From a virus (lineage: Duplodnaviria > Caudoviricetes): a stretch of DNA of 64,000 nt. This document shows positions 1-64,000 of the stretch, piece by piece (position 1 is the first letter of the stretch; each line of letters opens with the position of its first letter). The translations under genes were made by a program, and so were the position numbers. The stretch spans positions 8,965-72,964 of the IMG/VR virus record IMGVR_UViG_3300046473_000190, one strand, 5' to 3'. A model generated the notes under the pieces. That model had not been told where the DNA came from. It searched no databases and was given only the letters and a program-made list of their open reading frames with translations.

Positions 1-131
1 TCGGTATTGTCGGCGGCCAGTTGGATATCGGTGGCGGTCTTACTCAAACCATCATGCTGTGGTTCAACTATCCGGGAACGACGAATACGTCGGCAACGAT
101 GATGTTTAACCTCTTGGGGTATCTGTTCTAA
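1..131 (+). CDS. 5'-truncated CDS, probable virion-associated protein (C-terminus GIVGGQLDIGG...LLGYLF)
   Basis: Open frame from position 3 to TAA 129-131, followed by AAAGGA RBS of next gene. Confidence 0.6.
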   Translation, partial: GIVGGQLDIGGGLTQTIMLWFNYPGTTNTSATMMFNLLGYLF

Positions 132-141
132 CCAGAAAGGA

Positions 142-474
142 ATGACAATGAGCTATTCGACAGCAACCCCCGAGCAACAGGCGATCGTCAAGAACTTCGT
201 CCTGCTCGAGCGCGCTGCTACCGTACAGATGTGGCAATTAAACAACACCATTGCTGCCTTGGTGCAAAACTGGAACGCTAGCGTGTTGGGCATTCTGGGG
301 TCGCCGCAGGGTATTTCAATCCCTGACGGGACGAGCTATGCCGGGGCGACGACGTTGACCGACACACAGGTGACGAACCTATTTGGCATTTTGCAGACCA
401 TGCAGACGACGAATTTTACGCCATCCAACGAGGCATTGTTTGTCTTGGCGACCGGCCCGAATAATATGCTGTGA
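142..474 (+). CDS. hypothetical protein, 110 aa
   Basis: RBS AAAGGA, co-oriented with tail operon. Confidence 0.7.
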   Translation: MTMSYSTATPEQQAIVKNFVLLERAATVQMWQLNNTIAALVQNWNASVLGILGSPQGISIPDGTSYAGATTLTDTQVTNLFGILQTMQTTNFTPSNEALFVLATGPNNML

Positions 475-498
475 TCATGATTGCGAAGGAGCGGGTAA

Positions 499-1785
499 TT
501 GGCAGCCAATGCAACAGCGATCTGGCGTGTTCGGCCGAGCGGGAGCGACAATAACGGCGGGGGCTATGATCCCGGCATTGCTAGCGCCGGCACGGACTTT
601 TCGCAACAGGACGCCGCGCAGGTTACGCAATCCGCTGGCGTCGTATCGACGGCCACGACGACACTGACGGATACCGGTGCGTCATTTACCTCCGCGCTGA
701 TCGGCAACGGCATCCGGGTGGCGGGTACCGGAATTACGACGACTTACACCTTTATTACCGCGGTGCCGAGCGGGACGACGTTGACGTTGCAGACCTCACC
801 GGGCACGACGGGAACTTCGGTAACCTACAATATCGGCGGCGGGTGGGCGACTTTTTGGACGAACACGGCACCACTGGTTCCGGGAAATATCGTTTATATT
901 CTGGGTTCCGGCACGCCGAACCCGGCCGCGTATACTTATGACTTCACGCTGCCGTCCGGCGGCATGCCGGCCGTCAATGGCAATACAACGGCAGGCAGGA
1001 TTTATTTTGTCAACGACCCGGCTACCCCCGGCTACAAGGCACCGCCAGACACGACGGGCGGCATGCCAGTCATCAAGATTGCAAACGGCAACGGTTTTAG
1101 CGCCGGCGGCGCATCATTTTATTCCGTATTCGGACTATATTTGGTTTCCTTGATTGCTGGCAGCGGTGTTTTCGCCAGCCAAACCAACATGACGCTGTTT
1201 GGAACGGTTATCGATTTTTTTGGCAATGATTCATGGGGTACGGTCAACTGTCCTTATCTTACCACGCTGGGCTGCGAATTCTTTTCGTCGCAGGGCGGCA
1301 CCGGAACGCGGTCCGCCATTCGGACTTATATCGACGCGACGATCATAAATTGCAATTTTCACGATCTGCCTGGACACGGCGTGCATATGACCGGAAACGC
1401 CACGATTAACGGAAGTGTGCTTGCAAAAAACGTCCTCAACGGGCTCTTGATGGATCAATCGCAGGGGACGGGAAACAACGACGCACAAAACAACACCATC
1501 GACGGCAATGCAGGTCATGGCATCGAGATTGTCGATCAGGGCAGTGTCGCCTATGCGGTCATTCTCAATAACATCATCAGTAATCAAGTCGGCGCCGGGA
1601 AATTCGGCCTGACGGCCGACGTCGGGACGGCCGCGGCCAATACGCAGGTTGCGAATTTCATCGACTATAATGTGTATTACAATAATACCGCGAACTACAA
1701 TGCAATCAACGCTAGTCCGCACGACACCGCGCTCGGTGTTGACCCATACGTAGCCTCGTCTACAGAAAACTATACGTTGAAGTAA
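499..1785 (+). CDS. tail-associated protein with right-handed parallel beta-helix (pectate-lyase-like) C-terminal region
   Basis: Thr/Gly-rich N-terminus; repeats such as NCNFHDLPGHGVHMTG, NNTIDGNAGHGIEI, ILNNIISN; TTG start after AAGGAG. Confidence 0.65.
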   Translation: MAANATAIWRVRPSGSDNNGGGYDPGIASAGTDFSQQDAAQVTQSAGVVSTATTTLTDTGASFTSALIGNGIRVAGTGITTTYTFITAVPSGTTLTLQTSPGTTGTSVTYNIGGGWATFWTNTAPLVPGNIVYILGSGTPNPAAYTYDFTLPSGGMPAVNGNTTAGRIYFVNDPATPGYKAPPDTTGGMPVIKIANGNGFSAGGASFYSVFGLYLVSLIAGSGVFASQTNMTLFGTVIDFFGNDSWGTVNCPYLTTLGCEFFSSQGGTGTRSAIRTYIDATIINCNFHDLPGHGVHMTGNATINGSVLAKNVLNGLLMDQSQGTGNNDAQNNTIDGNAGHGIEIVDQGSVAYAVILNNIISNQVGAGKFGLTADVGTAAANTQVANFIDYNVYYNNTANYNAINASPHDTALGVDPYVASSTENYTLK

Positions 1786-2483
1786 TGCCCAGCGTTCTCT
1801 CATACGCCAACGCCTTCCCGATGGACAACGTGCTGGCGCGAAATTTCAATGGCACAAGTGAATTCGCCTCTGCGGGAGCCACGGGCTCGGGTGCGCAAAC
1901 AGGATTGACTGTCGCTTGGTGGGTTTATTTGAATGCGCTTCCGGCATCCGCTTTCGCCGGATTGATTACACTTTCGAATCCAACTTGGCTGTTTTATGTA
2001 GAGAGCAACGGAACTATTGCTTTCCAGACTGGAACCGTTACCGCAATGAACCTTGTCACGTGCAATCCGTGGCCAAGTGCGTCAACGCTCGCGGTCGGCC
2101 AATGGTATCATATGGCGGTGACGGGTGACGGGGCGACAGTGACGCTTTATATAAATGGTGCGGTGAACGGGACGCCGCAGACCGTTACGAGTGCTTCTGG
2201 CACGAATTTCGGGGCGGCAATGTTTGCCGACGACCTCACGTCTACTACTCGATATGTACCTTGCCAGTTGGTTGATATCGCCATTTGGGATGTTTGCCTA
2301 AGCGCCGGTCAAGTGCTTTTGCTTGCGCACGGAGCGCGTGCAGCATCAATTGCAACGGGCCTGAAGAATAACTGGGTGATGACTGGAGCCTCGCCGGAAC
2401 CGGATTCGGTTGGCGGAGCCAACGCGACACTCACCGGAACATCAACTTTGAACGGCGGCCCCGCTACGTTGGGGTTGGTGTGA
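1785..2483 (+). CDS. LamG/concanavalin A-like lectin domain protein
   Basis: LTVAWWVY...GQWYHMAVTGDGATVTLYINGA...VDIAIWDVCLS motif typical of Laminin_G_3. Confidence 0.8.
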   Translation: MPSVLSYANAFPMDNVLARNFNGTSEFASAGATGSGAQTGLTVAWWVYLNALPASAFAGLITLSNPTWLFYVESNGTIAFQTGTVTAMNLVTCNPWPSASTLAVGQWYHMAVTGDGATVTLYINGAVNGTPQTVTSASGTNFGAAMFADDLTSTTRYVPCQLVDIAIWDVCLSAGQVLLLAHGARAASIATGLKNNWVMTGASPEPDSVGGANATLTGTSTLNGGPATLGLV

Positions 2484-2752
2484 TGGCCGGCGTTCCACTT
2501 CCTCAACATTTATCTGGGCAGAGCCTGGTCTACAACTATCTCTTTCCTGGCGGATTGCAGCCCTTGGCGACTGGGCTTTCTGTACTGTCCTATACGAAAG
2601 CCTTTCCGAACATTACGTTACCGCAGCATTTGTCTGGGCAAACAGCCGTGGAAAGCTATCTCTATCCAGGCGCATTGCAGCCGTTACAAATTGCTGCGCT
2701 TGCTGGATATCCTGTAACGTGGACTATCACCATCACCATAACAATGGATTAG
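2483..2752 (+). CDS. hypothetical protein with internal duplication
   Basis: Two copies of LPQHLSGQ-x3-(N/S)YL(F/Y)PG(G/A)LQPL. Confidence 0.6.
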   Translation: MAGVPLPQHLSGQSLVYNYLFPGGLQPLATGLSVLSYTKAFPNITLPQHLSGQTAVESYLYPGALQPLQIAALAGYPVTWTITITITMD

Positions 2753-2756
2753 ACAT

Positions 2757-4544
2757 ATGACTGCACAATACATGATCGTTCCTGCTGCTGGTGCCGAGCC
2801 CGCTGATGAATGGGTAAAGCTTGGCGTCGAGGCGCAGATGGGCAACCGCCCTGCTGATGCCGCCCGTCACTACCTCAAGGCCCTCGGCATTGATCCATCG
2901 CACGTCATTGCGACGCTCAACCACGGCATTACCCTAGCTACCCAGGGCGACCTTAACCAGGGAATGCTGACGCTGGAACGCGCCATGCTGTTCGATGATA
3001 AATCGGCCGCCGTGCGAATGAATTATGCTATGATGTGCCTTAACGCAGGCCGCATCGACGAGGCCATGAAATATGGCGAACTCGCCATCGAGATGGGGAA
3101 AACCGACGAAGGGAACCTTGGCAAGACGGCTCCCAAACTGGTGATGGCGCTGATCCTGGGGGCTGCGGGTCATTCGGACAGAGCGGTTCCGCTGTATAAT
3201 GAAATTCTCGATGACGAACCGGATCACCTTCAGGCCGGAATGAATTCCTGTTTTGCGCAAACTTTGACGTTTGCCACACCGGAAGATTTGTTGCGGCAGC
3301 GCAAGCGGTTTTATGACTCCGTCAAGTTCAAGGGTACCGTCCGCCGGGTTCGCCACGACGAGGCATGGCCTCGTCCCTTGCGTGTTGGATATGTCGGGGG
3401 CGATTTCAAGCAGCATTCAGCCGCGATGATCTTCGGTAACGTATTGCTTAATCACGACAAAACGAGAGTCCTGCCGTATTTCTATTCGTCATTAGCGGTA
3501 AACCCGGATGCCGATCCGTGGTCGAAAGAGTTCAAGGCGGCGGCGGAAGACCGCTGGCGCGATATCGAAGGCAAGAGCGATGACGATACCGCTGACATGA
3601 TCCGCGACGACAAGATCGATATTCTGGTTGACATCGCCGCCCATACCAGTGGCGGACGATTACCGATATTCGTGCGGAAACCGGCCCCTATCCAGGTCAC
3701 GGCGTGGGGCTTTGCCCACGGGACGGGCGTGCCGGAAATCGACTACTTCTTTGCCGATGAGGTGTCCGTGCCGCAGGAGGAACGGCAGTGGTTTGCGGAA
3801 AAAATCTGGGATCTGCCGTGCCTGGTAACGTTCCGGAAGCCGAAATACGTGTTTAAGGAAAATTCGCTACTGCCGTATGCGGGTAATGGCTACATCACTT
3901 TCGGGTCATCGGCGCGTTACGAAAAGCTGTCCGAGGCGTGCCTGCGGTGTTTTGCCAAGATCCTGCATAGAGTGCCGGATTCTGTCTTGCGGCTGAAGGA
4001 TAGCGCCTATGGCAGGCCCTATTCGATTCGTCGGGTTCTCGACATCATGAAGGGGTTCGACATTGGGCGGGAAAGAATTCAGTTCATCATCGGCTCGAGC
4101 CATGAGGAGCACTTGCAGGGTTATCGCAACAGCGACTTGCAGCTAGACCCGTTCCCTCACGGCGGCGGCATTGTCAGCCTGGAGCAGCTTTACATGGGGC
4201 TGCCGATTATTACGCTCTATGGAACCCAATGCTCTGGCCGGAATACCGCAAGCGTGCTGACATGCATGGGGCGAGGCGACTGGATTGCCCGCTCGGAGGA
4301 CGAATACGTCGAAAAGGCCGTCGCATTGGCTAACGACATCGAAATGCTCCGATCCGCCAGAAAGACGCTGCGGAGCGAATTGATGGATTCGCCGGTGGTG
4401 AAAGACTATTGCAAGGTCGTCGAGCGGGCCTACCAGGCCATGTGGTGCAAGTATTGCGGCTATAATGTTCCGGCCGAGGATGCTAGTATGGCCGAGGAGC
4501 ACACCGTCGTAAGGCTTAAGACGAAGAAGGAGATGGCGGGATGA
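2757..4544 (+). CDS. TPR-containing O-GlcNAc/O-fucosyl transferase-like protein (GT41, OGT/SPINDLY family)
   Basis: N-terminal TPR-like helices; LRVGYVGGDFKQHSAA, DKIDILVDIAAHTSGGRL..FVRKPAPIQVTAWG, DLQLDPFPHGGG..SLEQLYMGLPIITL. Confidence 0.9.
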   Translation: MTAQYMIVPAAGAEPADEWVKLGVEAQMGNRPADAARHYLKALGIDPSHVIATLNHGITLATQGDLNQGMLTLERAMLFDDKSAAVRMNYAMMCLNAGRIDEAMKYGELAIEMGKTDEGNLGKTAPKLVMALILGAAGHSDRAVPLYNEILDDEPDHLQAGMNSCFAQTLTFATPEDLLRQRKRFYDSVKFKGTVRRVRHDEAWPRPLRVGYVGGDFKQHSAAMIFGNVLLNHDKTRVLPYFYSSLAVNPDADPWSKEFKAAAEDRWRDIEGKSDDDTADMIRDDKIDILVDIAAHTSGGRLPIFVRKPAPIQVTAWGFAHGTGVPEIDYFFADEVSVPQEERQWFAEKIWDLPCLVTFRKPKYVFKENSLLPYAGNGYITFGSSARYEKLSEACLRCFAKILHRVPDSVLRLKDSAYGRPYSIRRVLDIMKGFDIGRERIQFIIGSSHEEHLQGYRNSDLQLDPFPHGGGIVSLEQLYMGLPIITLYGTQCSGRNTASVLTCMGRGDWIARSEDEYVEKAVALANDIEMLRSARKTLRSELMDSPVVKDYCKVVERAYQAMWCKYCGYNVPAEDASMAEEHTVVRLKTKKEMAG

Positions 4545-4861
4545 AACCTTGGCTGATTCTGGCGGGGGGTATCATTCTGGGCCTTTTGGCCCACAATGCT
4601 ATGCCCGTCTTTGTCGATTATGTGTTTGCGGCCGATGCGTCTGGCAGCAATACCCGGCCATTTGGGTCGTTTCCCGCTTTGACATTCGCCACCTTGCCGC
4701 CCGCGGTAACCGGGACGATGGCTTATATCAGTGACGGGGCGGCTGGAAACTGTGGCGACGGCACCTGCACGACGTTCGGCACCACTGTCACCGGCGGCGG
4801 AGGTTCGGTTAAAATACTGGCATGGTGGAATGGTAGCAACTGGACGCTGGTCGGTAAATGA
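4541..4861 (+). CDS. hypothetical protein with N-terminal hydrophobic segment
   Basis: ATGA overlaps with both neighbours. Confidence 0.6.
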   Translation: MKPWLILAGGIILGLLAHNAMPVFVDYVFAADASGSNTRPFGSFPALTFATLPPAVTGTMAYISDGAAGNCGDGTCTTFGTTVTGGGGSVKILAWWNGSNWTLVGK

Positions 4862-5553
4862 CATCGAGTGGCACATTTAACTTTGTCCCATCGAACGGCG
4901 AACTTGTCCTCGCCGCATTCGAGCGCATTCAGGTGCGTGCGCCGGAGATACGGCAGGAACATATGTTTTCCGCCCGCCGTGAGTTGAACTTCATGTTCGC
5001 GCAATGGTCGAACAAGCAACCCAACCTTTGGGAAGTTCTTCGTACCCAAACCGTGCTGACGGCTGGGACCGCTACCTATGCGATCTCGCCGCAAACGGTC
5101 ATGATCCTTGACGCCTCGATTGTGCTTAATATCGGCACGCCATCGGAATCCCGTCGCTACATCACTCCGATCTCCCGCACTGAATACCTGAGTTACGCCA
5201 ATCAGCAGACGCCGGGACCGCCGACTGTGTATTGGTTTGATCGCCTGATTTCGCCCACCATCACGTTTTATCCGGTGCCCGACAATGCTGGACCGTATAC
5301 CTTCGACTACTTCACCTGTCTCCAGATGCAAGACGCCAACATGGCGGGCGGAGAGACGCCTAATGTTCCTTATCGTTGGTTCGATGCTATTGTCGCTGGC
5401 ATGGCGCACCGTCTCGCGCGGATTTACGCGCCGCCGCTCGAGCAGATAAGGAAAGCGGACGCAGACGAGGCTTGGACGGTAGCGGCGACGCAGGATGTGG
5501 AATCGGTTCCTTTGGTATTAGCGCCCGGCTTGTCGGCCTATTACCGGAGATAG
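4858..5553 (+). CDS. head-tail adaptor / tail tubular protein A-like
   Basis: MTSSGTFNF...AAFERI...ARRELNFMFAQWSNKQPNLW resembles conserved podophage adaptor family (from memory). Confidence 0.7.
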   Translation: MTSSGTFNFVPSNGELVLAAFERIQVRAPEIRQEHMFSARRELNFMFAQWSNKQPNLWEVLRTQTVLTAGTATYAISPQTVMILDASIVLNIGTPSESRRYITPISRTEYLSYANQQTPGPPTVYWFDRLISPTITFYPVPDNAGPYTFDYFTCLQMQDANMAGGETPNVPYRWFDAIVAGMAHRLARIYAPPLEQIRKADADEAWTVAATQDVESVPLVLAPGLSAYYRR

Positions 5554-5556
5554 GGC

Positions 5557-6057
5557 ATGAGGCCGCATCCACGACGTGCCAGAACCGATGCCCGCAGTCC
5601 GCGGGCGTGGGGCACGTCTGACCGCAATGGTATGATCGGCAACCAGGAAAACCTTGTCTGGCAATACGAGTGGGCCGGAACCCAACTTGTCAACAAGCGC
5701 GTTCTCGTTCATCCGGATGAATACGACACGCCTAACCGCCAGCTTGGCACTATCATCCTGCCGCCCGATCCGGTGTCCATCCTCAATGCTCGGCCGGAAC
5801 CGTATTACGTCGAAGAACAGACTATGCGTCTGACCCAGAGCGGTCAGGTGCGCATCCAGATGGATGGCCAAATCCGCCTTGAGAGCAACTTGCAGAATAC
5901 ACCGGCCGGGGTTCCGTTGGTGTTCGTTCCAGTGGATCATTCAGGATTTGTGCCGCCCCCGCCCCCGCCACCCCCGCCGTCCATACCCGGGGAAGCGTTC
6001 CAGTCGCAGAACTACGGCAATCCGCCACAGTTTACCATCTTCGGATTCAGGGGCTGA
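5557..6057 (+). CDS. conserved phage protein with poly-proline C-terminal tract
   Basis: Position after adaptor; P9 run near 5953-5979. Confidence 0.6.
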   Translation: MRPHPRRARTDARSPRAWGTSDRNGMIGNQENLVWQYEWAGTQLVNKRVLVHPDEYDTPNRQLGTIILPPDPVSILNARPEPYYVEEQTMRLTQSGQVRIQMDGQIRLESNLQNTPAGVPLVFVPVDHSGFVPPPPPPPPPSIPGEAFQSQNYGNPPQFTIFGFRG

Positions 6058-6060
6058 CAA

Positions 6061-7908
6061 ATGCCAGGCTTCCGATGTTTCGGGGCGACTGGACAGGCAC
6101 CGACAACGACATTTTTCGGGCCAGTGGCCGATCGCCTGACGATGGCAATGCCGTATCACCCAGATTTTACTAATGGGGTGGTAATCCAAGCCTATTCGGC
6201 GATGGATTACGTTAACAAGTGGCCGATTTTCAACACCGACCAGATTAACACTGGCCTTGGCCCAGGGCCAAATCAGGACACGGTCAGTCTCGGTGGTTTC
6301 ACCGTTGCGCCGGATGGCACCAATACCATGCAGAAGATTGTCGAGTCTGCATCGGGTCCATCCCTGCACGGCCTGACGTCTGGGTGGAATTCGCAGATGT
6401 TCACCGGCGTTTATAAGCTTCGTAACGCCGTTATTGTCAAGGCAGCGGAGCGGACTCGTATCTGTCTAGGATTCAACTGCGCCACTTTCCAAAGTTTAGG
6501 CATCGGAACTGGCGTCAAGGCGGTCTTCGATCTTGCGGGCGGGCAGGTCGGAGTTGCACCGTTTGCGTTTGGCAATTTGAGTACCGACTCCGAAAAGACT
6601 TGGAATACCTCCGCGGCCAATTCCGTGGCTACGATAGCTCCGCTTGATGGTGGCGTTTATATCTGCATGCTCGACACGCCGATGGGCATCCAGCAGGGCG
6701 CACCCGGCGGCTTCATGTTTTCCACGTTTTACCTGGACAGCGGTTCTGGCACGGCGGCGGAAAGTACGAACTACACCGGCGATGGTGCGTCCGGTGTTTA
6801 TGCCTGGAAAAGCTGCCTGTTGCCGCCGGCGGCCTTTCGGCTCGGCAATCGAACTTTCTTTGACGACTTTACCGATCCGACGATGAGTAATATAGATCTC
6901 ACCGACAGCCGGGCGCCCGGCTTCGATTGGTACATTCATGCCGTCTGGCCCTGTGATGGATTCAACTTGGCGACACCGACTCCGGCCGGTTGTTTCTCGC
7001 AAACCGGTTCGCTTCTAAAGATCACCAATCAACCAACCGACGCCATCGGCATGATGGGCGCCTGCAACAAGGGCACTGATCCGGGCAATATCGGCGGTGT
7101 TGTCTGGCAGCGTCCATCGCCGGGACCGAATGTTGCAAACGCTTATACGGGAACGCGGGTGTTTCATCCTCCGATGCTCGTCGAGTCACGTCATGCCTGG
7201 AACTTCAACACGAACGCGACCGATCGCAACCATGTGTCATGGTGGACAACGTCCATTGAGCGTCTGTACAACCCGGCTGCCTACACTCCGGGAGGACAAA
7301 ATTTCTCCGTCGAGAACGATTGGGCGGAATTTCAGCCGATCGGGCTCGGCACGCTGCCATCGCATTCGAACTTCGATGCAGGCACCACGACCGGCCTGAA
7401 CGAATATATCCAGCAAGTCTTGGGCGGTTATGCTATTTGGTATAGCGATTATGCATATGGAACGAACGCGATAGTTGCGTACCTCGGCGTGCTTTACCAG
7501 GCCCAGCAAAACAGCACAAACCAAGTTCCGTTGTCCAACCCCACATTCTGGCTGGCGTTTACCCCTCCGGGGAGTTCTGTTGTGCCTCTGACGCCGCCGG
7601 TATGTGATCCGACGCAGTTGAATACCTACGGAGTTCTTTGGGTGCCGTCTTCGGACGACGACCTTGGTCAGATGATCAATTTCTTTAACGGTGTCTGCAC
7701 AGGCACTCTGACGGGGTTTTCAAATCTTTTCTGTCACATTGCCTGGGGATGGAATGCCGGTCTGAACGACAACATCCCCCCTGGTTTTGCTCCGGCAAAG
7801 GGTATCACTGGACTTACCGCGGGCGATAGCCAAACGTATGCAATCCAGTACGATGGCGGGCCAACCGCAACCTACTCCATCGACTGGGTGTCGGTTACGC
7901 AGGATTAA
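6061..7908 (+). CDS. putative tail/receptor-binding protein, 615 aa
   Basis: Beta-rich, Gly/Thr/aromatic composition; tail operon context; no family recognised. Confidence 0.55.
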   Translation: MPGFRCFGATGQAPTTTFFGPVADRLTMAMPYHPDFTNGVVIQAYSAMDYVNKWPIFNTDQINTGLGPGPNQDTVSLGGFTVAPDGTNTMQKIVESASGPSLHGLTSGWNSQMFTGVYKLRNAVIVKAAERTRICLGFNCATFQSLGIGTGVKAVFDLAGGQVGVAPFAFGNLSTDSEKTWNTSAANSVATIAPLDGGVYICMLDTPMGIQQGAPGGFMFSTFYLDSGSGTAAESTNYTGDGASGVYAWKSCLLPPAAFRLGNRTFFDDFTDPTMSNIDLTDSRAPGFDWYIHAVWPCDGFNLATPTPAGCFSQTGSLLKITNQPTDAIGMMGACNKGTDPGNIGGVVWQRPSPGPNVANAYTGTRVFHPPMLVESRHAWNFNTNATDRNHVSWWTTSIERLYNPAAYTPGGQNFSVENDWAEFQPIGLGTLPSHSNFDAGTTTGLNEYIQQVLGGYAIWYSDYAYGTNAIVAYLGVLYQAQQNSTNQVPLSNPTFWLAFTPPGSSVVPLTPPVCDPTQLNTYGVLWVPSSDDDLGQMINFFNGVCTGTLTGFSNLFCHIAWGWNAGLNDNIPPGFAPAKGITGLTAGDSQTYAIQYDGGPTATYSIDWVSVTQD

Positions 7909-7913
7909 CGCAG

Positions 7914-8510
7914 ATGAACCTCAAGCAATCAACGGCCTATACCCGCCTGTTCAATATGATCGCATCATCGGATCATCATTCGCCATTGACGGGGGCGGCG
8001 CCGGTCGTGAACCTTTCCAAGAGCGGAGTGGCATTTGCCGGCGCTGCCGGTGTGGTTAGCGAGGTTGGGGATGGCGTCTACAAGATCGTATTGACGGGGG
8101 TGGACACCAATACGGCTGGCGACTTGGCTTATTTCATCACTGCGGCGAGCGGCGACGACAATACGTTCGTTGATCAGGTAACCCCGACTGTCTTCAACGA
8201 CTTGAATATCGATGCCAGCGGCAACGTGTCGATCGCGTCCAGCATCAAGAAAAATGCGGCTCTGAATGGCTATATGTTCCTTATGACGAATTCGACGACG
8301 CACGTAGCGCAAACCGGATTGACGGTAACCGCGCAGCGCAGCCTTTCCGGTGCCGGTTTTGCGCCCTGCGCCAATGCCGTTACTGAACTCTCTCACGGGA
8401 TTTACGCCATCAACCTAGCGGCGACGGACACCAACGCCAACTCGATCATGTATCGATTTACCGCGACTAACGCGGACGACTTGAATATACTAATGTTGAC
8501 GCAGCCTTAA
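7914..8510 (+). CDS. virion protein with two tandem Ig-like repeats
   Basis: Halves align: VSEVGDGVYKIVLTGVDTNT / VTELSHGIYAINLAATDTNA. Confidence 0.55.
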   Translation: MNLKQSTAYTRLFNMIASSDHHSPLTGAAPVVNLSKSGVAFAGAAGVVSEVGDGVYKIVLTGVDTNTAGDLAYFITAASGDDNTFVDQVTPTVFNDLNIDASGNVSIASSIKKNAALNGYMFLMTNSTTHVAQTGLTVTAQRSLSGAGFAPCANAVTELSHGIYAINLAATDTNANSIMYRFTATNADDLNILMLTQP

Positions 8511-8521
8511 TGGAACCTTAG

Positions 8522-9880
8522 ATGCCCGCCGCTCCCGGCACCATACCGGCACTGCCGCGATACCAGCCCGATGCCCTGCCGTTGGCTGGGACGGAGGTGT
8601 TGGAAATTGCTTCCAATTACACCGCTTACACGGCCGCGGTCAGCGGTGCCATGCCCCTGCAGGACGTGGTAGGCAAAACGCCGTCCATCATGTCAACCGC
8701 GGTTCCGGTTGCCGGCGACATGGTGGCCTTCTATCAACTGTCGAGCGGCCTGCCGAGGGCCTGCTCGGTTGCCAACCTTGGCGTTCCAGCCGGGAACATT
8801 CCGTCTGGTGGCTCGACCCATCAAGTCTTGGCCAAGAATAGCGCGACGAACTTCGATACGGGTTGGTACAGCACCATCAGCCTCCTGGCGACGGCGTTCC
8901 AGACCACGACCTTGACGCAGAATGGTATTCTATACGGCAATGGCACGTCTTTGCTGGGAATAACCCCACAGGGAACATCGGGTTATTTCCTGGGCGGCAA
9001 TGGCGCGGCGGCGCCGACATTCCAACAGGTCAACTTGACCACGGGCGCTACCGGCGTGCTGACGCAGACTTTTGGCGGCTTGGGCACGGCGTCCTTGGCC
9101 TCGCATGCGGTGATTCTCGGCAGCACGGGGGCGGCGGTGGCCGCAGCGGCACCAGGCAATGTCGGCCTCGCGCTGATTTCCAACGGCTCAACCAGCGATC
9201 CATCGTTTCAGGCGGTTCCGCTGACAACCGGGGTTTCCGGTGTGCTTCCGGTCGCCAACGGTGGCATCGGCACGTCTGTGCTAGCCTCACACGGGATTGT
9301 TCTCGGCAGCACAGGGGCCTATGCGGTCGTGCCGTCGACGACGGCCAACCTGTTTCTTGTCAGTGGCGGACCTACAGCCGACCCGATTTATACCACGGGC
9401 GGCTTTGGGCCAGCCGCCACGGCTGCGCTGGGCAACATTCCAGGCGCGACGGCCAGCACGCCGGCCGCAGCTGGCAGCATTGGCGAATATACGACGGCCA
9501 ATTTAACGTCCGGCGGGGCATTGAGCCTTTCGACCGCGTCAGTGGCGACGACGCTCATCAGCCTTGCGCTTGGTTCCGGCGACTGGAATGTGTTCGGTTC
9601 GGTGACGTATTTTGCCACCAATACCACAACCAACGCCAAGATACTCGCTGCGGCCGTAAATAACCTGTCCAATGCCCTGCCGAACTTCACCTCGGGTGCC
9701 ATCCATCAATTGGGTCTTGGCAGCGCGGGCTTGACCGCCATCCAAACAACCATTCTGCCCATCGGACCCGTGCAGTTCATTTCCAGCGCGGTACAAACGG
9801 CCTACCTTATTGCTGCGGTGAACTTCACTAACGCCACCATGGGCGGCTTCGGCGTTATTGCGGCAAGGCGGGCACGCTGA
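8522..9880 (+). CDS. tail fibre-like protein
   Basis: Repeats LTTG(A/V)(T/S)GVL..(T/A)(F/N)GG.GT..LASH...LGSTG; Ser/Thr/Gly/Ala-rich. Confidence 0.7.
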   Translation: MPAAPGTIPALPRYQPDALPLAGTEVLEIASNYTAYTAAVSGAMPLQDVVGKTPSIMSTAVPVAGDMVAFYQLSSGLPRACSVANLGVPAGNIPSGGSTHQVLAKNSATNFDTGWYSTISLLATAFQTTTLTQNGILYGNGTSLLGITPQGTSGYFLGGNGAAAPTFQQVNLTTGATGVLTQTFGGLGTASLASHAVILGSTGAAVAAAAPGNVGLALISNGSTSDPSFQAVPLTTGVSGVLPVANGGIGTSVLASHGIVLGSTGAYAVVPSTTANLFLVSGGPTADPIYTTGGFGPAATAALGNIPGATASTPAAAGSIGEYTTANLTSGGALSLSTASVATTLISLALGSGDWNVFGSVTYFATNTTTNAKILAAAVNNLSNALPNFTSGAIHQLGLGSAGLTAIQTTILPIGPVQFISSAVQTAYLIAAVNFTNATMGGFGVIAARRAR

Positions 9881-10602
9881 TGGCGTATGATTACACGGGA
9901 TATATCACTTCGCTTGGCGGCCTCATGGTTGTCGCCACGACGGACGTCAATTTCGCGCAGATCGTGCCGAATATCATTGATGACGCCGAACAGCGAATCT
10001 ACCGTGAACTTGACTTGCTCAATACCGTGGTGCGGGACTCGTCATCCGGATTTGCGCCGGGAACGCGCACGTTCAACCTTCCGGCCACGCTCGGCACATT
10101 CTACGTTGTCGATAGCCTCTATGCCATTACGCCTGCGTTGCAGACTACGCCGGACGCGGGCACGCGAAATATGCTGTTGCCGGTCAGCCGGTCGTACCTG
10201 GATGCCGCATTTCCCAGCATCAATGGGTCCGGCATGCCGACCTACTTCGCCATGACGACGCAAACCTCGCTCATTGTTGGCCCGTGGCCAGACGCGCTCT
10301 ATCAGGCGGAAGTCGTTGGAACCATCCATCCAGCGTCGTTATCGCCGACGAATACGACCACCATCCTGACCCAGTATCTGCCCGACCTGTTCTTGGCTGC
10401 CTCGATGGTGTTTGGCGCGGCTTATTTGCAGAATTACGGTGCCGCCCAAGCCGTGGACAACCCTGGCATGGGCATTACGTGGGAATCTCACTATCAGGCG
10501 CTGAAGCAATCCGCTGCGGTTGAGGAGGCTCGAAAAAAGTTCAACGCCGAGGGGTGGTCATCAAAGCAGCCATCACAGATTGCCACGCCCCCAAGGACAT
10601 AA
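9880..10602 (+). CDS. tail/adaptor structural protein
   Basis: NFAQIVPNIIDDAEQRIYRELDL, G.PTYFAM...LIVGPWPD, YLPDLFLAASMV; conserved podophage family (from memory). Confidence 0.65.
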   Translation: MAYDYTGYITSLGGLMVVATTDVNFAQIVPNIIDDAEQRIYRELDLLNTVVRDSSSGFAPGTRTFNLPATLGTFYVVDSLYAITPALQTTPDAGTRNMLLPVSRSYLDAAFPSINGSGMPTYFAMTTQTSLIVGPWPDALYQAEVVGTIHPASLSPTNTTTILTQYLPDLFLAASMVFGAAYLQNYGAAQAVDNPGMGITWESHYQALKQSAAVEEARKKFNAEGWSSKQPSQIATPPRT

Positions 10603-10605
10603 GCC

Positions 10606-11304
10606 ATGTCGGAACCAACCACTCCAAATATTGGCCTTATCGTACCCAACACGGGAGATTTGCCGGGAGCTTGGGGCACCTCGGCCGTCAATCCGAACAT
10701 GTCGGCCATTGACGGGCTGTTCGGTGGAACGGTGACTCTCACGCTGTCTGGAGCAACCACGGTCACTTTGACATCGTCCACGGCAGTATTGACGCCCGCA
10801 GGCGGACCGTTCCAGCAGAACAATGCCTGTATTTTTATTACGGGCTCGCAGAGTGCCAATGCGGTTATCAAGTTCAGTCAGCCGGGACGGTATATCGTCA
10901 ACAACCAAATTTTTAATGCTCCGCCGAGCGACCTCTATGTGCAACTTTCCCCGGCTACAGGGACAGGCCGTTCCATTGGAGCGCCAGCCGGCCAGAAAAT
11001 AACTGTGTTTTTCGATGGCGCTCATATGGATTACGTGGACTCGTTCCCCATAGGGGGGTTGCTGCCGGTCTTTACGGGAAACCCGTCCGAGGAGCCGCCA
11101 TGGTGGGCGGCGTGCTCGACCTCCCCGTTCCTTTTTTGCAATGGGAGTGTTTACAATGTCGTTGATTATCCAGCGCTTGGTGCAATGCTAGGCAGCGCTT
11201 ATGGCGGCAATGGTGTGACAACGTTCGCCGTTCCGACAGCCAATAGCACGTTTATCACGCACGCCGCTCAAGGTCTCGATTCCTTCATTTATATCAAGAC
11301 ATGA
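10606..11304 (+). CDS. tail fibre protein with phage tail collar domain
   Basis: FPIGGLLPVF...FLFCNGSVYNVVDYPALGAMLGSAYGGNGVTTFAVP. Confidence 0.8.
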   Translation: MSEPTTPNIGLIVPNTGDLPGAWGTSAVNPNMSAIDGLFGGTVTLTLSGATTVTLTSSTAVLTPAGGPFQQNNACIFITGSQSANAVIKFSQPGRYIVNNQIFNAPPSDLYVQLSPATGTGRSIGAPAGQKITVFFDGAHMDYVDSFPIGGLLPVFTGNPSEEPPWWAACSTSPFLFCNGSVYNVVDYPALGAMLGSAYGGNGVTTFAVPTANSTFITHAAQGLDSFIYIKT

Positions 11305-11310
11305 CCGCAG

Positions 11311-13344
11311 ATGCCCTATGGAGCCGTTCAACTCGTGCCTGGCGTGGATGTGGAGAGGACCCCTACCACGTCGAAGGCTGGCATTAATGTAAGCCAACTG
11401 ATTCGTTTCAGGGCGGGTATGGTTCAAAAACTGGGTGGCTGGTCCGCTTTGTATCCGAATGCCATCTCCGGAGTGCCGCGCGAACTGCACGCTTGGCAAG
11501 ACCTGAACTCCGTCGATCATCTCGGCATTGGCGCGACAACCGGTCTGTATGTGCTGACAAACGGCCAGCCGATCACCATTACGCCGCTGTCCACCACGAC
11601 GAACCCGGCCGTGAACTTCTCGACGGTCATGAATACTTCTGTCGTGACTATCGTCGATGCGGGGGCCACGAACCTGTCGACGGACGACATGGTCGTCCTT
11701 AATACGCCGGTTTCGGTCGGCGGAATTGTGCTATCGGGGGCCTATCCGATCGCCAGCGTAGGTGCGGGTTCCTACACGATTACGTCGGCTACGCCAGCGA
11801 CGGGAACCGTCAACAACGGTGGTGCCGTTCCGCTATTCACGACAACGAGCGGGTCCGATATTGTTACGGTTACCCTGAACGACCACGGGGTGGTTGCCGG
11901 AAGCTTTGTTGTCTTTACGGCATCAACGACCGGTAACGGCGTTACGATCCAGGGGCTGTATACGGTTCAGGCCAAAGTCGACATTAACAATTTTACCATC
12001 TCGATTGACGGTCTTGCCACGGCATCGAGCGGGTTTTCGATGAACGGCGGCAATGCGCAGTTCGTCTATTATCTTACGGTTGGACCGGCGGGCGCCTCAA
12101 TGGGTTATGGCGCGGGCGGGTATGGCAGCGGCGGCTATGGTGTCGGCACGACGACGGCCCAGACGGGTACGCCTATTACGGCTACCGATTGGACGAGCGA
12201 CAATTGGGGTGAGATTTATCTAGCCTGCCCGTCCGGTGGGCCGGTCTTTTCGTGGGATCCAACGACAGGTCATCAAACGGCCGGTCCCGTAAATGGTGCG
12301 CCGCCTTACAATGGCGGTATCTTCGTGTCCCAGACCCAGCAGATCCTCGTCTGTTGGGGGTCGACGGTGCCGGAAGCCATCGGTAGCGTCCAGGATCCTC
12401 TAACGGTTTCGTGGTCGACGGTCGGGGACTTTAATAATTTTCAAGTGCTGACGACGGACCAGGCTGGCAGTTTCCGCATTCCTATCGGTTCCAAGTGCAT
12501 GGGCGGGATGGCGGTAGCCAACCAGGATCTCATCTGGACCGACGTCGACGTCTGGGCGATGAACTACCTCGGGCCGCCTTTGGTGTTTGGGTTCAATAAG
12601 ATAGGTGGCGGTGCAGGATTGATTTCCTCGCATGCGGCGCAGCAATTGCGCGGCAATGTCTACTGGATGGGACCGTCCAATTTCTACTCGCTGACGACGA
12701 ATGGCGTGGCCGTCACGCCGTGCCCGGTCTGGGACTTCGTGTTTCAGAACCTCAATACAGCCTTTCAGCGGAACATTCGGGCGATGGCGAACACACCGTT
12801 TAACGAGGCCGGATGGCTATTCCCTTCGGCTGCCAGTGAAAGCGGGGAATGCGATAGCTACGTTAAATACAACATTGTGGAACAATGCTGGGATTACGGA
12901 ACCCTGCCGCGATCGGCATGGACTGACGAAAACGTCTACGGCAATGGCAACCCGATCGGGGCGACGCCGTCCGGGATTATTTATCAGCATGAGACGACAA
13001 ACGATGCCGCTGGAGGTCCGCTGGCGGCGAGTTTCACCACCGGATATTTCTATATCTCCGAGGGTGAGGATTTCGCCTTTGTCGACCAGATCCTGCCGGA
13101 TTTCAAATGGGGGTTCCTCGATGATGGCGCTGGTGCGCAAATCCAGTTGTCATTCAATGTGGTTAACTACCCTGGCGACACGCCGCAGACGTTCGGGCCA
13201 TACACCGTGACACAACAGACACAGTATATTATGGTGCGGTGCCGGGGTAGGCAGATGTCGTTCACGGTGGCATCGAACGATGTCGGAACGTGGTGGCGGC
13301 TAGGATACATTCGCTACCGTTTTGCTGCTTCCGGCAGGAGATGA
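11311..13344 (+). CDS. tail tubular protein B / DNA stabilisation (P22 gp10-like) protein
   Basis: 677 aa, beta-propeller-like content, LIRFRAGMVQKLGGW N-terminus; position before ejection genes. Confidence 0.7.
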   Translation: MPYGAVQLVPGVDVERTPTTSKAGINVSQLIRFRAGMVQKLGGWSALYPNAISGVPRELHAWQDLNSVDHLGIGATTGLYVLTNGQPITITPLSTTTNPAVNFSTVMNTSVVTIVDAGATNLSTDDMVVLNTPVSVGGIVLSGAYPIASVGAGSYTITSATPATGTVNNGGAVPLFTTTSGSDIVTVTLNDHGVVAGSFVVFTASTTGNGVTIQGLYTVQAKVDINNFTISIDGLATASSGFSMNGGNAQFVYYLTVGPAGASMGYGAGGYGSGGYGVGTTTAQTGTPITATDWTSDNWGEIYLACPSGGPVFSWDPTTGHQTAGPVNGAPPYNGGIFVSQTQQILVCWGSTVPEAIGSVQDPLTVSWSTVGDFNNFQVLTTDQAGSFRIPIGSKCMGGMAVANQDLIWTDVDVWAMNYLGPPLVFGFNKIGGGAGLISSHAAQQLRGNVYWMGPSNFYSLTTNGVAVTPCPVWDFVFQNLNTAFQRNIRAMANTPFNEAGWLFPSAASESGECDSYVKYNIVEQCWDYGTLPRSAWTDENVYGNGNPIGATPSGIIYQHETTNDAAGGPLAASFTTGYFYISEGEDFAFVDQILPDFKWGFLDDGAGAQIQLSFNVVNYPGDTPQTFGPYTVTQQTQYIMVRCRGRQMSFTVASNDVGTWWRLGYIRYRFAASGRR

Positions 13345-13345
13345 C

Positions 13346-13720
13346 ATGGCATCGGCCGACGAAGTCAATTCGACGCTCAAGAATCTCGTCAGCAATGTCG
13401 GGTTGCTTGTCAACGGCACGGCTTTGATTAATGCGGTTAACGCCATATCCAGCACATTGGCGACGTCGTTGGCGACGGTGCATGGTTTTGGCGGATCGGC
13501 AGTCATGCCGGCGGCAGTTGCTTCCGTGGTTATTGGCAACGCGCAGTTGGCCAGCACAGGGGTTATAAGTTTTTCACCTGGGAACACCGGGGCGGCCACG
13601 ACGGTTTTTACGGCCGGCGTATATGTCGGGCCGATTACGGCCGGAAGCTTCTCGCTGGTTGTCAATACCGGATCGTCTGTATCGTCCGGCTTATTCTACT
13701 ATGTCGGCTATAACCCATAA
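13346..13720 (+). CDS. hypothetical virion protein
   Basis: ATG 13346 after GGAG; tail operon. Confidence 0.55.
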   Translation: MASADEVNSTLKNLVSNVGLLVNGTALINAVNAISSTLATSLATVHGFGGSAVMPAAVASVVIGNAQLASTGVISFSPGNTGAATTVFTAGVYVGPITAGSFSLVVNTGSSVSSGLFYYVGYNP

Positions 13721-13732
13721 GGAGCACGACAA

Positions 13733-14386
13733 GTGCCGCTAAATAAGTCGGGTTCGGAAGGCGCGTTCAAGCAGAACGTCAAGACGCTGATGGGCGAGGT
13801 CGGCAAGTCGCCACATGTCCAAAGCCGCTCTCAGGCCCTCGCGATCGCATATGCCACCAAGCGGCGCGGTCGAGCCATGGGCGGAATTGCTTCCAACCCT
13901 TTCACGCTGCGCAATGTGGTACGGCGCGAGATGCATACGGGGCCGATCATGTCGGCCGTACCGGGACGTACCGACAAGCACGCGATGAACGTGCCCTCCG
14001 GTTCCTACGTCGTTCCCGCCGACGTCGTTTCGCATCTCGGGCAGAACAATACGTCCGCGGGCATGCAGGTTTTGCACAAGGAGCTCCACGGTGGTCCCTA
14101 TGGCGGACCGGGGGCTAAGACACCGAAGATAAAAGGGCTCGGGCTACCGAAGCCGCCCAAGATGTCGATGGCCAATAAGGGAGGACGCAAGAACGACCAT
14201 CATATGGGGTCGCCGGTTCCAGTCATGACGGCAGGCGGGGAGTACGTCATTCCTCCCGAGATTGTCCTGCAGTTTGGCAATGGTGATCTCAAGCGTGGTC
14301 ATGCTGAATTGGACAAACGCATCATGAACCTGCGAAAGAAGCACATTCAAACCCTCCGGAAGCTTCCGCCCCCGGCCAAATCATGA
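13733..14386 (+). CDS. basic putative core protein with xxGG motifs
   Basis: RBS TAAGGAG; GRTDKHAMNVPSGSYVVPADVVS and AGGEYVIPPEIV motifs. Confidence 0.6.
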   Translation: MPLNKSGSEGAFKQNVKTLMGEVGKSPHVQSRSQALAIAYATKRRGRAMGGIASNPFTLRNVVRREMHTGPIMSAVPGRTDKHAMNVPSGSYVVPADVVSHLGQNNTSAGMQVLHKELHGGPYGGPGAKTPKIKGLGLPKPPKMSMANKGGRKNDHHMGSPVPVMTAGGEYVIPPEIVLQFGNGDLKRGHAELDKRIMNLRKKHIQTLRKLPPPAKS

Positions 14387-14937
14387 CGGCAGCGTTACCC
14401 CCAGTACGTGTCGGGACGCGCGCAGACGAAGCGGACATGATGGCTTTGTGTCATGAACTCCACGAGGACAATGGCCTGTTCGAGATGGAGGATTCTAAGG
14501 TGCTGGAAATGCTCGATCGCGCCTATAATCGGCAGGGCGGTGTGATCGGCATCATCGACGGCGACGGCGAAATCGCGGGAGCCATCTACATGACAATATC
14601 GTCAATGTGGTATCGGTCCGTGGAACATCTCGAGGAATTATTCAATTTTGTCAGGCCAAAGTATCGGAATACGAAGGCTGCAAAAGCCTTGGTGCAGTTT
14701 GCCAAGACATGCAGCGACAAGACCGGGTTGCCTTTGATGATCGGCGTCGTCACGAACAAGCGGCTTGAGGCCAAAGTGCGGCTTTACCGGCAGGAATTGG
14801 GAATGCCGACGGGGGCATTCTTCATCTACGGCGTCAAGCAATGGGCGAACGAGAGCGTGATGGACCAGCGCGATTTGTGGCGCGTGCATCGCGGTAAGAA
14901 ACGTGGCAACGGCCACGCTGAATCTGAGGCAAAATAA
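14383..14937 (+). CDS. GNAT-like acetyltransferase in tail/ejection module
   Basis: LEELFNFVRPKYRNTKAAKALVQFAK acetyl-CoA-binding-like motif. Confidence 0.7.
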   Translation: MTAALPPVRVGTRADEADMMALCHELHEDNGLFEMEDSKVLEMLDRAYNRQGGVIGIIDGDGEIAGAIYMTISSMWYRSVEHLEELFNFVRPKYRNTKAAKALVQFAKTCSDKTGLPLMIGVVTNKRLEAKVRLYRQELGMPTGAFFIYGVKQWANESVMDQRDLWRVHRGKKRGNGHAESEAK

Positions 14938-17900
14938 ATGGGTATACCCGCCAAAACTGGGAATTCGTCTACCGGCCCCAGCGCATCGGGGACTGCTGCG
15001 CTTAATTCTGTGCTGCCGCAGGTTCAGCAATACCTCAATCCGGCGACCAATCCCTACACCCCAGTTTTTCAGCAAAGCGCTCAACAGAATCCTGAGCAGT
15101 TGTCGGCGGTGGGAAATTACAATACCGCCTTCGGGGCGGCCAATACGGGACTTGGTACATACGGGGAGGCACAGTCGCTTGCCGAAGGCGCGGCACAGCC
15201 GCTTACGCAGGCCGAGATCGACCAGTATTTTAATCCGTATGTGAACGATGTCGTTAATGCGGCGCAACGACAATTTACTCTGCAAAATGCGCAGCAGCAG
15301 AACCAAGTGGTTGGCAACGAGACGGCGCAGGGAGCGCTGGGAGGAAATAGAACTGCGGTTGCGGGAGCCCTAACGGCCGGACAACAGGCGGCGGCAGAAG
15401 ATCCGATTATCGCCGGAATGCTGCAAGCGGGCTACACGCAGCAGGAAGCAATGGCCGCCCAGCAATACCAACAGATACCGTTAGCTGCCGCGTCGGCATT
15501 GCAAGGGATTGGTGCCGGTCAGGAAGGTGCGGCTGGCAATATAGCCAATTTGGGCATGGGCCAATACGGCCTTGGCACTCAACAGCAGCAATATTATACG
15601 CCGGGAGCGCCAACTACAGCCACGTTAAATGCGCTCTATGCCGAGCAACTGGCCAAGTATGGCTATCCGATCCAGCTTACGAATATGGCGGCCGGTGACA
15701 TTGGCGGTCTCGCCGCAGCCTATGGCTCTAATACCACGACGACGCCGCCCCCGCCCAGTCTTATCAGCGGTTTGGCTGGTGCTGGTACTTTCGGGTTGGG
15801 ATTGGGCGCATTGGGGCAGGCGGGTGCCTTTGCGCCACTTGCGGCTATGATTTCGACGGGCGGTCGTGTGCAGGGCAGGCGCGCGGGCGGCGCGGTTCTT
15901 CCGGAATCGCCTAGGACATTGCATGCTCAGCAACGGCAATTGCTTGAGGGACATCGCCGCGTGCAGATGTTCCCGCATGGCAGCAAGGAGTTGTCCTTGC
16001 CGTCCGGCATGCGTCGCGTCGAGGCACATAGCGGCGTGTTCCACTATAATCCGGATAAGGTTTCCGAGGCTGAAATACACAAGCATGCCAAGGCGGGAAC
16101 AGAGCATCATTTGCTGGATCTCGGCCCTTATTCCAAGCAGGACATCATGCACCGCGTTCGGGGCGGTGAAGCCCCTGTCGCTGTTGTCGAGCGGCATCCT
16201 GATGGGACCGAGGTGCGTGCTGCAGTTGGAACGCGTGTTACGGCGGCCGAACAGGCTGCGCATATGGAGCGCACGAAGTCGCCCGGACATCGCATTCACG
16301 TCGAGGATGTTCGCCATACACTAGCCAAGCGGGCAGACGGCGGCCGCGTGCAGGGGTTACTGACAGGCGGCGTTCCGGCAATGCCCTATGGCGCGAGCCC
16401 CATGAGTGGTCTTGGGCCGGTGCCTTATGCTGGCGGCGGCAGCTACGTTCCACAAGGCGCGGTAGTGAATATTCCAAGGCCGCAGGCTGCGCCGCCCATG
16501 CCGGAGCAGCAAGACGACGCCTCCAAGATGTTCACGCAGGCGCTGCAAATGTCTAAGCTGGGCAGCGGTAGCGGTAGCGGCCCAGGACTGGCGACAACGC
16601 TAGCCAACAAGTTTGATCCATTCAGTGAGGCCGATCTGAATTATGCGGCGGAGATGTCGTCCGCAGGCGGACGGGTGCCGCGCGCTTATGGCGGCTTGGC
16701 TACGCCATCGTCCAATCGCATCAATGTGCCGATGCGCGGCGGCTTCGGCATGCCGTCATTTATGTCGCGTGGCGGATTAGCAGAGGGTGGCACGCCGGAT
16801 GATGACATAGCGACGGCGGGCTTGGTAGCAGCAGCGGATACAGGCTTGGCGTCAGAGTTCGCTGGTCCGCCGCAGCAGGTTGCGGCATTAAATACTCCCG
16901 CCACCGCTCCCGCCGCGTCCGGTCCCACGCCTGGGCTGGTAGCGGCACCACCCGTGACTGCCGATGTTCCATTGCCACAGCCTCGGCCAAAAGAAGCTGA
17001 TGAACCACCTAAGCCCTGGCGGGTAGCCGCCAATGAATGGACGAAGGCTGGCATGTCGGAGAACGGCGTGGCTGGCGTGCTTGCCAACGTCAAGGACGAG
17101 AGCAATTTCGACTCGACGTTGCGTCACCCTGATCAGCCGCACTGGGGCGGTGAGGCCCATTTTGCGCACGGATTGTACCAAGAGGGTGGCCAGGAGTGGA
17201 ACAATTACGCCAACTGGCTGCGGAATACGCATCCAGGCGCGGATTGGCGAGATCCAAAGCTTCAGTCCGAGTTTACTGCACAAAACCTCAAGAACAACTA
17301 TCCCCAAGTCTGGGACAAGATGGCCAATGCCAAGACCAAGGAAGAAGCCGCCCAGGCTTTCGTTTCCGGTTATCTGAAACCTGCCGCTCACTTTGAGAAT
17401 GCCCGTCTGAGCAAGTATGCCGCCGGCGTTCCCGATTCTGAGGACTACGAAAAGATGGCATTCAACACCACGCCTGTTGGCCAACAGCGTGGGTTAATGA
17501 CTACGACGACCGACGCAGGCGGCATCCCCGGCGTAACGCCAATCAAAGCATCGGATATTTCCGGCAAGGCCAAGCCAGACAAGACCGACATTGCGTTGTC
17601 GCTGATGGCGGCGGGCCTTGGCATGATGGGGTCGCGTTCGCCGTATGCCGGTGTGGGTATCGGCCAAGGCGGATTGCAGGGCATCGGGACTTACGAGGCG
17701 TTGCATAAGCAGCGGGTGGGCGAGGCTGAACATCAAGCGCAGTTGGAGATGAATGCTGCCGCCCTCAATCAGCATCCGCAGATGCAGCAGCTACTTTTTG
17801 CGCAACAGAAAGCGCAGCAGGAACGGCTATTCGCGCAACAGCAGCAAATGGAAGAAAAGAAGGCTGCGGATGTACGCGCCTTAGAGGCAATGAAGGAATC

Positions 17901-19026
17901 GAAACAGCCTCGCACTATTGTCGACTCACAGACTGGCATGGTTCGCAATGTTGTTCCGCGAGGGGATGGTACGTTTGAAGATATTATGACCCATGATGTT
18001 ATAGGGACGCCAAGGGGGCAAACGCCGACCCCGACGCAGACGCCCCGGAATCCGACGCAACCAATGCCGTCTAATCCGCGCAATGCTTCGGTTACCGCGC
18101 CCACTCAATTGGTAAGCGCCGATCCTGGATTTAGGGTGAGAAATAGCCAATTCGTCGAATCCGGTCAAAGTTTTAACTATGCCAGCGGTGATACGCCTCA
18201 CATTGAAAAGGGTATGGTTGTTCCAGAACCGCAGGCGATTGGCGGCAATTCCGTCGATTCGCTAAAGACCGATGCAAAGACTTATCTGCAGACAGGTAAA
18301 TTGCCGCCGGTTAGCAGGGGCGCGAGCCCGGTAGCCGTTTCCCAGCAAGCTTATCAGCGAGCAGTCAAGAATTACGCCAATGCTGTGGCGTCGTCTCTTG
18401 GCATGACACATGATCAAGTTGCCGAGACAATGCGGCAAGGCGGGATGATGCCCCGGTTTATCTTGGGTCCGGCTGGGCAGGCCACGGTGTCTCTCGGCAC
18501 TGCGGTCCGGCATCTGGATACGCTTAGGGAATTCGCAAAGGCGTGGGATGCGAATGACGTTCAAACGGTTAATCGTCTGCGCACCACAATTTCCAGAGAA
18601 TTCGGTGATGATGCGGCGACGAATCTTGACACGGTCGGCAAGATTGTTGGACCGGAAATCATCAAGGCCATTGGTGTTGCCGGGGCAGGAACGGCAGAAG
18701 AGCGCGCAGGGGCGGCAGCGCAATTCAGCACTATAGCCAGCGGCAAGCAGATGCTAGGGGCCATTGACGTTACACAGAAACTGCTTAGTGGTCAGTTAGA
18801 AGGCAAGAAGCGACAGGCGGCGGCATCCGGGGTCTCCGAGGAGACATTCAAGAACCTTATCGGTGATCGGCCTTATGAAATCCTAACGGGTATCGATAAG
18901 GGAACGACGAAGGAAACAGAAGGCGCGCAAGCCGCCCCGAGTGCGCCAAAAGTTGGCGATGTTGTTAAAGGGTATAAATTCAAGGGGGGCAATCCGTCCG
19001 ACAAGAATAATTGGGAAAAACAGTAA
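14938..19026 (+). CDS. large internal virion/ejection protein with phage tail lysozyme-like domain
   Basis: Gln/Ala/Gly-rich pilot-like N-terminus; GMSENGVAGVLANVKDESNFD...HGLYQ...AAQAFVSGYLKP at about 17030-17390. Confidence 0.75.
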   Translation: MGIPAKTGNSSTGPSASGTAALNSVLPQVQQYLNPATNPYTPVFQQSAQQNPEQLSAVGNYNTAFGAANTGLGTYGEAQSLAEGAAQPLTQAEIDQYFNPYVNDVVNAAQRQFTLQNAQQQNQVVGNETAQGALGGNRTAVAGALTAGQQAAAEDPIIAGMLQAGYTQQEAMAAQQYQQIPLAAASALQGIGAGQEGAAGNIANLGMGQYGLGTQQQQYYTPGAPTTATLNALYAEQLAKYGYPIQLTNMAAGDIGGLAAAYGSNTTTTPPPPSLISGLAGAGTFGLGLGALGQAGAFAPLAAMISTGGRVQGRRAGGAVLPESPRTLHAQQRQLLEGHRRVQMFPHGSKELSLPSGMRRVEAHSGVFHYNPDKVSEAEIHKHAKAGTEHHLLDLGPYSKQDIMHRVRGGEAPVAVVERHPDGTEVRAAVGTRVTAAEQAAHMERTKSPGHRIHVEDVRHTLAKRADGGRVQGLLTGGVPAMPYGASPMSGLGPVPYAGGGSYVPQGAVVNIPRPQAAPPMPEQQDDASKMFTQALQMSKLGSGSGSGPGLATTLANKFDPFSEADLNYAAEMSSAGGRVPRAYGGLATPSSNRINVPMRGGFGMPSFMSRGGLAEGGTPDDDIATAGLVAAADTGLASEFAGPPQQVAALNTPATAPAASGPTPGLVAAPPVTADVPLPQPRPKEADEPPKPWRVAANEWTKAGMSENGVAGVLANVKDESNFDSTLRHPDQPHWGGEAHFAHGLYQEGGQEWNNYANWLRNTHPGADWRDPKLQSEFTAQNLKNNYPQVWDKMANAKTKEEAAQAFVSGYLKPAAHFENARLSKYAAGVPDSEDYEKMAFNTTPVGQQRGLMTTTTDAGGIPGVTPIKASDISGKAKPDKTDIALSLMAAGLGMMGSRSPYAGVGIGQGGLQGIGTYEALHKQRVGEAEHQAQLEMNAAALNQHPQMQQLLFAQQKAQQERLFAQQQQMEEKKAADVRALEAMKESKQPRTIVDSQTGMVRNVVPRGDGTFEDIMTHDVIGTPRGQTPTPTQTPRNPTQPMPSNPRNASVTAPTQLVSADPGFRVRNSQFVESGQSFNYASGDTPHIEKGMVVPEPQAIGGNSVDSLKTDAKTYLQTGKLPPVSRGASPVAVSQQAYQRAVKNYANAVASSLGMTHDQVAETMRQGGMMPRFILGPAGQATVSLGTAVRHLDTLREFAKAWDANDVQTVNRLRTTISREFGDDAATNLDTVGKIVGPEIIKAIGVAGAGTAEERAGAAAQFSTIASGKQMLGAIDVTQKLLSGQLEGKKRQAAASGVSEETFKNLIGDRPYEILTGIDKGTTKETEGAQAAPSAPKVGDVVKGYKFKGGNPSDKNNWEKQ

Positions 19027-21233
19027 TGGCCGAGGATGGGCCATGGAATGATTTTACGTCTGCGGCTGACGACGGGCCGTGGAAGGATTTTGCGTCGCCA
19101 AAATCCGCCCCGCATTTGATGCCGCATACAGTTGGCGAGGCCGTCAGTGGCGCGGCTGCGCCAATAATGGACATTCCCTCGACTTACCAGGAAACAATCA
19201 AGGGGTCTCTCGAACGGGCTGGGCATGGTGTCGAGCAGATTAAAACCGGACAGCCGTGGGAGGTTGCCAAAGGTGCCGGCAACATTGCATTAGGCGGTCT
19301 TGGCTATCTCACTGCCCCGATCAGTGCCCCGCTGCACAGCATTGTTAACAAGCCGATTGCAACAGCTACTAAGCCGGTTCTTGGTGAAGCCGGTAGCGAG
19401 TTTGCGGGCAACCTAGCCGAAGCTGGGGCAGGGTTTGCCTTACCGGTTCCCAAAGGTATTCCTCGCATGGCCAAGGCCTTGCCGGAAGAAGTCGGCTTTG
19501 GCGTTACCGGGAGCGAGGCGGATCTGACGGGTGTAGGCCGCCAGATCGAACAAAATGCCATTCGCAATAGAAAACCGCAGGCTACGGCGTGGGCGGAGCA
19601 ACGAGAGGATCAACTCGCGCGATCCAGGAATATTGTCGCCGAAGGGTTGCATCCTGAAGGCGAACAACTTGCCACGACACCGCAGGAAGCCGGGACGTCA
19701 GTTTCAAATATCGTTCAGCAGGCGGAGCAGAAAGCAAAATCCGGCGTTGATGCGCTCTACAAGACTGCCGCCGACCAGCCGGGAATGATCCATCGCCGTG
19801 TTTTTGAGGGCATTGGTGACGATATCAAAGCCGATCTGTATCAAGCCGAAAATCCAGTCGTTGTGTCAGAAATAACGACACCGCACGCCTCGCAAATGGT
19901 GGATTATCTTGACAATAAGATTTCCGCATTACTTGCACCCAGAAATAAGGCGATCCCGGCACCAACGGAAACTATTGCGGGCATTAACCTGAATGGTGTC
20001 GATCAATTGCGGAGAGAACTTGCGACGTTCCGTGACGCTTCTTTCCGTGGCGGAACGGGTGCGGACCAAACTGCGACGCAAGAGGTTTTGAAGGCGTTTG
20101 ACAAGCGAGTTGATCAAGCGGTCAATTCGCCGTTGTTTACGGGCGACGCAAAAGCGATTCAAGCGTGGAACGATGCACGGGCCGCGCATGCCGATTACCG
20201 TTCCACGTTCGGCGGCGGACGGTCGCGAGATCCGGTCGGCAAGGTCGTGCAGAACATTCTGGGTGACAACGTTAAGGAGCCGATGGAGCCAACCAAGGTT
20301 ATCGACCAACTGAGTAAGATTGCGGTAGCAAACCGTGTTAAGACTATTGTTGGGGGCGATGGTTCGCCCGGATGGACTGCCGTCAAGCAAGCGACATTCC
20401 GTGATCTTGTGGAAGCGGGCGAGGGTCAGACTGCTTTTGGCACGGCCAAATCGGCAGAACGACTCAGTAAATTCCTCAATAGCGATGCCGCAGCGGTAAT
20501 GTATTCACCGGCAGAGACGGCGACCCTGCGCGAATATGCGGCCATGCTGCGCCGGATTACGCCACGCCGGGGGGAATATCAACCATCAGCGCCTGGGATT
20601 ACCGATGCTATTGGTACGATCACAAAACGAATTGCAGCAGGGATTGGGGCGGCTATAGGCTACAAATTGACCGGGGGAGTCGGCGGGGAACTCGCTGGGG
20701 CAGCCGTCGGTCATGGGGTTGAAACCGCTCATCAGGCAATGCTAGCGCGGCTTTCTAGGCGCCTTCCATTGGTTGCCCCGCAGATGCAACAATGGTCGCG
20801 CGCTCAGTCGGCGTTAGCTGCGGCTAAGAATGCGCCAACCGCTCCTGACTTGGCTATCCGTGCCGCCCGCGCGTCGTCGGCGCTGGAAAAGACCTTGTCA
20901 GGGATTGAACAGGAATTTCGGATGCTGCAATCGCCGGCTCCGGCAGGCGCAGGCGAGCAGAACCAACAGAACGTTCCAGGGCCACCACCCCAAAAGAAAC
21001 ACGGCGGCCGCATAGGCGAAAAGCAAAACCCTGCCCATGGCGGTCATATAAGGGAAAAATTTAAACTATCCCACGCCTCAGTCGGCTACATGGCCCAGTC
21101 TACCCACTTGCCGCAAAAGTGCAGCGGATGTATCATGTTCCTGCCCCAGTCAGGGTGTACGCTTGTGCAATCGCCCATCAAAGCAGGTGGATGGTGTCGG
21201 CGGTTTGAGACGCGAAAAGGAGGGACGCGATGA
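19026..21233 (+). CDS. internal virion/ejection protein with C-terminal HiPIP-like 4Cys domain
   Basis: Helical body, N-terminal GPWNDF/GPWKDF repeat; C-terminal C-x2-C-x8-C-x12-C with GWC. Confidence 0.7.
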   Translation: MAEDGPWNDFTSAADDGPWKDFASPKSAPHLMPHTVGEAVSGAAAPIMDIPSTYQETIKGSLERAGHGVEQIKTGQPWEVAKGAGNIALGGLGYLTAPISAPLHSIVNKPIATATKPVLGEAGSEFAGNLAEAGAGFALPVPKGIPRMAKALPEEVGFGVTGSEADLTGVGRQIEQNAIRNRKPQATAWAEQREDQLARSRNIVAEGLHPEGEQLATTPQEAGTSVSNIVQQAEQKAKSGVDALYKTAADQPGMIHRRVFEGIGDDIKADLYQAENPVVVSEITTPHASQMVDYLDNKISALLAPRNKAIPAPTETIAGINLNGVDQLRRELATFRDASFRGGTGADQTATQEVLKAFDKRVDQAVNSPLFTGDAKAIQAWNDARAAHADYRSTFGGGRSRDPVGKVVQNILGDNVKEPMEPTKVIDQLSKIAVANRVKTIVGGDGSPGWTAVKQATFRDLVEAGEGQTAFGTAKSAERLSKFLNSDAAAVMYSPAETATLREYAAMLRRITPRRGEYQPSAPGITDAIGTITKRIAAGIGAAIGYKLTGGVGGELAGAAVGHGVETAHQAMLARLSRRLPLVAPQMQQWSRAQSALAAAKNAPTAPDLAIRAARASSALEKTLSGIEQEFRMLQSPAPAGAGEQNQQNVPGPPPQKKHGGRIGEKQNPAHGGHIREKFKLSHASVGYMAQSTHLPQKCSGCIMFLPQSGCTLVQSPIKAGGWCRRFETRKGGTR

Positions 21234-21313
21234 ATTGGGAACTTTTCTGGATAGCGTTTGGAATAACTAGCATTTTGCTGACGGTTTTCTCAATGGCTGA
21301 CCCGCGTTATTAA
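21230..21313 (+). CDS. small membrane peptide MNWELFWIAFGITSILLTVFSMADPRY
   Basis: ATGA overlap, RBS AAGGAGG, one hydrophobic helix. Confidence 0.45.
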   Translation: MNWELFWIAFGITSILLTVFSMADPRY

Positions 21314-21316
21314 AAA

Positions 21317-21496
21317 ATGACCCAGAATGAGGTGATGGATCAGTTGGATCGTCTTGCGACTCAAGCCAATCAAGAGAGTTTCGAATCGCGTTCGCACGAG
21401 ATAGCAGCTGGCGAACGCGCTTTATATTTAATCGGACTCATCAAAAAGCAATTCGATAAATTCGGTTTTGACGGATGGGATGAAGAAATAGAATGA
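21317..21496 (+). CDS. hypothetical protein, 59 aa
   Basis: Manual translation MTQNEVMDQLDRLA...GWDEEIE. Confidence 0.45.
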   Translation: MTQNEVMDQLDRLATQANQESFESRSHEIAAGERALYLIGLIKKQFDKFGFDGWDEEIE

Positions 21497-21550
21497 CCGT
21501 GCAGTCCATCAAGGCAGGTGGGTGGTGTCAGCGGTTTGATGAGGGGAACC

Positions 21551-21784
21551 ATGCCCCGGCTGAATGAAGGCGACCTGGCCCGCGTCAAGACACAGGAATT
21601 GGACGATTCGTGGCCGACCATGATTGAGATTGTGGCTTATTTCGGTGAGGGGCGGCGCAGGCGCCGTTCCGTCGAGATATCGGCTGCGCAGTTCTTCGGT
21701 ACGGACGGCTATGGCGCGCCAATGGGCGGGGACCAGCTTATTCATGTGGTCAACCAACTGCGGAGATTGGGGCCAAAAAGGTAA
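21551..21784 (+). CDS. hypothetical protein
   Basis: GAGGGG RBS before ATG 21551. Confidence 0.55.
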   Translation: MPRLNEGDLARVKTQELDDSWPTMIEIVAYFGEGRRRRRSVEISAAQFFGTDGYGAPMGGDQLIHVVNQLRRLGPKR

Positions 21785-21790
21785 GGGCCA

Positions 21791-22291
21791 ATGGGACGAT
21801 CTATCGGCATCCTGATTGTGTTCGGGATTGTACTCGTCATCATCGTATTCGTGGCGCTGGCCTTCGGGTCTGCTCTGCCGGGTGATGCCCGCGATCTCGG
21901 TCAATGGGAGGATAGCGACCCTGCGGTGAAGGCTTGGTTTCAGGCTCTAGTACAGCCCGATACAATTGTTCCCGGTAGTCCAGGCACATCGTGTTGTGGC
22001 GAGGCCGATGCATATTACGTCGATGTCAGCGTGCAGCGGGACCGGATTATAGCGACGATCAGCGATGACCGCGACGATAAAAAGTTACAGCGGTTTCATG
22101 AGAAAAATGGCACGCAGTACGTGGTGCCGCCAGCCAAGATTGTCGGTGCAGAGCAACGGGCGGGCAATCCGACTGGTCGCGCCGTGATATTTCTGGGATC
22201 GGTAAGTTTAGCTTTTCCCGGCGAGGCGGTGACGGGGGATCGGAGTAAGCAACGTCAAGTATTATGCTTTGTCGATAACAGCGCGTTTTAG
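21791..22291 (+). CDS. exported or membrane-anchored hypothetical protein
   Basis: N-terminal hydrophobic helix; SCCGEAD motif. Confidence 0.6.
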   Translation: MGRSIGILIVFGIVLVIIVFVALAFGSALPGDARDLGQWEDSDPAVKAWFQALVQPDTIVPGSPGTSCCGEADAYYVDVSVQRDRIIATISDDRDDKKLQRFHEKNGTQYVVPPAKIVGAEQRAGNPTGRAVIFLGSVSLAFPGEAVTGDRSKQRQVLCFVDNSAF

Positions 22292-22306
22292 CGGTCCGCC
22301 ATATCA

Positions 22307-22690
22307 TTGTCACCTCGGAATGCTTATATGTGGCCCATGGACTGGTGGATCTCAGACACTGACCAAATCCTGGTCGCGATTGCCAGATTACAGTCTGCCG
22401 TGAGTGCTCTGCAAAGAAGCGTAAACTCAGTCCTTCAAAAGGAGAATCAAATGGCTATCGACCTTACTAGCATGACCGCAGAGGTGGCAAATAATACCAG
22501 TGTTACCGGTTCGGTTGTGACGCTTTTGAACAACCTGACCGCGATTATCAAGGCCATTCCGCCATCGACGGACCCGGTCACGCAGGCGGCTCTTGACGAG
22601 TTGTCCACGACGCTTGCCGCAAACGACACGGCCGCGGCCGCAGCTGTTGTGCAAAATACGCCCAGCGCGTCGGCAAAGGCCCCTCGGTAA
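22307..22690 (+). CDS. hypothetical coiled-coil protein (start uncertain, internal AAGGAG-ATG at 22451)
   Basis: ORF track; helical heptads. Confidence 0.5.
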   Translation: MSPRNAYMWPMDWWISDTDQILVAIARLQSAVSALQRSVNSVLQKENQMAIDLTSMTAEVANNTSVTGSVVTLLNNLTAIIKAIPPSTDPVTQAALDELSTTLAANDTAAAAAVVQNTPSASAKAPR

Positions 22691-22691
22691 C

Positions 22692-23171
22692 GTGCATACC
22701 AGCGACGCGGGCAGGAAGTTCATCGAAGGGTGGGAAGGTTTATACCTTCACACCTACGATGACGGCACTGGGGTTCTAACCATCGGCTATGGTCACACCT
22801 CGGCGGCTGGTCCGCCGCACGTCTACCATGGCATGACGATTACGGCAGCGCAGGCTGACCAGATTCTCGCGTCCGATTTGGCCGCTGTGGAACTTGACGT
22901 TAATCATTTCGTCAAGGTGCCAATCAATCAGAACCAATATGATGCTCTTGTCAGCTTTGACTTCAACACGGGGGCGCTCGGGCGATCCAATGTGCTGCGT
23001 TCGGTCAATTCCAATAGATTCACGGAAGTTCCCGCCGACCTGATGATGTGGGTCCGTGGCGGCGGCCGTGTTATGCAAGGACTTGTCAACCGCCGGAGGG
23101 CCGAGTCAATACTGTTCATGAAGCTAATGGCACCTGCCTTGGGAGGCAAAACAGCTCGTCGTGAACGATGA
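22692..23171 (+). CDS. GH24 lysozyme (endolysin)
   Basis: FIEGWEG..L..YDDGTGVLTIGYGHT, NQNQYDALVSFDFNTG, GLVNRRRAE; GTG start inferred. Confidence 0.92.
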   Translation: MHTSDAGRKFIEGWEGLYLHTYDDGTGVLTIGYGHTSAAGPPHVYHGMTITAAQADQILASDLAAVELDVNHFVKVPINQNQYDALVSFDFNTGALGRSNVLRSVNSNRFTEVPADLMMWVRGGGRVMQGLVNRRRAESILFMKLMAPALGGKTARRER

Positions 23172-23701
23172 GCGAATTGTTGCTTCAATTTTCAACAAGC
23201 CCTGCTTTTGCTTCAAGCATCATTCGACGACTTACCCATTCTCCCTTTTCGCACGTGGATATAATCCTTCCGGGAGAGGGATTGCTGGGCGTAAGTGGCC
23301 CAGACAACGATATTGGTGATCCAGGCGGCGTGATGATACGGTCGTTTAATGCGTGGCCCTATCTCACGCTGCCCAAAGTAGCCAAATTGCGAGGGCCGGA
23401 AGATAAAATACGCACGGCTATTGACTGGACGCGTTCTCAAATCGGCAAGCCGTTCGACCATGCAGCCTTATGGCATTTTCTCGATGATTTGGCTGAGAAG
23501 CCTAAACGAAATTGGCGGGATGAGAACAGTTGGATTTGCAGTGAAATTAGCTGTAGAGCCATTGAAATCAGTGGCTTACTCTCATACAGTCTTTTAGCGA
23601 TAAAGGAACGTATTAGCCCCGGCGATCTTTTGTTGATCGTCAACCCACTTATGAGCGAGGGGAACATCAATGAATTTCTCGGCATTGGATTGGACAAATA
23701 G
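23168..23701 (+). CDS. permuted papain-like NlpC/P60 (YiiX/YebB-type) amidase
   Basis: SPFSHVDI (His) precedes QIGKPFD and WICSEI (Cys). Confidence 0.8.
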   Translation: MSELLLQFSTSPAFASSIIRRLTHSPFSHVDIILPGEGLLGVSGPDNDIGDPGGVMIRSFNAWPYLTLPKVAKLRGPEDKIRTAIDWTRSQIGKPFDHAALWHFLDDLAEKPKRNWRDENSWICSEISCRAIEISGLLSYSLLAIKERISPGDLLLIVNPLMSEGNINEFLGIGLDK

Positions 23702-24164
23702 TGCTGTGTACCAATACCTTATCGAGCATATGCACGATGGTTGCTGCACGTCTTGGCCGTTTGGAAGAACGCGCGGCAATTACGGAATCATTCGGGTTCC
23801 TCGAATGGGAGGCAGGTTTAACGGCATGGTAAGGACCGGCCGTCTGGTTTGTGAGTTGATGCACGGGTCTGCGCCGGAAGACAAGCCATTCGCCCGACAT
23901 CTATGTGGCAAAGGGCATCTTGGTTGTTTTAATGCTGAATGCTTGGTATGGGGTTCAAAGCAGGAAAATGAAGATGATAAGCGTATCCATGGTACTGTTT
24001 TGACTGGCGAAAGGCATAATATGGCAAAACTGAATTGGGAAAAAGTTCATGCGATTCGCGCTGCTAAGGGAAAAATAACGCAGAGAGAACTTGCCGAAAA
24101 ATTTGAAGTGTGTCTTGGTACTATAGCGGTAATCCATCAGAATAAAAATTGGATTGAAGCATAA
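23670..24164 (+). CDS. HNH homing endonuclease with C-terminal HTH
   Basis: CTSWPF..YG..., RHLCG.G..GCFNAECLVWGSKQEN, C-terminal TQRELAEKFEV; visibly AT-richer. Confidence 0.8.
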   Translation: MNFSALDWTNSAVYQYLIEHMHDGCCTSWPFGRTRGNYGIIRVPRMGGRFNGMVRTGRLVCELMHGSAPEDKPFARHLCGKGHLGCFNAECLVWGSKQENEDDKRIHGTVLTGERHNMAKLNWEKVHAIRAAKGKITQRELAEKFEVCLGTIAVIHQNKNWIEA

Positions 24165-24389
24165 ATGCGCATCAAGCTTACCACGGCTTCTCCTGGCGAG
24201 CAGCAAGCGGCGTTTAATGCCGTTTATTGGGATTTGGTGGCGCTCGTCAAAGAGTTGCCGGGAATTGCACAGATTCCAGCCTCCAATAAACTCAATAGTG
24301 TAGAGGGCCGTGCGCAACTCATGAAGATCATTGACGATGGCTTGGCCGCCGCCGAGAAGTATCGGGCGGCTTCACTACAAAAATCATAG
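24165..24389 (+). CDS. hypothetical protein
   Basis: Abuts HNH stop codon. Confidence 0.55.
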   Translation: MRIKLTTASPGEQQAAFNAVYWDLVALVKELPGIAQIPASNKLNSVEGRAQLMKIIDDGLAAAEKYRAASLQKS

Positions 24390-24396
24390 GTTGGTC

Positions 24397-24711
24397 ATGC
24401 CCACAGTCGATCCACAGGTACGGTTTTGGGTTGGCATTGTCATCACCATTGCGGTTGGTATCTCGCAAGGCACTGTTAGCCTGACGAATGCGATTCCGGC
24501 CGGCTTAATTCCCAGTGTGACGGCATGGGCAGGGATTTTAGCCTTTATCGGCTCTGCCCTCCTGACTGGACTCAATGCTCTTGCCTCGACAACCAAGAGC
24601 CGTTTGGCAAGTGCGGTGGCTGTTCCGGAAGTAGTGAGAATCGAGACGACATCGGCACATCAGGCTGACGCTGGCGGCGACAAGGTGGTAGAAGTTCCAA
24701 AGCAAACCTAG
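24397..24711 (+). CDS. holin-like two-TM membrane protein
   Basis: Two hydrophobic helices, polar C-tail, lysis module context. Confidence 0.55.
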   Translation: MPTVDPQVRFWVGIVITIAVGISQGTVSLTNAIPAGLIPSVTAWAGILAFIGSALLTGLNALASTTKSRLASAVAVPEVVRIETTSAHQADAGGDKVVEVPKQT

Positions 24712-24720
24712 GAGATTGTC

Positions 24721-25122
24721 ATGCTACAGACATTGAATACGCGCCGCGGGGCGCTTTCCAAGATCGCAGTCGTCGGGGCGGCCATAACCGCGGGCACCGG
24801 CATGGGCAGCGTCGCTACCTGCAGTTCTACGGGCGGCGTTGTCATCAATCCGGATGTGATTGACGCAATCCAGAAAGCGGTCGCGACGGCCTGCGGGTTT
24901 GTGCCTGCGGTTTCGACACTGGTCGCCATCGTAGCGGCGTCGTTTCCGGCTGTAGCCGGTGTAGCCACGATTGCGGATACGGTGCTGGAACAGATCGCCG
25001 CCCTGCTTTGCACGGCTTATACGTCGGCCCAGGTGTCTGGCCAACTCAAGGGTGTTCCCATGGCGGGAACAGTGCCGATCCACGGCTTGCACGTCGTTAA
25101 CGGCAAGATCGTTGCGTTCTGA
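24721..25122 (+). CDS. exported/lipoprotein-like protein with twin-arginine-like N-terminus
   Basis: RBS TAGGAG; NTRRGALSKIAVVGAA...VATCSS. Confidence 0.55.
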   Translation: MLQTLNTRRGALSKIAVVGAAITAGTGMGSVATCSSTGGVVINPDVIDAIQKAVATACGFVPAVSTLVAIVAASFPAVAGVATIADTVLEQIAALLCTAYTSAQVSGQLKGVPMAGTVPIHGLHVVNGKIVAF

Positions 25123-25322
25123 TGAGCAATTGGGCGTTTGAACTGTTCCTCAATGCGGAAGGGCTGTCCGCCGAGGAAAAGGCGCAGGTCGAAGCGGCAT
25201 TACCGGCGTTGAACGAGATGATCACGCTCGTTAACGCCAATAGGCCGTTTCTGGAAAAAATGCTGCAATTGTGGGCCATTGTCGGGCCGGCAGCGCAAAC
25301 TGTGTCCAGCCACCTCAAATAG
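25122..25322 (+). CDS. hypothetical protein
   Basis: TGATG overlap. Confidence 0.55.
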   Translation: MSNWAFELFLNAEGLSAEEKAQVEAALPALNEMITLVNANRPFLEKMLQLWAIVGPAAQTVSSHLK

Positions 25323-25329
25323 GTGACCC

Positions 25330-26127
25330 ATGCCGTTGATGTTCGGCAAGACCCCCGCCGTACCTGACGCGGTTAAACTCAAGTTCGCCACCTATTTCGA
25401 TGCCACGGAATTGCCGAAGCCGCCGCCGGTCTATGGCGTGGCAAATCATAGCCTAGTCAACACCTGGCCGATGTTCGGTAATACGACCTATGGCGACTGC
25501 GTATGGGCAGGGGCGGCCCACGAAACGATGCTCTGGGTGCGGGAGGGCGGCAGCAGGGTGTTATTCACCGATAGCACTGTCCTATCCGATTATTCGGCCG
25601 CAACCGGCTTTATCCCCTCGCAGCCAGCCACCGACCAGGGCACTAACATGGCGGAGGCCGCGGCCTACCGCCAGAAAACCGGCATCGTGGATGCAAGCGG
25701 ATTACGGCACAAAGTCGGGCCGTATGTTGCGCTCGAGGCCGGTAACCTGCAGCAAGTGACCTTGGCCTCGTACCTGTTCTCCGTGGCCGCGATCGGGGTT
25801 CTGGTTCCGCAAAGCGCGGTGAAACAGTTCGAATCGGCCCAGCCGTGGAGTGTTGTCAGCACCAATACCAAGATCGTAGGCGGCCATTACGTGCCGGTCG
25901 TCGGCCGCAACAGCAGTGGGCATTACATCGTGGTGACGTGGGGCCGCCTGCAGGCGGCGGAACCAGCGTGGATCGAGAGATATATGGACGAGGGATTGGC
26001 CTATCTGTCCCTTGAACGGCTACGGAATGGCATATCCCCGTTGGGGTTCGATGAGGGAAGGTTGGAACAGGACTTGAACAACATCCACCTAGCCTTGAAC
26101 GACAATGGTTCGGTGGTTGCAGCATAG
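25330..26127 (+). CDS. papain-like (C1-type) cysteine peptidase
   Basis: GNTTYGDCVWAG (Cys), GGHYVPVVG (His), VTWG. Confidence 0.75.
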   Translation: MPLMFGKTPAVPDAVKLKFATYFDATELPKPPPVYGVANHSLVNTWPMFGNTTYGDCVWAGAAHETMLWVREGGSRVLFTDSTVLSDYSAATGFIPSQPATDQGTNMAEAAAYRQKTGIVDASGLRHKVGPYVALEAGNLQQVTLASYLFSVAAIGVLVPQSAVKQFESAQPWSVVSTNTKIVGGHYVPVVGRNSSGHYIVVTWGRLQAAEPAWIERYMDEGLAYLSLERLRNGISPLGFDEGRLEQDLNNIHLALNDNGSVVAA

Positions 26128-26136
26128 GAGGGAAAG

Positions 26137-26424
26137 ATGGGTTGGTTTTTTCTGTTGGCGTTGATCGCAACCAGCGGCGGTGGTACGGGAAAATTACCGG
26201 AGCCGCTTAGTAAAATACCGCTCAGCTGCATTGGCGCGTTGCAAATAAGCGACGACGCTTTCGTTGATTGTCGTGTTCTTTCAATGGAAAGAGAGTTGTA
26301 TAATCGTGGTTGCTATAACGCCGATCATTCCAATCAATGCAACGCACGCTATCAGGCACGATTGGAGGTATTGGCTCTTAGGGCAATTAACGATGCAGGT
26401 GAGGCTAAAAGCAAAATAAAATGA
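26137..26424 (+). CDS. secreted Cys-containing hypothetical protein
   Basis: GGAGG RBS, signal-like N-terminus, four Cys. Confidence 0.5.
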   Translation: MGWFFLLALIATSGGGTGKLPEPLSKIPLSCIGALQISDDAFVDCRVLSMERELYNRGCYNADHSNQCNARYQARLEVLALRAINDAGEAKSKIK

Positions 26425-26927
26425 CGGTTTCGGTATTCATTCTGCGCGGCGGCATCCTCCCCGGTGGGGCGGACGGTGTAGTCTCCTCGGCCGGAATGGA
26501 TGCGCTAGGCAGGCAACTGGCGGCGATCCATGGCGTAATCGTCAAGGTGTATAACTGGGGGCAGTGGCAGACTGTCGCATGGGATTTGTGGCGGGCGCAG
26601 GCAGCAAGCAATAAGATTATTCTTATCGGATATTCAGGGGGCGGGTGGTGTGCGACGCTCCTCGCGGATTTGCCTAATAAGCCAGCGATAGACCTGATGG
26701 TCGTCTATGACCCGTCGCCGGCCAGGCAGATGAAGCCCATTGGCCCAAACGTCAAACGGGCCATTTGCTACCATAATCAGCATCCCCTCATGTTTGGCTT
26801 GGGCGGCGGCGTCCTGACCGGAACCACGGCGATCGAAACGATCGATATCGCCGAACAGCACTTGGCCGTACAGTACGACCAAAAGCTGCATAATCATACC
26901 ATAGACGCGGTTCGCAGTCTGTTCTAA
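26421..26927 (+). CDS. alpha/beta hydrolase
   Basis: IILIGYSGGG nucleophile elbow, MVVYDP, EQHLAV. Confidence 0.7.
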   Translation: MTVSVFILRGGILPGGADGVVSSAGMDALGRQLAAIHGVIVKVYNWGQWQTVAWDLWRAQAASNKIILIGYSGGGWCATLLADLPNKPAIDLMVVYDPSPARQMKPIGPNVKRAICYHNQHPLMFGLGGGVLTGTTAIETIDIAEQHLAVQYDQKLHNHTIDAVRSLF

Positions 26928-26936
26928 AACACCATT

Positions 26937-27350
26937 ATGGTTGAGGATTGCGGTAGCCTGACCGCGCGGATTACCGCGCTGGAAAAGATGCTTGACGAAC
27001 GCGAGGATCGCACGAAAGAGCGGTTTATCGCGTTGGACAAGAATATTACCGTTGCGATGATGGCCGCGGATAAGGCCGTCGGCAAGGCTGAGATGGCGAC
27101 CGAAAAAAGGTTCGAGGGGGTCAATGAGTTCCGTTCAACCTTGGCCGACCAAGCGGCGACACTCCTGCCACGGGCAGAGTTTCAGGTACAGCACAAGTCG
27201 CTGTTGGATAAAATCGATGGGCTGGACGCGAGACTAGCGGCAATGGAAAACTCTGCAGCCAATATCCAGGGTCGCATATGGGCCATAGGAGCGATCTGGT
27301 CGATTTTTGTCGTGGCCGTATCCATCGGCGTGCGGTTTATAGGGCATTGA
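26937..27350 (+). CDS. coiled-coil protein with C-terminal TM anchor
   Basis: Heptads plus terminal hydrophobic helix. Confidence 0.6.
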   Translation: MVEDCGSLTARITALEKMLDEREDRTKERFIALDKNITVAMMAADKAVGKAEMATEKRFEGVNEFRSTLADQAATLLPRAEFQVQHKSLLDKIDGLDARLAAMENSAANIQGRIWAIGAIWSIFVVAVSIGVRFIGH

Positions 27351-27351
27351 T

Positions 27352-27561
27352 ATGAACCCCATAGTCATCACCCTCGTCCTCACGATCGGGATGCCGCCGA
27401 ATGTCCCGGACATTCAACTGAGACTGAAAGAACCCTCGATTGAGATATGCCTGAGCGACGCCAAGGAGTTTCTTATGCGTGGCGTGCCCAAGACGGCCAA
27501 GGACGCGATTGGCGTAGCCGCCGCATGTCTTGTGCCGAAAGACGTAAACACCGAGTTATGA
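27352..27561 (+). CDS. hypothetical protein
   Basis: ORF track. Confidence 0.5.
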   Translation: MNPIVITLVLTIGMPPNVPDIQLRLKEPSIEICLSDAKEFLMRGVPKTAKDAIGVAAACLVPKDVNTEL

Positions 27562-27563
27562 GA

Positions 27564-27998
27564 CTAGAATCGCGGCCGGTAAGCAAGTGCGTGGTGGTGG
27601 GCGCAATAGGGGCGGTTCTCGAGTAGATCCGCCGTCGGGTCGCCGCAGTAAGCAGCTTCTGCCGTCATCCAGCGACAGGTGTGGTTTTCAAGTTCCATGA
27701 TTCCGATGGCGCGCCATCCCATGCGCTCGGACGGCGGCAATGGGGCGGGTGGCTTGGCTTTGGGTTTATACGGCCCCCGTGGCCCCCGCACATGCAGTGA
27801 AGGAGGTTTGGGCGGCTTTGAGGGTCGCGCTGGGGCTCTGATACCCAACCGAAAGGCTTTTCCTACGACAGAGTTGCGAGAAAGCGGCGCACTAAAAGCC
27901 TCGCTGAGAGCCAAGGCGGCCTCGCCGCGGCTTTGGCCCATATCCAACATCGCCCGTAGGGCGGCTATAGCGTCGTCAGTCCACACGAAGTCGGTCAT
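27564..27998 (-). CDS. gcrA: GcrA cell-cycle regulator homolog
   Basis: WTDDAIAALRAML..GQS....., SRNSVVGKAFRLG, IMELENHTCRW...YCG...PYCAHH..LAY. Confidence 0.9.
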   Translation of the reverse strand: MTDFVWTDDAIAALRAMLDMGQSRGEAALALSEAFSAPLSRNSVVGKAFRLGIRAPARPSKPPKPPSLHVRGPRGPYKPKAKPPAPLPPSERMGWRAIGIMELENHTCRWMTAEAAYCGDPTADLLENRPYCAHHHALAYRPRF

Positions 27999-28157
27999 GG
28001 GGCCCTCTAGATTAAACCAATGGGTGGGCGTCTCTGGGCGATTGGAAGGCATTGCGGGGAAAAGCGAGCCATCGGCCGATCCACGGACACGGGGGTCAAG
28101 GGGGGCTAGACGGAAAATGCCCAAGGTGACCGATGGCTCAGTTTCAACGTACCACGC

Positions 28158-28361
28158 TTACGCTACGCACACAACCTGCCAGACCGGCCATTTTGGCTGA
28201 CAGGCATTGGCCTGTATCCGGCCACTCTTGTCCCAATCGCCGAATCGCTCGGAGAATGGGGCGTAATGCTTCAAACGGTCTTGCTTCGCGTGAGGTGACG
28301 GACCGGCTGTGATGACGGTAGCCGCTAGCAGAGACGCGGCAATGGCGATGAGTGTTTTCAT
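28158..28361 (-). CDS. small exported protein
   Basis: Signal peptide MKTLIAIAASLLAA; GGAGG RBS. Confidence 0.55.
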   Translation of the reverse strand: MKTLIAIAASLLAATVITAGPSPHAKQDRLKHYAPFSERFGDWDKSGRIQANACQPKWPVWQVVCVA

Positions 28362-28591
28362 GTTCCCCTCCTGAGTAACCGTGGCTTGTCGTATCGCCTT
28401 TCGATTTTATAGCCGTATGGCTTCAAGGTTTTTGGCGTCTCGTTTTCAAGGCCCAAATCAGCCAGTAATTCTTGTAAGGATTGGTAGGGCCCTGCAGAGA
28501 GTTCTTGCCAATTCCAAAACCAGCCTAATTTATTTTTCAATGTTCCCTCCACCATTTTTGGATAAGCATATACAGCGTGGCGGCTAGCCAC
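28358..28591 (-). CDS. hypothetical protein (true start probably downstream TTG)
   Basis: ORF track; GGAGG precedes TTG AAA AAT. Confidence 0.4.
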   Translation of the reverse strand: MASRHAVYAYPKMVEGTLKNKLGWFWNWQELSAGPYQSLQELLADLGLENETPKTLKPYGYKIERRYDKPRLLRRGT

Positions 28592-28647
28592 CCCGCGAAG
28601 AAGGCCACGAACGCGATGTTCAAGGCAATGCTGGCGTTAAGGGTCAT
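28537..28647 (-). CDS. small single-TM peptide, 36 aa
   Basis: GGAGG RBS directly downstream of duplicated promoter element. Confidence 0.45.
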   Translation of the reverse strand: MTLNASIALNIAFVAFFAGWLAATLYMLIQKWWREH

Positions 28648-28654
28648 TTCTAGC

Positions 28655-28705
28655 CTCCGTTGACGCCCCACACAAAAGCATATATTCTATTAAGGGTCAA
28701 GCGCG
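28655..28705. promoter_or_regulatory. bidirectional promoter-like element, copy Y
   Basis: + strand TTGACG-N17-TATTCT; 38/45 identical (reverse complement) to 33517-33561. Confidence 0.6.
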
Positions 28706-28707
28706 AA

Positions 28708-29148
28708 TTACAAATCCACGTCCCAATCATCATCTCGCATTAAGCTTTCGTCCGCCTTGTATTTCGTAGCTGTCTTTTCGGATTGATTCTCTCGCTGGAA
28801 ATGGGTCTTGGCGTATTCGACATTTTGCTTTCTGAGCCACCACATGATTTCCGGCGACGGATTGGCAGGCTCGGGGGCATTGTCAGGCGGCCATTCATTG
28901 TAAATCGCGCGATACTTATGGGCTACCCACCCCGCCTTATAGCCACGTTCTCGAGCGATTGACAGCAACCCGGCGTATGTCAGGATTCTGGCCTCGTCCG
29001 GCGGTGTGACGCCACCATTCAACATGGCGTGCTTTATAACGCGGACGGATCGGGCTACCCGGCTGCCGCAGGCGTTGCAGCGCAGTTGCTTTCCTTTTGG
29101 GACGGTGATTTCTGCGTGGTGATGGCAGGAGACACAGATTATAAACAT
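28708..29148 (-). CDS. Zn-ribbon protein resembling the C-terminal part of phage SF2 helicases
   Basis: CVSC...CNAC and ERGYKAGWVAHKYRAIYNEWP. Confidence 0.55.
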   Translation of the reverse strand: MFIICVSCHHHAEITVPKGKQLRCNACGSRVARSVRVIKHAMLNGGVTPPDEARILTYAGLLSIARERGYKAGWVAHKYRAIYNEWPPDNAPEPANPSPEIMWWLRKQNVEYAKTHFQRENQSEKTATKYKADESLMRDDDWDVDL

Positions 29149-30071
29149 TGACGTGGAACCAATATTTGCCCCGTAGACCGCCAAATTTCACAGAACCGAG
29201 CTGCATCAGCACCAAAATAGCTGATGACTATTCCTTTTGTTGGGGAGGTTGCCGCCGACTGTCCGGTTGGAGGGTAAAAGTTTGGCCGACCATTTACAAT
29301 GCAATGTGCTTGAACCAATTGAGGAATTTGGGTGTAAAACCATTTTGACGACATGCTGGCAACATTCAAGCAGGTAACTGCATTAGTCACGTTGCCTTGT
29401 CTCAGTTCACTACAGAGGCGCAAGATGAATTGGCCGGCACTGCCCTCACCTCGTCCATAAGGCGGATTGAGCCAAACAGACCCCCGCCAAGGAAGAGTCA
29501 AATCCAATCCATTCGTTTGCCGTGTATAGAATAGCTTAGCTTTAATGAATTTTCCGTTAACTGCAACAGATGTGGCCGGGTCAGTGTAAATTTCCCCGCC
29601 TAAAGACAAACGACCTAACTCTACTAAATCTTCCGGCGTGTACCATTCGTCCGTCAAGGAACTGTTTTGCAGTTGTTTGGCCGTTATTTCCAGTCGGTTC
29701 TTAATCGGAAGACGAGATAACAGCGAAATTTGGCCGTTAACCTCGACCGCATGAGGACTAAGATTTTCCGGACCCCAAACTGAATACGGAATTTCAGGCA
29801 ATTCTGTCGCAATATCCACCTGAGGATGAGAAAATCCCCTTTCCATCAGTAAGATTATATATTCCAAAATTTCGTCATTAGCGTTATAAAATTCTTTCCC
29901 TCTGATGAGGTGCCGCTCAAAATATCGGTGCAACCGTACCTCATCGTCGATTGTTCCCGGCATAGCGCAAATGCTTTCGAAGCCGTATTGAGCATGCTGC
30001 TTTAAGCGTTTGCCCGCATCTTGCGCATAACCTATTTTGAGTTCTTCATTCCGTTGCGCAAAGTATAGCAT
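29139..30071 (-). CDS. N-terminal T5orf172/GIY-YIG-like domain fused to phage DNA N6-adenine methyltransferase
   Basis: LYFAQ...LKIGYA....RL...E..LH..F....EFY; DEWYTP, TDPA, WLNPPYG; GGAGG RBS. Confidence 0.8.
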   Translation of the reverse strand: MLYFAQRNEELKIGYAQDAGKRLKQHAQYGFESICAMPGTIDDEVRLHRYFERHLIRGKEFYNANDEILEYIILLMERGFSHPQVDIATELPEIPYSVWGPENLSPHAVEVNGQISLLSRLPIKNRLEITAKQLQNSSLTDEWYTPEDLVELGRLSLGGEIYTDPATSVAVNGKFIKAKLFYTRQTNGLDLTLPWRGSVWLNPPYGRGEGSAGQFILRLCSELRQGNVTNAVTCLNVASMSSKWFYTQIPQLVQAHCIVNGRPNFYPPTGQSAATSPTKGIVISYFGADAARFCEIWRSTGQILVPRQCL

Positions 30072-30072
30072 T

Positions 30073-30243
30073 TTAATCCCTCCTACTGTTCCTTTCGAGC
30101 GCCGCCAAAGCACGGCAAATCATGTTGTCTTTGCTGAGTGGGCCCAACTCGTAAACGCCAAGAGCGATGTCGTCTAAAGCCTCGCGCAGGCGGGTTATTT
30201 CCTTCTTGAGGGCGAGGCGTTCTAAGTAGCGTTCTTTGTCCAT
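30073..30243 (-). CDS. hypothetical protein, 56 aa
   Basis: Manual translation MDKERYLERLALKKEITRLREALDDI; AAGGT RBS-like. Confidence 0.45.
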   Translation of the reverse strand: MDKERYLERLALKKEITRLREALDDIALGVYELGPLSKDNMICRALAALERNSRRD

Positions 30244-30708
30244 TAGCGCACCTTAAATGTCTTACCTTCCCCCTTGCTTTCTCGCCCAACAAAGCCTCCC
30301 CGCACTCTAGCCTTTAAGGCTAGAACGCGCCGGTTTTTAATTGACGTCCCGGCCGTCCCTTTCGGTCCACTCGACGCCTGCCGCTAAACGGCATTCCAAT
30401 ATCCTTTCTTCCGCCTTGGTCTGAGTCCCAAGGACGTTCCCCTTAATAACAGGGGCTGCGCTTATGATTGCCGGTGACCCGCTTTCAATGACTGCCGTGC
30501 AAGACGAGCAGCCGAGGAGCTGTCTCAGTCAGACGGCAGATAGTCGATAAGCGCCTATATTCCCGTTGCGCTTTGCGGAATTTAATTGTATATGGGGATA
30601 TTCATCCATATCGATCCGCCGCAACGGGTTGATAACTAGCGGCCCGGCGATGGAAGACGTCGGGCCGTTTTCTTTCTTACGCCTGTCATGGCGCGTTGTA
30701 AAGAACGA

Positions 30709-31173
30709 TCACTCCGCACGGTCGACGACTTCGTCCCATGCGGATATTCGCTTCTTGGTTCGTTCGTCGAGAATCCATCTTTGTCTTGCCATTCGCCGCG
30801 TTCGTTCAAGTACGCTGTCAGGTTCCATCCCCGCCATATCACAGACTTTTCTGAGGTCCACGCTGTCGGTAGTCAGCCACTTACGTGCCTCATCCCGGAT
30901 GCGAATCGAGTCGGAAAGTGCGCGTTCTCTGGCGTGCGCGAGGACTTCGTTGGGAAAGTCCCGTTTGAAAACATTCGCTAAATCAGCAAGGTTTTTCGGC
31001 TTTTCCCCTTTCTTTAAACACTTGGCGAGTATCAAGCTTCGCGCGGCAAGGGTAAGAGCCTTGTCGGTGAACGGACGGATTGTTTTGGGACGCATTGTGG
31101 CGTCGTTGATGGCTTGGTTGATGACAGAACACCATAAAGCCCTACAACGCTCGGCTTCCATATCTGCACTCAT
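30709..31173 (-). CDS. hypothetical phage protein
   Basis: TAGGAG RBS; LWCSVINQAINDA...EARKWL motif. Confidence 0.6.
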   Translation of the reverse strand: MSADMEAERCRALWCSVINQAINDATMRPKTIRPFTDKALTLAARSLILAKCLKKGEKPKNLADLANVFKRDFPNEVLAHARERALSDSIRIRDEARKWLTTDSVDLRKVCDMAGMEPDSVLERTRRMARQRWILDERTKKRISAWDEVVDRAE

Positions 31174-31295
31174 TTAATTTCTCCTATGGGTTATCGTGGC
31201 TATCAGAAACTATGATGGCCAAGATGTAAAATCACTTGTTTGTGAGATTGTTTGCTGCTAGAAAGACGACAGCGCAACAAACGTGACGAACGTTT

Positions 31296-32447
31296 TTGAG
31301 CAAACAGCAAGAGTTCGCCGAGGCTCGACAGCAATTTGAAGGGCGCATTCTCGCCCTGCAAGAATATATTCTTGTTCTTGAACGCCAAGCCCGCGAGATG
31401 CAGCGAGCCCTGCACAAGTCGGGGACTATCCGCCAATCGGTATTGGGCCTGTCCGAAGCAATGCCCGAGCCGCCCAAGTTCATCCCTACCGCCCGTCACG
31501 AATCCGCATCGGAAGCCATTGTCCTTATGGCCACGGATTGGCAATGGGGCGAGGTGGTGGACCTCGAGGCGATGGACGGGGTGAATTGCTACAACGTTGA
31601 AATCGCACGCAAAAGGGCGGAGCGGTTCTTCAAGACTGCATTGGAACTGAGCACGGAATACTGGTCGGGCCCGCCGCCGCAGCGGCTGATCCTCGTTCTT
31701 GGCGGCGACCTGATATCGGGCGAGATCCATGAGGAACTGGCAAAAACCAACGAGCTGCTGAGTCTACCGGCACTCAAGGATGTTACGGGTTACATCATCG
31801 CCGGAATCAATCTGCTGCTGGACAAGCTCGGTTGCCCTATCGATGTTATCGTTATTCCCGGCAATCATGGCCGAACGACGCGCCGGCCGGAAAGCAAGCA
31901 AAATGCCCTTACAAGCTATGATAACTTGGTCGGAGACTTTGTGGAGTTGTACTATCAATCCAGCAAGCGGAAGCGGTGTCCCAAGTTCTATACTCCCGCT
32001 TCAGGCGATGCCCTGTTATCATTATTTGGCTGGAACTTCCTCATTACCCACGGCGACCGTATGGGTTCGCGTGGCGGTACCGGATTTGGCGGGGCCATCT
32101 ACACCATCGCGCGCGGGTTCAAGCGATTGACGCAGGATTATGCGGCTCGGCGTATTCAGCTGGATTACATTCTTTGCGGCCATTTTCATTCGAGTTATAA
32201 GCTGGACGAGGGGTACAGTTCGGCAAGCCTCGTCGGTCCTTCCGAGTTCAGCCGCGATTGGCGCATGGTGCCCCAACCCGCAAGTCAACTATTCCTTGCC
32301 GTGCATCCCAAGCGCGGCGTGACCCTCGTTAGGGATATCCACGTCGGACACCCCAGCGAGGGTACGATTTACCAAGGGCCCAAGGACGTTACCACGCGAA
32401 TGCCCTCGTCCAGCATTCCGAAAGTCAGCCCCAGGAGGTTAACGTGA
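31296..32447 (+). CDS. calcineurin-like metallophosphoesterase/nuclease
   Basis: TDWQWGE, GGDLISG, PGNHG, THGD, GHFHS; TTG start with weak RBS. Confidence 0.8.
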   Translation: MSKQQEFAEARQQFEGRILALQEYILVLERQAREMQRALHKSGTIRQSVLGLSEAMPEPPKFIPTARHESASEAIVLMATDWQWGEVVDLEAMDGVNCYNVEIARKRAERFFKTALELSTEYWSGPPPQRLILVLGGDLISGEIHEELAKTNELLSLPALKDVTGYIIAGINLLLDKLGCPIDVIVIPGNHGRTTRRPESKQNALTSYDNLVGDFVELYYQSSKRKRCPKFYTPASGDALLSLFGWNFLITHGDRMGSRGGTGFGGAIYTIARGFKRLTQDYAARRIQLDYILCGHFHSSYKLDEGYSSASLVGPSEFSRDWRMVPQPASQLFLAVHPKRGVTLVRDIHVGHPSEGTIYQGPKDVTTRMPSSSIPKVSPRRLT

Positions 32448-32617
32448 TCGAGATAAAGTATGATGATGTTTCTGAGGCCATGCTAGTGATAGATAAAGAA
32501 AAGGACTTAGGTTTCTGCGTTACGAAGCTATTCTTTACGGATCATGAGTTTAGGGAGTTTGTCGAAATGTTGGCCGATAGCTTTAACGCCCTGCAAATCC
32601 AGGAAGGCACCACATGA
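32444..32617 (+). CDS. hypothetical protein, 57 aa
   Basis: AGGAGG RBS plus GTG; overlaps both neighbours. Confidence 0.55.
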   Translation: MIEIKYDDVSEAMLVIDKEKDLGFCVTKLFFTDHEFREFVEMLADSFNALQIQEGTT

Positions 32618-33036
32618 AACTTGAAGGCTTACCCGTCATTGACGCCAAGGAACCGATATTGTTCACGGTGACCAAGCGGGATGTCAAAATAGGCGGTCTT
32701 AAGGAACCGGACAGTTGCGCGATGGCGCTGGCGTGCAAGCGCGAACATCACTCTAAGGATGTCCGAATCCACCTAAACTACTCATATGTCTTGGAAAAAG
32801 ACCACTGGGTACGCTATCGCACGCCCGCCTGCGTCACGAGGGAGATTGTGGCGTTCGACCGGGGTGGCGCTTTCGACCCTGGCGAATATATGCTGCTGGT
32901 TCCGTACAAGTCTGACCGGCTTTTGGTGAGAAGCCCCCGTAAACGCCCAATCAAACGGGTGTCATCGAAGCGGTATATGCATATCACGGCGAATGTCCGA
33001 ACCCGGCCGGCCCTTACGACGCGGGTAATCGACTAG
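32614..33036 (+). CDS. hypothetical protein
   Basis: ORF track, ATGA overlap. Confidence 0.6.
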   Translation: MKLEGLPVIDAKEPILFTVTKRDVKIGGLKEPDSCAMALACKREHHSKDVRIHLNYSYVLEKDHWVRYRTPACVTREIVAFDRGGAFDPGEYMLLVPYKSDRLLVRSPRKRPIKRVSSKRYMHITANVRTRPALTTRVID

Positions 33037-33046
33037 ATGGCAAGTC

Positions 33047-33241
33047 ATGGACAAGGACGGTCAGCCCAGTGAGAAAAAGCCCGGTTCCAGCTATACGCCG
33101 GACCCGCCATGGGCAGATCGTGATGTCGGGGATGATGACGAACAGCGAACGAGAAAGCGAAAGCCGAAGGCGGCACCGAAGCAATGCCGCATCCGAAAAC
33201 GGAACTCACCCCCTCGTGTGCTTGCTGACGACGGCCCTTAA
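33047..33241 (+). CDS. hypothetical basic protein
   Basis: ORF track. Confidence 0.4.
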   Translation: MDKDGQPSEKKPGSSYTPDPPWADRDVGDDDEQRTRKRKPKAAPKQCRIRKRNSPPRVLADDGP

Positions 33242-33252
33242 GCCGTAAACGC

Positions 33253-33504
33253 TTAACGTTTGGCGAGGCCTCTCAGTGCTTTTTCAAGATGTGGCGGGTT
33301 TAATTCAGCCTGTGATAGCCGTTGATTACGAGAGTCCTCATAAAAGCGCGTTGCCGCCTCATACAAGCCGATTTCGTTCTCGATGGCCTGCCTGATGAAG
33401 GCACCACGGGACATGCGCTTGGGCATTACGCGGTTGATTCGCGCAATGGTTCCGGCCTCGAGGCCGACTAATACCTTGTCCTCAACGAATCCCCGGCGGC
33501 CCAT
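33253..33504 (-). CDS. ribbon-helix-helix (CopG-like) regulator
   Basis: KVLVGLEAGTIARINRVM...MSRGAFIRQAIENEI; divergent from recombination operon. Confidence 0.6.
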   Translation of the reverse strand: MGRRGFVEDKVLVGLEAGTIARINRVMPKRMSRGAFIRQAIENEIGLYEAATRFYEDSRNQRLSQAELNPPHLEKALRGLAKR

Positions 33505-33516
33505 TTATTTTCCTTT

Positions 33517-33561
33517 CGCGCTTGACAGTAAATAGCCTATATGCTTTTATGTGGGGCTTCA
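33517..33561. promoter_or_regulatory. bidirectional promoter-like element, copy X
   Basis: TTGACA at 33522; - strand TTGAAG-N17-TAGGCT; lies between divergent genes. Confidence 0.6.
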
Positions 33562-33576
33562 AGGGGAGCAAATCAA

Positions 33577-33768
33577 ATGGCATATCCGAAGCGCTTTTGT
33601 GTGAAATACGAGTCCAAAACTTGGTTTGTTTGGGACCGCAGACTAAAAGAAGAAGCTGGCCCGCCGGTGAGAACTCGAGCGGAAGCTAGACAAAAAGCTT
33701 GGCGATACAACGCCATATCGTACTTGGAAGGAACGCTCCTGTCATCTAATACTGGCAAAGCGTCATGA
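33577..33768 (+). CDS. hypothetical protein
   Basis: GGGGAG RBS. Confidence 0.5.
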   Translation: MAYPKRFCVKYESKTWFVWDRRLKEEAGPPVRTRAEARQKAWRYNAISYLEGTLLSSNTGKAS

Positions 33769-34115
33769 CAGCCAAAATCCGCACATTTCGCTACGTCCGC
33801 CTTGACGACGTGTCGGCCTATCTAGAGCTTGGGTGGATATCGCCCGAAGTTCGCCCGCACCCGCATATGGACAGGTATCGCGTCATTATGGAATGGCCGC
33901 ATGATCGGGAGGCCATCGAGCCGATGGGCCAGTTTGAGGCTGGCGCGTTCCTGCGCGACCAGCGATGGGATCGGGGCGAGATCGCCCCGTTTCGTTCGAT
34001 TGCCGATATTGCCAATCGGATAGCGGACAAGATGGTTGCCGACATGGAATACGAACGGGCGGCCGAGGATGCGCAGCGCCGACAAGATGCGGCGGATGGT
34101 TTCGATGACGAATGA
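33765..34115 (+). CDS. hypothetical protein
   Basis: ORF track. Confidence 0.55.
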   Translation: MTAKIRTFRYVRLDDVSAYLELGWISPEVRPHPHMDRYRVIMEWPHDREAIEPMGQFEAGAFLRDQRWDRGEIAPFRSIADIANRIADKMVADMEYERAAEDAQRRQDAADGFDDE

Positions 34116-34125
34116 GGAGGGGACA

Positions 34126-34758
34126 ATGAATCCTATGAATTCAGGAGAAACCGCTGAACTCGTGACTGCATTGGCAAAAGCGCAAGCTGTTATGCCGCCG
34201 GTGCCCTTCAATAAGAAGGTGGATTTTGTTTCCAAGAACGGAAGCCGCCGAAAATACAGCTATGCCGATTTGACGGCGATATTTTCTGTTACCAAAAAGC
34301 CCTTGGGCGATAATGGTCTTTCGGTGACACAAACGACTGCGATACAAGACGAAAGAATTATTCTTACGACCACGCTTTGGCATACTTCAGGTCAATGGAT
34401 TGCCAGCGAATTTCCCTTGCGGGCCGGGTTGGAACCGCAGGAGTTTGCGTCTTTACTGACCTATAACAAGCGGTACCAATATTGCGCACTTTTAGGTGTT
34501 AGCGCCGATGAGGACGACGACGGCGAGGCCACGCGCAAGAGCAATGGTGCTGCGGTCGTGCCGACCGGCGAGGTTCTGAGCGAGGAACAGTGTCAAACGC
34601 TTGTGGCTGCGCTTGAGGCTCGCAAAATGCCGGTTAAGCGGCTGATGAAATACGTTTCCACCGTCTTTGGCGATGAACTGACGGAGGTGGCCGACATTCC
34701 TGCGGAACTTTACGAACAATGCCTGAAGAAAATTCAGAAGCAGGAGACGGCCGAGTGA
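34126..34758 (+). CDS. erf: ERF-family single-strand annealing protein
   Basis: ALAKAQ..., YSYADL..I, TTLWHTSGQW, ASLLTYNKRYQYCALLGVSADEDDDG. Confidence 0.9.
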   Translation: MNPMNSGETAELVTALAKAQAVMPPVPFNKKVDFVSKNGSRRKYSYADLTAIFSVTKKPLGDNGLSVTQTTAIQDERIILTTTLWHTSGQWIASEFPLRAGLEPQEFASLLTYNKRYQYCALLGVSADEDDDGEATRKSNGAAVVPTGEVLSEEQCQTLVAALEARKMPVKRLMKYVSTVFGDELTEVADIPAELYEQCLKKIQKQETAE

Positions 34759-35447
34759 TTGAGCAACGCACGCCGGAATGGCACGCGCTTAGGCTCGGCA
34801 AGCTAACTGCGAGCCGTATCGCCGACGCGACGGCCCGCACCAAAACTGGCTGGGGCGCCAGTCGCGCCAATTACATGGCTGAATTATTGACTGAGCGCCT
34901 GACAGGGCAACCCTATCCACAATATCGCAATGCCGCCATGGATTGGGGCACCCAGACGGAGCCTGAGGCTCGCACGGTCTATGAGTTCGAGCGCAACGTG
35001 ACGGTCGAGGAGGTTGGGTTTGTTCCGCACTCGCGTATTGCGATGTCGGGCGCATCTCCTGATGGGTTGGTAGGCAAGGGGCTTGACCAAGAGTGGGGGC
35101 TGGTCGAATTCAAGTGTCCGAATACGAGCACTCACATTGCCGTCTTGCTGGGCGAGGGAGGGATGGACCCGGCCTATACCAAGCAGGTCCAATGGCAGAT
35201 GGCTTGCTGTCCCGGTAGGAAGTGGTGCGATTGGGTGAGTTATGATCCACGGCTGCCAGCAGCAATGCGGATAGTGATCGTTCGTGTGCCGCGTGATGAC
35301 AAGATGATTGCCAAGCTCGAGGCTGAAGTTACTGAGTTCCTTGCTGAATTGGCCACCAAGCAAATCCAATTATTGGAACGGTATGCCAACCGCCGGTCCC
35401 CTGACAGCCTGATGGAACAATTGCGGCAATCGGCGGCTGTCGCATGA
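34755..35447 (+). CDS. YqaJ/lambda-exonuclease-like recombinase partner
   Basis: EQRTPEWHALRLGKLTAS, AMDWGTQTEPEAR, GASPDGLV, EFKCP, QVQWQM. Confidence 0.9.
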   Translation: MIEQRTPEWHALRLGKLTASRIADATARTKTGWGASRANYMAELLTERLTGQPYPQYRNAAMDWGTQTEPEARTVYEFERNVTVEEVGFVPHSRIAMSGASPDGLVGKGLDQEWGLVEFKCPNTSTHIAVLLGEGGMDPAYTKQVQWQMACCPGRKWCDWVSYDPRLPAAMRIVIVRVPRDDKMIAKLEAEVTEFLAELATKQIQLLERYANRRSPDSLMEQLRQSAAVA

Positions 35448-35605
35448 CTATTGAGCAGTGGGCGGCCGAAGAAAAACGCAAAATAAATCAATTTGTCTAC
35501 GATTGGCAAGAGTTTAGCAAGGTGTATGTAGGGCCAAAGGCAAGGTCGCGGTCTTATTCGGAGTGGCTTCAAATCTATCGAGATCGTTTCATTTGGAAGA
35601 TATGA
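35444..35605 (+). CDS. hypothetical protein, 53 aa
   Basis: Manual translation; ATGA overlaps at both ends. Confidence 0.5.
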   Translation: MTIEQWAAEEKRKINQFVYDWQEFSKVYVGPKARSRSYSEWLQIYRDRFIWKI

Positions 35606-35931
35606 TGCGGAATATCAGCGACCAGGATGTAGAGACGGCTTTCGACTGGCTGCGCGAGAATGCATCTGCGGCGGCCAAGGCCAGGGCGGAGCGGGTCTAT
35701 TTAGAGGCTTTTTCTAAGTCGCTTAAGGCCTTGTTGATGCAGAATAGCGATAAGAAGTCGATTTCCGAACAAGAGCGCGATGCTTATGCGGCTCCAACAT
35801 ACCTTAAACACTTGCAGGCGCTCAAGGAAGCGGTGTTCGAAGACGAGAAAATAAGGTTTTTGCGCGAGGCCGCGCTGGCTAAAGTCGACGCTTGGAGAAG
35901 TGCCTCGGCTAATGAACGGGTGCGGGTATGA
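35602..35931 (+). CDS. conserved phage helical protein
   Basis: ISEQERDAYA...AKVDAWRSASANER. Confidence 0.6.
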   Translation: MMRNISDQDVETAFDWLRENASAAAKARAERVYLEAFSKSLKALLMQNSDKKSISEQERDAYAAPTYLKHLQALKEAVFEDEKIRFLREAALAKVDAWRSASANERVRV

Positions 35932-36281
35932 GGTCGGTTCCCCAATGGCACGGTCGCACTGACGACTCGCCCATACCTTTACGGGTACGTTTACGGGTAT
36001 GGGAACGCTGCGAAGGGTGTTGCACGTCCTGTTCTCGCAAGATTCATGTTGGGCAAAAATGGGAACTTGACCACGGCATGCCTCTCATTCTCGGTGGGGC
36101 GCACGCTGAGAACAACCTGCGCGTCATATGCGATTGGTGCCACAAGGCCAAAACGCGCACCGAGCAGGCTCGCAAGGCCAAGGCGGACCATGTAGCGAAA
36201 CGGCATGCAGGGATTAGGAAACGGCGGTCTTTTCGGGCTTGGCGCAAATTTGACGGTACGATTGTCCATGCTGACGACTAA
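35928..36281 (+). CDS. HNH endonuclease
   Basis: CTSC...WELDHGMPLILGGAHAENNLRVICDWCHKAKT. Confidence 0.88.
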   Translation: MRSVPQWHGRTDDSPIPLRVRLRVWERCEGCCTSCSRKIHVGQKWELDHGMPLILGGAHAENNLRVICDWCHKAKTRTEQARKAKADHVAKRHAGIRKRRSFRAWRKFDGTIVHADD

Positions 36282-36412
36282 TTCCCCGACGTGGCGGGGC
36301 CCCAATGCTCCGGGGGTAGCCACGACAGAGTCCAGCGGGCGGTGACTCTGTTTCGGAAACAACACCCGCAGCGGCGGCGCTTATCTCCTGTGAGTGGCCG
36401 CCGCAACTCAAT

Positions 36413-36512
36413 TGTGATGTCGTCACAAAATGTATGATTGTTCGATAATGGCTGTTGACAGTAGAGGGTTTATTGCCCTATAGTGGTTTCATCAGAACGG
36501 GAGATGGACATG
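36413..36512 (+). promoter_or_regulatory. sigma70 promoter/operator/RBS module, copy 1
   Basis: TGTGA-N5-TCACA, TTGACA 36455, N18, TATAGT 36479, GGAGATGGACATG. Confidence 0.85.
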
Positions 36513-36644
36513 AGCAAAGCAAAACCCTGCAAACCCTGCAAACTCTGTAAACTCTGTAAGCGCCCCACTCTAGCTAAGGATCAAATCTGCGACCGGCATT
36601 ATATGGATAAGCCTCGCAGTCTCCCGCTGCCGTCACGCAAATGA
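36510..36644 (+). CDS. Cys/Lys-rich 44 aa peptide (KPCKPCKLCKLCK)
   Basis: First ORF after promoter copy 1; four tandem 9-mers 36522-36557. Confidence 0.55.
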   Translation: MSKAKPCKPCKLCKLCKRPTLAKDQICDRHYMDKPRSLPLPSRK

Positions 36645-36668
36645 ACCCCCACCCAACAGGAGACGGAC

Positions 36669-36779
36669 ATGACAGACAACCTATTCGACCTAGTCCTTCA
36701 GATGCGCGCCGAACAAGCCAAAAAAGACCAAGAAGCCAAGGACGCCATCGAGCAGGAAAAGAAGGCACGGGCGCGCTAA
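36669..36779 (+). CDS. 36 aa helical peptide ending RAR-stop
   Basis: AACAGGAGACGGACATG leader. Confidence 0.6.
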   Translation: MTDNLFDLVLQMRAEQAKKDQEAKDAIEQEKKARAR

Positions 36780-36808
36780 TGCGCCCCAACCAACAGGAGA
36801 TGGACATG
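36768..36808 (+). repeat. junction repeat CGGGCGCGCTAATGCGCCCC-N-CCAACAGGAGA(T/C)GGACATG, copy 1
   Basis: Also at 37371-37411 and 38270-38314. Confidence 0.9.
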
Positions 36809-36877
36809 TTGGCCTTGGGCGACATGGTATCTTATGGTTCCCCAAAGTATCTTAGTGGCGCCTTATGGCTCCGATGA
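36806..36877 (+). CDS. 23 aa peptide (may be non-coding remnant)
   Basis: Consensus RBS leader but very short. Confidence 0.3.
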   Translation: MLALGDMVSYGSPKYLSGALWLR

Positions 36878-36899
36878 ATGCCATAAAACACGCCGCAAA

Positions 36900-36998
36900 T
36901 GTGATGTCATCACAAAATGTATGATTGTTTGGATATGGCTGTTGACATAGAGGGTCTATCGCCCTATAGTGGTTTCATCAGAACAGGAGATGGACATG
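36900..36998 (+). promoter_or_regulatory. sigma70 promoter/operator/RBS module, copy 2
   Basis: TGTGATGTCATCACA, TTGACA 36942, N17, TATAGT 36965. Confidence 0.9.
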
Positions 36999-37190
36999 AC
37001 CAAGATTGAAAAGCAAGTCTGGAACAAGACCCACCGCGATTACCGCTCAATTATCAATGGCGAGCGCTACGTGATGCAATACAACTCACAAAGTGGCGGC
37101 AGCGAATTGGTTCCCTTGTCCTCTTGCCGCAAAGTCACCGAAGCTTACGAGGAATTGAGCCACCGTGCCGGTATTGTGGCCGCCGACTAA
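36996..37190 (+). CDS. hypothetical protein, 64 aa
   Basis: Follows promoter copy 2. Confidence 0.65.
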   Translation: MTKIEKQVWNKTHRDYRSIINGERYVMQYNSQSGGSELVPLSSCRKVTEAYEELSHRAGIVAAD

Positions 37191-37202
37191 CAGGAGAGGG
37201 AC

Positions 37203-37382
37203 ATGACCAATCAGGAAATCATCGACAACCTCTACGAAGCCCTTAATGGCCTGAGCATCGGCTGGCAAATGACTAATCTGAAGGACGAGGCCAAACGCCA
37301 ACACCTGCAGGCTCCGGTAAATGCGGCTATCGCAGCAGTTTCACAGGTTATCGCCGAGTTCGAGAATGGTCGGGCGCGCTAA
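37203..37382 (+). CDS. 59 aa helical protein ending RAR-stop
   Basis: AACAGGAGAGGGACATG leader. Confidence 0.6.
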   Translation: MTNQEIIDNLYEALNGLSIGWQMTNLKDEAKRQHLQAPVNAAIAAVSQVIAEFENGRAR

Positions 37383-37411
37383 TGCGCCCCATCCAACAGG
37401 AGACGGACATG
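37371..37411 (+). repeat. junction repeat, copy 2
   Basis: CGGGCGCGCTAATGCGCCCCATCCAACAGGAGACGGACATG. Confidence 0.9.
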
Positions 37412-37576
37412 ACCGCAACAGATGATCGCCGCAACCTTGTTGAGTTGTTTGATCTTGCCCGCAATATCGCCGGTTTGGATGAACGCTCAATTATGGCAAT
37501 GGACCTGCATACTCTCCGAGCCACATTGCGAGAATACCGCGATCTGGCTCGCGTCATGCTGGAAACAGTTACATAA
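37409..37576 (+). CDS. hypothetical protein, 55 aa
   Basis: Consensus leader. Confidence 0.6.
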   Translation: MTATDDRRNLVELFDLARNIAGLDERSIMAMDLHTLRATLREYRDLARVMLETVT

Positions 37577-37577
37577 A

Positions 37578-37805
37578 ATGACCCCCACCGAATTCCGCTC
37601 CGCTCTAGCCGCCCTTAACCTCTCTCAGGTAGGGGCGGCTAGAGCATGGGGAGTCAACCCGCGCACTGTTCGCGATTGGGCAGACATGAGAGGGAAGGGT
37701 CCACCACCACCTATTCCAGCACTGCTCTCGGAGGTAGTTTGGCTGCGGAATAATGTTCCAGACTATGCTGAGCGGTTTGTTCTCAGCAGAGCGATAAAAA
37801 TGTGA
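37578..37805 (+). CDS. XRE-type helix-turn-helix regulator
   Basis: MTPTEFRSALAALNLSQVGAARAWGVNPRTVRDWA. Confidence 0.8.
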   Translation: MTPTEFRSALAALNLSQVGAARAWGVNPRTVRDWADMRGKGPPPPIPALLSEVVWLRNNVPDYAERFVLSRAIKM

Positions 37806-37898
37806 TGCCGTCACAAAATGTATGATTGTTGGATATGGCTGTTGACATAGAGGGTCTATCGCCCTATAGTGGTTTTATCAGAACGGGAGATGGACATG
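37801..37898 (+). promoter_or_regulatory. sigma70 promoter/operator/RBS module, copy 3
   Basis: TGTGA-N5-TCACA, TTGACA 37842, N17, TATAGT 37865. Confidence 0.9.
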
Positions 37899-38075
37899 AC
37901 CGAACTAGACCTCGACCAAGTATTACTCCCGCAAGTCGCACAGCTTGCAGAAGCGGGTGGCGGGTGGGCAAACTGGAATGATCTTCCCGGCGGCGACGAA
38001 TGGGTACAAGGCGCAATAGACCGTGGCTTGCTGCGCTACGAAGACGGCTTCGTGCAACTGGCAGCCAAATCATGA
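37896..38075 (+). CDS. acidic hypothetical protein, 59 aa
   Basis: Follows promoter copy 3. Confidence 0.65.
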   Translation: MTELDLDQVLLPQVAQLAEAGGGWANWNDLPGGDEWVQGAIDRGLLRYEDGFVQLAAKS

Positions 38076-38140
38076 CTTCACATCTCGGATTAACGGGATG
38101 GCAACTTGGATCAGCAGGACCAACAGAACAGGAGATGGAC

Positions 38141-38281
38141 ATGACCCGCTACCAAGTCACCGAAGGCAAAAACAGGAATTGGGCAGTTCTCGACACCACC
38201 ACCAATGCCCTCGTATTTGAAAGCGACTCTCGGCTGCTCACTTACGACAAACAAGAAGAGTTAACCCAGCGGGCGCGCTAA
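38141..38281 (+). CDS. 46 aa protein ending RAR-stop
   Basis: AACAGGAGATGGACATG leader. Confidence 0.6.
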   Translation: MTRYQVTEGKNRNWAVLDTTTNALVFESDSRLLTYDKQEELTQRAR

Positions 38282-38314
38282 TGCGCCCCTCTAAACCAAC
38301 AGGAGACGGACATG
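38270..38314 (+). repeat. junction repeat, copy 3
   Basis: CGGGCGCGCTAATGCGCCCCTCTAAACCAACAGGAGACGGACATG. Confidence 0.9.
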
Positions 38315-38461
38315 AATGACGAACGCAAAATAATCAAATATCTCGGTTACACCATCGAGCCAGAGAATAGCGGGAACCTATCAATCTACCGCTTTGGCTA
38401 CCTGACTAGCTTTCGCAGCATTGATGAATGCATGCGCTACATCGAATGGAAGGAGGCATAG
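38312..38461 (+). CDS. hypothetical protein, 49 aa
   Basis: Consensus leader; MNDERKIIKYLGYTI. Confidence 0.6.
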   Translation: MNDERKIIKYLGYTIEPENSGNLSIYRFGYLTSFRSIDECMRYIEWKEA

Positions 38462-38463
38462 CC

Positions 38464-38583
38464 ATGAAGGATAACGCCAAGCTCGTGATCCGTGCCGCGC
38501 TCTACGCTGCCTTAGGCTGGGGCGTGATTGCCTTAGTCATTCTCAGTACGGGCGCACATTACGACATTTGGCATGCGAGGTGA
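38464..38583 (+). CDS. small single-TM protein, 39 aa
   Basis: AAGGAGG RBS; hydrophobic helix. Confidence 0.55.
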   Translation: MKDNAKLVIRAALYAALGWGVIALVILSTGAHYDIWHAR

Positions 38584-38682
38584 GACGCTGGTAGCATCAA
38601 AGGGATGAGGTGTTGCTTAACCGCAACACTTTCCTAATATTGTTGCGTAGATAGCCGTCAAGGTGGTAAAGTTTAAGGCGCC

Positions 38683-39153
38683 ATGACAGACACGCTCGAT
38701 ATCAATCGCCCAAAACAAAACACCAAGACGCAAGTACGCCGTGCTGGTAAGGCTAAGCTAGCCCTCATGCTAGAGGCCACAAGAGGCCTAGATATCAGCA
38801 AGTTAGCCGTAGACCATTTGGTCGATGTGCTAGAGTTCTATGCCCGAATGTGTAACGCCGATCCGTCAAATATGGCCTCATGGATGGATAAGCGAGCTGC
38901 AGTAGCCGCTAGGTTAGCACCGTATCAATCGCCCACATTTCAGGCTATTTCCGTAACGGGAAATCAGCAGGATCAGGCCAAACTCGCGCAAATGAGCGAT
39001 GCGGAGTTAGCTATGGCGCTGAAAGCACGGGCTGAAGACCTCGGGATGGAAGTTAAGATACGGTCAAAGCTGGAGTATCGGGCGAAACACTTCGCGCGGA
39101 CGATAGACGAAGAGATCCTCAATGGCCCGCAGCGGGAAGAGAACGAAGGTTGA
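38683..39153 (+). CDS. putative terminase small subunit
   Basis: AAVAARLAPYQSPTFQAISVTG and LAQMSDAEL motifs; upstream of TerL. Confidence 0.5.
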   Translation: MTDTLDINRPKQNTKTQVRRAGKAKLALMLEATRGLDISKLAVDHLVDVLEFYARMCNADPSNMASWMDKRAAVAARLAPYQSPTFQAISVTGNQQDQAKLAQMSDAELAMALKARAEDLGMEVKIRSKLEYRAKHFARTIDEEILNGPQREENEG

Positions 39154-39175
39154 CACCGTGCCAATAACGGTGTCA
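39150..39175. promoter_or_regulatory. palindromic operator overlapping a TTGACA box
   Basis: TGACACCGT-N7-ACGGTGTCA, 9 bp arms. Confidence 0.65.
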
Positions 39176-39186
39176 TAAATAGTGCC

Positions 39187-39483
39187 ATGACTAAGATAGG
39201 TCCATACGAGGCGCAGCTTCGTTCCCAACGAGAGACGGCATGGCAGGATCAGAGCCAGACAGAACGGCGCTCAGGGCGGTTGCGGTCTGCGCCAAGTGCG
39301 GTGTCTACGCCTTCACAATCCGCATCGATGTCTGTGGCGGCGATCGAGCCCATTGCATCGGCTGCGGTCAAGCGTGGGAGGCCCCGGATTGGCTCGCCCA
39401 AAACAATCCACCCCCAGCCTTGGAAGGCAATGGGCATGTCTCGCCGCACTTGGTATCGCCGGAAGCGAGAAGGCGCATGTTAG
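39187..39483 (+). CDS. small DNA-binding protein with C-terminal HTH
   Basis: KRGRPR AT-hook-like; PWKAMGMSRRTWYRRKRE. Confidence 0.65.
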   Translation: MTKIGPYEAQLRSQRETAWQDQSQTERRSGRLRSAPSAVSTPSQSASMSVAAIEPIASAAVKRGRPRIGSPKTIHPQPWKAMGMSRRTWYRRKREGAC

Positions 39484-39649
39484 CGTCAGAGCGACAAGCG
39501 CGCTGGCGGGCGGCGCGGAAGGCAAAGGCCAAGGGGGAAGCGTGACGGTTGAAATACCCATAGGCTACCCGGTTTCGGTGAAACGCCATAAAATACAACA
39601 GGGTCAATAGCTTTCTCATGATGACATATCACCAACGGCAGTTTCGGCA

Positions 39650-39751
39650 ATGACGGTCCAGCTAATGATAAATAGCCTTCTCATAGGCTTTGCCATAGGC
39701 GTCGTATTAGCCTTGGCATTTTTTTGGATACAAAATAATGGATATCTTTGA
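39650..39751 (+). CDS. 33 aa single-TM peptide
   Basis: MTVQLMINSLLIGFAIGVVLALAFFWIQNNGYL; shares start sequence with downstream MTase. Confidence 0.4.
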   Translation: MTVQLMINSLLIGFAIGVVLALAFFWIQNNGYL

Positions 39752-39787
39752 GATGCATAATCCCATACACATCTGGCGGTTCCGGCA

Positions 39788-41101
39788 ATGACGGTTGAGC
39801 TGCTGGCGGGCGACTGCCTCGAGCTATTGCCGGCATTGGCCGGGAACAGCGTGGATTCGTGCGTGACCGATCCGCCGTATCATTTGACCAGCATTGTTAA
39901 GAGATACAGTGCTCCCGATGCCGCTCCTTCAAGAGATAAGCGCGGAATTAGCGGACCATTTGTGGGAGTTTCATCCGGCTTCATGGGCAAGCAATGGGAT
40001 GGCGGGGACATAGCGTTTCGGCCCGATGTCTGGCGCGAGGTGTATCGTGTCCTCAGGCCTGGCGCGCACCTCTTAGCCTTCGGCGGCACGCGCACCTATC
40101 ACCGCCTGGCCTGCGCGATCGAGGATGCGGGGTTCGAGATACGCGATACGATCATGTGGGTTTACGGGAGCGGATTTCCCAAAAGTCATTCCGTCAGCGT
40201 TGCGATAGACAAATCAAACGGCGTTGCTCCGCGTAGTAAAGCTTTCAACATGAAGGGACGCGGCGACCGCGCCGAAGAAATGGACACTAATGGGCGCGAG
40301 TTTCTGCCACCATATGAAGCAACAACAGAGGCCGCCCGCCAATGGCAAGGCTGGGGCACTGCGCTTAAGCCCGCATGCGAGCCAGTCGTGCTCGCCCGCA
40401 AGCCGCTCTCGGAAAAGACGGTGGCGGCCAATGTGCTGCGGTGGGGAACCGGGGCGATAAATGTGGACGGGTGTCGAATTGAGACGAACGGCGAAGACAG
40501 ATCAGCGCGATATAACAATAAGCCGCCGTTAGGTGAAGGCGACAACGTTAAATTTGGCAAGAGAGACGAAGTGTGGATCGCTCCAGAAGGCCGTTGGCCT
40601 GCCAATCTCATCCATGACGGCAGCGAGGAAGTGCTGGCGGGGTTTCCTGAGAGCGACGGAGGGGCCGTCTCCGACTATAATTGGAACGAAAGCAATAACG
40701 ACAATCCTACACACGTAACCCGTAACATTAAGAGCGGAATTCATTTTGGCGACTCCGGCTCTGCCGCCCGCTTCTTTTATACGTCAAAAGCGGATCAAGA
40801 CGATAGGTTGGGCAGTTGTCATCCAACGGTGAAACCGCTGGACTTGATGCAATACCTTGTCCGGCTGGTGACACCGCCCAAGGGCCTCGTCCTTGATCCG
40901 TTTGCCGGTACTGGCACAACCGGCGAGGCGGCGTTTCGGGAGGGGATGCGTGCGGTGCTGATCGAGCGCGAGGCGGAGTATCAAGCGGACATCAAGCGGC
41001 GCATAGCGATGCTGCTGGGCGGGCCGGAGGAGCGGGCGCGCGAGGCCATCAAGGAGCGCATGAAGGACAAGCCGCGGGATGATGGGCCGTTATTCGCATG
41101 A
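39788..41101 (+). CDS. beta-class DNA methyltransferase (N4-C/N6-A)
   Basis: VTDPPY before HPTVKP and VLDPFAGTGTT. Confidence 0.92.
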   Translation: MTVELLAGDCLELLPALAGNSVDSCVTDPPYHLTSIVKRYSAPDAAPSRDKRGISGPFVGVSSGFMGKQWDGGDIAFRPDVWREVYRVLRPGAHLLAFGGTRTYHRLACAIEDAGFEIRDTIMWVYGSGFPKSHSVSVAIDKSNGVAPRSKAFNMKGRGDRAEEMDTNGREFLPPYEATTEAARQWQGWGTALKPACEPVVLARKPLSEKTVAANVLRWGTGAINVDGCRIETNGEDRSARYNNKPPLGEGDNVKFGKRDEVWIAPEGRWPANLIHDGSEEVLAGFPESDGGAVSDYNWNESNNDNPTHVTRNIKSGIHFGDSGSAARFFYTSKADQDDRLGSCHPTVKPLDLMQYLVRLVTPPKGLVLDPFAGTGTTGEAAFREGMRAVLIEREAEYQADIKRRIAMLLGGPEERAREAIKERMKDKPRDDGPLFA

Positions 41102-41334
41102 AAGCCGATGACCAAATCTTTACCACTCCCGGCGTTGTTTTAAATCGCATTGCGTCGGTGTTCCACTGTCCGAAGGATCGGATTGAGGAGGTATTGGAGG
41201 AACTTATGGAGCGGCCGATAGAGAGGGCGGCGGGGTCCGAGGCCAGGCTAGCGGTTATTCGGCGGGCTTTGAACACGCCGGAGGCAGCGAGTGTGATTGA
41301 GATGGCGCAGGTGTTTTGGGATGGGGCGAAGTGA
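41098..41334 (+). CDS. hypothetical protein
   Basis: Overlaps both neighbours. Confidence 0.55.
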   Translation: MKADDQIFTTPGVVLNRIASVFHCPKDRIEEVLEELMERPIERAAGSEARLAVIRRALNTPEAASVIEMAQVFWDGAK

Positions 41335-43061
41335 ATATTCAGATTGATACTCAAGCTCTGATTGACGAATGCGATCGCCGCAAGGCCATCGAGGCGCAGT
41401 CGCAGTATGGTTACTACGACAGTGTAGGAATACGACAGTGTGGGTTAATAGCGTTCGTGCGGTATTTCTGGCCGGTGCTCGAGCCCGATGCGCCGTTCAT
41501 CGATGGCTGGCCGCTCTGGGCGATGTGCGAGCATTTGGAGGCCATCACGCGGGGCGACATCATTCGGCTACTGATTAATGTGCCGCCTGGTTTTATGAAG
41601 TCCATGCTGACGAACATATTCTGGCCGGCGTGGGAGTGGGGGGCGATGGGGCATTCGAGCTATCGCTATGTGTGTTTTAGTTATTCGGCCTCGCTGACGG
41701 AGCGCGACAACGACAAGTTCCGGGTGTTGGTGGCGTCGGAGAGGTATCAGGCGCTATATGGGCCGGTTCGCATTGAGGCGGAACGTGCCATCACGCTGGA
41801 GAACAAGACGATAACGAAGGTGAAGAATGTCAGGACGGGATGGAAGCTCGCTTCATCGGTCGGTGGTGTGGGTACCGGCGAGCGCGGGGACAGGGTCATC
41901 ATCGATGACCCTCACAACGTTGTGGAATCGGAGTCGGAAATCGTTAGAGGTGAGACTATCCGATGGTTCCGGGAGTCTGTCAGTTCCCGACTCAATAATC
42001 TTGACACTGGGGCCATTGTCGTCATCGGACAGCGTGTTCACCAGTATGACGTATCTGGCATTATCCAGTCTCAGGATTTCGACTACGAGCATTTGATGAT
42101 TCCGTGGGAGTTGGATCGGGATCGGGTGGTGGACGAGGACGGCAAGCCGTTTGAGACAGCGATAGGCTGGTATGATCCGCGGTTGGACGACGAGGACGGG
42201 GAAGAGGAACCGGCATGGCTGGACAGGTTCAGCGAAAGGGCGATGGATCGGACGCGGCTGGAGATCGGGCCGTATGCGTGGGCGGCGCAGTACCAGCAAT
42301 CGCCTGCGCCGCGTGGTGGCGGATTATTCAAGCGTCATTGGTGGAGGCCGTGGGAAACGAGCGACGGGCGGTATCCCCTTTTCAGCTATGTGATTGCGAG
42401 CCTGGACGTTGCTGTAACCGAAAAAGCGGAGAATAATCCCAGCGGATTTACGGTATGGGGGATATTTCAGCCGGATGACAGCGAGAACCCGGCCATTATG
42501 CTGATTGACGCCTGGCGCAAGCGATTGAACATGCATGGCGATCCGTCGCCGCGGATTATCACGGAAATCCCGCAGATCGGCGACGACCGGCAGACAGTGA
42601 TTAATCGCAACGTAGCCTGGAAGCGGCGGACGAGCGAGGGCTGGGGACTGGTTGAATGGGTAGCTTATACGTGCCGGGTGAGGTGCGCGGATTTGCTGTT
42701 GATTGAATGCGAGAAGGGCGGCATTGTTGCGGCGCAGGAGATGCAGCGGCTTTACGGCGGGGAGAATTGGTCGGTGCATTTGCAGCCTGTGAAGGGGGAC
42801 AAGCATGCGCGGGCGATGGCCGTTGTTCCGACATTTTCGCAGGGCAAGGTATATGCGCCGACCAAGGACTGGGCCGAGATGGTGATTGACGAGATGGAAG
42901 CGTTTCCGAAGCATCGCTATGACGACTTGACGGACTCGACCACGCAGGCCATTCGGTATTTCCGGGATGCCGGATTGGCGCGGACGGACGAGGAAATCCA
43001 AGCGGAGGTCTACGAGCGCGTGCGGCACAAGCCGCAACCGAAGGCTCTTTATCCGGTGTAA
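41331..43061 (+). CDS. terL: terminase large subunit
   Basis: Walker A NVPPGFMKS, Walker B VIIDDPH, YQQSP, C-terminal YDDLTDSTTQA. Confidence 0.92.
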   Translation: MNIQIDTQALIDECDRRKAIEAQSQYGYYDSVGIRQCGLIAFVRYFWPVLEPDAPFIDGWPLWAMCEHLEAITRGDIIRLLINVPPGFMKSMLTNIFWPAWEWGAMGHSSYRYVCFSYSASLTERDNDKFRVLVASERYQALYGPVRIEAERAITLENKTITKVKNVRTGWKLASSVGGVGTGERGDRVIIDDPHNVVESESEIVRGETIRWFRESVSSRLNNLDTGAIVVIGQRVHQYDVSGIIQSQDFDYEHLMIPWELDRDRVVDEDGKPFETAIGWYDPRLDDEDGEEEPAWLDRFSERAMDRTRLEIGPYAWAAQYQQSPAPRGGGLFKRHWWRPWETSDGRYPLFSYVIASLDVAVTEKAENNPSGFTVWGIFQPDDSENPAIMLIDAWRKRLNMHGDPSPRIITEIPQIGDDRQTVINRNVAWKRRTSEGWGLVEWVAYTCRVRCADLLLIECEKGGIVAAQEMQRLYGGENWSVHLQPVKGDKHARAMAVVPTFSQGKVYAPTKDWAEMVIDEMEAFPKHRYDDLTDSTTQAIRYFRDAGLARTDEEIQAEVYERVRHKPQPKALYPV

Positions 43062-43214
43062 TCATGCTGGAATACACATCGAGCGGTTATACGTCTGAGG
43101 TCGAGTGGTGTTTGAGTGCATGGAAGCCGATGCTCTATGAGTTCCCCGTTCCGTGGCCGGAGGGTACGGGGGCGTGTGTATGGTCGAGCTATGTTGTTTT
43201 GCCACGGTGATTGA

Positions 43215-43724
43215 ATGGGCCCCTACGAGGCATCGCTGCGTCAGGCGACGATAGAGCGGCGGCGGCGGCTGACGTTTCCGCAGCGGAAGGAAACGGAATG
43301 CCGGACAATCTTGTCTTGTACTTTCTCACCGCGGTCATGTTCAGTTTTGCCGTCGTTGCCACCATCGGTCATTTCGTCCGGTAAGCCTCGATTGACCATT
43401 CATGCCGTCAAGGCGCGGGTGGCGGCGGCTTTCGGGATATCCACGAAGAACAAGCGGATTTGGTTGCAAAGGCGCAGTGAGCGGATGTATAGCTCCCGGA
43501 ATGTCGCGATGGCGTTGGCGAGGGAATTGGTTCCTGACGCATCGTTTACGAAAATAGCACGGGCTTTTGGCGAGAGGTCTCATTGCACGGTTTTGCGGGC
43601 GTGCCGGTCGGTGGAAAGCCGGTGCAAAACGGATGATGAATTCAGTTCGATGGTGTGGGGGTTACGGACGATATTGCGGGAGAATTTCGAGAGTGGAGAG
43701 GGGAATGGTCAAGAGACGGACTAG
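43215..43724 (+). CDS. DnaA C-terminal (domain IV) HTH protein
   Basis: VAAAFGIS...RRSERMYSSRNVAMALARELVPDASFTKIARAFGERSHCTVLRA. Confidence 0.75.
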   Translation: MGPYEASLRQATIERRRRLTFPQRKETECRTILSCTFSPRSCSVLPSLPPSVISSGKPRLTIHAVKARVAAAFGISTKNKRIWLQRRSERMYSSRNVAMALARELVPDASFTKIARAFGERSHCTVLRACRSVESRCKTDDEFSSMVWGLRTILRENFESGEGNGQETD

Positions 43725-43974
43725 CAAGCGGCGGCCCGGCGGCGGCCGCCGGTCGGTGGGGCCGTATCGAGGGGTTCGGGAAACCATTACGCTTCGCATT
43801 ACGGCGGACGTTGACGGGGGAATAAGGCAACATGCGAAGGCAAGGGGGTGGTCGATGGCGCAATCGGCCGAGCATTTGTTGCGGGAAGCGTTGGGGCTGG
43901 ATGTTTACGAACTCGTTCACCGGGAGGTAAAAGATGGCATCACCGATTATATTGAGCGCGAAGCCGCTGAGTGA
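43705..43974 (+). CDS. Arc/Mnt-like ribbon-helix-helix protein
   Basis: TITLRITADVDGGIRQHAKARGWSMAQSAEHLLREAL. Confidence 0.7.
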   Translation: MVKRRTSKRRPGGGRRSVGPYRGVRETITLRITADVDGGIRQHAKARGWSMAQSAEHLLREALGLDVYELVHREVKDGITDYIEREAAE

Positions 43975-44182
43975 AGCGCAGCGGGCTTGCGTGGACTTGC
44001 TCGAGGAGGCGCTGGGGGAGGCGCGCGCGGGAGTAATCTATAGCATTGGCATTATTGCCTGCATGAAGACGGGCTATGCTACTGTCGTGGCGGGTCCGCA
44101 TGCAGCGGACTTGAATCTGGGCTGCGACAGCCTGAAGAAGAAGATTCTGGCGGCTGTCGAGGAGGGGAACCGCAAGCTTTAG
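43934..44182 (+). CDS. hypothetical protein
   Basis: GGAGG RBS. Confidence 0.55.
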   Translation: MASPIILSAKPLSEAQRACVDLLEEALGEARAGVIYSIGIIACMKTGYATVVAGPHAADLNLGCDSLKKKILAAVEEGNRKL

Positions 44183-44278
44183 GGGGTTGCCGTGGCGGCC
44201 TATTACAACGAGAATGTCCCGCAAGTCGCGGCAGAATTCATAATGGCGGCAATGCCGTGAACATGCTAGGAGGAGAGA

Positions 44279-44506
44279 ATGAAAGACATTGTTGAGGAAC
44301 TGCGGACGGCGGCCCATGCACGAGCACTGGCCAATGTTGGCGAGCCGGTTCCCTATGATCCGGCATTAGGGGCGCTGCTTTACAATGCAGCGGCCGAAAT
44401 CGAACGGCTGCGCGGGGGCCTGAATGTGCCGCAGCAAATTGCGGTCTCGTATTCCGAATTGGTCAAAGACCTGAAACACCACTTGCGCGGCGAAATCGAT
44501 GGCTGA
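44279..44506 (+). CDS. hypothetical protein
   Basis: AGGAGGAG RBS; AAAEIERLR motif. Confidence 0.6.
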   Translation: MKDIVEELRTAAHARALANVGEPVPYDPALGALLYNAAAEIERLRGGLNVPQQIAVSYSELVKDLKHHLRGEIDG

Positions 44507-44696
44507 CCGACCCACTAGGGATGAGATTGTCAAGGTGTTGCGCGATCTTGGCAACCTGCCTGCAGGCAAGTCCTATTGGGGGCCGGGAGATGGTCCAGAC
44601 AATGACGGAATGTGGTGTATCGATTGGGTAGGATGGCCGATTTCTGATTATTTACTAGCGGCGGCTGACGAGATCGAGAAAGCGAAAGATGGCTGA
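44499..44696 (+). CDS. hypothetical protein
   Basis: AAADEIE motif shared with preceding ORF. Confidence 0.5.
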   Translation: MADRPTRDEIVKVLRDLGNLPAGKSYWGPGDGPDNDGMWCIDWVGWPISDYLLAAADEIEKAKDG

Positions 44697-46917
44697 CCCG
44701 GCCCAAGGAATTAGCGTTGTCATCGGCGATGATGAAGCCGATCCGGTCCGGATTGATCCGGTTACCGGCACGGTGGAGCACGATCAGGCCGACGGCAGCG
44801 TTATTGTCGAACTGGACAAGGTACGGAAGAATCGGGAAGGGCAGGCCTTCGACGCTAATCTGGCCGAGAGGATGGACGATAACGAGCTTTCCCGCATTGG
44901 CAACGAATTGCACCAGGCTATTTCGGACGATAACGATTCCCGCGGGAACTGGCTCGAGATAAGGGCGCGGATTATTGATTTCTGTGGCCTGCAGATCAAG
45001 GAGCCGCGGGCCAATGTGGGCGATACGTCAGCGGCCGTCGAGGGGATGTCCACGGTAACCAATCCCTTGTTGCTCGAAGGCATATTGAAGGGATGGGCTA
45101 ATGCCCAAGCGGAACTTCTCCCGAGCGAAGGTCCAGCCAAGATCGACGAACAAGACCACGAAACGCCGCAAAGCGATGAACTCGCGGAGGCATTGGAACG
45201 CGATTTTAATTACTACCTCACGGTCACGGCCACGGAATATTATCCGGATACCAGTCACATGCTCTTGTGGGGTGTCTATCTTGGAGGGTCTGGATTTAAG
45301 AAGATTTATCGTTGCCCTATGCGACGACGTCCCGTCTCCGAAAGCGTTAGCCCTGAAAATCTCATAGTTTCTGATACCATGAAGGACATGCGATCGTGTG
45401 CGCGCATTACGCACCAGATCGAAATGCGCCAGTCCATCATGCAGCGCATGAAGCTTTTGGGGGCCTATCGAGATACGCCGGCCACGACGCCGTCGCCGCC
45501 GACATCGACTGCGGTGGCGCAAGCGGTTGCGGGTGTTCAGGGAACCAGTCCGTCGCCGAGCGGGAAGCGGGAAGCGGATCGGCCATACATGCTTTGGGAA
45601 TGCCAATGCGAACTTGATTTGCCGGATTATGCGCCCAGCGGGTTCAAGGGCGAGGGCATTCCGTTGCCGTATCTGGTGACGCTGGACAAGGACAGCCGGG
45701 AGGTCTTGGCAATTCGCCGGGATTGGAACGAGGACGATGAGGACGCGCAGAGAAAGAGGCTCTACGTCAAGTATCCTTATGTTCCGGGCCCTGGTTTTTA
45801 CGGCACTGGTCTTGGGCATATTCTTGGTAATTGCTCTGCTGCAATGACGGCGGCCTGGCGTGAGGCGCTGGATGCGGGGATGTTTGCGAATTTCCCGGCG
45901 TTTCTGTTGGCAAAGCTCGGTGGCCGGCAAAATACGTCCGATTATCGTCTGGCGGCCGGGACCGGCACCGCCATCGAAACCAATGGCATGCCGATCGGCA
46001 ACGTAGTGACCAACCTGCCGTATCGCGATGTCACGTCCGGATTATTGACCCTGATCGACAAGATTACCGCGCAGGCGAAGGAACTTGGCGGCACGGCCGA
46101 CATTCCGGCCTCGGAGGGTGTGGCCAATGTGCCGGTAGGAACCATGCTGGCGTCGATCGAGCAGGCGACGAAGGTCATGAGTGCCGCCCACAAGGGCATG
46201 CATCAGGCGCAGGCCGAAGAATTGCAGATGCTGGTGGACTTGTTTCGCGATCATCCGGAAGATTTTTGGCAACAGAACAAGAAATGCAAAGGATTTTGGG
46301 ATGAAGCCAAGTTCAGGGCCGCCCTGGAGAATTGCTCCTTGGTGCCGCGAAGCGATCCGAACACTCCCTCGCACATCCATCGTGTTGCCAAGGCACTCGC
46401 CTTGGTTCAGATGCTCAACTCACCGGCCTTGGCTCAAGTCATGTCGGCCAAAGAGGTTGCTTTACGGGCGCTGGCCGTGTTGCGGGAGGATCCGACGAAC
46501 CTGATTGTCGACCCGATGCCGCAGCCTGCGGGCGGGCAGGGAGCCGCGGCCGACCCGTTGGTCGGGCAGGCGCGCATGCTGTCGGCGCAAGCGCAGATTG
46601 CCAAAGTGCAGCAGGAGGGCCAGCAGGGTCAGATCAAGACGCAATTGGATCAGCAAAAACTGCAGGTCCAGAAGGATATCGCCACATCGCAATTGGCGCG
46701 CGAGTTCGTCATTCATCGCGGCGATCAGGTTAAGGAAGAGGCGGCGCAGCAGCATGTGCAGCATGAGGCCGATCGCGAACATGGGCTGGGAACGGCGCAA
46801 TACGGACTCGATGTTGCCCGGCTGGGGTACGAACGGCAACAGGCCGACAGGGAACACGCCCTGAATGTTCACGAGGCATTGAATCCGCCGGAACCCGCCA
46901 AGCCGAAAAGCAAATGA
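44689..46917 (+). CDS. portal protein
   Basis: 742 aa after TerL; HPLL-like NPLLLEG, GSGFKKIY, FVKY-like YVKYPYVPGPGFYGTGL, Gln-rich barrel tail. Confidence 0.85.
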   Translation: MADPAQGISVVIGDDEADPVRIDPVTGTVEHDQADGSVIVELDKVRKNREGQAFDANLAERMDDNELSRIGNELHQAISDDNDSRGNWLEIRARIIDFCGLQIKEPRANVGDTSAAVEGMSTVTNPLLLEGILKGWANAQAELLPSEGPAKIDEQDHETPQSDELAEALERDFNYYLTVTATEYYPDTSHMLLWGVYLGGSGFKKIYRCPMRRRPVSESVSPENLIVSDTMKDMRSCARITHQIEMRQSIMQRMKLLGAYRDTPATTPSPPTSTAVAQAVAGVQGTSPSPSGKREADRPYMLWECQCELDLPDYAPSGFKGEGIPLPYLVTLDKDSREVLAIRRDWNEDDEDAQRKRLYVKYPYVPGPGFYGTGLGHILGNCSAAMTAAWREALDAGMFANFPAFLLAKLGGRQNTSDYRLAAGTGTAIETNGMPIGNVVTNLPYRDVTSGLLTLIDKITAQAKELGGTADIPASEGVANVPVGTMLASIEQATKVMSAAHKGMHQAQAEELQMLVDLFRDHPEDFWQQNKKCKGFWDEAKFRAALENCSLVPRSDPNTPSHIHRVAKALALVQMLNSPALAQVMSAKEVALRALAVLREDPTNLIVDPMPQPAGGQGAAADPLVGQARMLSAQAQIAKVQQEGQQGQIKTQLDQQKLQVQKDIATSQLAREFVIHRGDQVKEEAAQQHVQHEADREHGLGTAQYGLDVARLGYERQQADREHALNVHEALNPPEPAKPKSK

Positions 46918-47393
46918 CAAAACTATGCAATACGGGCTGGGAGGCCGATCGGCTTTACAAGAATTCGGTCACGGCAACATTTACGACACCGAGTCATCCG
47001 ATCAATCTCCAGGGCTACCGCTTCAAGCTGGCGATGATCCCGAGCGACGCCCCGTTCATCGGTACCTATGCCAGCGCGCAAGTATTGTTCTGGTGCGCCG
47101 TATTCGGGATTCAGAACACCGACGATTGGGGTTCGGTTGTGTTGGCGGACGCGACCGGCGCCAAGCAGAACCTCCACGGTGGGGCGACTGCCAACACCAA
47201 CATCATAGCGGTATCGATTCTCAAGGCATCGCCCTGGACAAGCGCCGTGAATGATTACATTGCCGAGTCCGGCTGGTCGATCACGGTGCCGCCAAAATCT
47301 ACGGTGCAGATGTTTGCGGCACACGCGGGGCAGGGGCCGGTGGATTTTGAGGTCCAGGGCGGATTGATCTATGGCGCAGTGGGAGGTACGTGA
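46914..47393 (+). CDS. hypothetical protein
   Basis: ORF track. Confidence 0.55.
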   Translation: MTKLCNTGWEADRLYKNSVTATFTTPSHPINLQGYRFKLAMIPSDAPFIGTYASAQVLFWCAVFGIQNTDDWGSVVLADATGAKQNLHGGATANTNIIAVSILKASPWTSAVNDYIAESGWSITVPPKSTVQMFAAHAGQGPVDFEVQGGLIYGAVGGT

Positions 47394-47692
47394 TGGGCAT
47401 TCTGGCTGATATCAAAGCATTTTTTCATTCCCTGTTCGGTCGCTTGCCGCTGACGGACCAGGAAAAGGCCGCCGCGCTTCAGAAGAAGGCGATGGAATTC
47501 GGCGAAGAACTGGACTGGCGGCATTCCATTGTGGATCTAATGAAATTGACGGGGCAGGACAGTAGCCTGGCCGCAAGGGCAAGATTGGCCAAGGAGGTGG
47601 GGTTCGTCGGTCAGTTCACCGGCACCGCCGACGAAAACGAATGGCTTTATGAGGAGGTCTGGTCTCGGTTGGGGTTAAAGGATTTTCCGTGA
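47390..47692 (+). CDS. DUF3597-like protein
   Basis: LDWRHSIVDLMKLTGQDSSLAARARLAKEVG...ENEWL. Confidence 0.75.
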   Translation: MMGILADIKAFFHSLFGRLPLTDQEKAAALQKKAMEFGEELDWRHSIVDLMKLTGQDSSLAARARLAKEVGFVGQFTGTADENEWLYEEVWSRLGLKDFP

Positions 47693-47716
47693 ATCGGCTG
47701 GAAATCGTGTTGGTGT

Positions 47717-47959
47717 GTGTCTTATTTATCTGGGGCGCAGCATTTTTGGTTTTTGCAGTTGGCCCTTATTTCTTTTAAGGACGGTCAGGTGATGACGCCG
47801 TTATGGTTCTGGGCGGACGAGTATTGCGAAGCCGTGGCACGAAGTTATGTCAGAATTTGCAATGCTGGCGGGTCGTGCGGGAACGGTATCGAATGGTCTG
47901 TGCCCAAGAAATGGATGAGACCCTTTGAAAAAGACGAATGGCTGTGGCAATGGCTTTGA
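47717..47959 (+). CDS. hypothetical protein
   Basis: ORF track. Confidence 0.35.
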   Translation: MSYLSGAQHFWFLQLALISFKDGQVMTPLWFWADEYCEAVARSYVRICNAGGSCGNGIEWSVPKKWMRPFEKDEWLWQWL

Positions 47960-48798
47960 AAACCAAGCAATGCAAGCACGGCAAATTCACCTACTACGAC
48001 AACGATCGTTATATCGGCAAGCAATTGGACGTTCTTGGCTATTACAGCGAGAATGAAGTGCAGCTTCTGCTGAAGTTGGGGGGAGTTAATTTTGGTGTGG
48101 TTATTGATGTTGGGGCTAATATCGGCGCGCTGACGGTTCCGTTGGCCAAGGTCATCGACAAGGTTTATGCGTTCGAGCCGCAGCCGGCAATTTATGACTT
48201 GCTGTGCGCCAATATCATGCAGAACAACCTGACGAACGTAATTGCGAAAAAGGCGGCGGTTGGGTCCAAAAGCGGAGTAGCGGAAGTGCCGCGGTATGAC
48301 ATGGATGCTCCCGATATGAACACGGGAGCGGTTGCCGTCGTGCCAATTCCGAAGGGAATAGAGATACCGGACGAGGCCGTTGTGGTGCCGATGGAAAAAC
48401 TGGACAATCTGGTTCGTACCCGATGGCCCGTCAGGCTGATAAAAATCGACGTCGAGGGCATGGAAAGCGATGTTCTCAAAGGCGCGAAACGAATTATTAC
48501 GAATGACAGGCCCGTGCTTTATCTCGAAAATAATACGCCTGGGACGCCGGAATCGAAGGCGCTCATCCAGCAGATCATGGATATGGGTTATCAGTTGGAA
48601 TGGCATTTGCCGGTTCTGGAATGTTTGACGAACGCCACGCACCGGACGCTGACATTGTCCTCGAACATGGTCTGCGTAACGCCGCGGCACGTGGTGAGTA
48701 GTGCTCACGGGCCGGATTTCCATCCGATCACTAGCCCGGACGACAATTGGCACAATATTCCAAGTTATGCGCAGGCCATTGCGGCATGTGCGGGGTAG
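47938..48798 (+). CDS. FkbM-family methyltransferase
   Basis: VIDVGANIG...VYAFEPQP, LIKIDVEGMESDVLKGA...RPVLYLE. Confidence 0.9.
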   Translation: MAVAMALKTKQCKHGKFTYYDNDRYIGKQLDVLGYYSENEVQLLLKLGGVNFGVVIDVGANIGALTVPLAKVIDKVYAFEPQPAIYDLLCANIMQNNLTNVIAKKAAVGSKSGVAEVPRYDMDAPDMNTGAVAVVPIPKGIEIPDEAVVVPMEKLDNLVRTRWPVRLIKIDVEGMESDVLKGAKRIITNDRPVLYLENNTPGTPESKALIQQIMDMGYQLEWHLPVLECLTNATHRTLTLSSNMVCVTPRHVVSSAHGPDFHPITSPDDNWHNIPSYAQAIAACAG

Positions 48799-48843
48799 TG
48801 GTAAATATGAAATTCACCTTGCAAGGCTTGAAGGACACGCTAG

Positions 48844-49719
48844 ATGGCCCATCCGTATAACGAGCACAGAGCGCATAAGGTCGAACACCGCCGCATGCAT
48901 CTTTTTCGGGCGGCTGGCGGCGGCATTGACGAGCACGCCGAGCGGCACGAAAAGGACGACGAGCTTGGTGAGGCCGTCAAGCGCGAGTCCAAGAAAGAGC
49001 GTGCCCAAAAGGCTCATGGCGGGGCCGTCAAGGTCCGCTTGGACAAGCGGGCTCGTGGTGGCGGCACCGGCAAGCTGGAACCGCAGAACCAACGCAAGAT
49101 TAAAAAGATTTCCCCCGGAAAGCCGACCCCGCAGATGCGAGCGGCCGGCGGCCGAGCCAAGCACAAAGGAAAAGGCAAGGGGCATACTACGGTCAATGTG
49201 GTTATGCCGCCTCATGCTGGCGGTGGCGCGCCCCCGATGATGCCGCCCGGCGGCATGCCGCCGCCGCGGCCCCCTGTTCCTGCGGCCCCGATGGGCGCTG
49301 GGGCCCTCCCCCCTGGCGTAGCGCCTCCACCGGGTGTTCTACCGGGCGCCGCAGGTCCGCCCATGATGCCGCCCCGTCCCGGCATGCCTCCCATGATGCC
49401 TCCTCGCGGCATTGGCGGGCGCACCTATGCCAAGGGCGGGAAGATCGAGGCCGACGAGGGCGGCAAGCACAAGACGGGCGCCAAGGACGGTCCCGCTTGG
49501 AAAACCGGCATTCGGGCCGGTACGCAGCCGCATCCTCATTCCCCCGGCAAGAACGATCAGAACGACATTCGCAACACCAAGCCGATCACCTATGCCACGG
49601 GCGGTCCGGTCGAGCATCCGCTTAAGGGCGGCATGGCGCCGTTCCCCGGCGCAGGCGGCGGCTTGGGCCGCTTGAGGAAGGAACATCGGGCGGAGAAGAA
49701 TTACGCTAGGCCCAAATGA
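48844..49719 (+). CDS. basic, Pro/Gly-rich putative core protein with multiple xxGG motifs
   Basis: His/Lys/Arg-rich ends, central poly-Pro/Met. Confidence 0.6.
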   Translation: MAHPYNEHRAHKVEHRRMHLFRAAGGGIDEHAERHEKDDELGEAVKRESKKERAQKAHGGAVKVRLDKRARGGGTGKLEPQNQRKIKKISPGKPTPQMRAAGGRAKHKGKGKGHTTVNVVMPPHAGGGAPPMMPPGGMPPPRPPVPAAPMGAGALPPGVAPPPGVLPGAAGPPMMPPRPGMPPMMPPRGIGGRTYAKGGKIEADEGGKHKTGAKDGPAWKTGIRAGTQPHPHSPGKNDQNDIRNTKPITYATGGPVEHPLKGGMAPFPGAGGGLGRLRKEHRAEKNYARPK

Positions 49720-49946
49720 TGTCCGAGTATCGGGAGACCAGGTCTGCCGTTGAATTTTTCCGTCCCGACCATCCGATGATGCCGATTACGGTGCGGCAGC
49801 GGTTGGAAGAAAGACGCACGAAATACCTGTCCGATCTTGAATATGCGATGGATTGGAACGATTTCCAGAAAAGAATCGGCGTCATCAACGGGTTGGGCGA
49901 GGCCATTTCGGTGTGTGTCGAGGCCGAGGATGCGTTGCGAGGATAA
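49716..49946 (+). CDS. conserved phage protein
   Basis: DWNDFQKRIGVINGL, typical of the gene preceding GroES in such phages. Confidence 0.6.
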   Translation: MMSEYRETRSAVEFFRPDHPMMPITVRQRLEERRTKYLSDLEYAMDWNDFQKRIGVINGLGEAISVCVEAEDALRG

Positions 49947-50387
49947 ATGAGCGTCACATCACATCGTAAGCTGCGCGACATAGCAGAAGCGCAGGTGGAG
50001 GGGGGCGATGTCAAGCAAGCCACACTCGCCGCGGTTGGCGATTATTCTGGCATCCGGGTCGGTCCATATCGAGTGCTGGTTGCCGTTGCCATCCGTCCCG
50101 CTAAACAAGGACTCCTATGGTTGCCCGACAAAGCGCAGGTCGAGGATCGCTTCCAGGGCAAATCCGGGTTGGTTCTCAAGGTTGGGCCGGGGGCTTTTAC
50201 CGATACGGCAGCGCATAAGTTCCATGGTTTTATCGTCAAGGAAGGCGATTGGGTTGGCTTTACGGCCAGTGACGGGCGGGAAGTATTCAAAACCGACCCG
50301 GATAGTCCTTCGGATGGGACGCCGTGCCGATTGTTCTGGGATCAGGATATCAGCATGTGGCTTGAGCATCCGTTCCTGATTTATTGA
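49947..50387 (+). CDS. groES: GroES-like co-chaperonin
   Basis: RVLV...GLLWLPD...GLVLKVGPGAF...VKEGDWV. Confidence 0.75.
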   Translation: MSVTSHRKLRDIAEAQVEGGDVKQATLAAVGDYSGIRVGPYRVLVAVAIRPAKQGLLWLPDKAQVEDRFQGKSGLVLKVGPGAFTDTAAHKFHGFIVKEGDWVGFTASDGREVFKTDPDSPSDGTPCRLFWDQDISMWLEHPFLIY

Positions 50388-50395
50388 GGTTGTCA

Positions 50396-51436
50396 ATGGC
50401 TGACGAACCGGAAATCGAAGTTCAGATTGAGGACAATCCACCGCCGACGTCTCAGGTGGAAGTCCCCCCTGAGAAGGCCGCAGCGGCACCAAAGACCGAC
50501 CCCGTTGCCGAACTCAAGGCACAGGTCGAAACGGCCCAAGCCGAGCGGGAACGTGAACGCCAGGGACGGCAGGAAGCCGATCGCCAAGCACAGGCCGACC
50601 GTGCTGCTCGCGCTGCGGCGGAACGGGATGCCGAGACAGTCCGCAGCGAGATTTCCGAAACGCGGTTATCGTCGGTGGATGCCGGAATTGCGGCGGCCAA
50701 TGCCGAAATCGCTGCAGCGGAAAATGATTCGATCTCCGCGCAGGAAGCCGGCGACTGGAAACGGAATACAGAAGCCGTAAAGCGGCTTGCTCGTGCCGAA
50801 GCCACGCGAATGCGGCTCGAGGAGGCCAAGAGTGATCTTGAATCCCAACGCACGTCGCTTGAGGAACGCCCGCAACGCACGCAACGGCAGGACGCTCCGG
50901 CTGCTTCATCTGATCCTGTCGAGGTATTTATTTCGGGGCGCGCATCGGAAACGCAACGATGGTTGCGTGCCCATCCAGAACACGCTCGAGCATTGGCGAT
51001 GACGATAGCCGGACAGGCGTCGGTCGAGGAGCAACGGCGCAGCGCCAAGGTCAATGCGGCTCATAATGATGCCATGGGTGAGGGATTTGCGCCGGACACG
51101 CCGGAGTATTTCGCCCACGTTGAGGAGTTTCTGGGCATGAATAAGAAGGAACCGGAGCCTGCCAAGACTGCGGCAGTTCCCAAGAAAGCGGCCGCGCTTG
51201 TCGCGCCGGTCTCATCGGCCGACGGTGGCGCGATGAACGGCAATTCGTCCGTGGTGAAACTCAGTCAGCGGGAGGCTATGGCGGCGCAGGATGGAACGCT
51301 GATTTGGAACTATCCGGATCCCACAGGACAGAATCGCTGGAAAAAGGGCGAACCGATTGGCATTCAGGAAATGGCCCGTCGTAAGCGTGAAGGCATGAAA
51401 CAGGGCCTTTATGACAAGACGTGGCTCGAGCAATGA
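50396..51436 (+). CDS. scaffolding protein (putative)
   Basis: Acidic coiled-coil, C-terminal VKLSQRE..A; between GroES and capsid genes. Confidence 0.65.
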   Translation: MADEPEIEVQIEDNPPPTSQVEVPPEKAAAAPKTDPVAELKAQVETAQAERERERQGRQEADRQAQADRAARAAAERDAETVRSEISETRLSSVDAGIAAANAEIAAAENDSISAQEAGDWKRNTEAVKRLARAEATRMRLEEAKSDLESQRTSLEERPQRTQRQDAPAASSDPVEVFISGRASETQRWLRAHPEHARALAMTIAGQASVEEQRRSAKVNAAHNDAMGEGFAPDTPEYFAHVEEFLGMNKKEPEPAKTAAVPKKAAALVAPVSSADGGAMNGNSSVVKLSQREAMAAQDGTLIWNYPDPTGQNRWKKGEPIGIQEMARRKREGMKQGLYDKTWLEQ

Positions 51437-51510
51437 GCGGCAAACGCGATATATCGTGGGATGATCCTGTGTCGGCTGTCGCACCGACCCCTATGGGAAT
51501 GGAGTTAATT

Positions 51511-52098
51511 ATGTCTGAAGAACAAGACACACCTGAACGTCGTCCGAGAGGCCGTCCGCGCAATCAGACGCGAGAGACAACGCGCGGCGAAGGGGCGTTT
51601 ATCGGACGCGGCGGCGAGACACTGACGCGGTCCCGCAAGGGTGGCATCGATCCATACCATGTTCCGTCCGAAATCGTCCCAGAGGGATGGTCGTACCAGT
51701 GGAATGCGGTGACGATTTACAACAATCCCGATTTGCTGGTCGGGCAGCAAATGCAGATGTCGGAAAACGGTTGGCGTCCTGTGCCCGCCGAACGGCATCC
51801 CGGCCGCTATGTGCCGTTCAACAAGACGGGCGATATCGTTCGCGACGGCATGCGGCTTGAGGAACGCCCCATCGGCATGACGGAACAGGCAAGAGCCGAA
51901 GAAGTCGCGGCGGCCATGCAGCAAATGCGCGATCGGGACGAAAGCCTGATGGGCAGCAAGGCCAATGTCCGCGGTGCCATGAAAAACGGATTTGAGATGA
52001 ACCCCGGACGCTATCGCGGCACAGGCGGTAGTTTGCGGATGAGTATTGATCCTGGCGTGGACATTCCGGCTCCAAGCCATAAAACTGTCGACAAATAA
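51511..52098 (+). CDS. conserved head-module protein
   Basis: PEGWSYQW...MSENGWRPV...IVRDGMRLEERP; GGAG RBS. Confidence 0.6.
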   Translation: MSEEQDTPERRPRGRPRNQTRETTRGEGAFIGRGGETLTRSRKGGIDPYHVPSEIVPEGWSYQWNAVTIYNNPDLLVGQQMQMSENGWRPVPAERHPGRYVPFNKTGDIVRDGMRLEERPIGMTEQARAEEVAAAMQQMRDRDESLMGSKANVRGAMKNGFEMNPGRYRGTGGSLRMSIDPGVDIPAPSHKTVDK

Positions 52099-52107
52099 GA
52101 GGTTGTC

Positions 52108-53037
52108 ATGAAACTGGTTATTTCGCTGGCGACGCGCGGTCGCCCGCAGCAATTGATTGACACCCTCACCAAGGACATCGCAACGATCAGCCAGGAAAAT
52201 ACGGTCCTGATGGTTCAAGTCGATGCCGACGACGCGCAAACCATCATGATGCTGCGGAACATGGCGCTTGATAAGCGTGTGCAAGTCAGCGTGAAGGAGC
52301 GCGAGGACACCATTGCGGCCAAATGGAATCGGGCGCTTGAGGAACCGGCCGATCTTTATATGATCAAAGGAGATGATGATCCGCTGACGGGCAAGGATGT
52401 CGACAGCAAGCTGTTGGAGGCCGCCAAAGCTTTCCCGGACGGCCTTGGCATGGTTTATGGGCACTATGCCAACCTGTCGTTTCCCGGTGTGATGTGTGTG
52501 ACGGCGGGCGTCACGGAACGGCTTCAGTGCATCATGCCGGAACATTTCCCGTATTGGTTCTGCGATCATTGGATGGACGATCTGGCGCGCATGATTGGGC
52601 GCATTGCCTTTGCCGATGTGCGGACGGATCAAAGCCAAGCCAAGCCGACACAGGAATGCCGGGAGCCGTTCTGGTGGGCGACTTGGTTTGATGCTGCGGC
52701 TGAACTTCGTCACGTTATCGCTGACGATCTTATCGCCAATCTCAAGGACGAGCCGTGGCGCAAGAAGATGTACAAGGCCAATTACCCTTGGATCGACATG
52801 CGGTCTCGTATGATTAATGACGGGGTACGCATGAACGCACGCCAACTGGAGTGGATGAACGGCCAACCGCTGTCACTCAAGGACGAGCGGTATCAGCGAG
52901 TGAAGGAAAAGGCCATTGCGCGGGTGCCGGAAATGCTAGCGATGATGGATAAGAAGGACGAGGCGGCCAAATTCGCCGAAATCCTCTATCCGTCGCCTAC
53001 CATTGCGGCCTTGCCGCGTGCCATCGGGGCCGTTTGA
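52108..53037 (+). CDS. GT-A fold (GT2-like) glycosyltransferase
   Basis: LATRGRP, VDADD, KWNRAL, KGDDD, YWFCDHW. Confidence 0.7.
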   Translation: MKLVISLATRGRPQQLIDTLTKDIATISQENTVLMVQVDADDAQTIMMLRNMALDKRVQVSVKEREDTIAAKWNRALEEPADLYMIKGDDDPLTGKDVDSKLLEAAKAFPDGLGMVYGHYANLSFPGVMCVTAGVTERLQCIMPEHFPYWFCDHWMDDLARMIGRIAFADVRTDQSQAKPTQECREPFWWATWFDAAAELRHVIADDLIANLKDEPWRKKMYKANYPWIDMRSRMINDGVRMNARQLEWMNGQPLSLKDERYQRVKEKAIARVPEMLAMMDKKDEAAKFAEILYPSPTIAALPRAIGAV

Positions 53038-53201
53038 TGAATTGGCGTTCGGCTGAGAGCGATCCCCCTCCGCGGTATGCCGTTGTCGAGGTCAGTCGCG
53101 ACAGGATAAAGACTTTGGACACGCTAATTTACAATCCACAGACCGAAAACTGGAACTTAAAGGGTCTTTATTGGCGATATCCAGATGCACGGGCCGCTTA
53201 A
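53037..53201 (+). CDS. hypothetical protein, 54 aa
   Basis: Manual translation MNWRSAESDPPPRY. Confidence 0.4.
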   Translation: MNWRSAESDPPPRYAVVEVSRDRIKTLDTLIYNPQTENWNLKGLYWRYPDARAA

Positions 53202-54558
53202 GGATAGGCTTGTACTTTGCCATGGGTGCTTTGACCTATTGCATTTGGGTCATATACGCCATTTGCAGGAGGCAAGAGCCCTTGGTGATCGTCTGATTGT
53301 CAGCGTGACGGCGGATCGGCACGTTCAAAAGGGCCTAGGACGCCCGCATTTCAGCGAAAATGAGCGTGTCGAGGCGCTAAAGGCGCTGGATTGCGTGGAC
53401 GATGCCTTTGTGTGCCAGTTTGGGACGGGCGCGGAGGTGATCGAGGCCATTCGGCCTGCCGTTTACTGCAAGGGCATTGATTACGCCGATCAGGTGGCTA
53501 CGAATCCCTATACGCAGGCTGAAATTGCTACGGTAACCGCTTATGGCGGCGAGTTTCACGTCACCAAGGCGCAGAAGTACTCGTCGTCGCGGCTGTTGAA
53601 CGCGCAACGGCTGTCATCCGAGGCGGCGGAATATCTAGCGGGCGTTCGCAGTAGGGGGTTTCTCTCCGAAATCAAGGATGCGATGGCAAAAGCCGACGAA
53701 TTGACCATCGGCTTTGTCGGGGAACAGATCATCGACGAATATCGCTATGTCAGAGCCCTTGGGAAGCCTTCCAAGGAGTTTATTCTGGCTACGGTGGCGG
53801 ACCACACCGAGCAATACAACGGCGGCGTAGAGGCCGCAGCGGCCCAATGTGAGTGGCGCGGGGCAAAAATCGTAACGGCGGGGGAACCGCTGACCAAGGT
53901 TCGGTATGTCGATGCGGATTTCAACAAGAAGCTGTTCGAGGTTTATTCGGGTCATAGTGTCGGTCTCGAGGGCGCTGCTCGTGATACCTTTCGCAGTCTG
54001 TTATGGGATGCTGTTCGTACTTGTGATTTACTGGTGGTCTTTGATTTCGGCCATGGCTTGTTTGGGGCAATTGAACGGGCGCAAATCAACGAAGCGCGGT
54101 GCGTTGCCGTCAACGTACAGACGAACGCCGGGAACGTAGGATTCAATCCCGTGGTCAAGTATCAGCAGGCTAACTTGGTCTGCATTGACGAACCGGAAGC
54201 ACGGTTTGCGACGCGGCGGCAGTGGGAACCGATGATTGACGTGCTTGGGGGTTTGTCGAGGCACTTCATGGGTGCTAAAATCATGGTGACACATGGACGA
54301 CAAGGCGCAGTCGTTTGGAATGACTTGGCGCAATGCATCACACAAATCCCAGCTTTTGCTACTCAAAACGCTGATACAATTGGTGCCGGAGACGCCTTTC
54401 TTTCGGCCGCTGCACCGCTGGTTGCTGTGGGCCTTGACTCGGAGATTGCTGCGTTCGTTGGCAATGTGGCAGGTGCGCTCAAAACACAAATTATCGGACA
54501 TCGACGGCATGTTACGCGAACCGAACTGATGACGAATGTGGAGGCGTTGTTGGCATGA
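53185..54558 (+). CDS. bifunctional nucleotidyltransferase plus PfkB sugar kinase (HldE/RfaE-like, reversed domain order)
   Basis: HGCFDLLHLGHIRHLQEARALGDRLIVSVTAD, KGIDY, YSSSRL; DFGHG, VTHGRQG, DTIGAGDAFLS. Confidence 0.88.
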   Translation: MHGPLKDRLVLCHGCFDLLHLGHIRHLQEARALGDRLIVSVTADRHVQKGLGRPHFSENERVEALKALDCVDDAFVCQFGTGAEVIEAIRPAVYCKGIDYADQVATNPYTQAEIATVTAYGGEFHVTKAQKYSSSRLLNAQRLSSEAAEYLAGVRSRGFLSEIKDAMAKADELTIGFVGEQIIDEYRYVRALGKPSKEFILATVADHTEQYNGGVEAAAAQCEWRGAKIVTAGEPLTKVRYVDADFNKKLFEVYSGHSVGLEGAARDTFRSLLWDAVRTCDLLVVFDFGHGLFGAIERAQINEARCVAVNVQTNAGNVGFNPVVKYQQANLVCIDEPEARFATRRQWEPMIDVLGGLSRHFMGAKIMVTHGRQGAVVWNDLAQCITQIPAFATQNADTIGAGDAFLSAAAPLVAVGLDSEIAAFVGNVAGALKTQIIGHRRHVTRTELMTNVEALLA

Positions 54559-54932
54559 CACTGATAGCAAAACGTTCCCTCTTGGCCGGGATGATGTCGC
54601 TATTGGGTGCTCCGGCCATTGTCCATGCCCAAAACATCATGCCGGTGAAGAAGCCGTCGTTGGCTTTGCCGTTGGATTATGAGTTGTTAGCTGCGGATTT
54701 TATATTGCCCTATGATGTGGTTTTGCGCCTTGGTGGTGGGGATGGTGCCGCAGGGCGTCGGTTGCTTGACCGCTGGATTGCTGGCGTACAAAGCGTTATT
54801 GAGGCGGAGCGTCGGCAGCAGGCGGACTTGCGCGAAGTGCTTGACATGGTCAACGGCACCGCCGGATACGGGAAGGCAGTGGGCGGGTGGAATATGGCAG
54901 GGACGGTGAAGGTGTATGACATGAAGACTTGA
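54555..54932 (+). CDS. hypothetical protein with Tat-like signal
   Basis: KRSLLAGMMSLLGAPAIVHAQNIMPV. Confidence 0.55.
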   Translation: MTLIAKRSLLAGMMSLLGAPAIVHAQNIMPVKKPSLALPLDYELLAADFILPYDVVLRLGGGDGAAGRRLLDRWIAGVQSVIEAERRQQADLREVLDMVNGTAGYGKAVGGWNMAGTVKVYDMKT

Positions 54933-55017
54933 ACGAGGCGTCTATGTGGTCCCCTCCAGATGAAGCCTCGTCCAGCAGGGGCGGGCGGCAGCGCCGAACA
55001 ACGCAGCCGTCCGCCAC

Positions 55018-55046
55018 TTGACACCGGATAAAGGATATGCTATACT
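55018..55046 (+). promoter_or_regulatory. near-consensus sigma70 promoter
   Basis: TTGACA-N17-TATACT. Confidence 0.85.
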
Positions 55047-55076
55047 GTTTTTGTTTAGTCAGAGAGGGGACTTACA

Positions 55077-55283
55077 ATGTTGGATGTTCTGAAGGACGGC
55101 CCGTTCCGCTATCTACACTGCCAAGCAACCGGCCAATTAATCTTGACGCTCTCTAAAGCACGCAATGCTAACGGCCGAGAAACCGGACGCTTTGTGGAGT
55201 ATGAAGGTGAGGACGCTCCGGTTGAAAAAACATTGCGACAATGGAAAGCCATCGCTCGCAAGCGTGTAGGGTATCGGGTCTAG
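55077..55283 (+). CDS. moron-like hypothetical protein
   Basis: Own promoter and GAGGGG RBS. Confidence 0.6.
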   Translation: MLDVLKDGPFRYLHCQATGQLILTLSKARNANGRETGRFVEYEGEDAPVEKTLRQWKAIARKRVGYRV

Positions 55284-55293
55284 AGGGGACGTT

Positions 55294-55815
55294 ATGCTCA
55301 CACTTTCCTCGTTTTCCACCGAACTGGCGCGAGTACTTGCGACTGTCGATGAGGCGGATTTTGAATGGGCAGTGGAAATTGCGCGTGAGAGGAGAAGTGT
55401 CTATTTTATTGGCAATGGCGGGTCGGCAGCGATCGCAAGCCATATGGCAATCGACTGGATGAACAAGGGCGGGTTCAGTACGCGCGCCCTGAATGACCCT
55501 GCGGCCCTGACGTGCTTGGCCAATGATTACGGCTATGAGGACGTATTCAGACGGCAATTGCGAGATATTTCGGGGAAGGATTTGCTGGTGGCAATTTCTA
55601 GTTCGGGCAAGTCGCCCAGTATCTTAACGGCCGCCAAATATGCTTGGGAGGAACGTGGTTCTGGTTTATTGACGCTTTCGGGGTTTAACGTCACCAACCC
55701 ATTGAACAGCTATAAGGGCGGGGTGGGTATGCACATCCCCTCTGACAACTACGCCATCGTCGAAAATGCGCATATGGCGATTCTGCATGCGATGCTAGAG
55801 GCGTTGAAGGCATGA
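55294..55815 (+). CDS. gmhA: phosphoheptose isomerase-like SIS protein
   Basis: IGNGGSAAIASH, LTCLANDYGYEDVF.RQ, AISSSGKSPSI, ENAH. Confidence 0.85.
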   Translation: MLTLSSFSTELARVLATVDEADFEWAVEIARERRSVYFIGNGGSAAIASHMAIDWMNKGGFSTRALNDPAALTCLANDYGYEDVFRRQLRDISGKDLLVAISSSGKSPSILTAAKYAWEERGSGLLTLSGFNVTNPLNSYKGGVGMHIPSDNYAIVENAHMAILHAMLEALKA

Positions 55816-56399
55816 CGCCCGCAGAGCTTATCGCCTTCGAAGACGATATCGCCGCCGAATTTGCGGCTGGCAACATCAAGGCCCCGGTCCACCTGTCAGG
55901 TGGTAATGAGGTGGAATTAATCGAGATATTCAAGAGCGTGGCGCCAGAGGACTACCTGTACAGCACTTGGCGCTCTCACTATCATTGTCTGCTCAAGGGT
56001 GTGCCGCCCGCCGAAGTCAAGGCGGCAATCATGGCGGGACGGTCGATTGCGCTGTGCTTCCCCGAGTATCGTATTCAGTCGTCGGCTATTGTTGGCGGCA
56101 TTTGTCCCTGGGCTGTGGGGACTGCCTTGTCGATCAAGGAGCGCGGCGGCGAGGAGGAGGTTTGGGCCTTTGTTGGCGATATGGCTGCAGAGACCGGAGC
56201 CTTCCATGTCAGTCAGAAATATGCCCAGAACTTCAATTTGCCGGTCAATTGGGTGGTCGAGGACAACGATATCGGCGGGGCGCATGTGGTGACGAGTCGG
56301 GTGTGGAAAAGCGACAGTTTGTGGGATCGGGCTGGATTGTTCTATGACTACAAGTTGACGCGACCGTTCGTGGGTATTGGAAAGCACATACCGCTGTGA
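55812..56399 (+). CDS. TPP-dependent enzyme, E1 alpha-like subunit (short)
   Basis: PVHLSGGNE, STWRSHYH, SAIVGG, FVGDMAAETG...VEDND. Confidence 0.85.
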   Translation: MTPAELIAFEDDIAAEFAAGNIKAPVHLSGGNEVELIEIFKSVAPEDYLYSTWRSHYHCLLKGVPPAEVKAAIMAGRSIALCFPEYRIQSSAIVGGICPWAVGTALSIKERGGEEEVWAFVGDMAAETGAFHVSQKYAQNFNLPVNWVVEDNDIGGAHVVTSRVWKSDSLWDRAGLFYDYKLTRPFVGIGKHIPL

Positions 56400-56926
56400 G
56401 TTACTTTTCCGAGCTCCAGCGGGCTATGGAAATGCTGGCGGCGCAGCCCCGTGTCGTGTTCATGGGGCAGGGGGTGTTGTACCCGTCTACCGCGATGTCC
56501 TCGACGTTCGACACGGTGCCGGAGCGTTTGCGGCTTGAGATGCCGGTCATGGAGGATGAACAATTGGGGATGGCGGGCGGAATGGCTCGCGACGGCATGC
56601 TGCCGGTCTGCGTATTCCCCAGATGGAACTTCCTGATCTGTGCGGCAAATCAATTGCTTAACCATCTAGATCGGCTACCGCTTTATTCCGGCTACAAGCC
56701 GAAGGTTATCATCCGGACGGCTATTCCCTCGACGGAACCATTTTATCCGGGGCCGCAGCATGACGATGATTTCACCCTGCCCTTTGCGGATATGGCGCGA
56801 ACCATTAAGTTTGTCCGGCTAGGATCGGAGGAGATGATCGTGCCGGCCTATACGGTGGCGATGCAGTCCGATGTGAGCACGGTTTTGGTGGAATATTCGG
56901 CGAAATACAGGGACGAGAGGAAATGA
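56396..56926 (+). CDS. TPP-dependent enzyme, E1 beta pyrimidine-binding domain only
   Basis: VFMGQGV, EMPVMEDEQLGMAGGMA, NQLLNHLD, GPQH; no C-terminal domain. Confidence 0.85.
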   Translation: MSYFSELQRAMEMLAAQPRVVFMGQGVLYPSTAMSSTFDTVPERLRLEMPVMEDEQLGMAGGMARDGMLPVCVFPRWNFLICAANQLLNHLDRLPLYSGYKPKVIIRTAIPSTEPFYPGPQHDDDFTLPFADMARTIKFVRLGSEEMIVPAYTVAMQSDVSTVLVEYSAKYRDERK

Positions 56927-57066
56927 ACATCGCCTCGGAATTCTATTTATCGCCGTTGAACCCGTTGATTTATGGTTGGCCTGGCGATTGGCGTTCCCGT
57001 GAGAACATGCGTTGGCCGTTATGGCGTTCGTACGTTGTTTTGCCGATAGGTGAGAGGGGCTAGGAA

Positions 57067-57270
57067 ATGACTTATGTGCTGTTCTGGTTCGTTGCGGGGA
57101 TATTATTTTTTGTGTTGATACTTTACACAAATCCAAAGACGGTTATGGGTGACTTTCGTGCTAGGCCGTTATTTTGCGTGTTGGTTACAACGCACTTGGT
57201 TATACTGTGGCCTTACTTTGCCCTTGTCCATGTAAAACTGCTTCTAGCGGAGAAAAAGCATGGCAGATGA
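57067..57270 (+). CDS. two-TM membrane protein
   Basis: Hydrophobic helices. Confidence 0.5.
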   Translation: MTYVLFWFVAGILFFVLILYTNPKTVMGDFRARPLFCVLVTTHLVILWPYFALVHVKLLLAEKKHGR

Positions 57271-57460
57271 CATTTCCCCGCTTCATGTTATTGTACGGTT
57301 TGGGTCCGCCATTCCGGACGCGGCGCAGGGCGAAGTCATGTTATTCATGGAAAAGCACCTGCGTCGCTCCGGGATACAAGCCGAGGTGTTCAAGGAAACC
57401 ATGGTGGATGACAGCAAGTTACGGCGCCTGATGAGTCCGGCGCAAAGGGCAAAGCTTTGA
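57260..57460 (+). CDS. hypothetical protein
   Basis: DDSKLRRLM motif. Confidence 0.55.
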   Translation: MADDISPLHVIVRFGSAIPDAAQGEVMLFMEKHLRRSGIQAEVFKETMVDDSKLRRLMSPAQRAKL

Positions 57461-57657
57461 CCAAGATCGCAGCCGTTCTCGCTGTACTCGTTCTCGCCCC
57501 GTTGCTTGGCGGGTGTGCCATGTTCCTAGCGGGGGCCGCTGGCGCGATTGTCTATCATGAGTGGGAAAGGCATGCCCCGCCCCGCGGCTATCACTGGTGC
57601 TACCAAGCGGGCGGCGGTTCGCCGGTTATATGCAGAAACAGGTATCGCGGAAGATGA
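57457..57657 (+). CDS. small lipoprotein
   Basis: Lipobox LGGC. Confidence 0.55.
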   Translation: MTKIAAVLAVLVLAPLLGGCAMFLAGAAGAIVYHEWERHAPPRGYHWCYQAGGGSPVICRNRYRGR

Positions 57658-58268
57658 AGTGGCCGACTATTATCCTCGTCGCACTATCTACCTTGGTGAC
57701 AGCATGCTCGCAAAGCAACCCGCCGCCGCCCGTCGTTGCTGGTTGGCAAGTCGGGTACTCGGAAGGTACTACACTGTCGTATCCGACTTCCTCGCTATGG
57801 AGTTTCACGTTTCCGCAGTATCCCGGTCATGTCAACATGGTCACCAAGACGGTCGCGGGCCTGAAAGGATCGCAGATCACTGCGGTGTTCCAGGAGACGG
57901 AATCTAACCCGCAATGGTTCTGGGCGTTTGATGCTGGCAATACGTGCAATCCGGGCTCGCTGCCGCAGATCCATTTATATTTCCAGCGCGTTGGTGATGA
58001 CTTCTCCGGCGTCGGCGACAAGCAGTATTATCGCTGGTGGTCAAGGGGCTTCAATATTGAGGCCGGGACAATAGACGTCTCGTTTACATTTGATCCGTCC
58101 CTTTGGATCAGCGTCTACGGGCTGCAAAACCCGACCATGTTTGCTGCAGCGCTCGCCAACGCCAGCAGCGTCGGCATGGTATTCGGCGGCGGCTGCTTTG
58201 CTGGGCACGGCGTTGCGCTCAAGGGCGGCAACGCTGCAATGACATTGAGGAGCTTCGTGGTGCAATGA
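57654..58268 (+). CDS. lipoprotein
   Basis: MKWPTIILVALSTLVTAC lipobox. Confidence 0.65.
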   Translation: MKWPTIILVALSTLVTACSQSNPPPPVVAGWQVGYSEGTTLSYPTSSLWSFTFPQYPGHVNMVTKTVAGLKGSQITAVFQETESNPQWFWAFDAGNTCNPGSLPQIHLYFQRVGDDFSGVGDKQYYRWWSRGFNIEAGTIDVSFTFDPSLWISVYGLQNPTMFAAALANASSVGMVFGGGCFAGHGVALKGGNAAMTLRSFVVQ

Positions 58269-59422
58269 CATCTCCCCTGCCTGAATTCTTCGACCACGTC
58301 ATTACTGGCTCACCGGTCGGTAACATCAACGATTATGTCCTAGATGGGACCAAAATAGGATTCTGGTCTGAGCGGGTGAAGGCTTGGGAACGGGGCGAGC
58401 GTATTGCGCCAGTCACCATGGACGTGGCTTGGACACGGCAGTGTAATGCGGCCTGCTCGTTCTGTTTCGCTCAGATGCAGGCTTCGCACGGACAGGTCAT
58501 CACGCTCAAACACGCGAAGGACTTCCTCGATGACGCGGCGGAAATCGGTGTCAAAGGCATCTCGCTCATCTCGGACGGCGAAAGCACCGTCGTCCCGTGG
58601 TACGAAGAAAGCATCGAACACGCTGCGAACCTTGGAATCAAGATTGGTGTGGGCACAAATGGAGTTCGACTCAAAAGGAAAGTTCTCGAACGGATTCTAC
58701 CGCATATTTCGTATCTCCGATACAATTTTAGTGCTGGAGAAATGCAGCGATACAAAGAAATAATGGGGCTGAAGGAGCGAGATTATTGGCAGGTGATCCA
58801 GAACGTCCGGGACACGATGGAGATCGTGCGGCGGGATAATTTGGCCTGTACGGTCAACCTGCAGATGGTCACCATGCCGGAATTCCATGACCAGATCATG
58901 CCGCTGACGCGGCTGGCGCAGGAATTGCGGCCGCACTACCTTATTTTCAAGCATTGTAGCGATAATGATGACGGGTTTTTGGGTGTTGACTACAAGAAGT
59001 ACGATGCGCTTTACGACACGTTTAAGCACGTTGAGACTATGGGCGATAAGGACTTCCGGATTATCGTCAAGTGGGCGAGGTTGGCTGACGAAGGGAAACG
59101 GCACTATAGTCGTTGCTTGGGACCCCCCTTCCAACTTCAAATGTCCGGTAATGGTCTCATATCCACGTGCGGATTCCACTTCAACGAGAAGTTCAAGAAG
59201 TTCCACATGGGTAATATCGTGGACACCCGATTCAGGGATATCTTTCGTTCGGAGCGATATTGGGACGTGATCGGGTATCTCGCCAGCCCGGAGTTCGATC
59301 CGCGATCTCGATGCGGAACCCAGTGTTTGCAAACGCACACGAATCAGTGGCTATTCGACTACACTGAGGGGAAGGTGGATTTCCCGGCTTCGCTCCCGCC
59401 ACCGCATTTGGAGTTTCTATGA
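58265..59422 (+). CDS. radical SAM enzyme with SPASM/twitch domain
   Basis: CNAACSFC (CxxxCxxC), SDGES, RCLGP...GNG..STCG...MGNI...CGTQC. Confidence 0.9.
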   Translation: MTSPLPEFFDHVITGSPVGNINDYVLDGTKIGFWSERVKAWERGERIAPVTMDVAWTRQCNAACSFCFAQMQASHGQVITLKHAKDFLDDAAEIGVKGISLISDGESTVVPWYEESIEHAANLGIKIGVGTNGVRLKRKVLERILPHISYLRYNFSAGEMQRYKEIMGLKERDYWQVIQNVRDTMEIVRRDNLACTVNLQMVTMPEFHDQIMPLTRLAQELRPHYLIFKHCSDNDDGFLGVDYKKYDALYDTFKHVETMGDKDFRIIVKWARLADEGKRHYSRCLGPPFQLQMSGNGLISTCGFHFNEKFKKFHMGNIVDTRFRDIFRSERYWDVIGYLASPEFDPRSRCGTQCLQTHTNQWLFDYTEGKVDFPASLPPPHLEFL

Positions 59423-59772
59423 GAGTAACGAAACGCAGGTTTATGGGAGGTGTCGCGGCTATTGCCGCAATGATAGGGGTGTTGCGGCCACAATCCGTTA
59501 GTTCCGCTCCTGGTTGGCAAGCGGTGTATGCGCATGCCGGGGAGACAGTGACCTGTGAAAATGGACACCCGATCTGTGATTTTGTCGAGACCGTTTATCT
59601 CGGCCAAAGTCAGGATTTGGGACGTCAATTAGGGAAATGGCGACAGAAGGCTCCCAAAACGGGGGACGGCTTGCCGCAGCGGTGTGTGCAGTGTGATGCG
59701 CGCTGGGCGGAGCGTGTTGGAGTTTTTCATTTTGAAGATGGGTGGCGCGATCCGCACCGCTACATCTCCTAA
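59419..59772 (+). CDS. Tat-signal protein with Cys/His metal-binding motif
   Basis: TKRRFMGGVAA; CENGHPIC and CVQC. Confidence 0.55.
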   Translation: MRVTKRRFMGGVAAIAAMIGVLRPQSVSSAPGWQAVYAHAGETVTCENGHPICDFVETVYLGQSQDLGRQLGKWRQKAPKTGDGLPQRCVQCDARWAERVGVFHFEDGWRDPHRYIS

Positions 59773-59790
59773 CCACGAAAGGGACGTCCC

Positions 59791-60039
59791 ATGGGTTGCT
59801 TTAGCTTGGAATGGCTGGAACAGATTCTGGTCTGGTGCGTCATTATTGGCGCTATCATCGCTATCGTGCGATTGCTGATTCCGATGGCGACGGATTGGAT
59901 CAGCCCGATTATCAGTCAGGTGCTCAATATCGTTCTGTGGGCTGTCGTCTGCATTATCATAATCTGGATTGTCTTTGCCCTGCTCAGTTGCCTGATTGGC
60001 ATGGGCGGTGGCGGCTTACTGCTGCCGCATCACCATTAA
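59791..60039 (+). CDS. small multi-TM membrane protein
   Basis: Almost fully hydrophobic. Confidence 0.6.
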   Translation: MGCFSLEWLEQILVWCVIIGAIIAIVRLLIPMATDWISPIISQVLNIVLWAVVCIIIIWIVFALLSCLIGMGGGGLLLPHHH

Positions 60040-60139
60040 TGCGCAGACGGCCCTTCGGGTGGTATATTGGCATTGCTTGCGCGATGCTGCTGTCGGCGTG
60101 GTTCTTGACTGAAATTAGCATGCGGATTTGGCCGGTGCC

Positions 60140-61252
60140 GTGAAGTTTGTTCTTTCCTACAAGAACAGTCACCACCGGCGATATTTCATCGGGTTGGGAG
60201 CTGAACTCATCTTGGCCGGGCACGATGTCAATATCGTGCATCAGGAAACGCCCGGCGAGGCGTTTGCCGGTGCGGATGTGGTGATGGAAGTCAACCGTGG
60301 CCGCACAGATAGAATACCGCGCACGGCCGTCCATATCCCGTGGATTCAGGACCATATTCTTTGGGAGGCCCCGGGCTACGATGAATGCGCTCATCCGAGA
60401 GACATGATTTATACGTACGGACATGGGCCGATTATCGGCGTTCCGTGTCAGGACTGGCCGAATTATCGCGGATCGTTATTGGTTGCCGTCGACGCTAAGT
60501 TATTGGCGTATCCGCCCGCAGCGCAGAATCTGGACCTCTCGATTGTCGGCTACATTTCGGATCCGGAGCAGAGGTGGAAGGCTCGTTCATTGGAGTCTGT
60601 GTCTGTCTCGGAGATTGCTCGCTGTATTGCGGAGACGATGGAAGCTGTCTATACGCCGCTGCGCGGCGAATTAGACCAGCAACTAACGGCGTATCAGCTT
60701 TGGGCTGGAATGGAACGCAAGTTTCCCGATATCTGGGACGTCCTCTATAAAGAGTATGCGGGATACATAGTTCATGAACTGGCGAGGATGCGGGATCGTG
60801 TGGCCATTGCGCGTTTAATATTGTCTGTATCGGAGAACGTGGAGTTCCGCGGGTTTAATTGGGAGCTGTGGCCCGAGTTTGCAAAATGGGGAAAGCCGTT
60901 TTATGAAGACAGGGAACAGGTGCTGAATCTCTATCAACGGTCCCGCATTAACGTGCATAACAATATTTTCGGGTTTGCGCTTCATGACAGGGTTTTGGAG
61001 GCCATGGCGGTTGGCGGGTTCGTTATGGCTAATGAATCACCGCATTTAGGCAAGGCGGGGCAAATGACGGAATGTTTTGCGCCGGGGTTCCATTATGGCG
61101 AGTATAACGCAGATACGTTTTGCGAACAGGCTAGGAAATGGCTGGGAAACCCGCAAATGCGCCAGCGCGGCATTGTTGAGTCGCGTAAGATCATCAAGGA
61201 TCGGCATTTGTGGGCGCATCGGGCCAAGCAGCTATTGAGGGATCTGGCGTGA
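60140..61252 (+). CDS. GT-B glycosyltransferase (CgeB/Glyco_trans_1_2-like)
   Basis: LYQRSRINVHN..., DRVLEAMAVGGFVM, HLWAHRAKQLL. Confidence 0.8.
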   Translation: MKFVLSYKNSHHRRYFIGLGAELILAGHDVNIVHQETPGEAFAGADVVMEVNRGRTDRIPRTAVHIPWIQDHILWEAPGYDECAHPRDMIYTYGHGPIIGVPCQDWPNYRGSLLVAVDAKLLAYPPAAQNLDLSIVGYISDPEQRWKARSLESVSVSEIARCIAETMEAVYTPLRGELDQQLTAYQLWAGMERKFPDIWDVLYKEYAGYIVHELARMRDRVAIARLILSVSENVEFRGFNWELWPEFAKWGKPFYEDREQVLNLYQRSRINVHNNIFGFALHDRVLEAMAVGGFVMANESPHLGKAGQMTECFAPGFHYGEYNADTFCEQARKWLGNPQMRQRGIVESRKIIKDRHLWAHRAKQLLRDLA

Positions 61253-61995
61253 CCGGCCTGCCGTATATTTCCGAGAGCGACTACAAAAGTTGGACCCAGT
61301 CGCAAATCGTGTTGGACTGGCTGCTGGCCAAGAAGATCAAGCCGCATCACAAGGTATTGGAAATCGGGCCCGGTCGTGGGCCCTGGGATCGTGCCGATGC
61401 CTTTATTGACTTCGATGTGAAATTTGTGCCGAAAGGAAAGGGAATTAAGGCCGATTTGGCCGAGGATTTGATACCCTTTCCGAACAAGACGTTTGATTTT
61501 GTTTATTGTCGTCATACGCTAGAGGATATGTTCAACCCGTTTCATGCCTGTCGGGAAATGTCTCGCGTAGGAAAGGCCGGATATATCGAAACGCCATCCC
61601 CGGCAGCGGAAATGGCTAAGGGGGTGGACGCCAACCCTAATCCGGGCGAGGGGTATCGTGGCTATCATCATCACCGCTATATTGTCTGGCCAGAAGGCAA
61701 CACATTGCATTTTGTGCCCAAATATCCCTTGATAGAGTTTATCCGGTGTGAGGATGTTGCTTTGTGCAATGTGTTGCGGGAGGGTGCAGCCGCTTGGAAT
61801 TCCTATTATTTGTGGAAAAACGAGGTAAGATTTAAGCGATACGAATACCCATTTGACTTTAGTCTTGGGGAATACGGTGAGGTTCTGAGTCGCGCTATTA
61901 ATGAAAACCAAAAGTCCAGCCATGAATTTTCCAAGATTATAGCGGAATTTGAATGGCAACGAGACGTTAATAAGCAGAGGAAAGCTGTGTCATGA
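61249..61995 (+). CDS. class I SAM-dependent methyltransferase
   Basis: VLEIGPGRGP, IPFPNKTFDFVYCRHTLED, GYIETP. Confidence 0.8.
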   Translation: MTGLPYISESDYKSWTQSQIVLDWLLAKKIKPHHKVLEIGPGRGPWDRADAFIDFDVKFVPKGKGIKADLAEDLIPFPNKTFDFVYCRHTLEDMFNPFHACREMSRVGKAGYIETPSPAAEMAKGVDANPNPGEGYRGYHHHRYIVWPEGNTLHFVPKYPLIEFIRCEDVALCNVLREGAAAWNSYYLWKNEVRFKRYEYPFDFSLGEYGEVLSRAINENQKSSHEFSKIIAEFEWQRDVNKQRKAVS

Positions 61996-63008
61996 AGAAG
62001 GTGTTTATTTTCGTTCCCGCTTTCGGCAATACCCTGACGGCCACGACTTTTCTGTCCACCCATCAGATCAGCCAGATGTTAACGTCGAAGTCGGTGGGGG
62101 CGTCGGTTTCCACGCTATCGTTCCCCGATATAGCGGAACTGCGGTCGATGGTTGCCACCATTTGGCACGATACCATGCCGGACATTGACTACCTCTTGTT
62201 TATCGATGCCGATATGGGGATCGATCCGAATATGGTTCTCGACATGCTGGTGTTTGATGAGCCGATCGTGGGGACGATTTATCCGCAACGCAAATTGCCG
62301 GTGTCGTGGGCCGGGTCCGGCGAGGGATCGCCGCAAAGCGAACGCCGCGGCAATTTCATGAAGGTTGAGGGGGTGGGAATGGGCTGTACTTTAATACACA
62401 AGAGCGTGGTAAAAACCATATTGGAGAAGTTTCCGGAGCTTGCGGACTACCGCATTGATCTGCATCCGGCGGCAGGCATTTTGCGGCAGGCGGGGGCCAA
62501 TCGAATTATTCGATGTTTTGAGAAGTTGGATATTCCGGAACGCGGCGTCGTCAGCGAAGACCTGTCGTTTTGCATCCGGTATCGGCGCTGTGGCGGCCAG
62601 GTATGGGCAGCGATTGGTTATGACGTGTCTCATGTCGGCCAATTCGACTATCGTGGGAACTACCTGCAGCACATCACGCAAGGTCAGCAGATGGCGGAAA
62701 TGCAGCAGAAAGTGGCGGAGGCTGGGCAGCAACCAGCGCCTCCGCCTCCGGGATGGATGCCGCAACCCAGCCAGCCGCCTGTTATGGCCCCAATGTTGCC
62801 AGCACAGCAGGTGCAGTTCCAGCAACCAATGATCGCGCAGGTTTCCGTCAATGGCGGCGATGCCTCTATTGATGCGCGATCATTGCAGAAAGATTACGAA
62901 AAGGCGCGGCAGGCGATGAATGAGACCGCCTTTGGCGATCCTCCGAAACGCAAGCGTGGCCGTCCGAGGAAGCAAAAGCCGCTTGCCGCGTCGGAGCAAT
63001 CGGCGTAG
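61992..63008 (+). CDS. GT-A fold glycosyltransferase with Gln/Pro-rich tail
   Basis: YLLFIDADMG (DxD), GMGCTLI, SEDLSFC.R....GGQVW...VSHVG. Confidence 0.8.
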   Translation: MKKVFIFVPAFGNTLTATTFLSTHQISQMLTSKSVGASVSTLSFPDIAELRSMVATIWHDTMPDIDYLLFIDADMGIDPNMVLDMLVFDEPIVGTIYPQRKLPVSWAGSGEGSPQSERRGNFMKVEGVGMGCTLIHKSVVKTILEKFPELADYRIDLHPAAGILRQAGANRIIRCFEKLDIPERGVVSEDLSFCIRYRRCGGQVWAAIGYDVSHVGQFDYRGNYLQHITQGQQMAEMQQKVAEAGQQPAPPPPGWMPQPSQPPVMAPMLPAQQVQFQQPMIAQVSVNGGDASIDARSLQKDYEKARQAMNETAFGDPPKRKRGRPRKQKPLAASEQSA

Positions 63009-63039
63009 GCTGTCAGGAAATCAGCGATAGGAGGCTGCC

Positions 63040-63462
63040 ATCTGCGATTATTCGCTCCAAGCCGTCGCTTCGCGTCCTGCCGAAGTCGGCGAGCACCTCG
63101 TCACCAAGAATTTCGTTTCCGGCACAGCCGGCTTTGCCCCCGCCAGTGGCGAGGATGTTGCGGTTTGCGTTCTTCCCGGTACTGAAATCGCGTTCGAGGA
63201 AGACATCATGTCCGCCGGAAAGCTGGACGGCCTGTATCGTGGGATGGTCTTCACCACACGATCAACCAAGGTTGGCCGGTTCTGTCAGGTCAAGAAAGAC
63301 GAGAAGTTTACGCATCACGATGCGCTGGAACTCCCGAATGGCGACATCGTCTTGCTGAATTGGCTAAAATCCGGTCAGAAAGCCAATGTCCTTCAGCTTC
63401 CTGCGGCGCCAAAGACCGCCGAAGAAGCAAAAGAGCAGCAACGGCTCGAGTACGTTGAGTGA
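63040..63462 (+). CDS. conserved alphaproteobacterial hypothetical protein (CDYSL family), ATC start
   Basis: GGAGG-N5-ATC TGC GAT TAT TCG; in-frame TAG at 63028; ORF track only starts at 63208. Confidence 0.7.
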   Translation: MCDYSLQAVASRPAEVGEHLVTKNFVSGTAGFAPASGEDVAVCVLPGTEIAFEEDIMSAGKLDGLYRGMVFTTRSTKVGRFCQVKKDEKFTHHDALELPNGDIVLLNWLKSGQKANVLQLPAAPKTAEEAKEQQRLEYVE

Positions 63463-63469
63463 TTGTGGG

Positions 63470-63510
63470 AACGGGCGGCGCTTGACATGCCGTCCGTTCT
63501 TGCCCTATAC
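63470..63510 (+). promoter_or_regulatory. promoter with -35 box inside an inverted repeat
   Basis: GAACGGGCGGCG-CTTGACA-TGCCGTCCGTTC; TTGACA-N18-TATACG. Confidence 0.6.
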
Positions 63511-63524
63511 GGCATGGAACTACA

Positions 63525-63660
63525 TTTCCTGCGCGCCGCAGGAAAGACGATGATCGGACGAGCAGCGCCTGCAGTCTTGATCCCCTGATCGTCACGCGCC
63601 GTGACGGTTTAACCGCCCCACTAACCATGGCAGCGCCTGCCGGGTACGGGCTGATAGCCC
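63525..63660 (+). other. structured leader with four G-CGC-C triloop hairpins
   Basis: Stems of 9, 4 (extendable), 7 and 5 bp, all with a CGC loop. Confidence 0.65.
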
Positions 63661-63679
63661 TAGCTCGGAGCCTAACGCC

Positions 63680-64000
63680 GTGGCTAACACACAGTCGCAG
63701 TACGGATTCGCCCATTTCGGCTATTTGCCTGGGTATGCCGTCGACTATCAATTGACGCAGGTTCCCATCCGTCCGGCCTACTCGACGCAAATCGGGTTTG
63801 GCGATCCGGTCGTCAAAGAAGCAACCAACTCGGCTTTTATCGCCTTGGCGACGCCGACAACCGTCACATCCAACGTCCTGATGGGCATTTTTCAGGGTTG
63901 TTGGTATACGCCAAGCGGTGGTGGCGCACCGATTTACTCGCCATTCTGGCCTGGAGCACAGGGCGGCACGGTCGCAACCGCGTACATCATCAACAGTCCG
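63680..64000 (+). CDS. capsid decoration/stabilising protein preceding major capsid (3'-truncated)
   Basis: GGAG plus GTG; MANTQSQYGF...IGFGDPV...GIFQGCWY...SPFWP, family seen before MCP in such podophages (from memory). Confidence 0.65.
   Translation, partial: MANTQSQYGFAHFGYLPGYAVDYQLTQVPIRPAYSTQIGFGDPVVKEATNSAFIALATPTTVTSNVLMGIFQGCWYTPSGGGAPIYSPFWPGAQGGTVATAYIINSP

Follow-up and report, generated by a model that had tools for sequence, protein, structure and literature searches.

A HiPIP-fold domain, predicted to bind a [4Fe-4S] cluster, as an apparently exchangeable tail of a putative podovirus ejection protein

Introduction

[quoted passage not shown] Their clusters are air-stable and have distinctive UV-vis and EPR signatures. 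One member of the family, PioC, is a periplasmic carrier (PMC10304953). Phages provide the other systems that are relevant here. Polyvalent proteins are large late proteins encoded in or near virion modules and equipped with exchangeable cargo (PMC5512222; Iyer, Burroughs, Anand, de Souza, Aravind 2017). InPase is regarded as virion-packaged (PMC5512222), and the main text of the same paper does not mention an Fe-S or HiPIP module. In phage SU10, gp20-24 were identified as ejection proteins by mass spectrometry (PMC9509320). Finally, the siphophage tail-tip proteins that make up the lambda gpL family contain an Fe-S cluster without a known redox role (PMC10721106).

Here we analysed a window of 64,000 nucleotides (positions 8,965 to 72,964 of IMG/VR record IMGVR_UViG_3300046473_000190) from an uncultured SU10-like podovirus of 73 kb (72,964 bp). 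The initial annotation of this window had drawn attention to a peptide with four cysteines at the end of a presumed ejection protein and had likened it to small HiPIPs such as that of Rhodopila globiformis, with a redox sensor or a periplasmic effector as conceivable functions. All coordinates below refer to the window.

Results

The peptide is encoded on the plus strand by positions 21063-21233 and forms the in-frame C terminus of an open reading frame that starts at 19011 or 19026 and ends at 21233. The mechanically called frame begins with TTG 19011 and has 740 aa. ATG 19026 was preferred as the likely start because it shares one base with the upstream TAA, and residue numbers refer to the resulting 735-aa carrier protein (19026-21233, plus strand). 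The carrier has 39 homologs with 30-50% identity, and tblastn found no match in GenBank phages for the whole protein or for its tail. The carrier body (approximately residues 1-650; 19026-20975, plus strand) includes a Gly/Ala-rich hydrophobic stretch (20631-20720) and is without Pfam, PHROG or PDB match, the comparison with PDB sequences giving noise only. Directly ahead of the HiPIP domain lies a Pro/Gln/Gly-rich linker (20976-21062, plus strand), in which residues 659-661 and 671-673 are His-Gly-Gly motifs. Motifs of the Gly-Gly type were detected upstream of 17 of 70 HiPIP domains, compared to 10 of 163 control windows. The domain (residues 680-728; 21063-21209, plus strand) is followed by a short basic C-terminal extension and the stop codon (21210-21233, plus strand). 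Altogether, the last 56 aa of the carrier contain eight Lys/Arg and one Asp/Glu.

The proposed HiPIP-type identity was confirmed by sequence comparison. When the 60-aa tail was searched with phmmer against 177,635 PDB sequences, its best match and best solved relative was PioC from Rhodopseudomonas palustris TIE-1 (PDB 6XYV), with E=1e-8 over 48 of the 54 PioC residues, and two further HiPIPs ranked after it. Profiles of 5 and 68 sequences found PioC at E=3e-13 and E=8e-19, respectively, and then only other HiPIPs; 3H31, 1ISU and 1HLQ come after PioC in these HiPIP searches. Judged by these values, the match between the tail and PioC lies far beyond chance. The predicted cluster ligands (21120-21197, plus strand) are Cys699 (21120-21122), Cys702 (21129-21131), Cys711 (21156-21158) and Cys724 (21195-21197), which are the only cysteines in the entire carrier. 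Their pattern, C-x2-C-x8-C-x12-C, has exactly the PioC spacing, and the four cysteines together with Tyr688 were invariant across 68 aligned family members.

At the HMM level our own profile matched HiPIPs, but the Pfam HIPIP model (PF01355) scored the 80-aa tail with 14.6 bits, below the gathering threshold of 22, and did not match the full-length carrier. Likewise, our profile had exactly one site in the 72,964-bp genome, whereas the Pfam model found no site in the whole virus genome. Even among 68 short relatives of the domain, an E-value of 0.01 or lower with Pfam HIPIP was reached by 30. The sub-threshold score marks a sensitivity limit of the model and is not a structural criterion. In PHROGs there was no family for the tail, nor for the 68 relatives.

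Structure prediction agreed with the proposed identity. An earlier AF2 model, made from five sequences only, had a pLDDT of 44 and was discarded; the model of the domain used here reached 86.9. With this model, all 18 Foldseek matches in the PDB were HiPIPs, with TM up to 0.75-0.77. The model superimposed on 3h31 with an rmsd of 1.4 Å and on PioC with an rmsd of 1.3 Å at 39% identity, and the cluster-shielding aromatic residues Tyr688, Phe705, Trp723 and Phe727 aligned with Tyr, Phe, Trp and Tyr of PioC. The domain has no signal peptide, and a Tat signal was found neither on the carrier nor on its HiPIP domain. The carrier tail is therefore a genuine PioC-type HiPIP-fold domain without an export signal. 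Because it is the C terminus of a signal-less 735-aa protein, we assign it to the fold or superfamily and not to the canonical periplasmic HiPIPs.

The genes around the carrier are described next, and all those given with coordinates are on the plus strand. An SU10-type head-tail adaptor, recognised by family match (9880-10602), precedes a nozzle/hub-like virion protein (11311-13344; phrog_3287), whose relatives are annotated as 'phage stabilization protein', and the portal is also of the SU10 type. After the nozzle come three small genes (13322-14937) for proteins of 132 aa, 217 aa and 184 aa, the last a GNAT acetyltransferase, and then a 1362-aa protein with a Phage_lysozyme2 domain (14938-19026), whose counterpart in a syntenic GenBank record is named 'internal virion protein D'. 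Five genes separate the nozzle from the lysis cassette, which is marked by an endolysin (Phage_lysozyme; 22593-23171) after the structural block, and the carrier is the last of the five. It thus follows the nozzle/hub genes and adjoins a cell-wall hydrolase protein, and this slot, which closes the structural operon past a giant lysozyme-bearing protein, was found in several lineages.

Two lines of evidence back the description of the carrier as a putative ejection protein: this gene order, and the virion-delivered polyvalent domains on its orthologs and positional equivalents. Homology to proven ejection proteins does not back it. In hhalign, the carrier body had a probability of less than 1% with P22 gp16, P22 gp20 and SU10 gp23, and of 7% with SU10 gp24. 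As the body showed no significant similarity to P22 gp16, P22 gp20 or SU10 gp23, we rejected homology to these three, and a lead from the ESM atlas, which linked the body to a cluster containing P22 gp16, was unconfirmed on checking. Since the body lacks significant similarity to proven ejection proteins, the virion location is argued from synteny and analogy, and it is the position that supports the carrier as a putative ejection protein. Relatives of the body are present in Methylobacterium prophages, where the HiPIP domain is absent; the hosts of nozzle relatives are mostly other Alphaproteobacteria.

The domain is attached to the carrier family in a patchy way. A C-terminal HiPIP tail was present in only 5 of 40 carrier orthologs, while the remaining ones stop at the linker or bear InPase or other tails, and in two orthologs the HiPIP domain is N-terminal. 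The body is common to other HiPIP- and InPase-bearing proteins, with InPase and/or HiPIP at either end, and the equivalent genomic slot of another lineage holds an InPase-HiPIP-LPD23-ART protein. At the DNA level, 143 bp of the carrier gene (21063-21205, plus strand) form a mosaic island: they match a related phage contig (L073/L074) at 83% identity, and upstream of 21063 there is no DNA similarity to that contig. In this close relative, DNA is conserved only in the HiPIP segment and the downstream genes (83-85%), and the body has been replaced. Given the mosaic junction and a distribution that is both patchy and independent of position, we rejected the idea that the carrier has the HiPIP domain as a fixed structural part. 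By these comparisons the module is accessory and mobile, an autonomous and exchangeable cassette separate from the carrier's own fold.

The module is also found far outside the carrier family. A search of IMG/VR with the single carrier tail gave no close relative, and the narrow pattern from a narrower alignment occurred in 58 IMG/VR contigs. With the profile of five tails, 3,370 cluster representatives were obtained at E<=1e-3, and most of the best 150 of these were signal-less or fused. We then scanned 155 domain-bearing proteins, consisting of the best profile matches and orthologs: 70 were signal-less solo proteins, 70 were fusions and 11 had Tat signals. The fusion partners include InPase, ART-PolyVal, LPD23, P22-like and other portals, prohead proteases, and the peptidoglycan hydrolases glucosaminidase and C39-like peptidase, so that attachment to capsid-interior proteins is recurrent. 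The signal-less module was seen behind InPase, and in P22-like portals the HiPIP insert lies between residues aligning to approximately 237 and 270 of gp1. The solo copies sit in replication-type or other non-structural gene arrays. In a quick tree with weak supports, the Tat-type proteins were mostly apart from the fusion-dominated clade of the carrier.

The initial annotation knew of no described case. In the papers searched we found no description of a mobile HiPIP cassette on capsid-interior phage proteins; however, automatic annotation in UniProt places a HiPIP profile label on a few phage proteins.

Discussion

We consider it fairly probable that the HiPIP tail is a virion-carried, air-stable [4Fe-4S] redox cargo that is ejected with the DNA and has an accessory role. 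The four cysteines would bind one [4Fe-4S] cluster, shielded by Tyr688, Phe705, Trp723 and Phe727, which the ISC or SUF machinery of the host would insert while the protein is still in the cytoplasm of the cell that makes the phage. The carrier would then be packaged in the capsid interior, where the cluster may survive the extracellular phase. At the next infection it would leave the head with the DNA, the folded cluster domain putatively passing through the podovirus tail channel. We infer metal content, packaging, ejection and redox role, whereas homology, fold, conserved ligands, mobility, patchy distribution and repeated attachment to capsid-interior proteins are results of the analysis. 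The module would serve as an accessory that transfers single electrons or bears a cluster, in the next host or already in the capsid, and would not be an essential structural piece. Some copies may act inside the capsid, because mid-portal inserts are not easily delivered, and others in the cytoplasm, because solo copies sit in replication-type modules. So far no single role fits all contexts of the module.

The alternative that survives best, but which we find unlikely, places the function of the cluster within the capsid lumen, as a redox guard or sensor beside the packed DNA and not as an effector in the next host. It could, for example, counter oxidative damage to DNA by donating a quenching electron, or signal oxidation to the portal or ejection machinery. 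The air stability of HiPIP clusters would suit such a place. All fusion partners counted for this reading (portals, prohead proteases and internal proteins) are capsid-interior, and the insert of P22-like portals could not exit without splitting the portal. However, solo copies are encoded in non-structural gene arrays, any contact of the domain with DNA is hypothetical, and the frequent partners InPase and ART-PolyVal need cytoplasmic substrates (PMC5512222). A broader proposal, which we put forward only tentatively and hold to be doubtful, is that in many lineages of tailed phages the air-stable HiPIP [4Fe-4S] unit on portals, maturation proteases and ejection proteins inside the capsid is an unrecognised redox component of virions. 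It could guard or monitor the packed genome, for example by donating electrons that quench oxidative damage to the DNA or by switching genome release in response to oxidation; alternatively, it could be a redox effector delivered at entry.

The patchy distribution weighs against a purely structural function, in which the metal on the four cysteines (Fe-S, or Zn in vivo) would only stabilise a tiny, compact knob or plug with no redox activity. The domain is indeed very small and basic, and the tail-tip Fe-S clusters of the gpL family are likewise without a known redox role (PMC10721106). Yet most orthologs do without the module, its position varies between C-terminal, N-terminal, internal and solo, and it retains the aromatic shield typical of redox-active HiPIPs. 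In addition, the ligand geometry of HiPIPs suits a cubane and not tetrahedral Zn. We regard a metal staple as quite improbable.

It is still less probable that the domain acts as a mimic in the periplasm, binding after ejection a natural HiPIP partner such as the bc1 complex, a reaction centre, a terminal oxidase or a PioA-like cytochrome. Such docking would place the conduit for ejection at the inner membrane, or would draw electrons off that membrane. In favour of it, PioC, the closest relative that has been characterised, works as a carrier in the periplasm (PMC10304953), and the neighbouring protein and some other carriers have peptidoglycan hydrolases that act in the periplasm. Moreover, Methylobacterium prophages encode relatives of the body, and the relatives of the nozzle infect mostly other Alphaproteobacteria, a group in which PioC-type proteins occur. 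Against this, phages with the module infect widely differing hosts, a Synechococcus myovirus and P22-like phages being among them, and in the weakly supported quick tree the Tat-type proteins are mostly apart from the carrier's clade. To our knowledge, canonical HiPIP partners would not be expected in hosts such as these. Equally improbable is a late cytoplasmic carrier with an auxiliary electron-carrying tail used in the infected cell only: it would agree with the lack of homology to proven ejection proteins and with solo copies in early or replication modules, but not with the terminal location in the structural operon that is conserved in several lineages, with InPase, regarded as virion-packaged (PMC5512222), on orthologs, or with direct fusions of the module to portals.

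With the ejected redox cargo as the preferred reading, the biology of the HiPIP family extends to a new compartment, as a signal-less, shuffled cassette on proteins of the phage head interior, and the repertoire of virion-delivered polyvalent proteins gains a predicted cofactor-bearing module. If the cluster is truly present, virions would carry redox-active iron, with a bearing on phage survival in oxidative environments, on the build of ejection proteins and on iron in viral particles. The system is tractable, with a domain of about 55 residues and a solo copy in the cultured phage S-SRM01.

Among the known systems, SU10 gp20-24, T7 gp14-16 and P22 gp7, gp20 and gp16 share the genome place of the carrier: they follow the nozzle and close the structural operon, and one member bears a peptidoglycan hydrolase. 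The block of five genes and the portal and adaptor families are common to SU10 and the phage studied here. We know of no ejection protein of SU10, T7 or P22 with an Fe-S domain. The carrier resembles polyvalent proteins in that its orthologs or positional equivalents bear InPase, ART-PolyVal and LPD23, and differs from them in having one recognisable cargo domain and no metallopeptidase. The gpL family is a precedent for an Fe-S cluster in a phage virion protein; its fold is unrelated, it sits at the tail tip, and its cluster belongs to a fixed conserved part and not to a shuffled cassette.

A signal-less HiPIP module is also encoded by Synechococcus phage S-SRM01, a 241-kb cyanomyovirus (QPX48026.1; UniProt A0A879R316, automatically named 'HiPIP profile domain-containing protein'), with TM 0.82, rmsd 1.1 Å and 33% identity to the carrier domain. 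Unlike the carrier it is a 67-aa solo gene, unfused to a virion protein; small genes surround it, with a helicase and an HNH endonuclease nearby. PioC (54 residues, 6XYV), 3H31, 1ISU and 1HLQ have the same fold as the phage domain, with rmsd values of 1.3-1.8 Å, and PioC and the phage domain, at about 39% identity, both keep the Gly-Tyr, Phe and Gly-Trp-Cys positions. In contrast to the free-standing PioC, the phage domain is the C-terminal cassette of a 735-aa protein, lacks a Tat signal, and has a Met two residues past the second cysteine that is typical of the phage group.

The C-terminal tail of the carrier protein

The peptide that the initial annotation had read as a domain of the high-potential iron-sulfur protein (HiPIP) type was confirmed as the exact translation of window 21063-21233 (+), with which a long ORF (19011-21233, 740 aa) ends in frame. 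The probable start codon is the ATG at 19026, which shares one base with the upstream TAA; from there the carrier protein is 735 aa long. Its only four cysteines (Cys699, 702, 711 and 724) all lie within the tail (21063-21209 (+)). The source IMG/VR record is 72,964 bp long and has a completeness rating of 100%.

Used as a lone query against PDB sequences, the 60-aa tail matched PioC, the solved 54-residue HiPIP of Rhodopseudomonas palustris TIE-1 (PDB 6XYV), over residues 4-51 (E=1e-8). With a profile of five orthologous tails PioC was found at 3e-13, followed by three further HiPIPs, and a profile of 68 relatives gave 8e-19 for PioC. The AlphaFold model of the tail had a pLDDT of 86.9 with 68 sequences and 44 with five. 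All Foldseek matches in the PDB (18/18) were HiPIPs, including those of Rhodothermus marinus (TM 0.75, rmsd 1.4 A) and PioC (rmsd 1.3 A, 39% identity). In the 68-sequence alignment the four cysteines and the tyrosine of the Gly-Tyr motif were invariant, and the tail keeps the cluster-shielding aromatics of HiPIPs. Based on the profile matches, the Cys spacing (C-x2-C-x8-C-x12-C, as in PioC), the model and the conserved residues, we assign the tail to the HiPIP fold family, and it most likely binds a predicted [4Fe-4S] cluster. The proposed HiPIP match thus held in direct comparison with solved HiPIPs and in structure prediction. The HMM search agreed in part: our own profiles matched HiPIPs, but the Pfam HIPIP model matched the isolated tail only, below threshold (E=0.041, 14.6 bits, cut-off 22; profile positions 27-65 of 66).

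Genomic position of the carrier

The structural module of the window is of the SU10-like podovirus type. It includes an SU10-type adaptor (9880-10602), an SU10-type portal (44689-46917), a collar-domain fiber and a 677-aa hub/nozzle-like protein; podoviruses of Caulobacter, Roseobacter, Pelagibacter and other hosts have relatives of the latter under the name phage stabilization protein. Five genes lie between the hub/nozzle-like protein and the endolysin (22593-23171), encoding proteins of 132 aa and 217 aa, a GNAT acetyltransferase, a 1362-aa protein with Phage_lysozyme2 and the HiPIP-bearing carrier. The SU10 structural operon ends with five genes for gp20-24, proteins that are present in virions and gone after genome release; one of them is a transglycosylase (PMC9509320). 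The syntenic GenBank MW202675 has the same gene order, and there the giant protein is named internal virion protein D. The body of the carrier (about residues 1-650, 19026-20975) had no match in Pfam, PHROG or PDB and no significant profile similarity to P22 gp16, P22 gp20 or SU10 gp23, and comparison with the SU10 gp24 profile gave 7% probability only. The earlier claim of an ejection protein is therefore supported by gene order, the SU10 comparison and MW202675 synteny, but not by homology, and "putative ejection protein" is a positional and comparative label.

The GNAT acetyltransferase (14383-14937), inside this post-nozzle block and at the same place in MW202675, may be a virion-delivered enzyme. 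A 166-aa protein (21791-22291) with an N-terminal membrane anchor and a Cys-Cys motif, encoded between the ejection-type block and the endolysin, had no family match. Elsewhere in the window, a TPR and GT41 (OGT-like) glycosyltransferase (2757-4544) is found amid tail and fiber genes. A cytidylyltransferase and PfkB-kinase fusion (53185-54558), a radical SAM/SPASM protein (58103-59422), which is a second Fe-S protein of this phage, and a family-1 glycosyltransferase (60128-61252) look like a sugar-modification cluster.

An accessory and mobile module

Among 39 homologs of the whole carrier (30-50% identity), four had the C-terminal HiPIP tail, in addition to the window's own cluster. The others end directly after the Pro/Gln-rich linker with Gly-Gly motifs or run into different tails, including InPase, a cargo domain of phage polyvalent proteins. 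In two orthologs the HiPIP domain is N-terminal, and the same body was found with InPase in other HiPIP-bearing proteins. Conservation in relatives, suggested earlier as a check, was thus partial, the domain being missing from most. In a close relative (contigs L073/L074) the gene downstream shares 85% identity with window 21791-22291, the HiPIP tail is 78% identical, and the 567-aa body is essentially unrelated to that of the carrier. DNA similarity was limited to 21063-21205 (83%) and from 21506 onward (85%), with none upstream of 21063. The mosaic junction coincides with the N-terminal boundary of the HiPIP domain, a cassette-like unit that is both mobile and accessory.

In the orthologs P0007, P0013, P0019, P0020 and P0039 the HiPIP tail is replaced by another short conserved basic module of ~25 residues, Lys/Arg-rich with Trp-Tyr and Pro-Gly-Lys, which may be another exchangeable cargo. 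Motifs of the Gly-Gly-Arg-Val and His-Gly-Gly type lie between modules of the 1362-aa protein and also stand ahead of the HiPIP domain (window 14938-21062, and homologs). Similar Gly-Gly-type motifs occurred upstream of 17 of 70 HiPIP domains versus 10 of 163 control windows; such motifs could mark sites of processing or just be linkers.

Distribution and fusion partners

The five-tail profile matched 3,370 cluster representatives among 1.84 billion at E<=1e-3, and 268 at E<=1e-10. When the best of these matches and the carrier orthologs were scanned, the domain was found in 155 proteins: 70 signal-less solo proteins of about 55-110 aa, 40 C-terminal fusions, 24 with an internal domain, 11 PioC-like with a Tat signal, 6 N-terminal fusions and 4 tandem. 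In a quick tree with weak supports, most Tat-type proteins fell into one cluster and the window's domain into a separate, fusion-dominated clade. P0044, P0062 and P0085, with a Tat signal and two tandem HiPIP domains, formed a tight, well-supported clade among bacterial-type members. The neighbourhoods of solo copies were arrays of small genes as is usual in phages, a site flanked by terminase and a large 828-aa gene with no annotation, or replication modules.

InPase usually lies directly upstream of HiPIP (~12-residue linker), and ART-PolyVal and LPD23 are further partners. All three are hallmark domains of phage-type polyvalent proteins, and the main text of that study names no iron-sulfur module (Iyer et al. 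2017, PMC5512222). The InPase-then-HiPIP didomain recurs in polyvalent-type proteins (P0047, P0053, P0090, P0110, P0113, P0131, L035:3527-6301) and may couple the pyrophosphatase-like and cluster domains functionally. In another phage lineage, a 1905-aa InPase-HiPIP-LPD23-ART protein occupies the same genomic slot, behind a >1000-aa protein and ahead of lysis genes.

A narrow peptide pattern matched 58 IMG/VR contigs, with HiPIP solo in 14 ORFs and otherwise embedded in long proteins: P22-like portals, a Phage_portal protein, and giants with glucosaminidase and C39-like peptidase domains. In the P22-like portals (L041, L045, L054, L055, L059, L062) HiPIP, joined by acidic linkers, interrupts the portal sequence between the parts that align to P22 gp1 residues ~12-237 and 270-540, which would fix twelve putative Fe-S clusters on the portal inside the head. 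In the giants L069:2267-6376 and L070:1537-7488 HiPIP lies just downstream of glucosaminidase and/or C39-like peptidase; these are probable virion-associated cell-wall hydrolases with the same cassette. Phage proteins with the fold in BFVD bear the automatic names prohead protease, XkdF, SppA/ClpP protease, ParB/sulfiredoxin and Zeta toxin.

The initial annotation knew of no described case. Our literature search likewise found no paper on HiPIP domains in phages, portals or polyvalent proteins, but some database entries bear automatic HiPIP labels, as does a 67-aa protein of Synechococcus phage S-SRM01 in UniProt.

Proposed role and comparison with known systems

The carriers have the inside of the capsid in common, as portal, maturation protease or internal/ejection proteins. 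We moderately favour a composite reading, in which the module is an autonomous accessory redox or cluster-bearing cargo. The producing cell would insert the cluster in its cytoplasm, and the carrier would then be packaged into the capsid. The HiPIP fold retains its cluster in air, and would survive the extracellular phase; in the window's phage the module would exit with the ejection protein. The module may act in the new host or already in the capsid. The mid-portal insertions favour a module that already acts in the capsid lumen, and the solo copies, together with partners needing cytoplasmic substrates, favour one that acts inside the cell. Docking in the periplasm by host mimicry is possible for the alphaproteobacterial-type phage of the window, but leaves the broad host spread unexplained. 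A patchy distribution that does not depend on position speaks against a purely structural staple.

The Cys spacing of the tail is identical to that of PioC, but the tail has no Tat signal and is fused to the end of the carrier rather than free-standing, and is therefore a non-canonical HiPIP. As in SU10, five genes close the structural block; the SU10 set was shown in virions, and that of the window would be its counterpart by position. Virion Fe-S has a precedent in the gpL tail-tip family (PMC10721106), which is unrelated to the HiPIP module with its predicted cluster.

Follow-up and report, generated by a model that had tools for sequence, protein, structure and literature searches.

On a phage genome of 72,964 bp (about 73 kb) of rhizosphere/soil origin, three copies of one promoter module head three mini-operons of 3-4 genes each, with 11 ORFs that comprise ten mini-genes and a gene for a 75-aa helix-turn-helix (HTH) protein. 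The array occupies an accessory region between an HNH endonuclease gene with a Proteo-phage-1 RNA motif and the putative small terminase (TerS) gene. The window analysed here, to which all coordinates refer, is a stretch of 64,000 nt of this genome. The closest relatives of the large terminase (TerL) belong to phages of Aeromonas, Paracoccus, Roseobacter and Rhizobium, and the host is probably an alphaproteobacterium. Megablast against the GenBank phage collection found no close DNA relative. Other DNA-binding proteins encoded by the phage include a GcrA-like protein and a DnaA_C-like HTH. The features of the locus are as follows.

35928..36281, + strand: HNH endonuclease, upstream border gene (phrog_333, E=1.1e-17)
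36284..36373, + strand: Proteo-phage-1 RNA motif (Rfam RF03044, cmscan), which borders the array on its upstream side, after the HNH gene and before module 1
36371..36404, + strand: GC-rich hairpin just 5' of palindrome 1, without a U-tract (-23.3 kcal/mol, z -2.96); kept in the related locus L010
36409..36515, + strand: module P1, with palindrome 36413-36427, A/T-rich block 36428-36454, -35 at 36455-36460, -10 at 36479-36484, leader and ribosome-binding site (RBS), ATG 36510
36510-36644, + strand: A1, 44 aa, Cys-rich, 9-nt tandem repeat (unit A, 36510..36877)
36669-36779, + strand: A2, 36 aa, ends RAR* (unit A)
36768..36787, + strand: hairpin-stop junction 1 (CGGGCGCGCTAATGCGCCCC), then RBS block (-14.9 kcal/mol, z -2.5)
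36806-36877, + strand: A3, 23 aa, possibly a remnant (unit A)
36896..37001, + strand: module P2, with perfect palindrome 36900-36914, -35 at 36942-36947, -10 at 36965-36970, ATG 36996
36996-37190, + strand: B1, 64 aa (unit B, 36996..37576)
37203-37382, + strand: B2, 59 aa, ends RAR* (unit B)
37371-37390, + strand: hairpin-stop junction at the end of B2, copy of CGGGCGCGCTAATGCGCCCC
37409-37576, + strand: B3, 55 aa (unit B)
37578..37805, + strand: XRE-type HTH by predicted fold, 75 aa, closes unit B
37797..37901, + strand: module P3, with palindrome 37801-37815, -35 at 37842-37847, -10 at 37865-37870, ATG 37896
37896-38075, + strand: C1, 59 aa (unit C, 37896..38583)
38141-38281, + strand: C2, 46 aa, ends RAR* (unit C)
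38270-38289, + strand: hairpin-stop junction at the end of C2, copy of CGGGCGCGCTAATGCGCCCC
38312-38461, + strand: C3, 49 aa (unit C)
38464-38583, + strand: C4, 39 aa, hydrophobic (unit C)
38607..38632, + strand: hairpin with a T-rich stretch 3' of it, between the array and TerS (-12.9 kcal/mol, z -2.56)
38683..39153, + strand: putative TerS, by position, downstream border of the array
41316-43061: TerL (phrog_38, E=1.5e-71)

At the upstream border, the RNA motif scores 41.9 bits against a gathering score of 42 (E=2e-5), and its syntenic copy in L010 scores 43.3 bits, which is above the threshold. At the downstream border, the hairpin at 38607..38632 is kept in L010 with the same flanks, and variant contigs join at 38607; it is terminator-like and probably serves as an insulator. 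The gene at 38683..39153 probably encodes TerS, an assignment made by position, and its product shares 90% identity with the protein at the corresponding place in L010 and 47% with that in another relative, L007.

Promoter modules and mini-genes

The modules are direct repeats of about 105 nt (36409-36515, 36896-37001 and 37797-37901; families D2 and D3), in each of which a 15-bp palindrome is followed by an A/T-rich block, TTGACA-N17/18-TATAGT, a conserved leader with RBS and the ATG. P2 and P3 are 97% identical over 73 nt, and the 30-nt pattern TGTGATGYCRTCACAAAATGTATGATTGTT has three exact matches versus 0.00 expected. The hexamers read TTGACA-N18-TATAGT in P1 (36455-36484) and TTGACA-N17-TATAGT in P2 and P3 (36942-36970 and 37842-37870). 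Each promoter reaches 11/12, the three being the top sites within 27-44 kb, and TTGACA-N16-18-TATAVT has four matches in 64 kb where 0.01 are expected. An earlier note on this DNA had described a module of about 100 bp in three copies with such promoters, and both were recovered here. The block from the palindrome to the -35 has about 67% A+T, compared with 45% genome-wide, and is UP-like in its composition. From the sequence we infer the transcription start of the modules, their timing and their promoter activity in the host. A scan of viral contigs for the core promoter pattern gave no match.

The promoter spacer also holds a weak inverted repeat, AGGG-N7-CCCT, that is shared across the HTH family, with an arm spacing that varies among relatives from N3 to N11. 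Since its right arm falls within the -10 region, this conservation may be trivial, and its folding (-7.2 kcal/mol, z -0.35) is no better than that of shuffles. Two other candidate elements were rejected. One is a leader hairpin enclosing the Shine-Dalgarno (SD) sequence (UCAUC...GAUGG; GUAUC...GAUAC in the related locus L005), whose consensus reaches only -1.9 kcal/mol and whose compensatory changes come from one sequence only, which is too weak to claim. The other is an upstream promoter with the right arm of the palindrome as its -35 (GTCACA-N16-GATAAT), which is decent in copy 1 only.

According to the codon-usage score, the ORFs of units B and C are the highest of the six frames, and the in-frame score is the best for A2, not for A1. 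The cargo genes match no family in Pfam, PHROG or NCBIfam. Homologue searches covered B1, C1 and C3: among 5.8 billion clusters, B1 has no homologue outside its own cluster and C1 is an ORFan, and C3 is almost an ORFan.

Two repeat families that are absent from the earlier note also occur in the array. The RBS block, AACAGGAGAYGGACATGA, is present in nine copies confined to 36496-38315, and precedes each of A1, A2 and A3. The hairpin with a stop codon, CGGGCGCGCTAATGCGCCCC, has three exact copies versus 0.05 expected, and the exact pattern found no match in viral contigs. The ATG inside this junction was considered as a start and rejected, because it is in frame with the downstream gene in only two of the three copies and so is not conserved.

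The palindrome and the HTH protein

The palindrome has the 15-bp consensus TGTGATG-N-CRTCACA, with perfect 7-bp arms in copy 2 (TGTGATG T CATCACA) and one arm mismatch each in copies 1 and 3. TGTGA-N5-7-TCACA has three matches versus 0.11 expected, and with up to two mismatches the palindrome is found only at the three modules in the whole 72,964-bp genome. Its centre lies at a fixed distance of 34-35 nt 5' of the start of the -35, i.e., at about -70 (-70/-71), and neighbouring palindromes are separated by 487 and 901 bp. The earlier note was right on the TGTGA-N5-TCACA repeat and its perfect arms in the second copy, and also in remarking that the site is one base shorter than a CRP box (N5 versus N6) and lies upstream of the -35.

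Over five module copies in two phages, this phage and L010, the most conserved block is GTGATGYCRTCACAAAATGT, with the -35, the spacer and the -10 of L010_Pb all less conserved. The dyad symmetry is kept in all five copies, while the flanking and central bases vary, and the block is read in two different ways at the 3' ends of the HTH genes but stays constant as DNA. As RNA, the palindrome folds no better than shuffles (-4.9 kcal/mol, z -0.65) and has no U-tract, so that a role as terminator is not supported. These features suggest that the palindrome is a protein site rather than an RNA hairpin. In viral contigs, the strict pattern of the palindrome block has no match; a relaxed 18-base pattern hits 3 viral and 24 metagenome loci, of which those other than L010 are without any module context and count as chance matches.

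As the earlier note stated, unit B is closed by the HTH gene (37578-37805), whose stop codon, TGA at 37803-37805, coincides with the TGA in the TGTGA of palindrome 3. The gene starts 1 nt after the stop of B3, an arrangement by which it is translationally coupled to B3. The XRE-type assignment of that note is upheld by the predicted fold and not by the Pfam threshold, since HTH_23 scores 18.3 bits (E=0.002), below the cut-off of 24.6. There are also a match to phrog_4779 in PHROGs ('transcriptional regulator', E=1e-4) and weak matches to excisionase/MerR-type HTHs. Searches with phmmer against PDB found nothing, a PDB profile search gave Aca1 at E=0.29, Pfam gave no match to DUF1870 at E<=1, and neither Pfam nor the PDB profile search gave a significant match to Nu1- or TerS-type domains. 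The family alignment, searched against genome contigs, found only two remote Roseomonas MAG matches of 40% identity in uninformative context.

The AlphaFold2 model (pLDDT 80) consists of helices 3-12, 17-24, 28-36, 45-59 and 63-74, with no further domain. It aligns to Aca2 (7vjo_A, residues 1-90) over 68/75 residues with a VIA Z of 8.4 and an rmsd of 2.4 Å, although VIA Z values near 8 are common for small helical models; the scores for Aca10, HigA2 and Aca1 are 7.3, 7.0 and 6.5, respectively. SO3848, MqsA, Aca10 and HigA2 all come within about 1 Z unit of Aca2, and none is decisive as a relative. The fold neighbours are all XRE-type proteins and the Atlas neighbours are small viral HTH_3 proteins, which supports an XRE fold for the modelled protein; this fold class also takes in antitoxins, C-proteins and Cro/CI repressors.

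Related loci and exchange of cargo

The HTH family is present in seven loci, i.e., this stretch, L010, L007, L005, L009, L006 and L039. When the small proteins of six loci (all but L039) were compared all-against-all with blastp, only the HTHs matched one another; with L039 added from a separate reading, no gene other than the HTH is conserved in the seven loci, and the small ORFs around it are unrelated. In 7/7 loci its start codon either overlaps the stop of the preceding ORF or follows that stop at a distance of 1 nt; the HTH gene usually comes after a similar promoter and leader, and the same layout of a small-gene operon ending in the HTH is seen in L010, L005, L009, L006 and L039. In gene arrangement, such a conserved HTH with variable cargo is an Aca-like signature. 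The HTH gene adjoins the TerS gene in L007 and L039, is within about 0.9 kb of it in this phage and L010, and is not beside terminase genes in L005, L009 and L006. Locus searches based on TerS found L010 only.

In L010 the scaffold is kept in the order HNH, RF03044, module, cargo, HTH, module, cargo, hairpin and TerS, but the cargo is entirely different. A palindrome copy overlaps the 3' end of the HTH gene in this phage and in L010/L008. The contig L008 matches this phage until the middle of the HTH gene and L010 thereafter and, as an independent contig, confirms the contiguous order B1-B2-B3-HTH. Because P2 and P3 have an identical stretch, at which Logan contigs break, these contigs give no independent confirmation of the three-unit order. 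None of the sequencing runs listed for this DNA is of RNA, and in some runs parts of the stretch have no contig cover. In contigs of the same rhizosphere samples, the palindrome/AAAATGT..GATTG block runs straight into an L010-type promoter, or only 36472-36506 (-10, leader and RBS) is shared and the flanks are other ones, or other cargo is joined at 38464 and 38607; the same leader/RBS precedes other small genes in L039 and L040. The comparison of these contigs shows that relatives and co-occurring variants swap cargo at conserved modules. Two apparent joints were not counted: that from 37723 to 36897, which 'goes back 827', is a paralogous placement of the L010-type HTH end on palindrome 2 and not a rearrangement, and that from 37186 to 38010 was dismissed with sides of only about 20 nt.

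It should be noted that L005, L009 and L039, three loci with HTH-family members, carry no such palindrome, although their promoter and leader are related. Consequently, the link between the HTH and the palindrome rests on co-occurrence in one lineage only, and the HTH may recognise something else.

Interpretation of the array

Promoter-early stem-loop (PeSL) regulatory cassettes have been described in T4-like phages (Arbiol et al., 2010, PMC2839356; Comeau et al., 2014, PMC4122927), where they function without dedicated regulators (PMC2839356). On balance, we consider it moderately probable that the present array consists of portable PeSL-like early-promoter cassettes that shuffle cargo, probably under Aca-like feedback by the HTH. 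Similar to PeSL, a composite of upstream stop codon, A/T-rich stretch, strong sigma70-type promoter, inverted repeat, SD and start codon is repeated, the cassettes are clustered in a plastic region before ORFans (B1 and C1, and almost C3), and the insertions, deletions and replacements between close relatives (L010, L008 and the variant contigs) are bounded by the motif. Several differences exist, however. The phage is not T4-like, with a genome of 73 kb. As RNA, the inverted repeats form only weak hairpins (-4.9 and -7.2 kcal/mol), so a PeSL-style terminator role for the palindrome and the spacer repeat is not supported; stronger hairpins are found elsewhere in the array, at the hairpin-stop junctions and before TerS. 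Moreover, the main palindrome stands at a fixed upstream position and is operator-like, and there are two further junction types, the RBS block and the hairpin-stop, as well as a dedicated HTH gene.

According to this reading, each cassette would combine an upstream palindromic candidate protein site, an UP-like block, a near-consensus sigma70-type promoter, and a leader with SD and start codon. Judging from promoter quality, host RNA polymerase would fire all three promoters upon DNA entry, and the mini-proteins would be produced, for which accessory, host-takeover or anti-defence roles are plausible. The accumulating HTH would then feed back on the cassettes, one regulator acting on three operons in an Aca-like circuit. 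The hairpin and T-rich tail before TerS would shield the packaging genes from array transcription. The repeated modules (promoter cassette, RBS block and hairpin-stop junction) are, as the comparison with relatives shows, points of homologous recombination at which cargo is exchanged, like PeSL in T4-like phages. Immediate-early timing and an anti-defence function of the array may be conjectured. Known early regions offer a parallel, such as the tandem strong early promoters A1, A2 and A3 of T7 and the host-takeover module of SPO1, both virulent phages. The array resembles them in its tandem near-consensus host-type promoters, many very small genes and strong ribosome-binding sites, and differs in that its promoters share a palindrome and an HTH is encoded within.

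If the cassette reading is true, modular promoter-cassette shuffling reaches beyond T4-like phages to an unrelated soil phage lineage, and is combined there with an Aca-like feedback regulator. Almost nothing is annotated in rhizosphere phages, and the HTH family with its leader could be a search handle for their early, accessory or anti-defence genes; the array itself provides about ten ORFan mini-proteins for screening.

As for the site on which the HTH would act, the palindrome at about -70 is tentatively the most likely one, with the spacer repeat AGGG-N7-CCCT, common to the HTH family, as a second candidate. A site centred there cannot directly occlude RNA polymerase, and such a position is commoner for activators. 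Repression from it would need an unusual mechanism, e.g., blocking of alpha-CTD/UP contacts or looping, and a phage autorepressor with its operator at about -70 would have an unusual geometry. In a bolder version, which we regard as unlikely, a single XRE regulator of 75 aa would govern the three ORFan operons from about -70, upstream of the UP element and by a mechanism unlike core-promoter occlusion (alpha-CTD blocking or capture, or an activation-to-repression switch), and the ten mini-proteins would form a stock of new anti-defence or host-takeover effectors, which soil phages swap via promoter cassette, RBS block and hairpin-stop.

Then, could the palindrome belong to another regulator? 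Class I CRP sites are located at -61.5 or -71.5, and the palindrome has comparable TGTGA...TCACA half-sites (AAATGTGAT...ATCACA), AAA flanks and a centre about 70 nt 5' of the presumed start (-70/-71), on the helical face and at the distance of such sites. In this reading, a regulator of the host, or another one of the phage, would act from it as an upstream class I-type activator or modulator, with the HTH having another job; HTH-family loci without the palindrome exist, and the phage also encodes the GcrA-like protein and the DnaA_C-like HTH. We consider this unlikely. All five copies (three here and both in L010) have a spacer of N5 instead of N6, so the site is of odd length with its dyad on a base pair, unlike CRP/FNR-family sites. 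Furthermore, promoters with a perfect -35 and a near-perfect -10 should not need activation, and the site is private to the phage lineage and found only at these promoters, the remaining database matches being due to chance.

The array also resembles acr-aca operons, in which Aca1, Aca2 and other Aca proteins are autorepressors (PMC6765145, PMC9410906, PMC13551039). A strong promoter drives small genes lacking known families, a small HTH is coupled as the last gene of the same operon on a mobile element, and the HTH is conserved 3' of variable cargo in seven loci. Among solved structures, Aca2, Aca10 and Aca1 belong to the nearest, with Aca2 in first place. A palindromic site is also common to three neighbouring operons, and for Aca proteins, control of up to three adjacent operons has been predicted (PMC13551039). 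On these grounds the Acr/Aca-like architecture proposed in the earlier note stands in part, and fails in the placement of the inverted repeat: all characterised Aca families have one inverted repeat (IR1) inside the core promoter (PMC9410906), whereas the palindrome here is at about -70, and the spacer holds only the weak AGGG-N7-CCCT repeat. In addition, the HTH has no Aca-family match by sequence in Pfam or PDB searches (only the sub-threshold HTH_23, no DUF1870, and Aca1 at E=0.29). With 75 aa it lacks the C-terminal dimerisation domain of the 116-aa Aca2 (PMC8434428). The cargo matches no known family in Pfam, PHROG or NCBIfam, and the fold class spans antitoxins, C-proteins and Cro/CI repressors as well. 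It is thus distinctly unlikely that these are true acr-aca loci, with anti-CRISPR or other anti-defence proteins as cargo and an Aca repressor that shuts the three promoters via the palindrome.

A further reading is that the palindrome has no regulatory protein partner and is conserved only within an UP-element/recombination scaffold, the promoters being constitutive. PeSL cassettes need no dedicated regulators (PMC2839356), the A/T-rich flank is UP-like, and variant contigs recombine directly after the palindrome/AAAATGT..GATTG block, as may be compared with L008. However, a palindrome is no requirement of a recombination scaffold, the dyad symmetry is held in five copies despite varying flanking and central bases, and the block is constant as DNA though translated in two ways at the HTH 3' ends, which makes this quite improbable.

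Finally, it is highly improbable that the HTH is a terminase-linked packaging or late-gene factor and not a regulator of the mini-operons, with the palindromes as its cosB/pac-like sites near the genome end: although its gene is beside TerS in L007 and L039 and within about 0.9 kb of it in this phage and L010, HK97-like phages have their cos sites between HNH and TerS, and excisionase/MerR-type HTHs match weakly, there is no significant Nu1- or TerS-type domain match in Pfam or the PDB profile search, the family members in L005, L009 and L006 are away from terminase genes, and the palindromes, 487 and 901 bp apart and each at a fixed promoter distance, are unlike clustered cosB R sites, a spacing on which the cosB-like reading of the three was rejected.

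Promoter modules and the units behind them

The array is likely to consist of three portable promoter-leader cassettes that drive ORFan mini-operons (units A, B and C) and serve as a recombination scaffold, and to represent, in an unrelated phage, a system like the promoter-early stem-loop (PeSL) cassettes of T4-like phages. The array and its surroundings comprise the following features, nearly all genes of the window being on the plus strand.

34126-34758, Erf-like annealing protein, upstream of the array
34719-35447, exonuclease, upstream of the array
35928-36281, HNH endonuclease, upstream of the array
36284-36373 (1550-1639 in contig L010), Proteo-phage-1 RNA match (RF03044), between the HNH endonuclease and module 1
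36409-36515, 36896-37001 and 37797-37901, three copies of the composite module, from the repeat search
38607-38680 (3068-3134 in L010), conserved element of ~70 nt ahead of TerS
38683-39153, probable small terminase (TerS), 156 aa, downstream of the array
39788-41101, DNA methyltransferase, downstream of the array
41316-43061, large terminase (TerL), downstream of the array

An earlier note had described three module copies, each with an inverted repeat and TTGACA-N17/18-TATAGT, and the repeat search and pattern counts bear this out. TTGACA and TATAGT, 17 or 18 nt apart, occur in all three modules, against 0.01 occurrences expected in the window, and with 11/12 matches these are the top three promoter-like sites within 27-44 kb. 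The 30-nt palindrome-plus-flank pattern has three matches against 0.00 expected, and TGTGA-N5-7-TCACA three against 0.11. The ORF for the XRE-type HTH protein (37578-37805) ends, as the note had also stated, in palindrome 3, of which its TGA stop codon is part. Outside the array, the window has a single perfect-class promoter, TTGACA-N17-TATACT at 55018-55046, which lies within the glycosylation/head region, upstream of a small ORF starting at 55078.

Two more repeat families, absent from the earlier note, give the stretch the regularity of an array: the RBS block AACAGGAGAYGGACATGA, with nine occurrences confined to 36496-38315, and a hairpin with an internal stop codon, CGGGCGCGCTAATGCGCCCC, with three occurrences (folding at -14.9 kcal/mol, z -2.5), which terminates the second gene of each unit after the final residues RAR. 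From the positions of the module, RBS-block and hairpin-stop repeats, the unit order is therefore module, gene 1, RBS block, gene 2 with terminal hairpin, RBS block and gene 3, the HTH being an extra gene in unit B and a 39-aa hydrophobic ORF in unit C. In the locus L007, the gene preceding the HTH likewise ends in RAR* with CGGGCGCGCTAATG (L007 130-155), and the ATG within CGGGCGCGCTAATG is the HTH start. The hairpin-stop junctions of the window (e.g., 36768-36787) may be what remains of stop-start overlaps of this kind.

An all-against-all comparison found no relatedness between cargo genes at equivalent positions of units A, B and C, and the cargo genes have no match in Pfam, PHROG or NCBIfam. 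A search of 5.8 billion clusters gave no homologue of B1 or C1 outside their own clusters, and almost none of C3. Codon-usage scores over all six frames are highest in the annotated frame for most cargo ORFs, A1 being the exception. A1 contains four tandem 9-nt units at 36522-36557 (AAACCCTGC twice and AAACTCTGT twice), which encode KPC-KPC-KLC-KLC; it is Cys-rich, yet has the poorest coding score among the cargo ORFs.

At the left border, the Proteo-phage-1 match falls just below its threshold of 42 bits in the window (41.9 bits) and above it in the syntenic L010 copy (43.3 bits). This RNA, fixed in the HNH-to-TerS interval, could be related to genome ends; a GC-rich hairpin comes after it. 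At the right border, unit C and TerS are separated by a hairpin (38607-38632, -12.9 kcal/mol) whose tail is T-rich. It is kept in L010 and would insulate the packaging genes from the array. The pre-TerS element runs from this hairpin (GTGTTGC...GCAACAC) through the T-rich stretch to TTGTTGCGTAGATAGC..GGTGGTAAAGTTTAAG, and may hold both a terminator and, as a weak late promoter, TTGCGT-N18-TAAAGT.

Cargo exchange among relatives

The array has a handful of relatives at most. L010, a 7.3-kb IMG/VR contig, has a scaffold like that of the window, in the order exonuclease, HNH, Proteo-phage-1, module Pa, two cargo genes, HTH, module Pb, one cargo gene, hairpin and TerS, with entirely different cargo. 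The 1.1-kb contig L008, which comes from a different sample, corresponds to the window over B1, B2, B3 and the first ~44 HTH codons, and is L010-like thereafter. Contigs from four rhizosphere and soil runs, aligned to the array stretch, include variants that co-occur within the same samples. In one, an L010-type promoter is attached directly behind the palindrome block; another has only 36472-36506 (-10, leader, RBS) in common with the window, with a different -35 side and a different cargo gene; further ones have other cargo attached at 38464 and at 38607. In addition, the viral contigs L039 and L040 carry the window-type leader and RBS ahead of different small genes. Judging from these comparisons, the conserved non-coding modules are the sites of cargo exchange, as in PeSL cassettes. 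PeSLs, clustered before ORFans, combine an upstream stop codon, an A/T-rich stretch, a strong sigma70-type promoter, an inverted repeat, and the SD and start of the next gene (PMC2839356; PMC4122927), and this composition fits the phage modules too. Since Logan contigs break at a stretch identical between the second and third modules, the three-unit order rests on the original assembly and partial confirmation by L008 and L010.

In L040 (1-520), the leader/RBS (ATCAGAACGGGAGATGGACATG) lies behind a different promoter, TTGACA-N17-TAAGGT, and before two tiny ORFs, which are adjoined by iteron-like GTAAACC(A/G) repeats.

The palindrome and the HTH protein

With up to two mismatches, the palindrome does not occur outside the three modules in the whole genome. 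Of all blocks in the three window modules and the two L010 modules, GTGATGYCRTCACAAAATGT followed by GATTG is the most conserved, kept better than the promoter hexamers and spacer of Pb, and the palindrome is constant although the two HTH variants translate it differently at their 3' ends. It lies upstream of the -35, as claimed earlier, its centre being 34-35 nt before the -35 start in 5/5 copies, or at about -70 for a transcription start 7 nt downstream of the -10. The stretch in between, roughly two-thirds A+T, is a possible UP element. A terminator is unlikely, because the palindrome as RNA (-4.9 kcal/mol, z -0.65) folds no better than shuffled sequence, and it is better read as a putative site for a protein on DNA. 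The site was rightly called one base shorter than a CRP box: all copies have a 5-nt spacer where a CRP box has 6 nt, and a CRP box is rejected.

The HTH is weakly recognisable by sequence (HTH_23, E=0.002, below threshold; phrog_4779, E=1e-4), and a sequence search of the PDB found nothing. An AlphaFold2 model from a 7-sequence alignment has five helices (pLDDT 80). Foldseek gave no significant match (best HigA2, E=0.045; Aca2, TM 0.71). VIA re-alignment placed Aca2, one of the anti-CRISPR-associated (Aca) repressors, first (7vjo_A, Z 8.4, rmsd 2.4 A, 68 residues), in a Z range flagged as common for small helical models, with SO3848, MqsA, Aca10 and HigA2 within about one Z unit. Unlike Aca2, the phage HTH is without a C-terminal dimerisation domain (PMC8434428). 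Its genomic behaviour is more telling: it is the only gene conserved across the window, L010, L007, L005, L009, L006 and L039, the small ORFs preceding it are all unrelated, and in all seven loci its start overlaps the preceding stop or follows 1 nt after.

This architecture is that of an Aca-like autoregulator, and on balance the HTH probably controls the cassettes. The Acr/Aca-like design proposed earlier agrees with an HTH behind variable small ORFs and is at odds with the palindrome, which is outside the core promoter, whereas every tested Aca family has one inverted repeat inside it (PMC9410906), and Aca2 IR1 blocks the -35 and -10 (PMC6765145). Control through the -70 palindrome is conceivable but somewhat doubtful; the HTH might act through the core promoter or leader instead, or not act. 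In L005, L009 and L039, the HTH operon is behind a related promoter (CTTGAC-N17-CTATAT in L005 and L009), with the window-type leader in L005 and L039 (ATCGAAACGGGAGATACGGACATG in L005), and the -70 palindrome is absent from all three. Their promoters and those of the window have in common a short (T)AGGG...CCCT(A) repeat between -35 and -10, which is given little weight because the distance between its arms varies and the right one is part of the -10 region. Judged by architecture alone, an anti-defence role of any kind is a reasonable if rather improbable guess for the cargo, and an anti-CRISPR role specifically is less probable still.

Around the distant HTH operons (L005 5760-6320; L009 90-200 and 1737-1808), an integrase gene of L005 has its stop codon within the -35, and tRNA genes lie downstream, directly in L005 and behind an HNH gene in L009. 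These positions look like prophage ends or morons. In L039 (3749-5675), the operon is divergent from a TerS-like gene and a TerL gene, and the HTH family adjoins or is near terminase genes in 4/7 loci.

Genome setting and host

The 72,964-bp IMG/VR virus record, of which the window is bases 8965-72964, is rated 100% complete by CheckV, and no close relative was found in the GenBank phage collection. Three further genes of the window are of note.

27567-28124, minus strand, GcrA-like cell-cycle regulator homologue (E=2.7e-14)
29142-30113, minus strand, Dam-type methyltransferase
43215-43721, plus strand, DnaA_C-type HTH protein, between TerL and the portal gene

The hints point to an alphaproteobacterium in soil, because of the GcrA-like gene, the DnaA_C-type HTH, the TerL relatives among phages of Paracoccus, Roseobacter, Rhizobium and Erythrobacter, the remote homologue of the array HTH in Roseomonas MAGs, and the sequencing runs carrying this phage DNA, all of which are rhizosphere or soil metagenomes. 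Together with the Dam-type methyltransferase, the GcrA-like and DnaA_C-type genes form an alphaproteobacterial cell-cycle toolkit on a phage.

What the first reader, a model, noticed from the sequence alone, without database searches (positions are those of the whole stretch)
36653..38583. Cassette-like array of tiny genes joined by a repeat that supplies stop codon, hairpin and RBS
Seen: CGGGCGCGCTAATGCGCCCC (GGGCGC/GCGCCC stem) occurs three times (36768, 37371, 38270). Each time it encodes R-A-R-stop of an otherwise unrelated ORF and is followed by CCAACAGGAGA(T/C)GGACATG, which starts the next ORF. The AAC(A/G)GGAGA(T/C/G)GGACATG leader precedes nine ORFs of 23-64 aa. Inference: the repeats are recombination joints that shuffle or acquire expression-ready mini-genes, by analogy with integron attC or T4-type repeat-flanked cassettes, possibly via the adjacent ERF/YqaJ system. 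Cargo probably host-takeover or anti-defence proteins.
Basis: partly seen in the sequence, partly recalled or inferred. Interest (0 to 1): 0.8.

Follow-up and report, generated by a model that had tools for sequence, protein, structure and literature searches.

The report
Repeat-framed early mini-gene array in phage
An uncultivated soil phage packs eleven tiny, mostly unknown genes into three look-alike operons that reuse one promoter, one ribosome-binding leader and one hairpin, and its relatives keep these signals but carry different genes between them, a style of phage gene shuffling already known from T4-like phages and seen here in a new lineage.

Summary
The 20-nt hairpin occurs 3 times and the 17-nt leader 9 times, all on the + strand within 36496-38314 and nowhere else in the 72,964-bp genome. 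These make the region three operons, each with the order promoter, gene, gene ending in RAR-stop, hairpin, gene(s).

Four independent relatives keep the flanks (YqaJ and HNH on the left, a 156-aa gene from 38607 on the right). Their arrays are 0.86 to 3.9 kb long and hold almost entirely different ORFs. Shared sequence inside the array is confined to the promoter and leader repeats, an HTH gene and one ORF, so homology breaks at or next to the repeats.

Promoter copies resemble each other more within a genome than between genomes. The hairpin itself is absent from every relative. The genome has no tyrosine or serine recombinase. The array is identical in at least 10 contigs of the same phage.

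My verdict is a hyperplastic early-gene region built from standard expression signals that also act as homology patches for slow modular exchange. It resembles PeSLs of T4-like phages and SAS/ESAS of Cluster K mycobacteriophages, and it is not integron-like. The operon layout with a trailing XRE-type HTH gene resembles acr-aca loci. The leader also forms the 5'UTR of early promoters in about 20 otherwise dissimilar viral contigs.

The parts
36284..36373 (+). Left border: match to Rfam RF03044 (Proteo-phage-1 RNA), followed by a GC hairpin at about 36371-36404
   Evidence: 41.9 bits against a gathering score of 42. The same element sits directly upstream of the first promoter in L115 (43.3 bits), L121 and L122. 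It is 84-89% conserved, whereas the array to its right is not.
36409..36512 (+). Promoter repeat P1: palindrome TGTGATGTCGTCACA at 36413-36427, -35 TTGACA at 36455, inverted repeat TAGAGGG-N7-CCCTATA running into the -10 TATAGT (ends 36484), a ~19-nt UTR and the leader
36896..36998 (+). Promoter repeat P2: palindrome at 36900-36914, -35 at 36942-36947, inverted repeat at 36948-36968, -10 at 36965-36970
   Evidence: It is 95% identical to P3 and 90% to P1.
37797..37898 (+). Promoter repeat P3: palindrome at 37801-37815, -35 at 37842, -10 ending at 37870
36496..38314 (+). Nine copies of the 17-nt leader AAC(A/G)GGAGA(N)GGACATG, starting at 36496, 36655, 36792, 36982, 37189, 37395, 37882, 38127 and 38298. 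Three are promoter UTRs and six are internal.
   Evidence: The RNA around the leaders is predicted to be unstructured.
36768..36787 (+). Hairpin copy 1 (GGGCGC / GCGCCC stem with the O2 stop codon in the loop)
37371..37390 (+). Hairpin copy 2, holding the stop codon of O5
   Evidence: With its leader it forms a 49-nt module 90% identical to copy 1 (family D4).
38270..38289 (+). Hairpin copy 3, holding the stop codon of O9
36510..36877 (+). Operon 1 ORFs: O1 36510-36644 (44 aa, Cys-rich), O2 36669-36779 (36 aa), O3 36806-36877 (23 aa, weakest coding signal)
36996..37805 (+). Operon 2 ORFs: O4 36996-37190 (64 aa), O5 37203-37382 (59 aa), O6 37409-37576 (55 aa), O7 37578-37805 (75 aa, XRE/Cro-type HTH)
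   Evidence: O7 fold and relatives. An O4 homologue is present in L122.
37896..38583 (+). Operon 3 ORFs: O8 37896-38075 (59 aa), O9 38141-38281 (46 aa), O10 38312-38461 (49 aa), O11 38464-38583 (39 aa, hydrophobic)
38607..38634 (+). Right border: homology to all relatives resumes at 38607. Hairpin GTGTTGC-TTAACC-GCAACAC at 38610-38629 is followed by TTTCC.

Best explanation
This is the hyperplastic early-gene region of a lytic, uncultivated soil phage. Three strong host-type (sigma70) promoters drive three short operons of ORFan mini-genes. Each promoter carries an upstream palindrome and an inverted repeat that overlaps the -10 element.

Every gene except O7 and O11 is fitted with the same translation-initiation leader, which is the ~19-nt 5'UTR of the promoter module reused internally. 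In each operon the second gene ends inside an identical GC stem-loop. I infer this stem-loop acts on the RNA as an intercistronic attenuator or 3'-end stabiliser. It has no U-tract and does not cover the Shine-Dalgarno sequence.

The XRE/Cro-type HTH protein O7 is the last gene of operon 2. It probably feeds back on the promoters through the -10-overlapping inverted repeat, as Aca proteins do in acr-aca operons.

The repeats are therefore expression signals first. Because they are the only near-identical tracts (17-105 nt) between otherwise unrelated genes, they also serve as homology patches. General recombination, by the phage's own ERF/YqaJ pair or by the host's RecA, exchanges, duplicates or deletes expression-ready gene units at these patches over evolutionary time, as shown for PeSLs in T4-like phages.

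Shown here: the repeats, the operon anatomy, cassette turnover between relatives, breakpoints at the repeats, and greater similarity of promoter copies within a genome than between genomes. Inferred: the recombination mechanism, the RNA role of the hairpin, the HTH target, and an anti-defence or takeover function for the cargo.
For: The three repeats are the best promoter matches in 14 kb.

The leaders are unstructured, and the stem-loop forms without pairing the Shine-Dalgarno sequence.

The ORFs look coding: frame 0 has the best codon likelihood for all 11, and GC by codon position is 59/41/60 against about 62/46/65 in the large genes. None has a family except O7.

Turnover between relatives: the array between HNH and the 156-aa gene is 0.86 kb in L121, 1.8 kb in L115, 2.4 kb in the window and 3.9 kb in L122. 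In L153 the HTH gene abuts the 156-aa gene. Only promoter and leader repeats, O7 and O4 are shared.

Breakpoints: homology to L115 ends at 36506 inside leader 1. It reappears only over 36636-36673 (leader 2) between unrelated ORFs. O4 homology to L122 runs from 36974, in the UTR just after the -10, to 37183, 6 nt before leader 5. In L122, O4 has the UTR but no promoter. A 24-aa membrane mini-gene follows P1 in L121 but P2 in L122.

Concerted evolution: the window's promoter copies are 90-91% identical to each other and 75-83% to those of other genomes. L122 P1 and P2 are 90% identical to each other.

ERF and YqaJ lie 1-2 kb upstream.

Regulator: among the close relatives the AGGG...CCCTATAG inverted repeat is present wherever the HTH gene is present (window, L115, L122) and is missing in L121, the only HTH-less array. 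The repeat, or a shorter form of it, is also present in the HTH-bearing contigs L019 and L097. The O7 model has pLDDT 85 and an XRE fold. It aligns to Aca2 with TM 0.75, and its profile hits Aca10 and Aca1 at E 0.004-0.008.

Precedent: crossovers between PeSLs were mapped between the -10 and the ATG and in the stem-loop (PMC2839356). Rad52-like phage recombinases promote exchange at short diverged homology (PMC3945230).
Against: Conserved regulatory elements are detected as the homologous islands whatever process replaced the genes between them. Breakpoints at the repeats therefore cannot separate recombination in the repeats from illegitimate recombination filtered by selection for intact genes.

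The array is identical (99.7-100% nt) in at least 10 contigs from different samples.

The hairpin is in none of the four relatives.

The only candidate recombinant contigs, L123 and L169, switch parent inside conserved flanking genes at shared 32- and 45-nt words, not at the repeats. They could also be assembly chimeras.

No RNA data exist for this phage.
Confidence: 0.55

Rival explanations
1. The repeats are expression signals only. The leader, hairpin and promoter are held constant by selection, for example as a translation-control or RNA-processing site like SAS/ESAS or the T4 RegB/RegA targets. They play no part in recombination. Gene turnover comes from illegitimate recombination plus selection for intact gene boundaries, or from homologous exchange in the conserved flanking genes.
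For: The same 17-mer, with the same promoter geometry, occurs once each in about 20 dissimilar viral contigs. Some of these share only 56-59% identical YqaJ proteins with the window. This points to sequence-specific functional constraint well beyond a Shine-Dalgarno core. The array is stable across samples. The candidate recombinants L123 and L169 cross over in the HTH gene and the 156-aa gene, not in the repeats. SAS/ESAS are likewise conserved in front of unrelated genes with no claimed recombination role (PMC3203893).
Against: Promoter copies cluster by genome rather than by position, which requires conversion or duplication between copies. In L122, O4 keeps the post -10 UTR but has lost the promoter. 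The 20-nt hairpin is identical in three junctions of one genome and absent from relatives, so it spread recently inside this lineage.
Confidence: 0.3
2. The hairpin is a DNA site, a small palindrome bound by a dimeric protein as a roadblock or stoperator-like element. Alternatively the shared C-terminal Arg-Ala-Arg is itself the selected feature.
For: It is a perfect 6+6 inverted repeat placed once in each operon, 358-474 nt downstream of the promoter start and always on a stop codon. Stoperators in Cluster A mycobacteriophages also overlap stop codons and act on transcription (named in PMC3203893 and PMC9283540).
Against: No candidate binding protein co-varies with it. Relatives put different GC stem-loops in the same place, between a stop codon and a leader (L115 2022-2043, L122 3866-3882). 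Conservation of structure without conservation of sequence favours an RNA role. Stoperators are asymmetric and number 20-30 per genome.
Confidence: 0.08
3. The array is a tandem triplication of one ancestral operon (promoter, a, b, hairpin, c) whose genes diverged beyond recognition. On this view there is no cassette exchange.
For: The order promoter, gene, gene-RAR-stop, hairpin, gene occurs three times. Promoter copies are 90-95% identical and hairpin copies 100%.
Against: No pair of ORFs at equivalent positions shows similarity, although their regulatory flanks are 90-100% identical. ORF lengths differ. Relatives carry unrelated ORFs in the same slots, and the same ORFs (O4, the 24-aa membrane gene) behind different promoters.
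Confidence: 0.05
4. The array is an integron-like, site-specific cassette system in which the hairpin acts as an attC-type site.
For: Internal genes are promoterless, one-directional and separated by a small palindrome.
Against: No tyrosine or serine recombinase exists anywhere in the complete genome. The stem is a perfect 6-bp pair rather than a 57-141-nt imperfect attC. Only 3 of 10 junctions have it. Relatives with equally variable arrays lack it.
Confidence: 0.02

Closest known systems
PeSL (promoter-early stem-loop) cassettes of T4-like phages (Arbiol et al. 2010, PMC2839356; Comeau et al. 2014, PMC4122927)
   Same: Both have repeated strong sigma70-type early promoters with an AT-rich upstream part, GC stem-loops and Shine-Dalgarno regions that flank small ORFans in a hyperplastic region. 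In both, related phages differ by insertion, deletion or replacement bounded by these motifs. No dedicated recombinase is present, and general phage recombination acts on patches shorter than 50-100 bp. Crossovers were mapped between the -10 and the ATG, the same interval where O4 of L122 lost its promoter.
   Different: Here the stem-loop is not part of the promoter element. It sits 360-470 nt downstream on a stop codon. Most genes share one standardised leader and lack a promoter of their own. The phage is an unrelated ~73-kb lineage (best TerL match to a cultured or deposited phage is 41%). Mini-circles and terminator activity are untested.
Start-associated sequences (SAS) and extended SAS of Cluster K mycobacteriophages (Pope et al. 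2011, PMC3203893)
   Same: Both are short asymmetric repeats containing the AGGAG core a few bases before ATG starts. Both occur in one orientation only, only in non-structural genes, and in front of unrelated gene families across related genomes. About half of SAS, and 3 of 9 leaders here, have an inverted repeat immediately upstream. The upstream gene's stop codon can lie inside the conserved sequence.
   Different: The sequence differs (GGGATAGGAGCCC against AACAGGAGAYGGACATG), as do the host phylum and the phage group. Here the leader is also the 5'UTR of a repeated promoter and is clustered in 1.8 kb rather than spread over half a genome. The function of SAS is itself unknown.
acr-aca operons: anti-CRISPR genes followed by an HTH repressor gene (PMC9410906, PMC8633003)
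   Same: Both have a strong early promoter carrying inverted repeats, one to several small variable ORFan genes, then a conserved small XRE-type HTH gene as the last gene. The unit promoter, variable ORF(s), HTH recurs in L019, L045, L060, L097, L115 and L122 with different upstream ORFs. Profile and fold matches to Aca10, Aca1 and Aca2 are weak.
   Different: No ORF matches a known anti-defence protein. The matches to Aca proteins are at the level of generic XRE folds. DNA binding is untested. Only one of the three operons ends in the HTH gene.
Integron gene cassettes with attC sites
   Same: Both are arrays of promoterless, co-oriented, unrelated small genes separated by palindromic sites.
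   Different: There is no IntI, no attC architecture and no attI, and the palindrome is not conserved among relatives. Exchange, if any, depends on homology and is not site-specific.

Membership tests
PeSL modular-shuffling cassettes | Repeated strong sigma70-like early promoter with an AT-rich upstream region | tested here: met
   Three repeats with TTGACA-17/18-TATAGT (11 of 12 matches) and an A/T-rich -60 to -45 segment.
PeSL modular-shuffling cassettes | A stem-loop that is part of the same composite element and acts as a terminator | tested here: not met
   The hairpins lie 358-474 nt downstream of the promoter starts, next to internal leaders. They have no U-tract, and the terminator scan does not report them. 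Terminator activity cannot be tested here.
PeSL modular-shuffling cassettes | Located in a hyperplastic region of small ORFans. Indels and replacements between related phages are bounded by the motifs. | tested here: met
   Array length is 0.86-3.9 kb in four relatives. Shared sequence is confined to the repeats, O4 and O7, and breakpoints fall in or next to the repeats.
PeSL modular-shuffling cassettes | Mini-circles or deletions formed by recombination between neighbouring motifs | tested here: inconclusive
   Contigs of four runs show no repeat-to-repeat joint, but contigs drop rare variants. Raw reads or PCR would be needed.
SAS/ESAS (Cluster K mycobacteriophages) | Asymmetric conserved sequence with the AGGAG core 3-7 bp before the start codon, with ATG preferred and one orientation | tested here: met
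   All 9 copies are on the + strand, all 9 use ATG, and GGAG lies 6 nt before the ATG.
SAS/ESAS (Cluster K mycobacteriophages) | Restricted to non-structural genes and conserved in front of unrelated gene families in related genomes | tested here: met
   It occurs only in the array. It is present in L121 (2 copies), L122 (7), L115 (2, in variant forms) and as a promoter UTR in about 20 other contigs.
SAS/ESAS (Cluster K mycobacteriophages) | The family's own consensus GGGATAGGAGCCC and a Cluster K phage background | tested here: not met
   The sequence is different and the phage is unrelated. It works like SAS/ESAS but is not a member.
Integron cassette array | IntI-type tyrosine recombinase | tested here: not met
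   PF00589 and PF00239 are both absent from the complete genome, and the control genomes were positive.
Integron cassette array | attC site at every cassette boundary, conserved as a structure among arrays | tested here: not met
   Only 3 junctions have the 18-nt perfect hairpin, and it is absent from L115, L121 and L122.
acr-aca type operon | Variable small genes followed by a conserved HTH gene in one operon behind a strong promoter | tested here: met
   In the window the order is P2, O4, O5, O6, O7. The same logic holds in L115, L122, L019, L045, L060 and L097 with different upstream ORFs.
acr-aca type operon | The HTH protein belongs to a known Aca family and binds inverted repeats in the promoter | tested here: inconclusive
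   Profile hits to Aca10 (E 0.0036) and Aca1 (E 0.006), and a fold match to Aca2 with TM 0.75, but no Foldseek E at or below 0.001. The inverted repeat TAGAGGG-N7-CCCTATA overlaps the -10. Among close relatives it occurs with the HTH gene in the window, L115 and L122 and is missing in HTH-less L121. It or a shorter form also occurs in L019 and L097. Binding is untested.
acr-aca type operon | At least one upstream gene is a demonstrated anti-defence protein | not testable with these tools
   No Pfam or PHROG family matches O1-O6 or O8-O11. No anti-defence library was available.

The most novel reading that the evidence does not exclude
The promoter-UTR module is a portable expression dock shared by many unrelated uncultivated phages. 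In this lineage it has been amplified into an array where ORFan genes are captured as units the length of a transcript, running from the transcription start to a 3' hairpin. The internal leaders are exactly UTR-length pieces that abut a hairpin. Capture would be homology-directed, by ERF/YqaJ, at 17-49-nt junction modules. That would make the array a recombinase-free functional analogue of an integron. The invariant 17-mer would also serve as the recognition site of a dedicated factor that switches the whole early gene class on or off.
Probability: 0.15. Interest if true: 0.8.

Novelty: new variant of a known kind. Interest (0 to 1): 0.5.

Why it matters
PeSL-type shuffling has been documented only in T4-like myoviruses, and the function of SAS/ESAS in mycobacteriophages is still unknown.

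This array combines both features in an unrelated soil phage lineage in a compact 2.2-kb form. One promoter, one leader and one hairpin are reused around eleven ORFans, and natural relatives show the genes being swapped.

That gives a small, tractable system for two tests. One is whether standardised expression signals double as recombination linkers. The other is why a 17-nt leader stays invariant while the proteins around it diverge.

The array also flags eleven early mini-proteins plus an Aca-like regulator as candidates for host-takeover or anti-defence screening.

The finding is not categorically new.

Tried and rejected
**Searches that found nothing useful**
- Nucleotide searches of 50,697 deposited phage genomes found nothing. 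I tried the 6-kb region, the 46-nt promoter-leader, and two leader-bearing loci.
- The exact 18-nt hairpin occurs in four other IMG/VR contigs. The contexts are unrelated and no leader follows. Two copies sit in intergenic regions followed by T-rich sequence and two lie inside other ORFs, so I treat them as chance occurrences of a simple GC hairpin.
- The operator pattern in the metagenome collection gave only 20-23-nt matches in unrelated contigs.
- The promoter-leader pattern matched one MAG contig among 185,579 species genomes, so the host stays unknown.
- Distant HTH homologues in L151 and L152 lie in other contexts, next to an integrase or in a replication region, and tell nothing about the array.

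**Population data**
- Contigs of four runs laid on the region showed no repeat-to-repeat joint. The 'skips 137' and 'goes back 827' joints are explained by an L115-type phage in the same sample.
- Contigs L123 and L169 switch from 100% L115-type to 100% window-type at shared 32- and 45-nt words. They are either real recombinants or k=31 assembly chimeras, and I could not decide.
- P0017, P0019 and P0027 turned out to be the same phage, not intermediate relatives.

**Other dead ends**
- A cluster that placed O6 with 341-554-aa proteins is spurious, since the sequences do not align.
- Paralogy among the ORFs was rejected.
- An N-type boxB/nut reading of the hairpin was considered from memory only. 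I saw no boxA-like element and did not test it.
- The upstream palindrome is not a CRP site. It is TGTGA-N5-TCACA, whereas the CRP consensus has N6 (established knowledge).
- The ORFs downstream of the leader in ten other contigs are ORFans too.
Full report
**What the window is.** The window is bases 8965-72964 of a 72,964-bp IMG/VR virus record that CheckV rates complete. Virion genes, a large terminase (41316-43061) and a portal (44689-46917) are recognisable. The best terminase match among 50,697 deposited phage genomes is 41%. The DNA is found in 24 rhizosphere or soil metagenome runs. The genome has no tyrosine or serine recombinase, so the phage is probably lytic. The host is unknown. 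The Rfam match described below suggests a proteobacterium.

**Checking the observation.** Every statement of fact in the finding holds.
- The 20-mer CGGGCGCGCTAATGCGCCCC occurs three times, with 0.02 copies expected.
- The 17-mer leader occurs nine times, with 0.08 expected.
- Both occur only on the + strand, only between 36496 and 38314, and nowhere else in the genome.
- Each hairpin supplies Arg-Ala-Arg-stop to an ORF that begins at a leader ATG (O2, O5, O9). The stop codon lies in the loop.
- The ORFs show no paralogy.
- All have the codon-position signature of real genes. O3, at 23 aa, is the weakest.

**What the finding left out.** Three ~105-nt repeats (36409-36512, 36896-36998, 37797-37898) each carry four elements:
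- a palindrome, TGTGATGYCRTCACA, centred about 70 nt before the predicted transcription start;
- an A/T-rich stretch;
- a near-consensus TTGACA-17/18-TATAGT promoter;
- an inverted repeat, TAGAGGG-N7-CCCTATA, that runs into the -10 element.

The leader of the first gene in each operon is simply the ~19-nt 5'UTR of this promoter. The region is therefore three operons with one plan: promoter, gene a, gene b ending in RAR-stop, hairpin, gene c, and sometimes gene d.

O7 (37578-37805) is the last gene of operon 2 and the only ORF with a family. It is an XRE/Cro-type HTH protein.

**Borders of the array.** On the left, after the HNH gene, lies a 90-nt match to Rfam RF03044 (Proteo-phage-1 RNA, 41.9 bits against a cut-off of 42) followed by a GC hairpin. 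The same element precedes the first promoter in three relatives. On the right, homology to all relatives resumes at exactly 38607, at a terminator-like hairpin.

**Relatives.** Four independent relatives were recovered through the flanking genes: L115 (IMG/VR), L121 and L122 (ENA contigs of 73 and 50 kb) and L153.
- Flanking genes are syntenic at about 70-89% nt identity.
- Between the HNH gene and the 156-aa gene the arrays measure 0.86 kb (L121), 1.8 kb (L115), 2.4 kb (window) and 3.9 kb (L122).
- blastn and tblastx find nothing shared inside except the promoter and leader repeats, the HTH gene and O4, the last in L122 only.

The slot between the HTH gene and the 156-aa gene differs in each genome:
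- the window has P3, O8, O9, hairpin, O10, O11;
- L115 has a second promoter type plus a 136-aa ORF;
- L122 has that promoter type plus two other ORFs;
- L153 has nothing there.

A 24-aa membrane mini-gene follows the first promoter in L121 and the second in L122. In the window O4 follows P2. In L122 it keeps the UTR from just after the -10 element but has unrelated sequence where the promoter should be.

Homology ends in or beside the repeats.

**Evidence for exchange between repeat copies.** Promoter copies are more alike within a genome than between genomes. In the window they are 90-91% identical to each other, in L122 90%, and between genomes 75-83%. This requires conversion or lineage-specific duplication. 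The 20-nt hairpin is identical at three junctions of this genome and absent from every relative, so it spread recently within this lineage.

**Limits on the recombination claim.**
1. Conserved signals will always appear as the islands of homology. Breakpoints at the repeats therefore cannot by themselves separate recombination in the repeats from illegitimate recombination filtered by selection.
2. The array is identical (99.7-100% nt) in at least 10 contigs of the same phage from different samples. The contigs laid on the region show no repeat-to-repeat joints. Any shuffling is slow.
3. The only candidate recombinants are contigs L123 and L169. They switch between the L115 type and the window type inside the conserved HTH gene and 156-aa gene, at shared 45- and 32-nt words. 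They may be assembly chimeras. Both phage types do occur in the same sample, so co-infection is possible.

**Why the integron analogy fails.** There is no recombinase. The hairpin is an 18-nt perfect palindrome rather than an attC site. Only 3 of 10 junctions carry it, and relatives lack it.

**What the hairpin probably is.** It folds as a 6-7-bp GC stem, has no U-tract and leaves the Shine-Dalgarno sequence free. Relatives place different GC stem-loops between a stop codon and a leader (L115 2022-2043, L122 3866-3882). Position is conserved but sequence is not, which points to a role in the RNA, such as attenuation, processing or 3'-end protection. A role as a DNA recombination site is less likely. 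This is inference, because no RNA data exist for this phage.

**The leader is not private to this lineage.** Of 97 IMG/VR loci that contain the 17-mer, most look like chance or unrelated families. About 24 loci, forming at least 20 clusters at the nucleotide level with GC 50-65%, carry it as the UTR of a strong promoter with the same geometry. TTGACA lies about 56 nt and the -10 about 33 nt before the ATG, followed by (T/C)CATC(A/G)N and the leader, often continuing as ATGACC.
- The spacers between -35 and -10 carry lineage-specific inverted repeats.
- The downstream genes are small ORFans.
- In four of these loci an O7-family HTH gene is the second or third gene.
- Some of these contigs share only 56-59% identical YqaJ proteins with the window.

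The leader can therefore stay invariant while proteins diverge. There is an ascertainment caveat, because I searched for the exact 17-mer. Seven other YqaJ relatives have no exact copy. In all these contigs the module is single. Only the window's lineage has amplified it: 9 copies in the window, 7 in L122, 2 each in L121 and L115. The internal leaders are UTR-length pieces, 18-22 nt between hairpin and ATG.

**Regulation and cargo.** The O7 model (pLDDT 85) is a five-helix XRE fold. Its nearest solved relatives include HigA2, Aca2 (TM 0.75), Aca1, Aca10, Aca7 and Cro proteins, none at a convincing E-value. The -10-overlapping inverted repeat AGGG...CCCTATAG is present in the HTH-bearing close relatives (window, L115, L122), with related or shorter forms in L019 and L097. 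It is absent from the one HTH-less array, L121. HTH homologues at 34-43% identity (L045, L060) sit behind different palindromes. This fits autoregulation of the kind described for acr-aca operons (PMC9410906, PMC8633003). It is consistent with the data but unproven, and no ORF matches a known anti-defence protein.

**Comparison with what is known.** The closest systems are PeSLs and SAS/ESAS.
- PeSLs of T4-like phages are repeated early promoters plus stem-loops that flank ORFans and mediate modular shuffling by homologous recombination. Crossovers were mapped between the -10 and the ATG (PMC2839356, PMC4122927).
- SAS/ESAS of Cluster K mycobacteriophages are a Shine-Dalgarno-containing repeat before ATG starts of non-structural genes. 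Half of them have an upstream inverted repeat, and stop codons sometimes lie inside the repeat (PMC3203893).

The present array works like both but is a member of neither. Its stem-loop is not part of the promoter element, its sequences differ, and the phage lineage is unrelated. Phage ERF-type (Rad52-like) recombinases are known to promote exchange at short diverged homology (PMC3945230), and such a gene pair lies 1-2 kb upstream.

**Verdict.** The feature is real and well defined. It is a new variant of a known kind.

Noticed in passing
window 36284-36373 (also L115 1550-1639, L121 5331-5415, L122 3400-3489): A match to Rfam RF03044 (Proteo-phage-1 RNA, 41-43.3 bits against a gathering score of 42), followed by a long GC hairpin. 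It sits directly between the HNH region and the first array promoter in all four genomes. It is far better conserved than its surroundings.
   Followed up: partly
IMG/VR loci L011, L014, L019, L022, L023, L027, L034, L035, L039, L044, L045, L047, L053, L055, L057, L058, L060, L069, L070, L072, L073, L079, L083, L097: The window's 17-nt leader is the 5'UTR of a fixed-geometry strong promoter in about 20 otherwise dissimilar viral contigs. Each has its own inverted repeat between -35 and -10 and small ORFans downstream. No cultured phage has it, and it occurs in only one MAG contig among 185,579 bacterial and archaeal species genomes.
   Followed up: partly
L122 2130-2940; L115 1299-1547; L121 5140-5322; L138 7826-9941; L135 8600-9900: Relatives carry one to seven tandem small coiled-coil paralogues between the HNH gene and the RNA motif. 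Their C-terminal ends are conserved (…AKAKG or …RRALEGK) and contain the next gene's Shine-Dalgarno sequence and an ATGA stop/start overlap. The window has none.
   Followed up: partly
L123 (Logan contig, 1080 nt) and L169 (Logan contig, 1104 nt): Each contig is 100% L115-type on one side and 100% window-type on the other. They switch at exact words of 32 nt (in the 156-aa gene) and 45 nt (in the HTH gene) that both phages share. Together they would describe a cassette swap by crossovers in the flanking genes, but they may be k=31 assembly chimeras.
   Followed up: partly
L122 4293-4487 and 5222-5345: L122 holds a full HTH gene and, about 0.8 kb downstream, a remnant in which the start of the gene is fused to its C-terminal third. 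A promoter and other ORFs lie between them. L122 also has many apparent frameshifts, perhaps from long-read assembly errors.
   Followed up: partly
window about 36520-36560: O1 contains a 9-nt tandem repeat that encodes KPC-KPC-KLC-KLC, giving a Cys-rich 44-aa peptide with a weak WRC-like match (E 0.012).
   Followed up: no
window 39151-39175: A 9-bp stem-loop begins with the TGA stop codon of the 156-aa gene. It is the only other strong hairpin in the window that sits on the stop codon of a long ORF.
   Followed up: no
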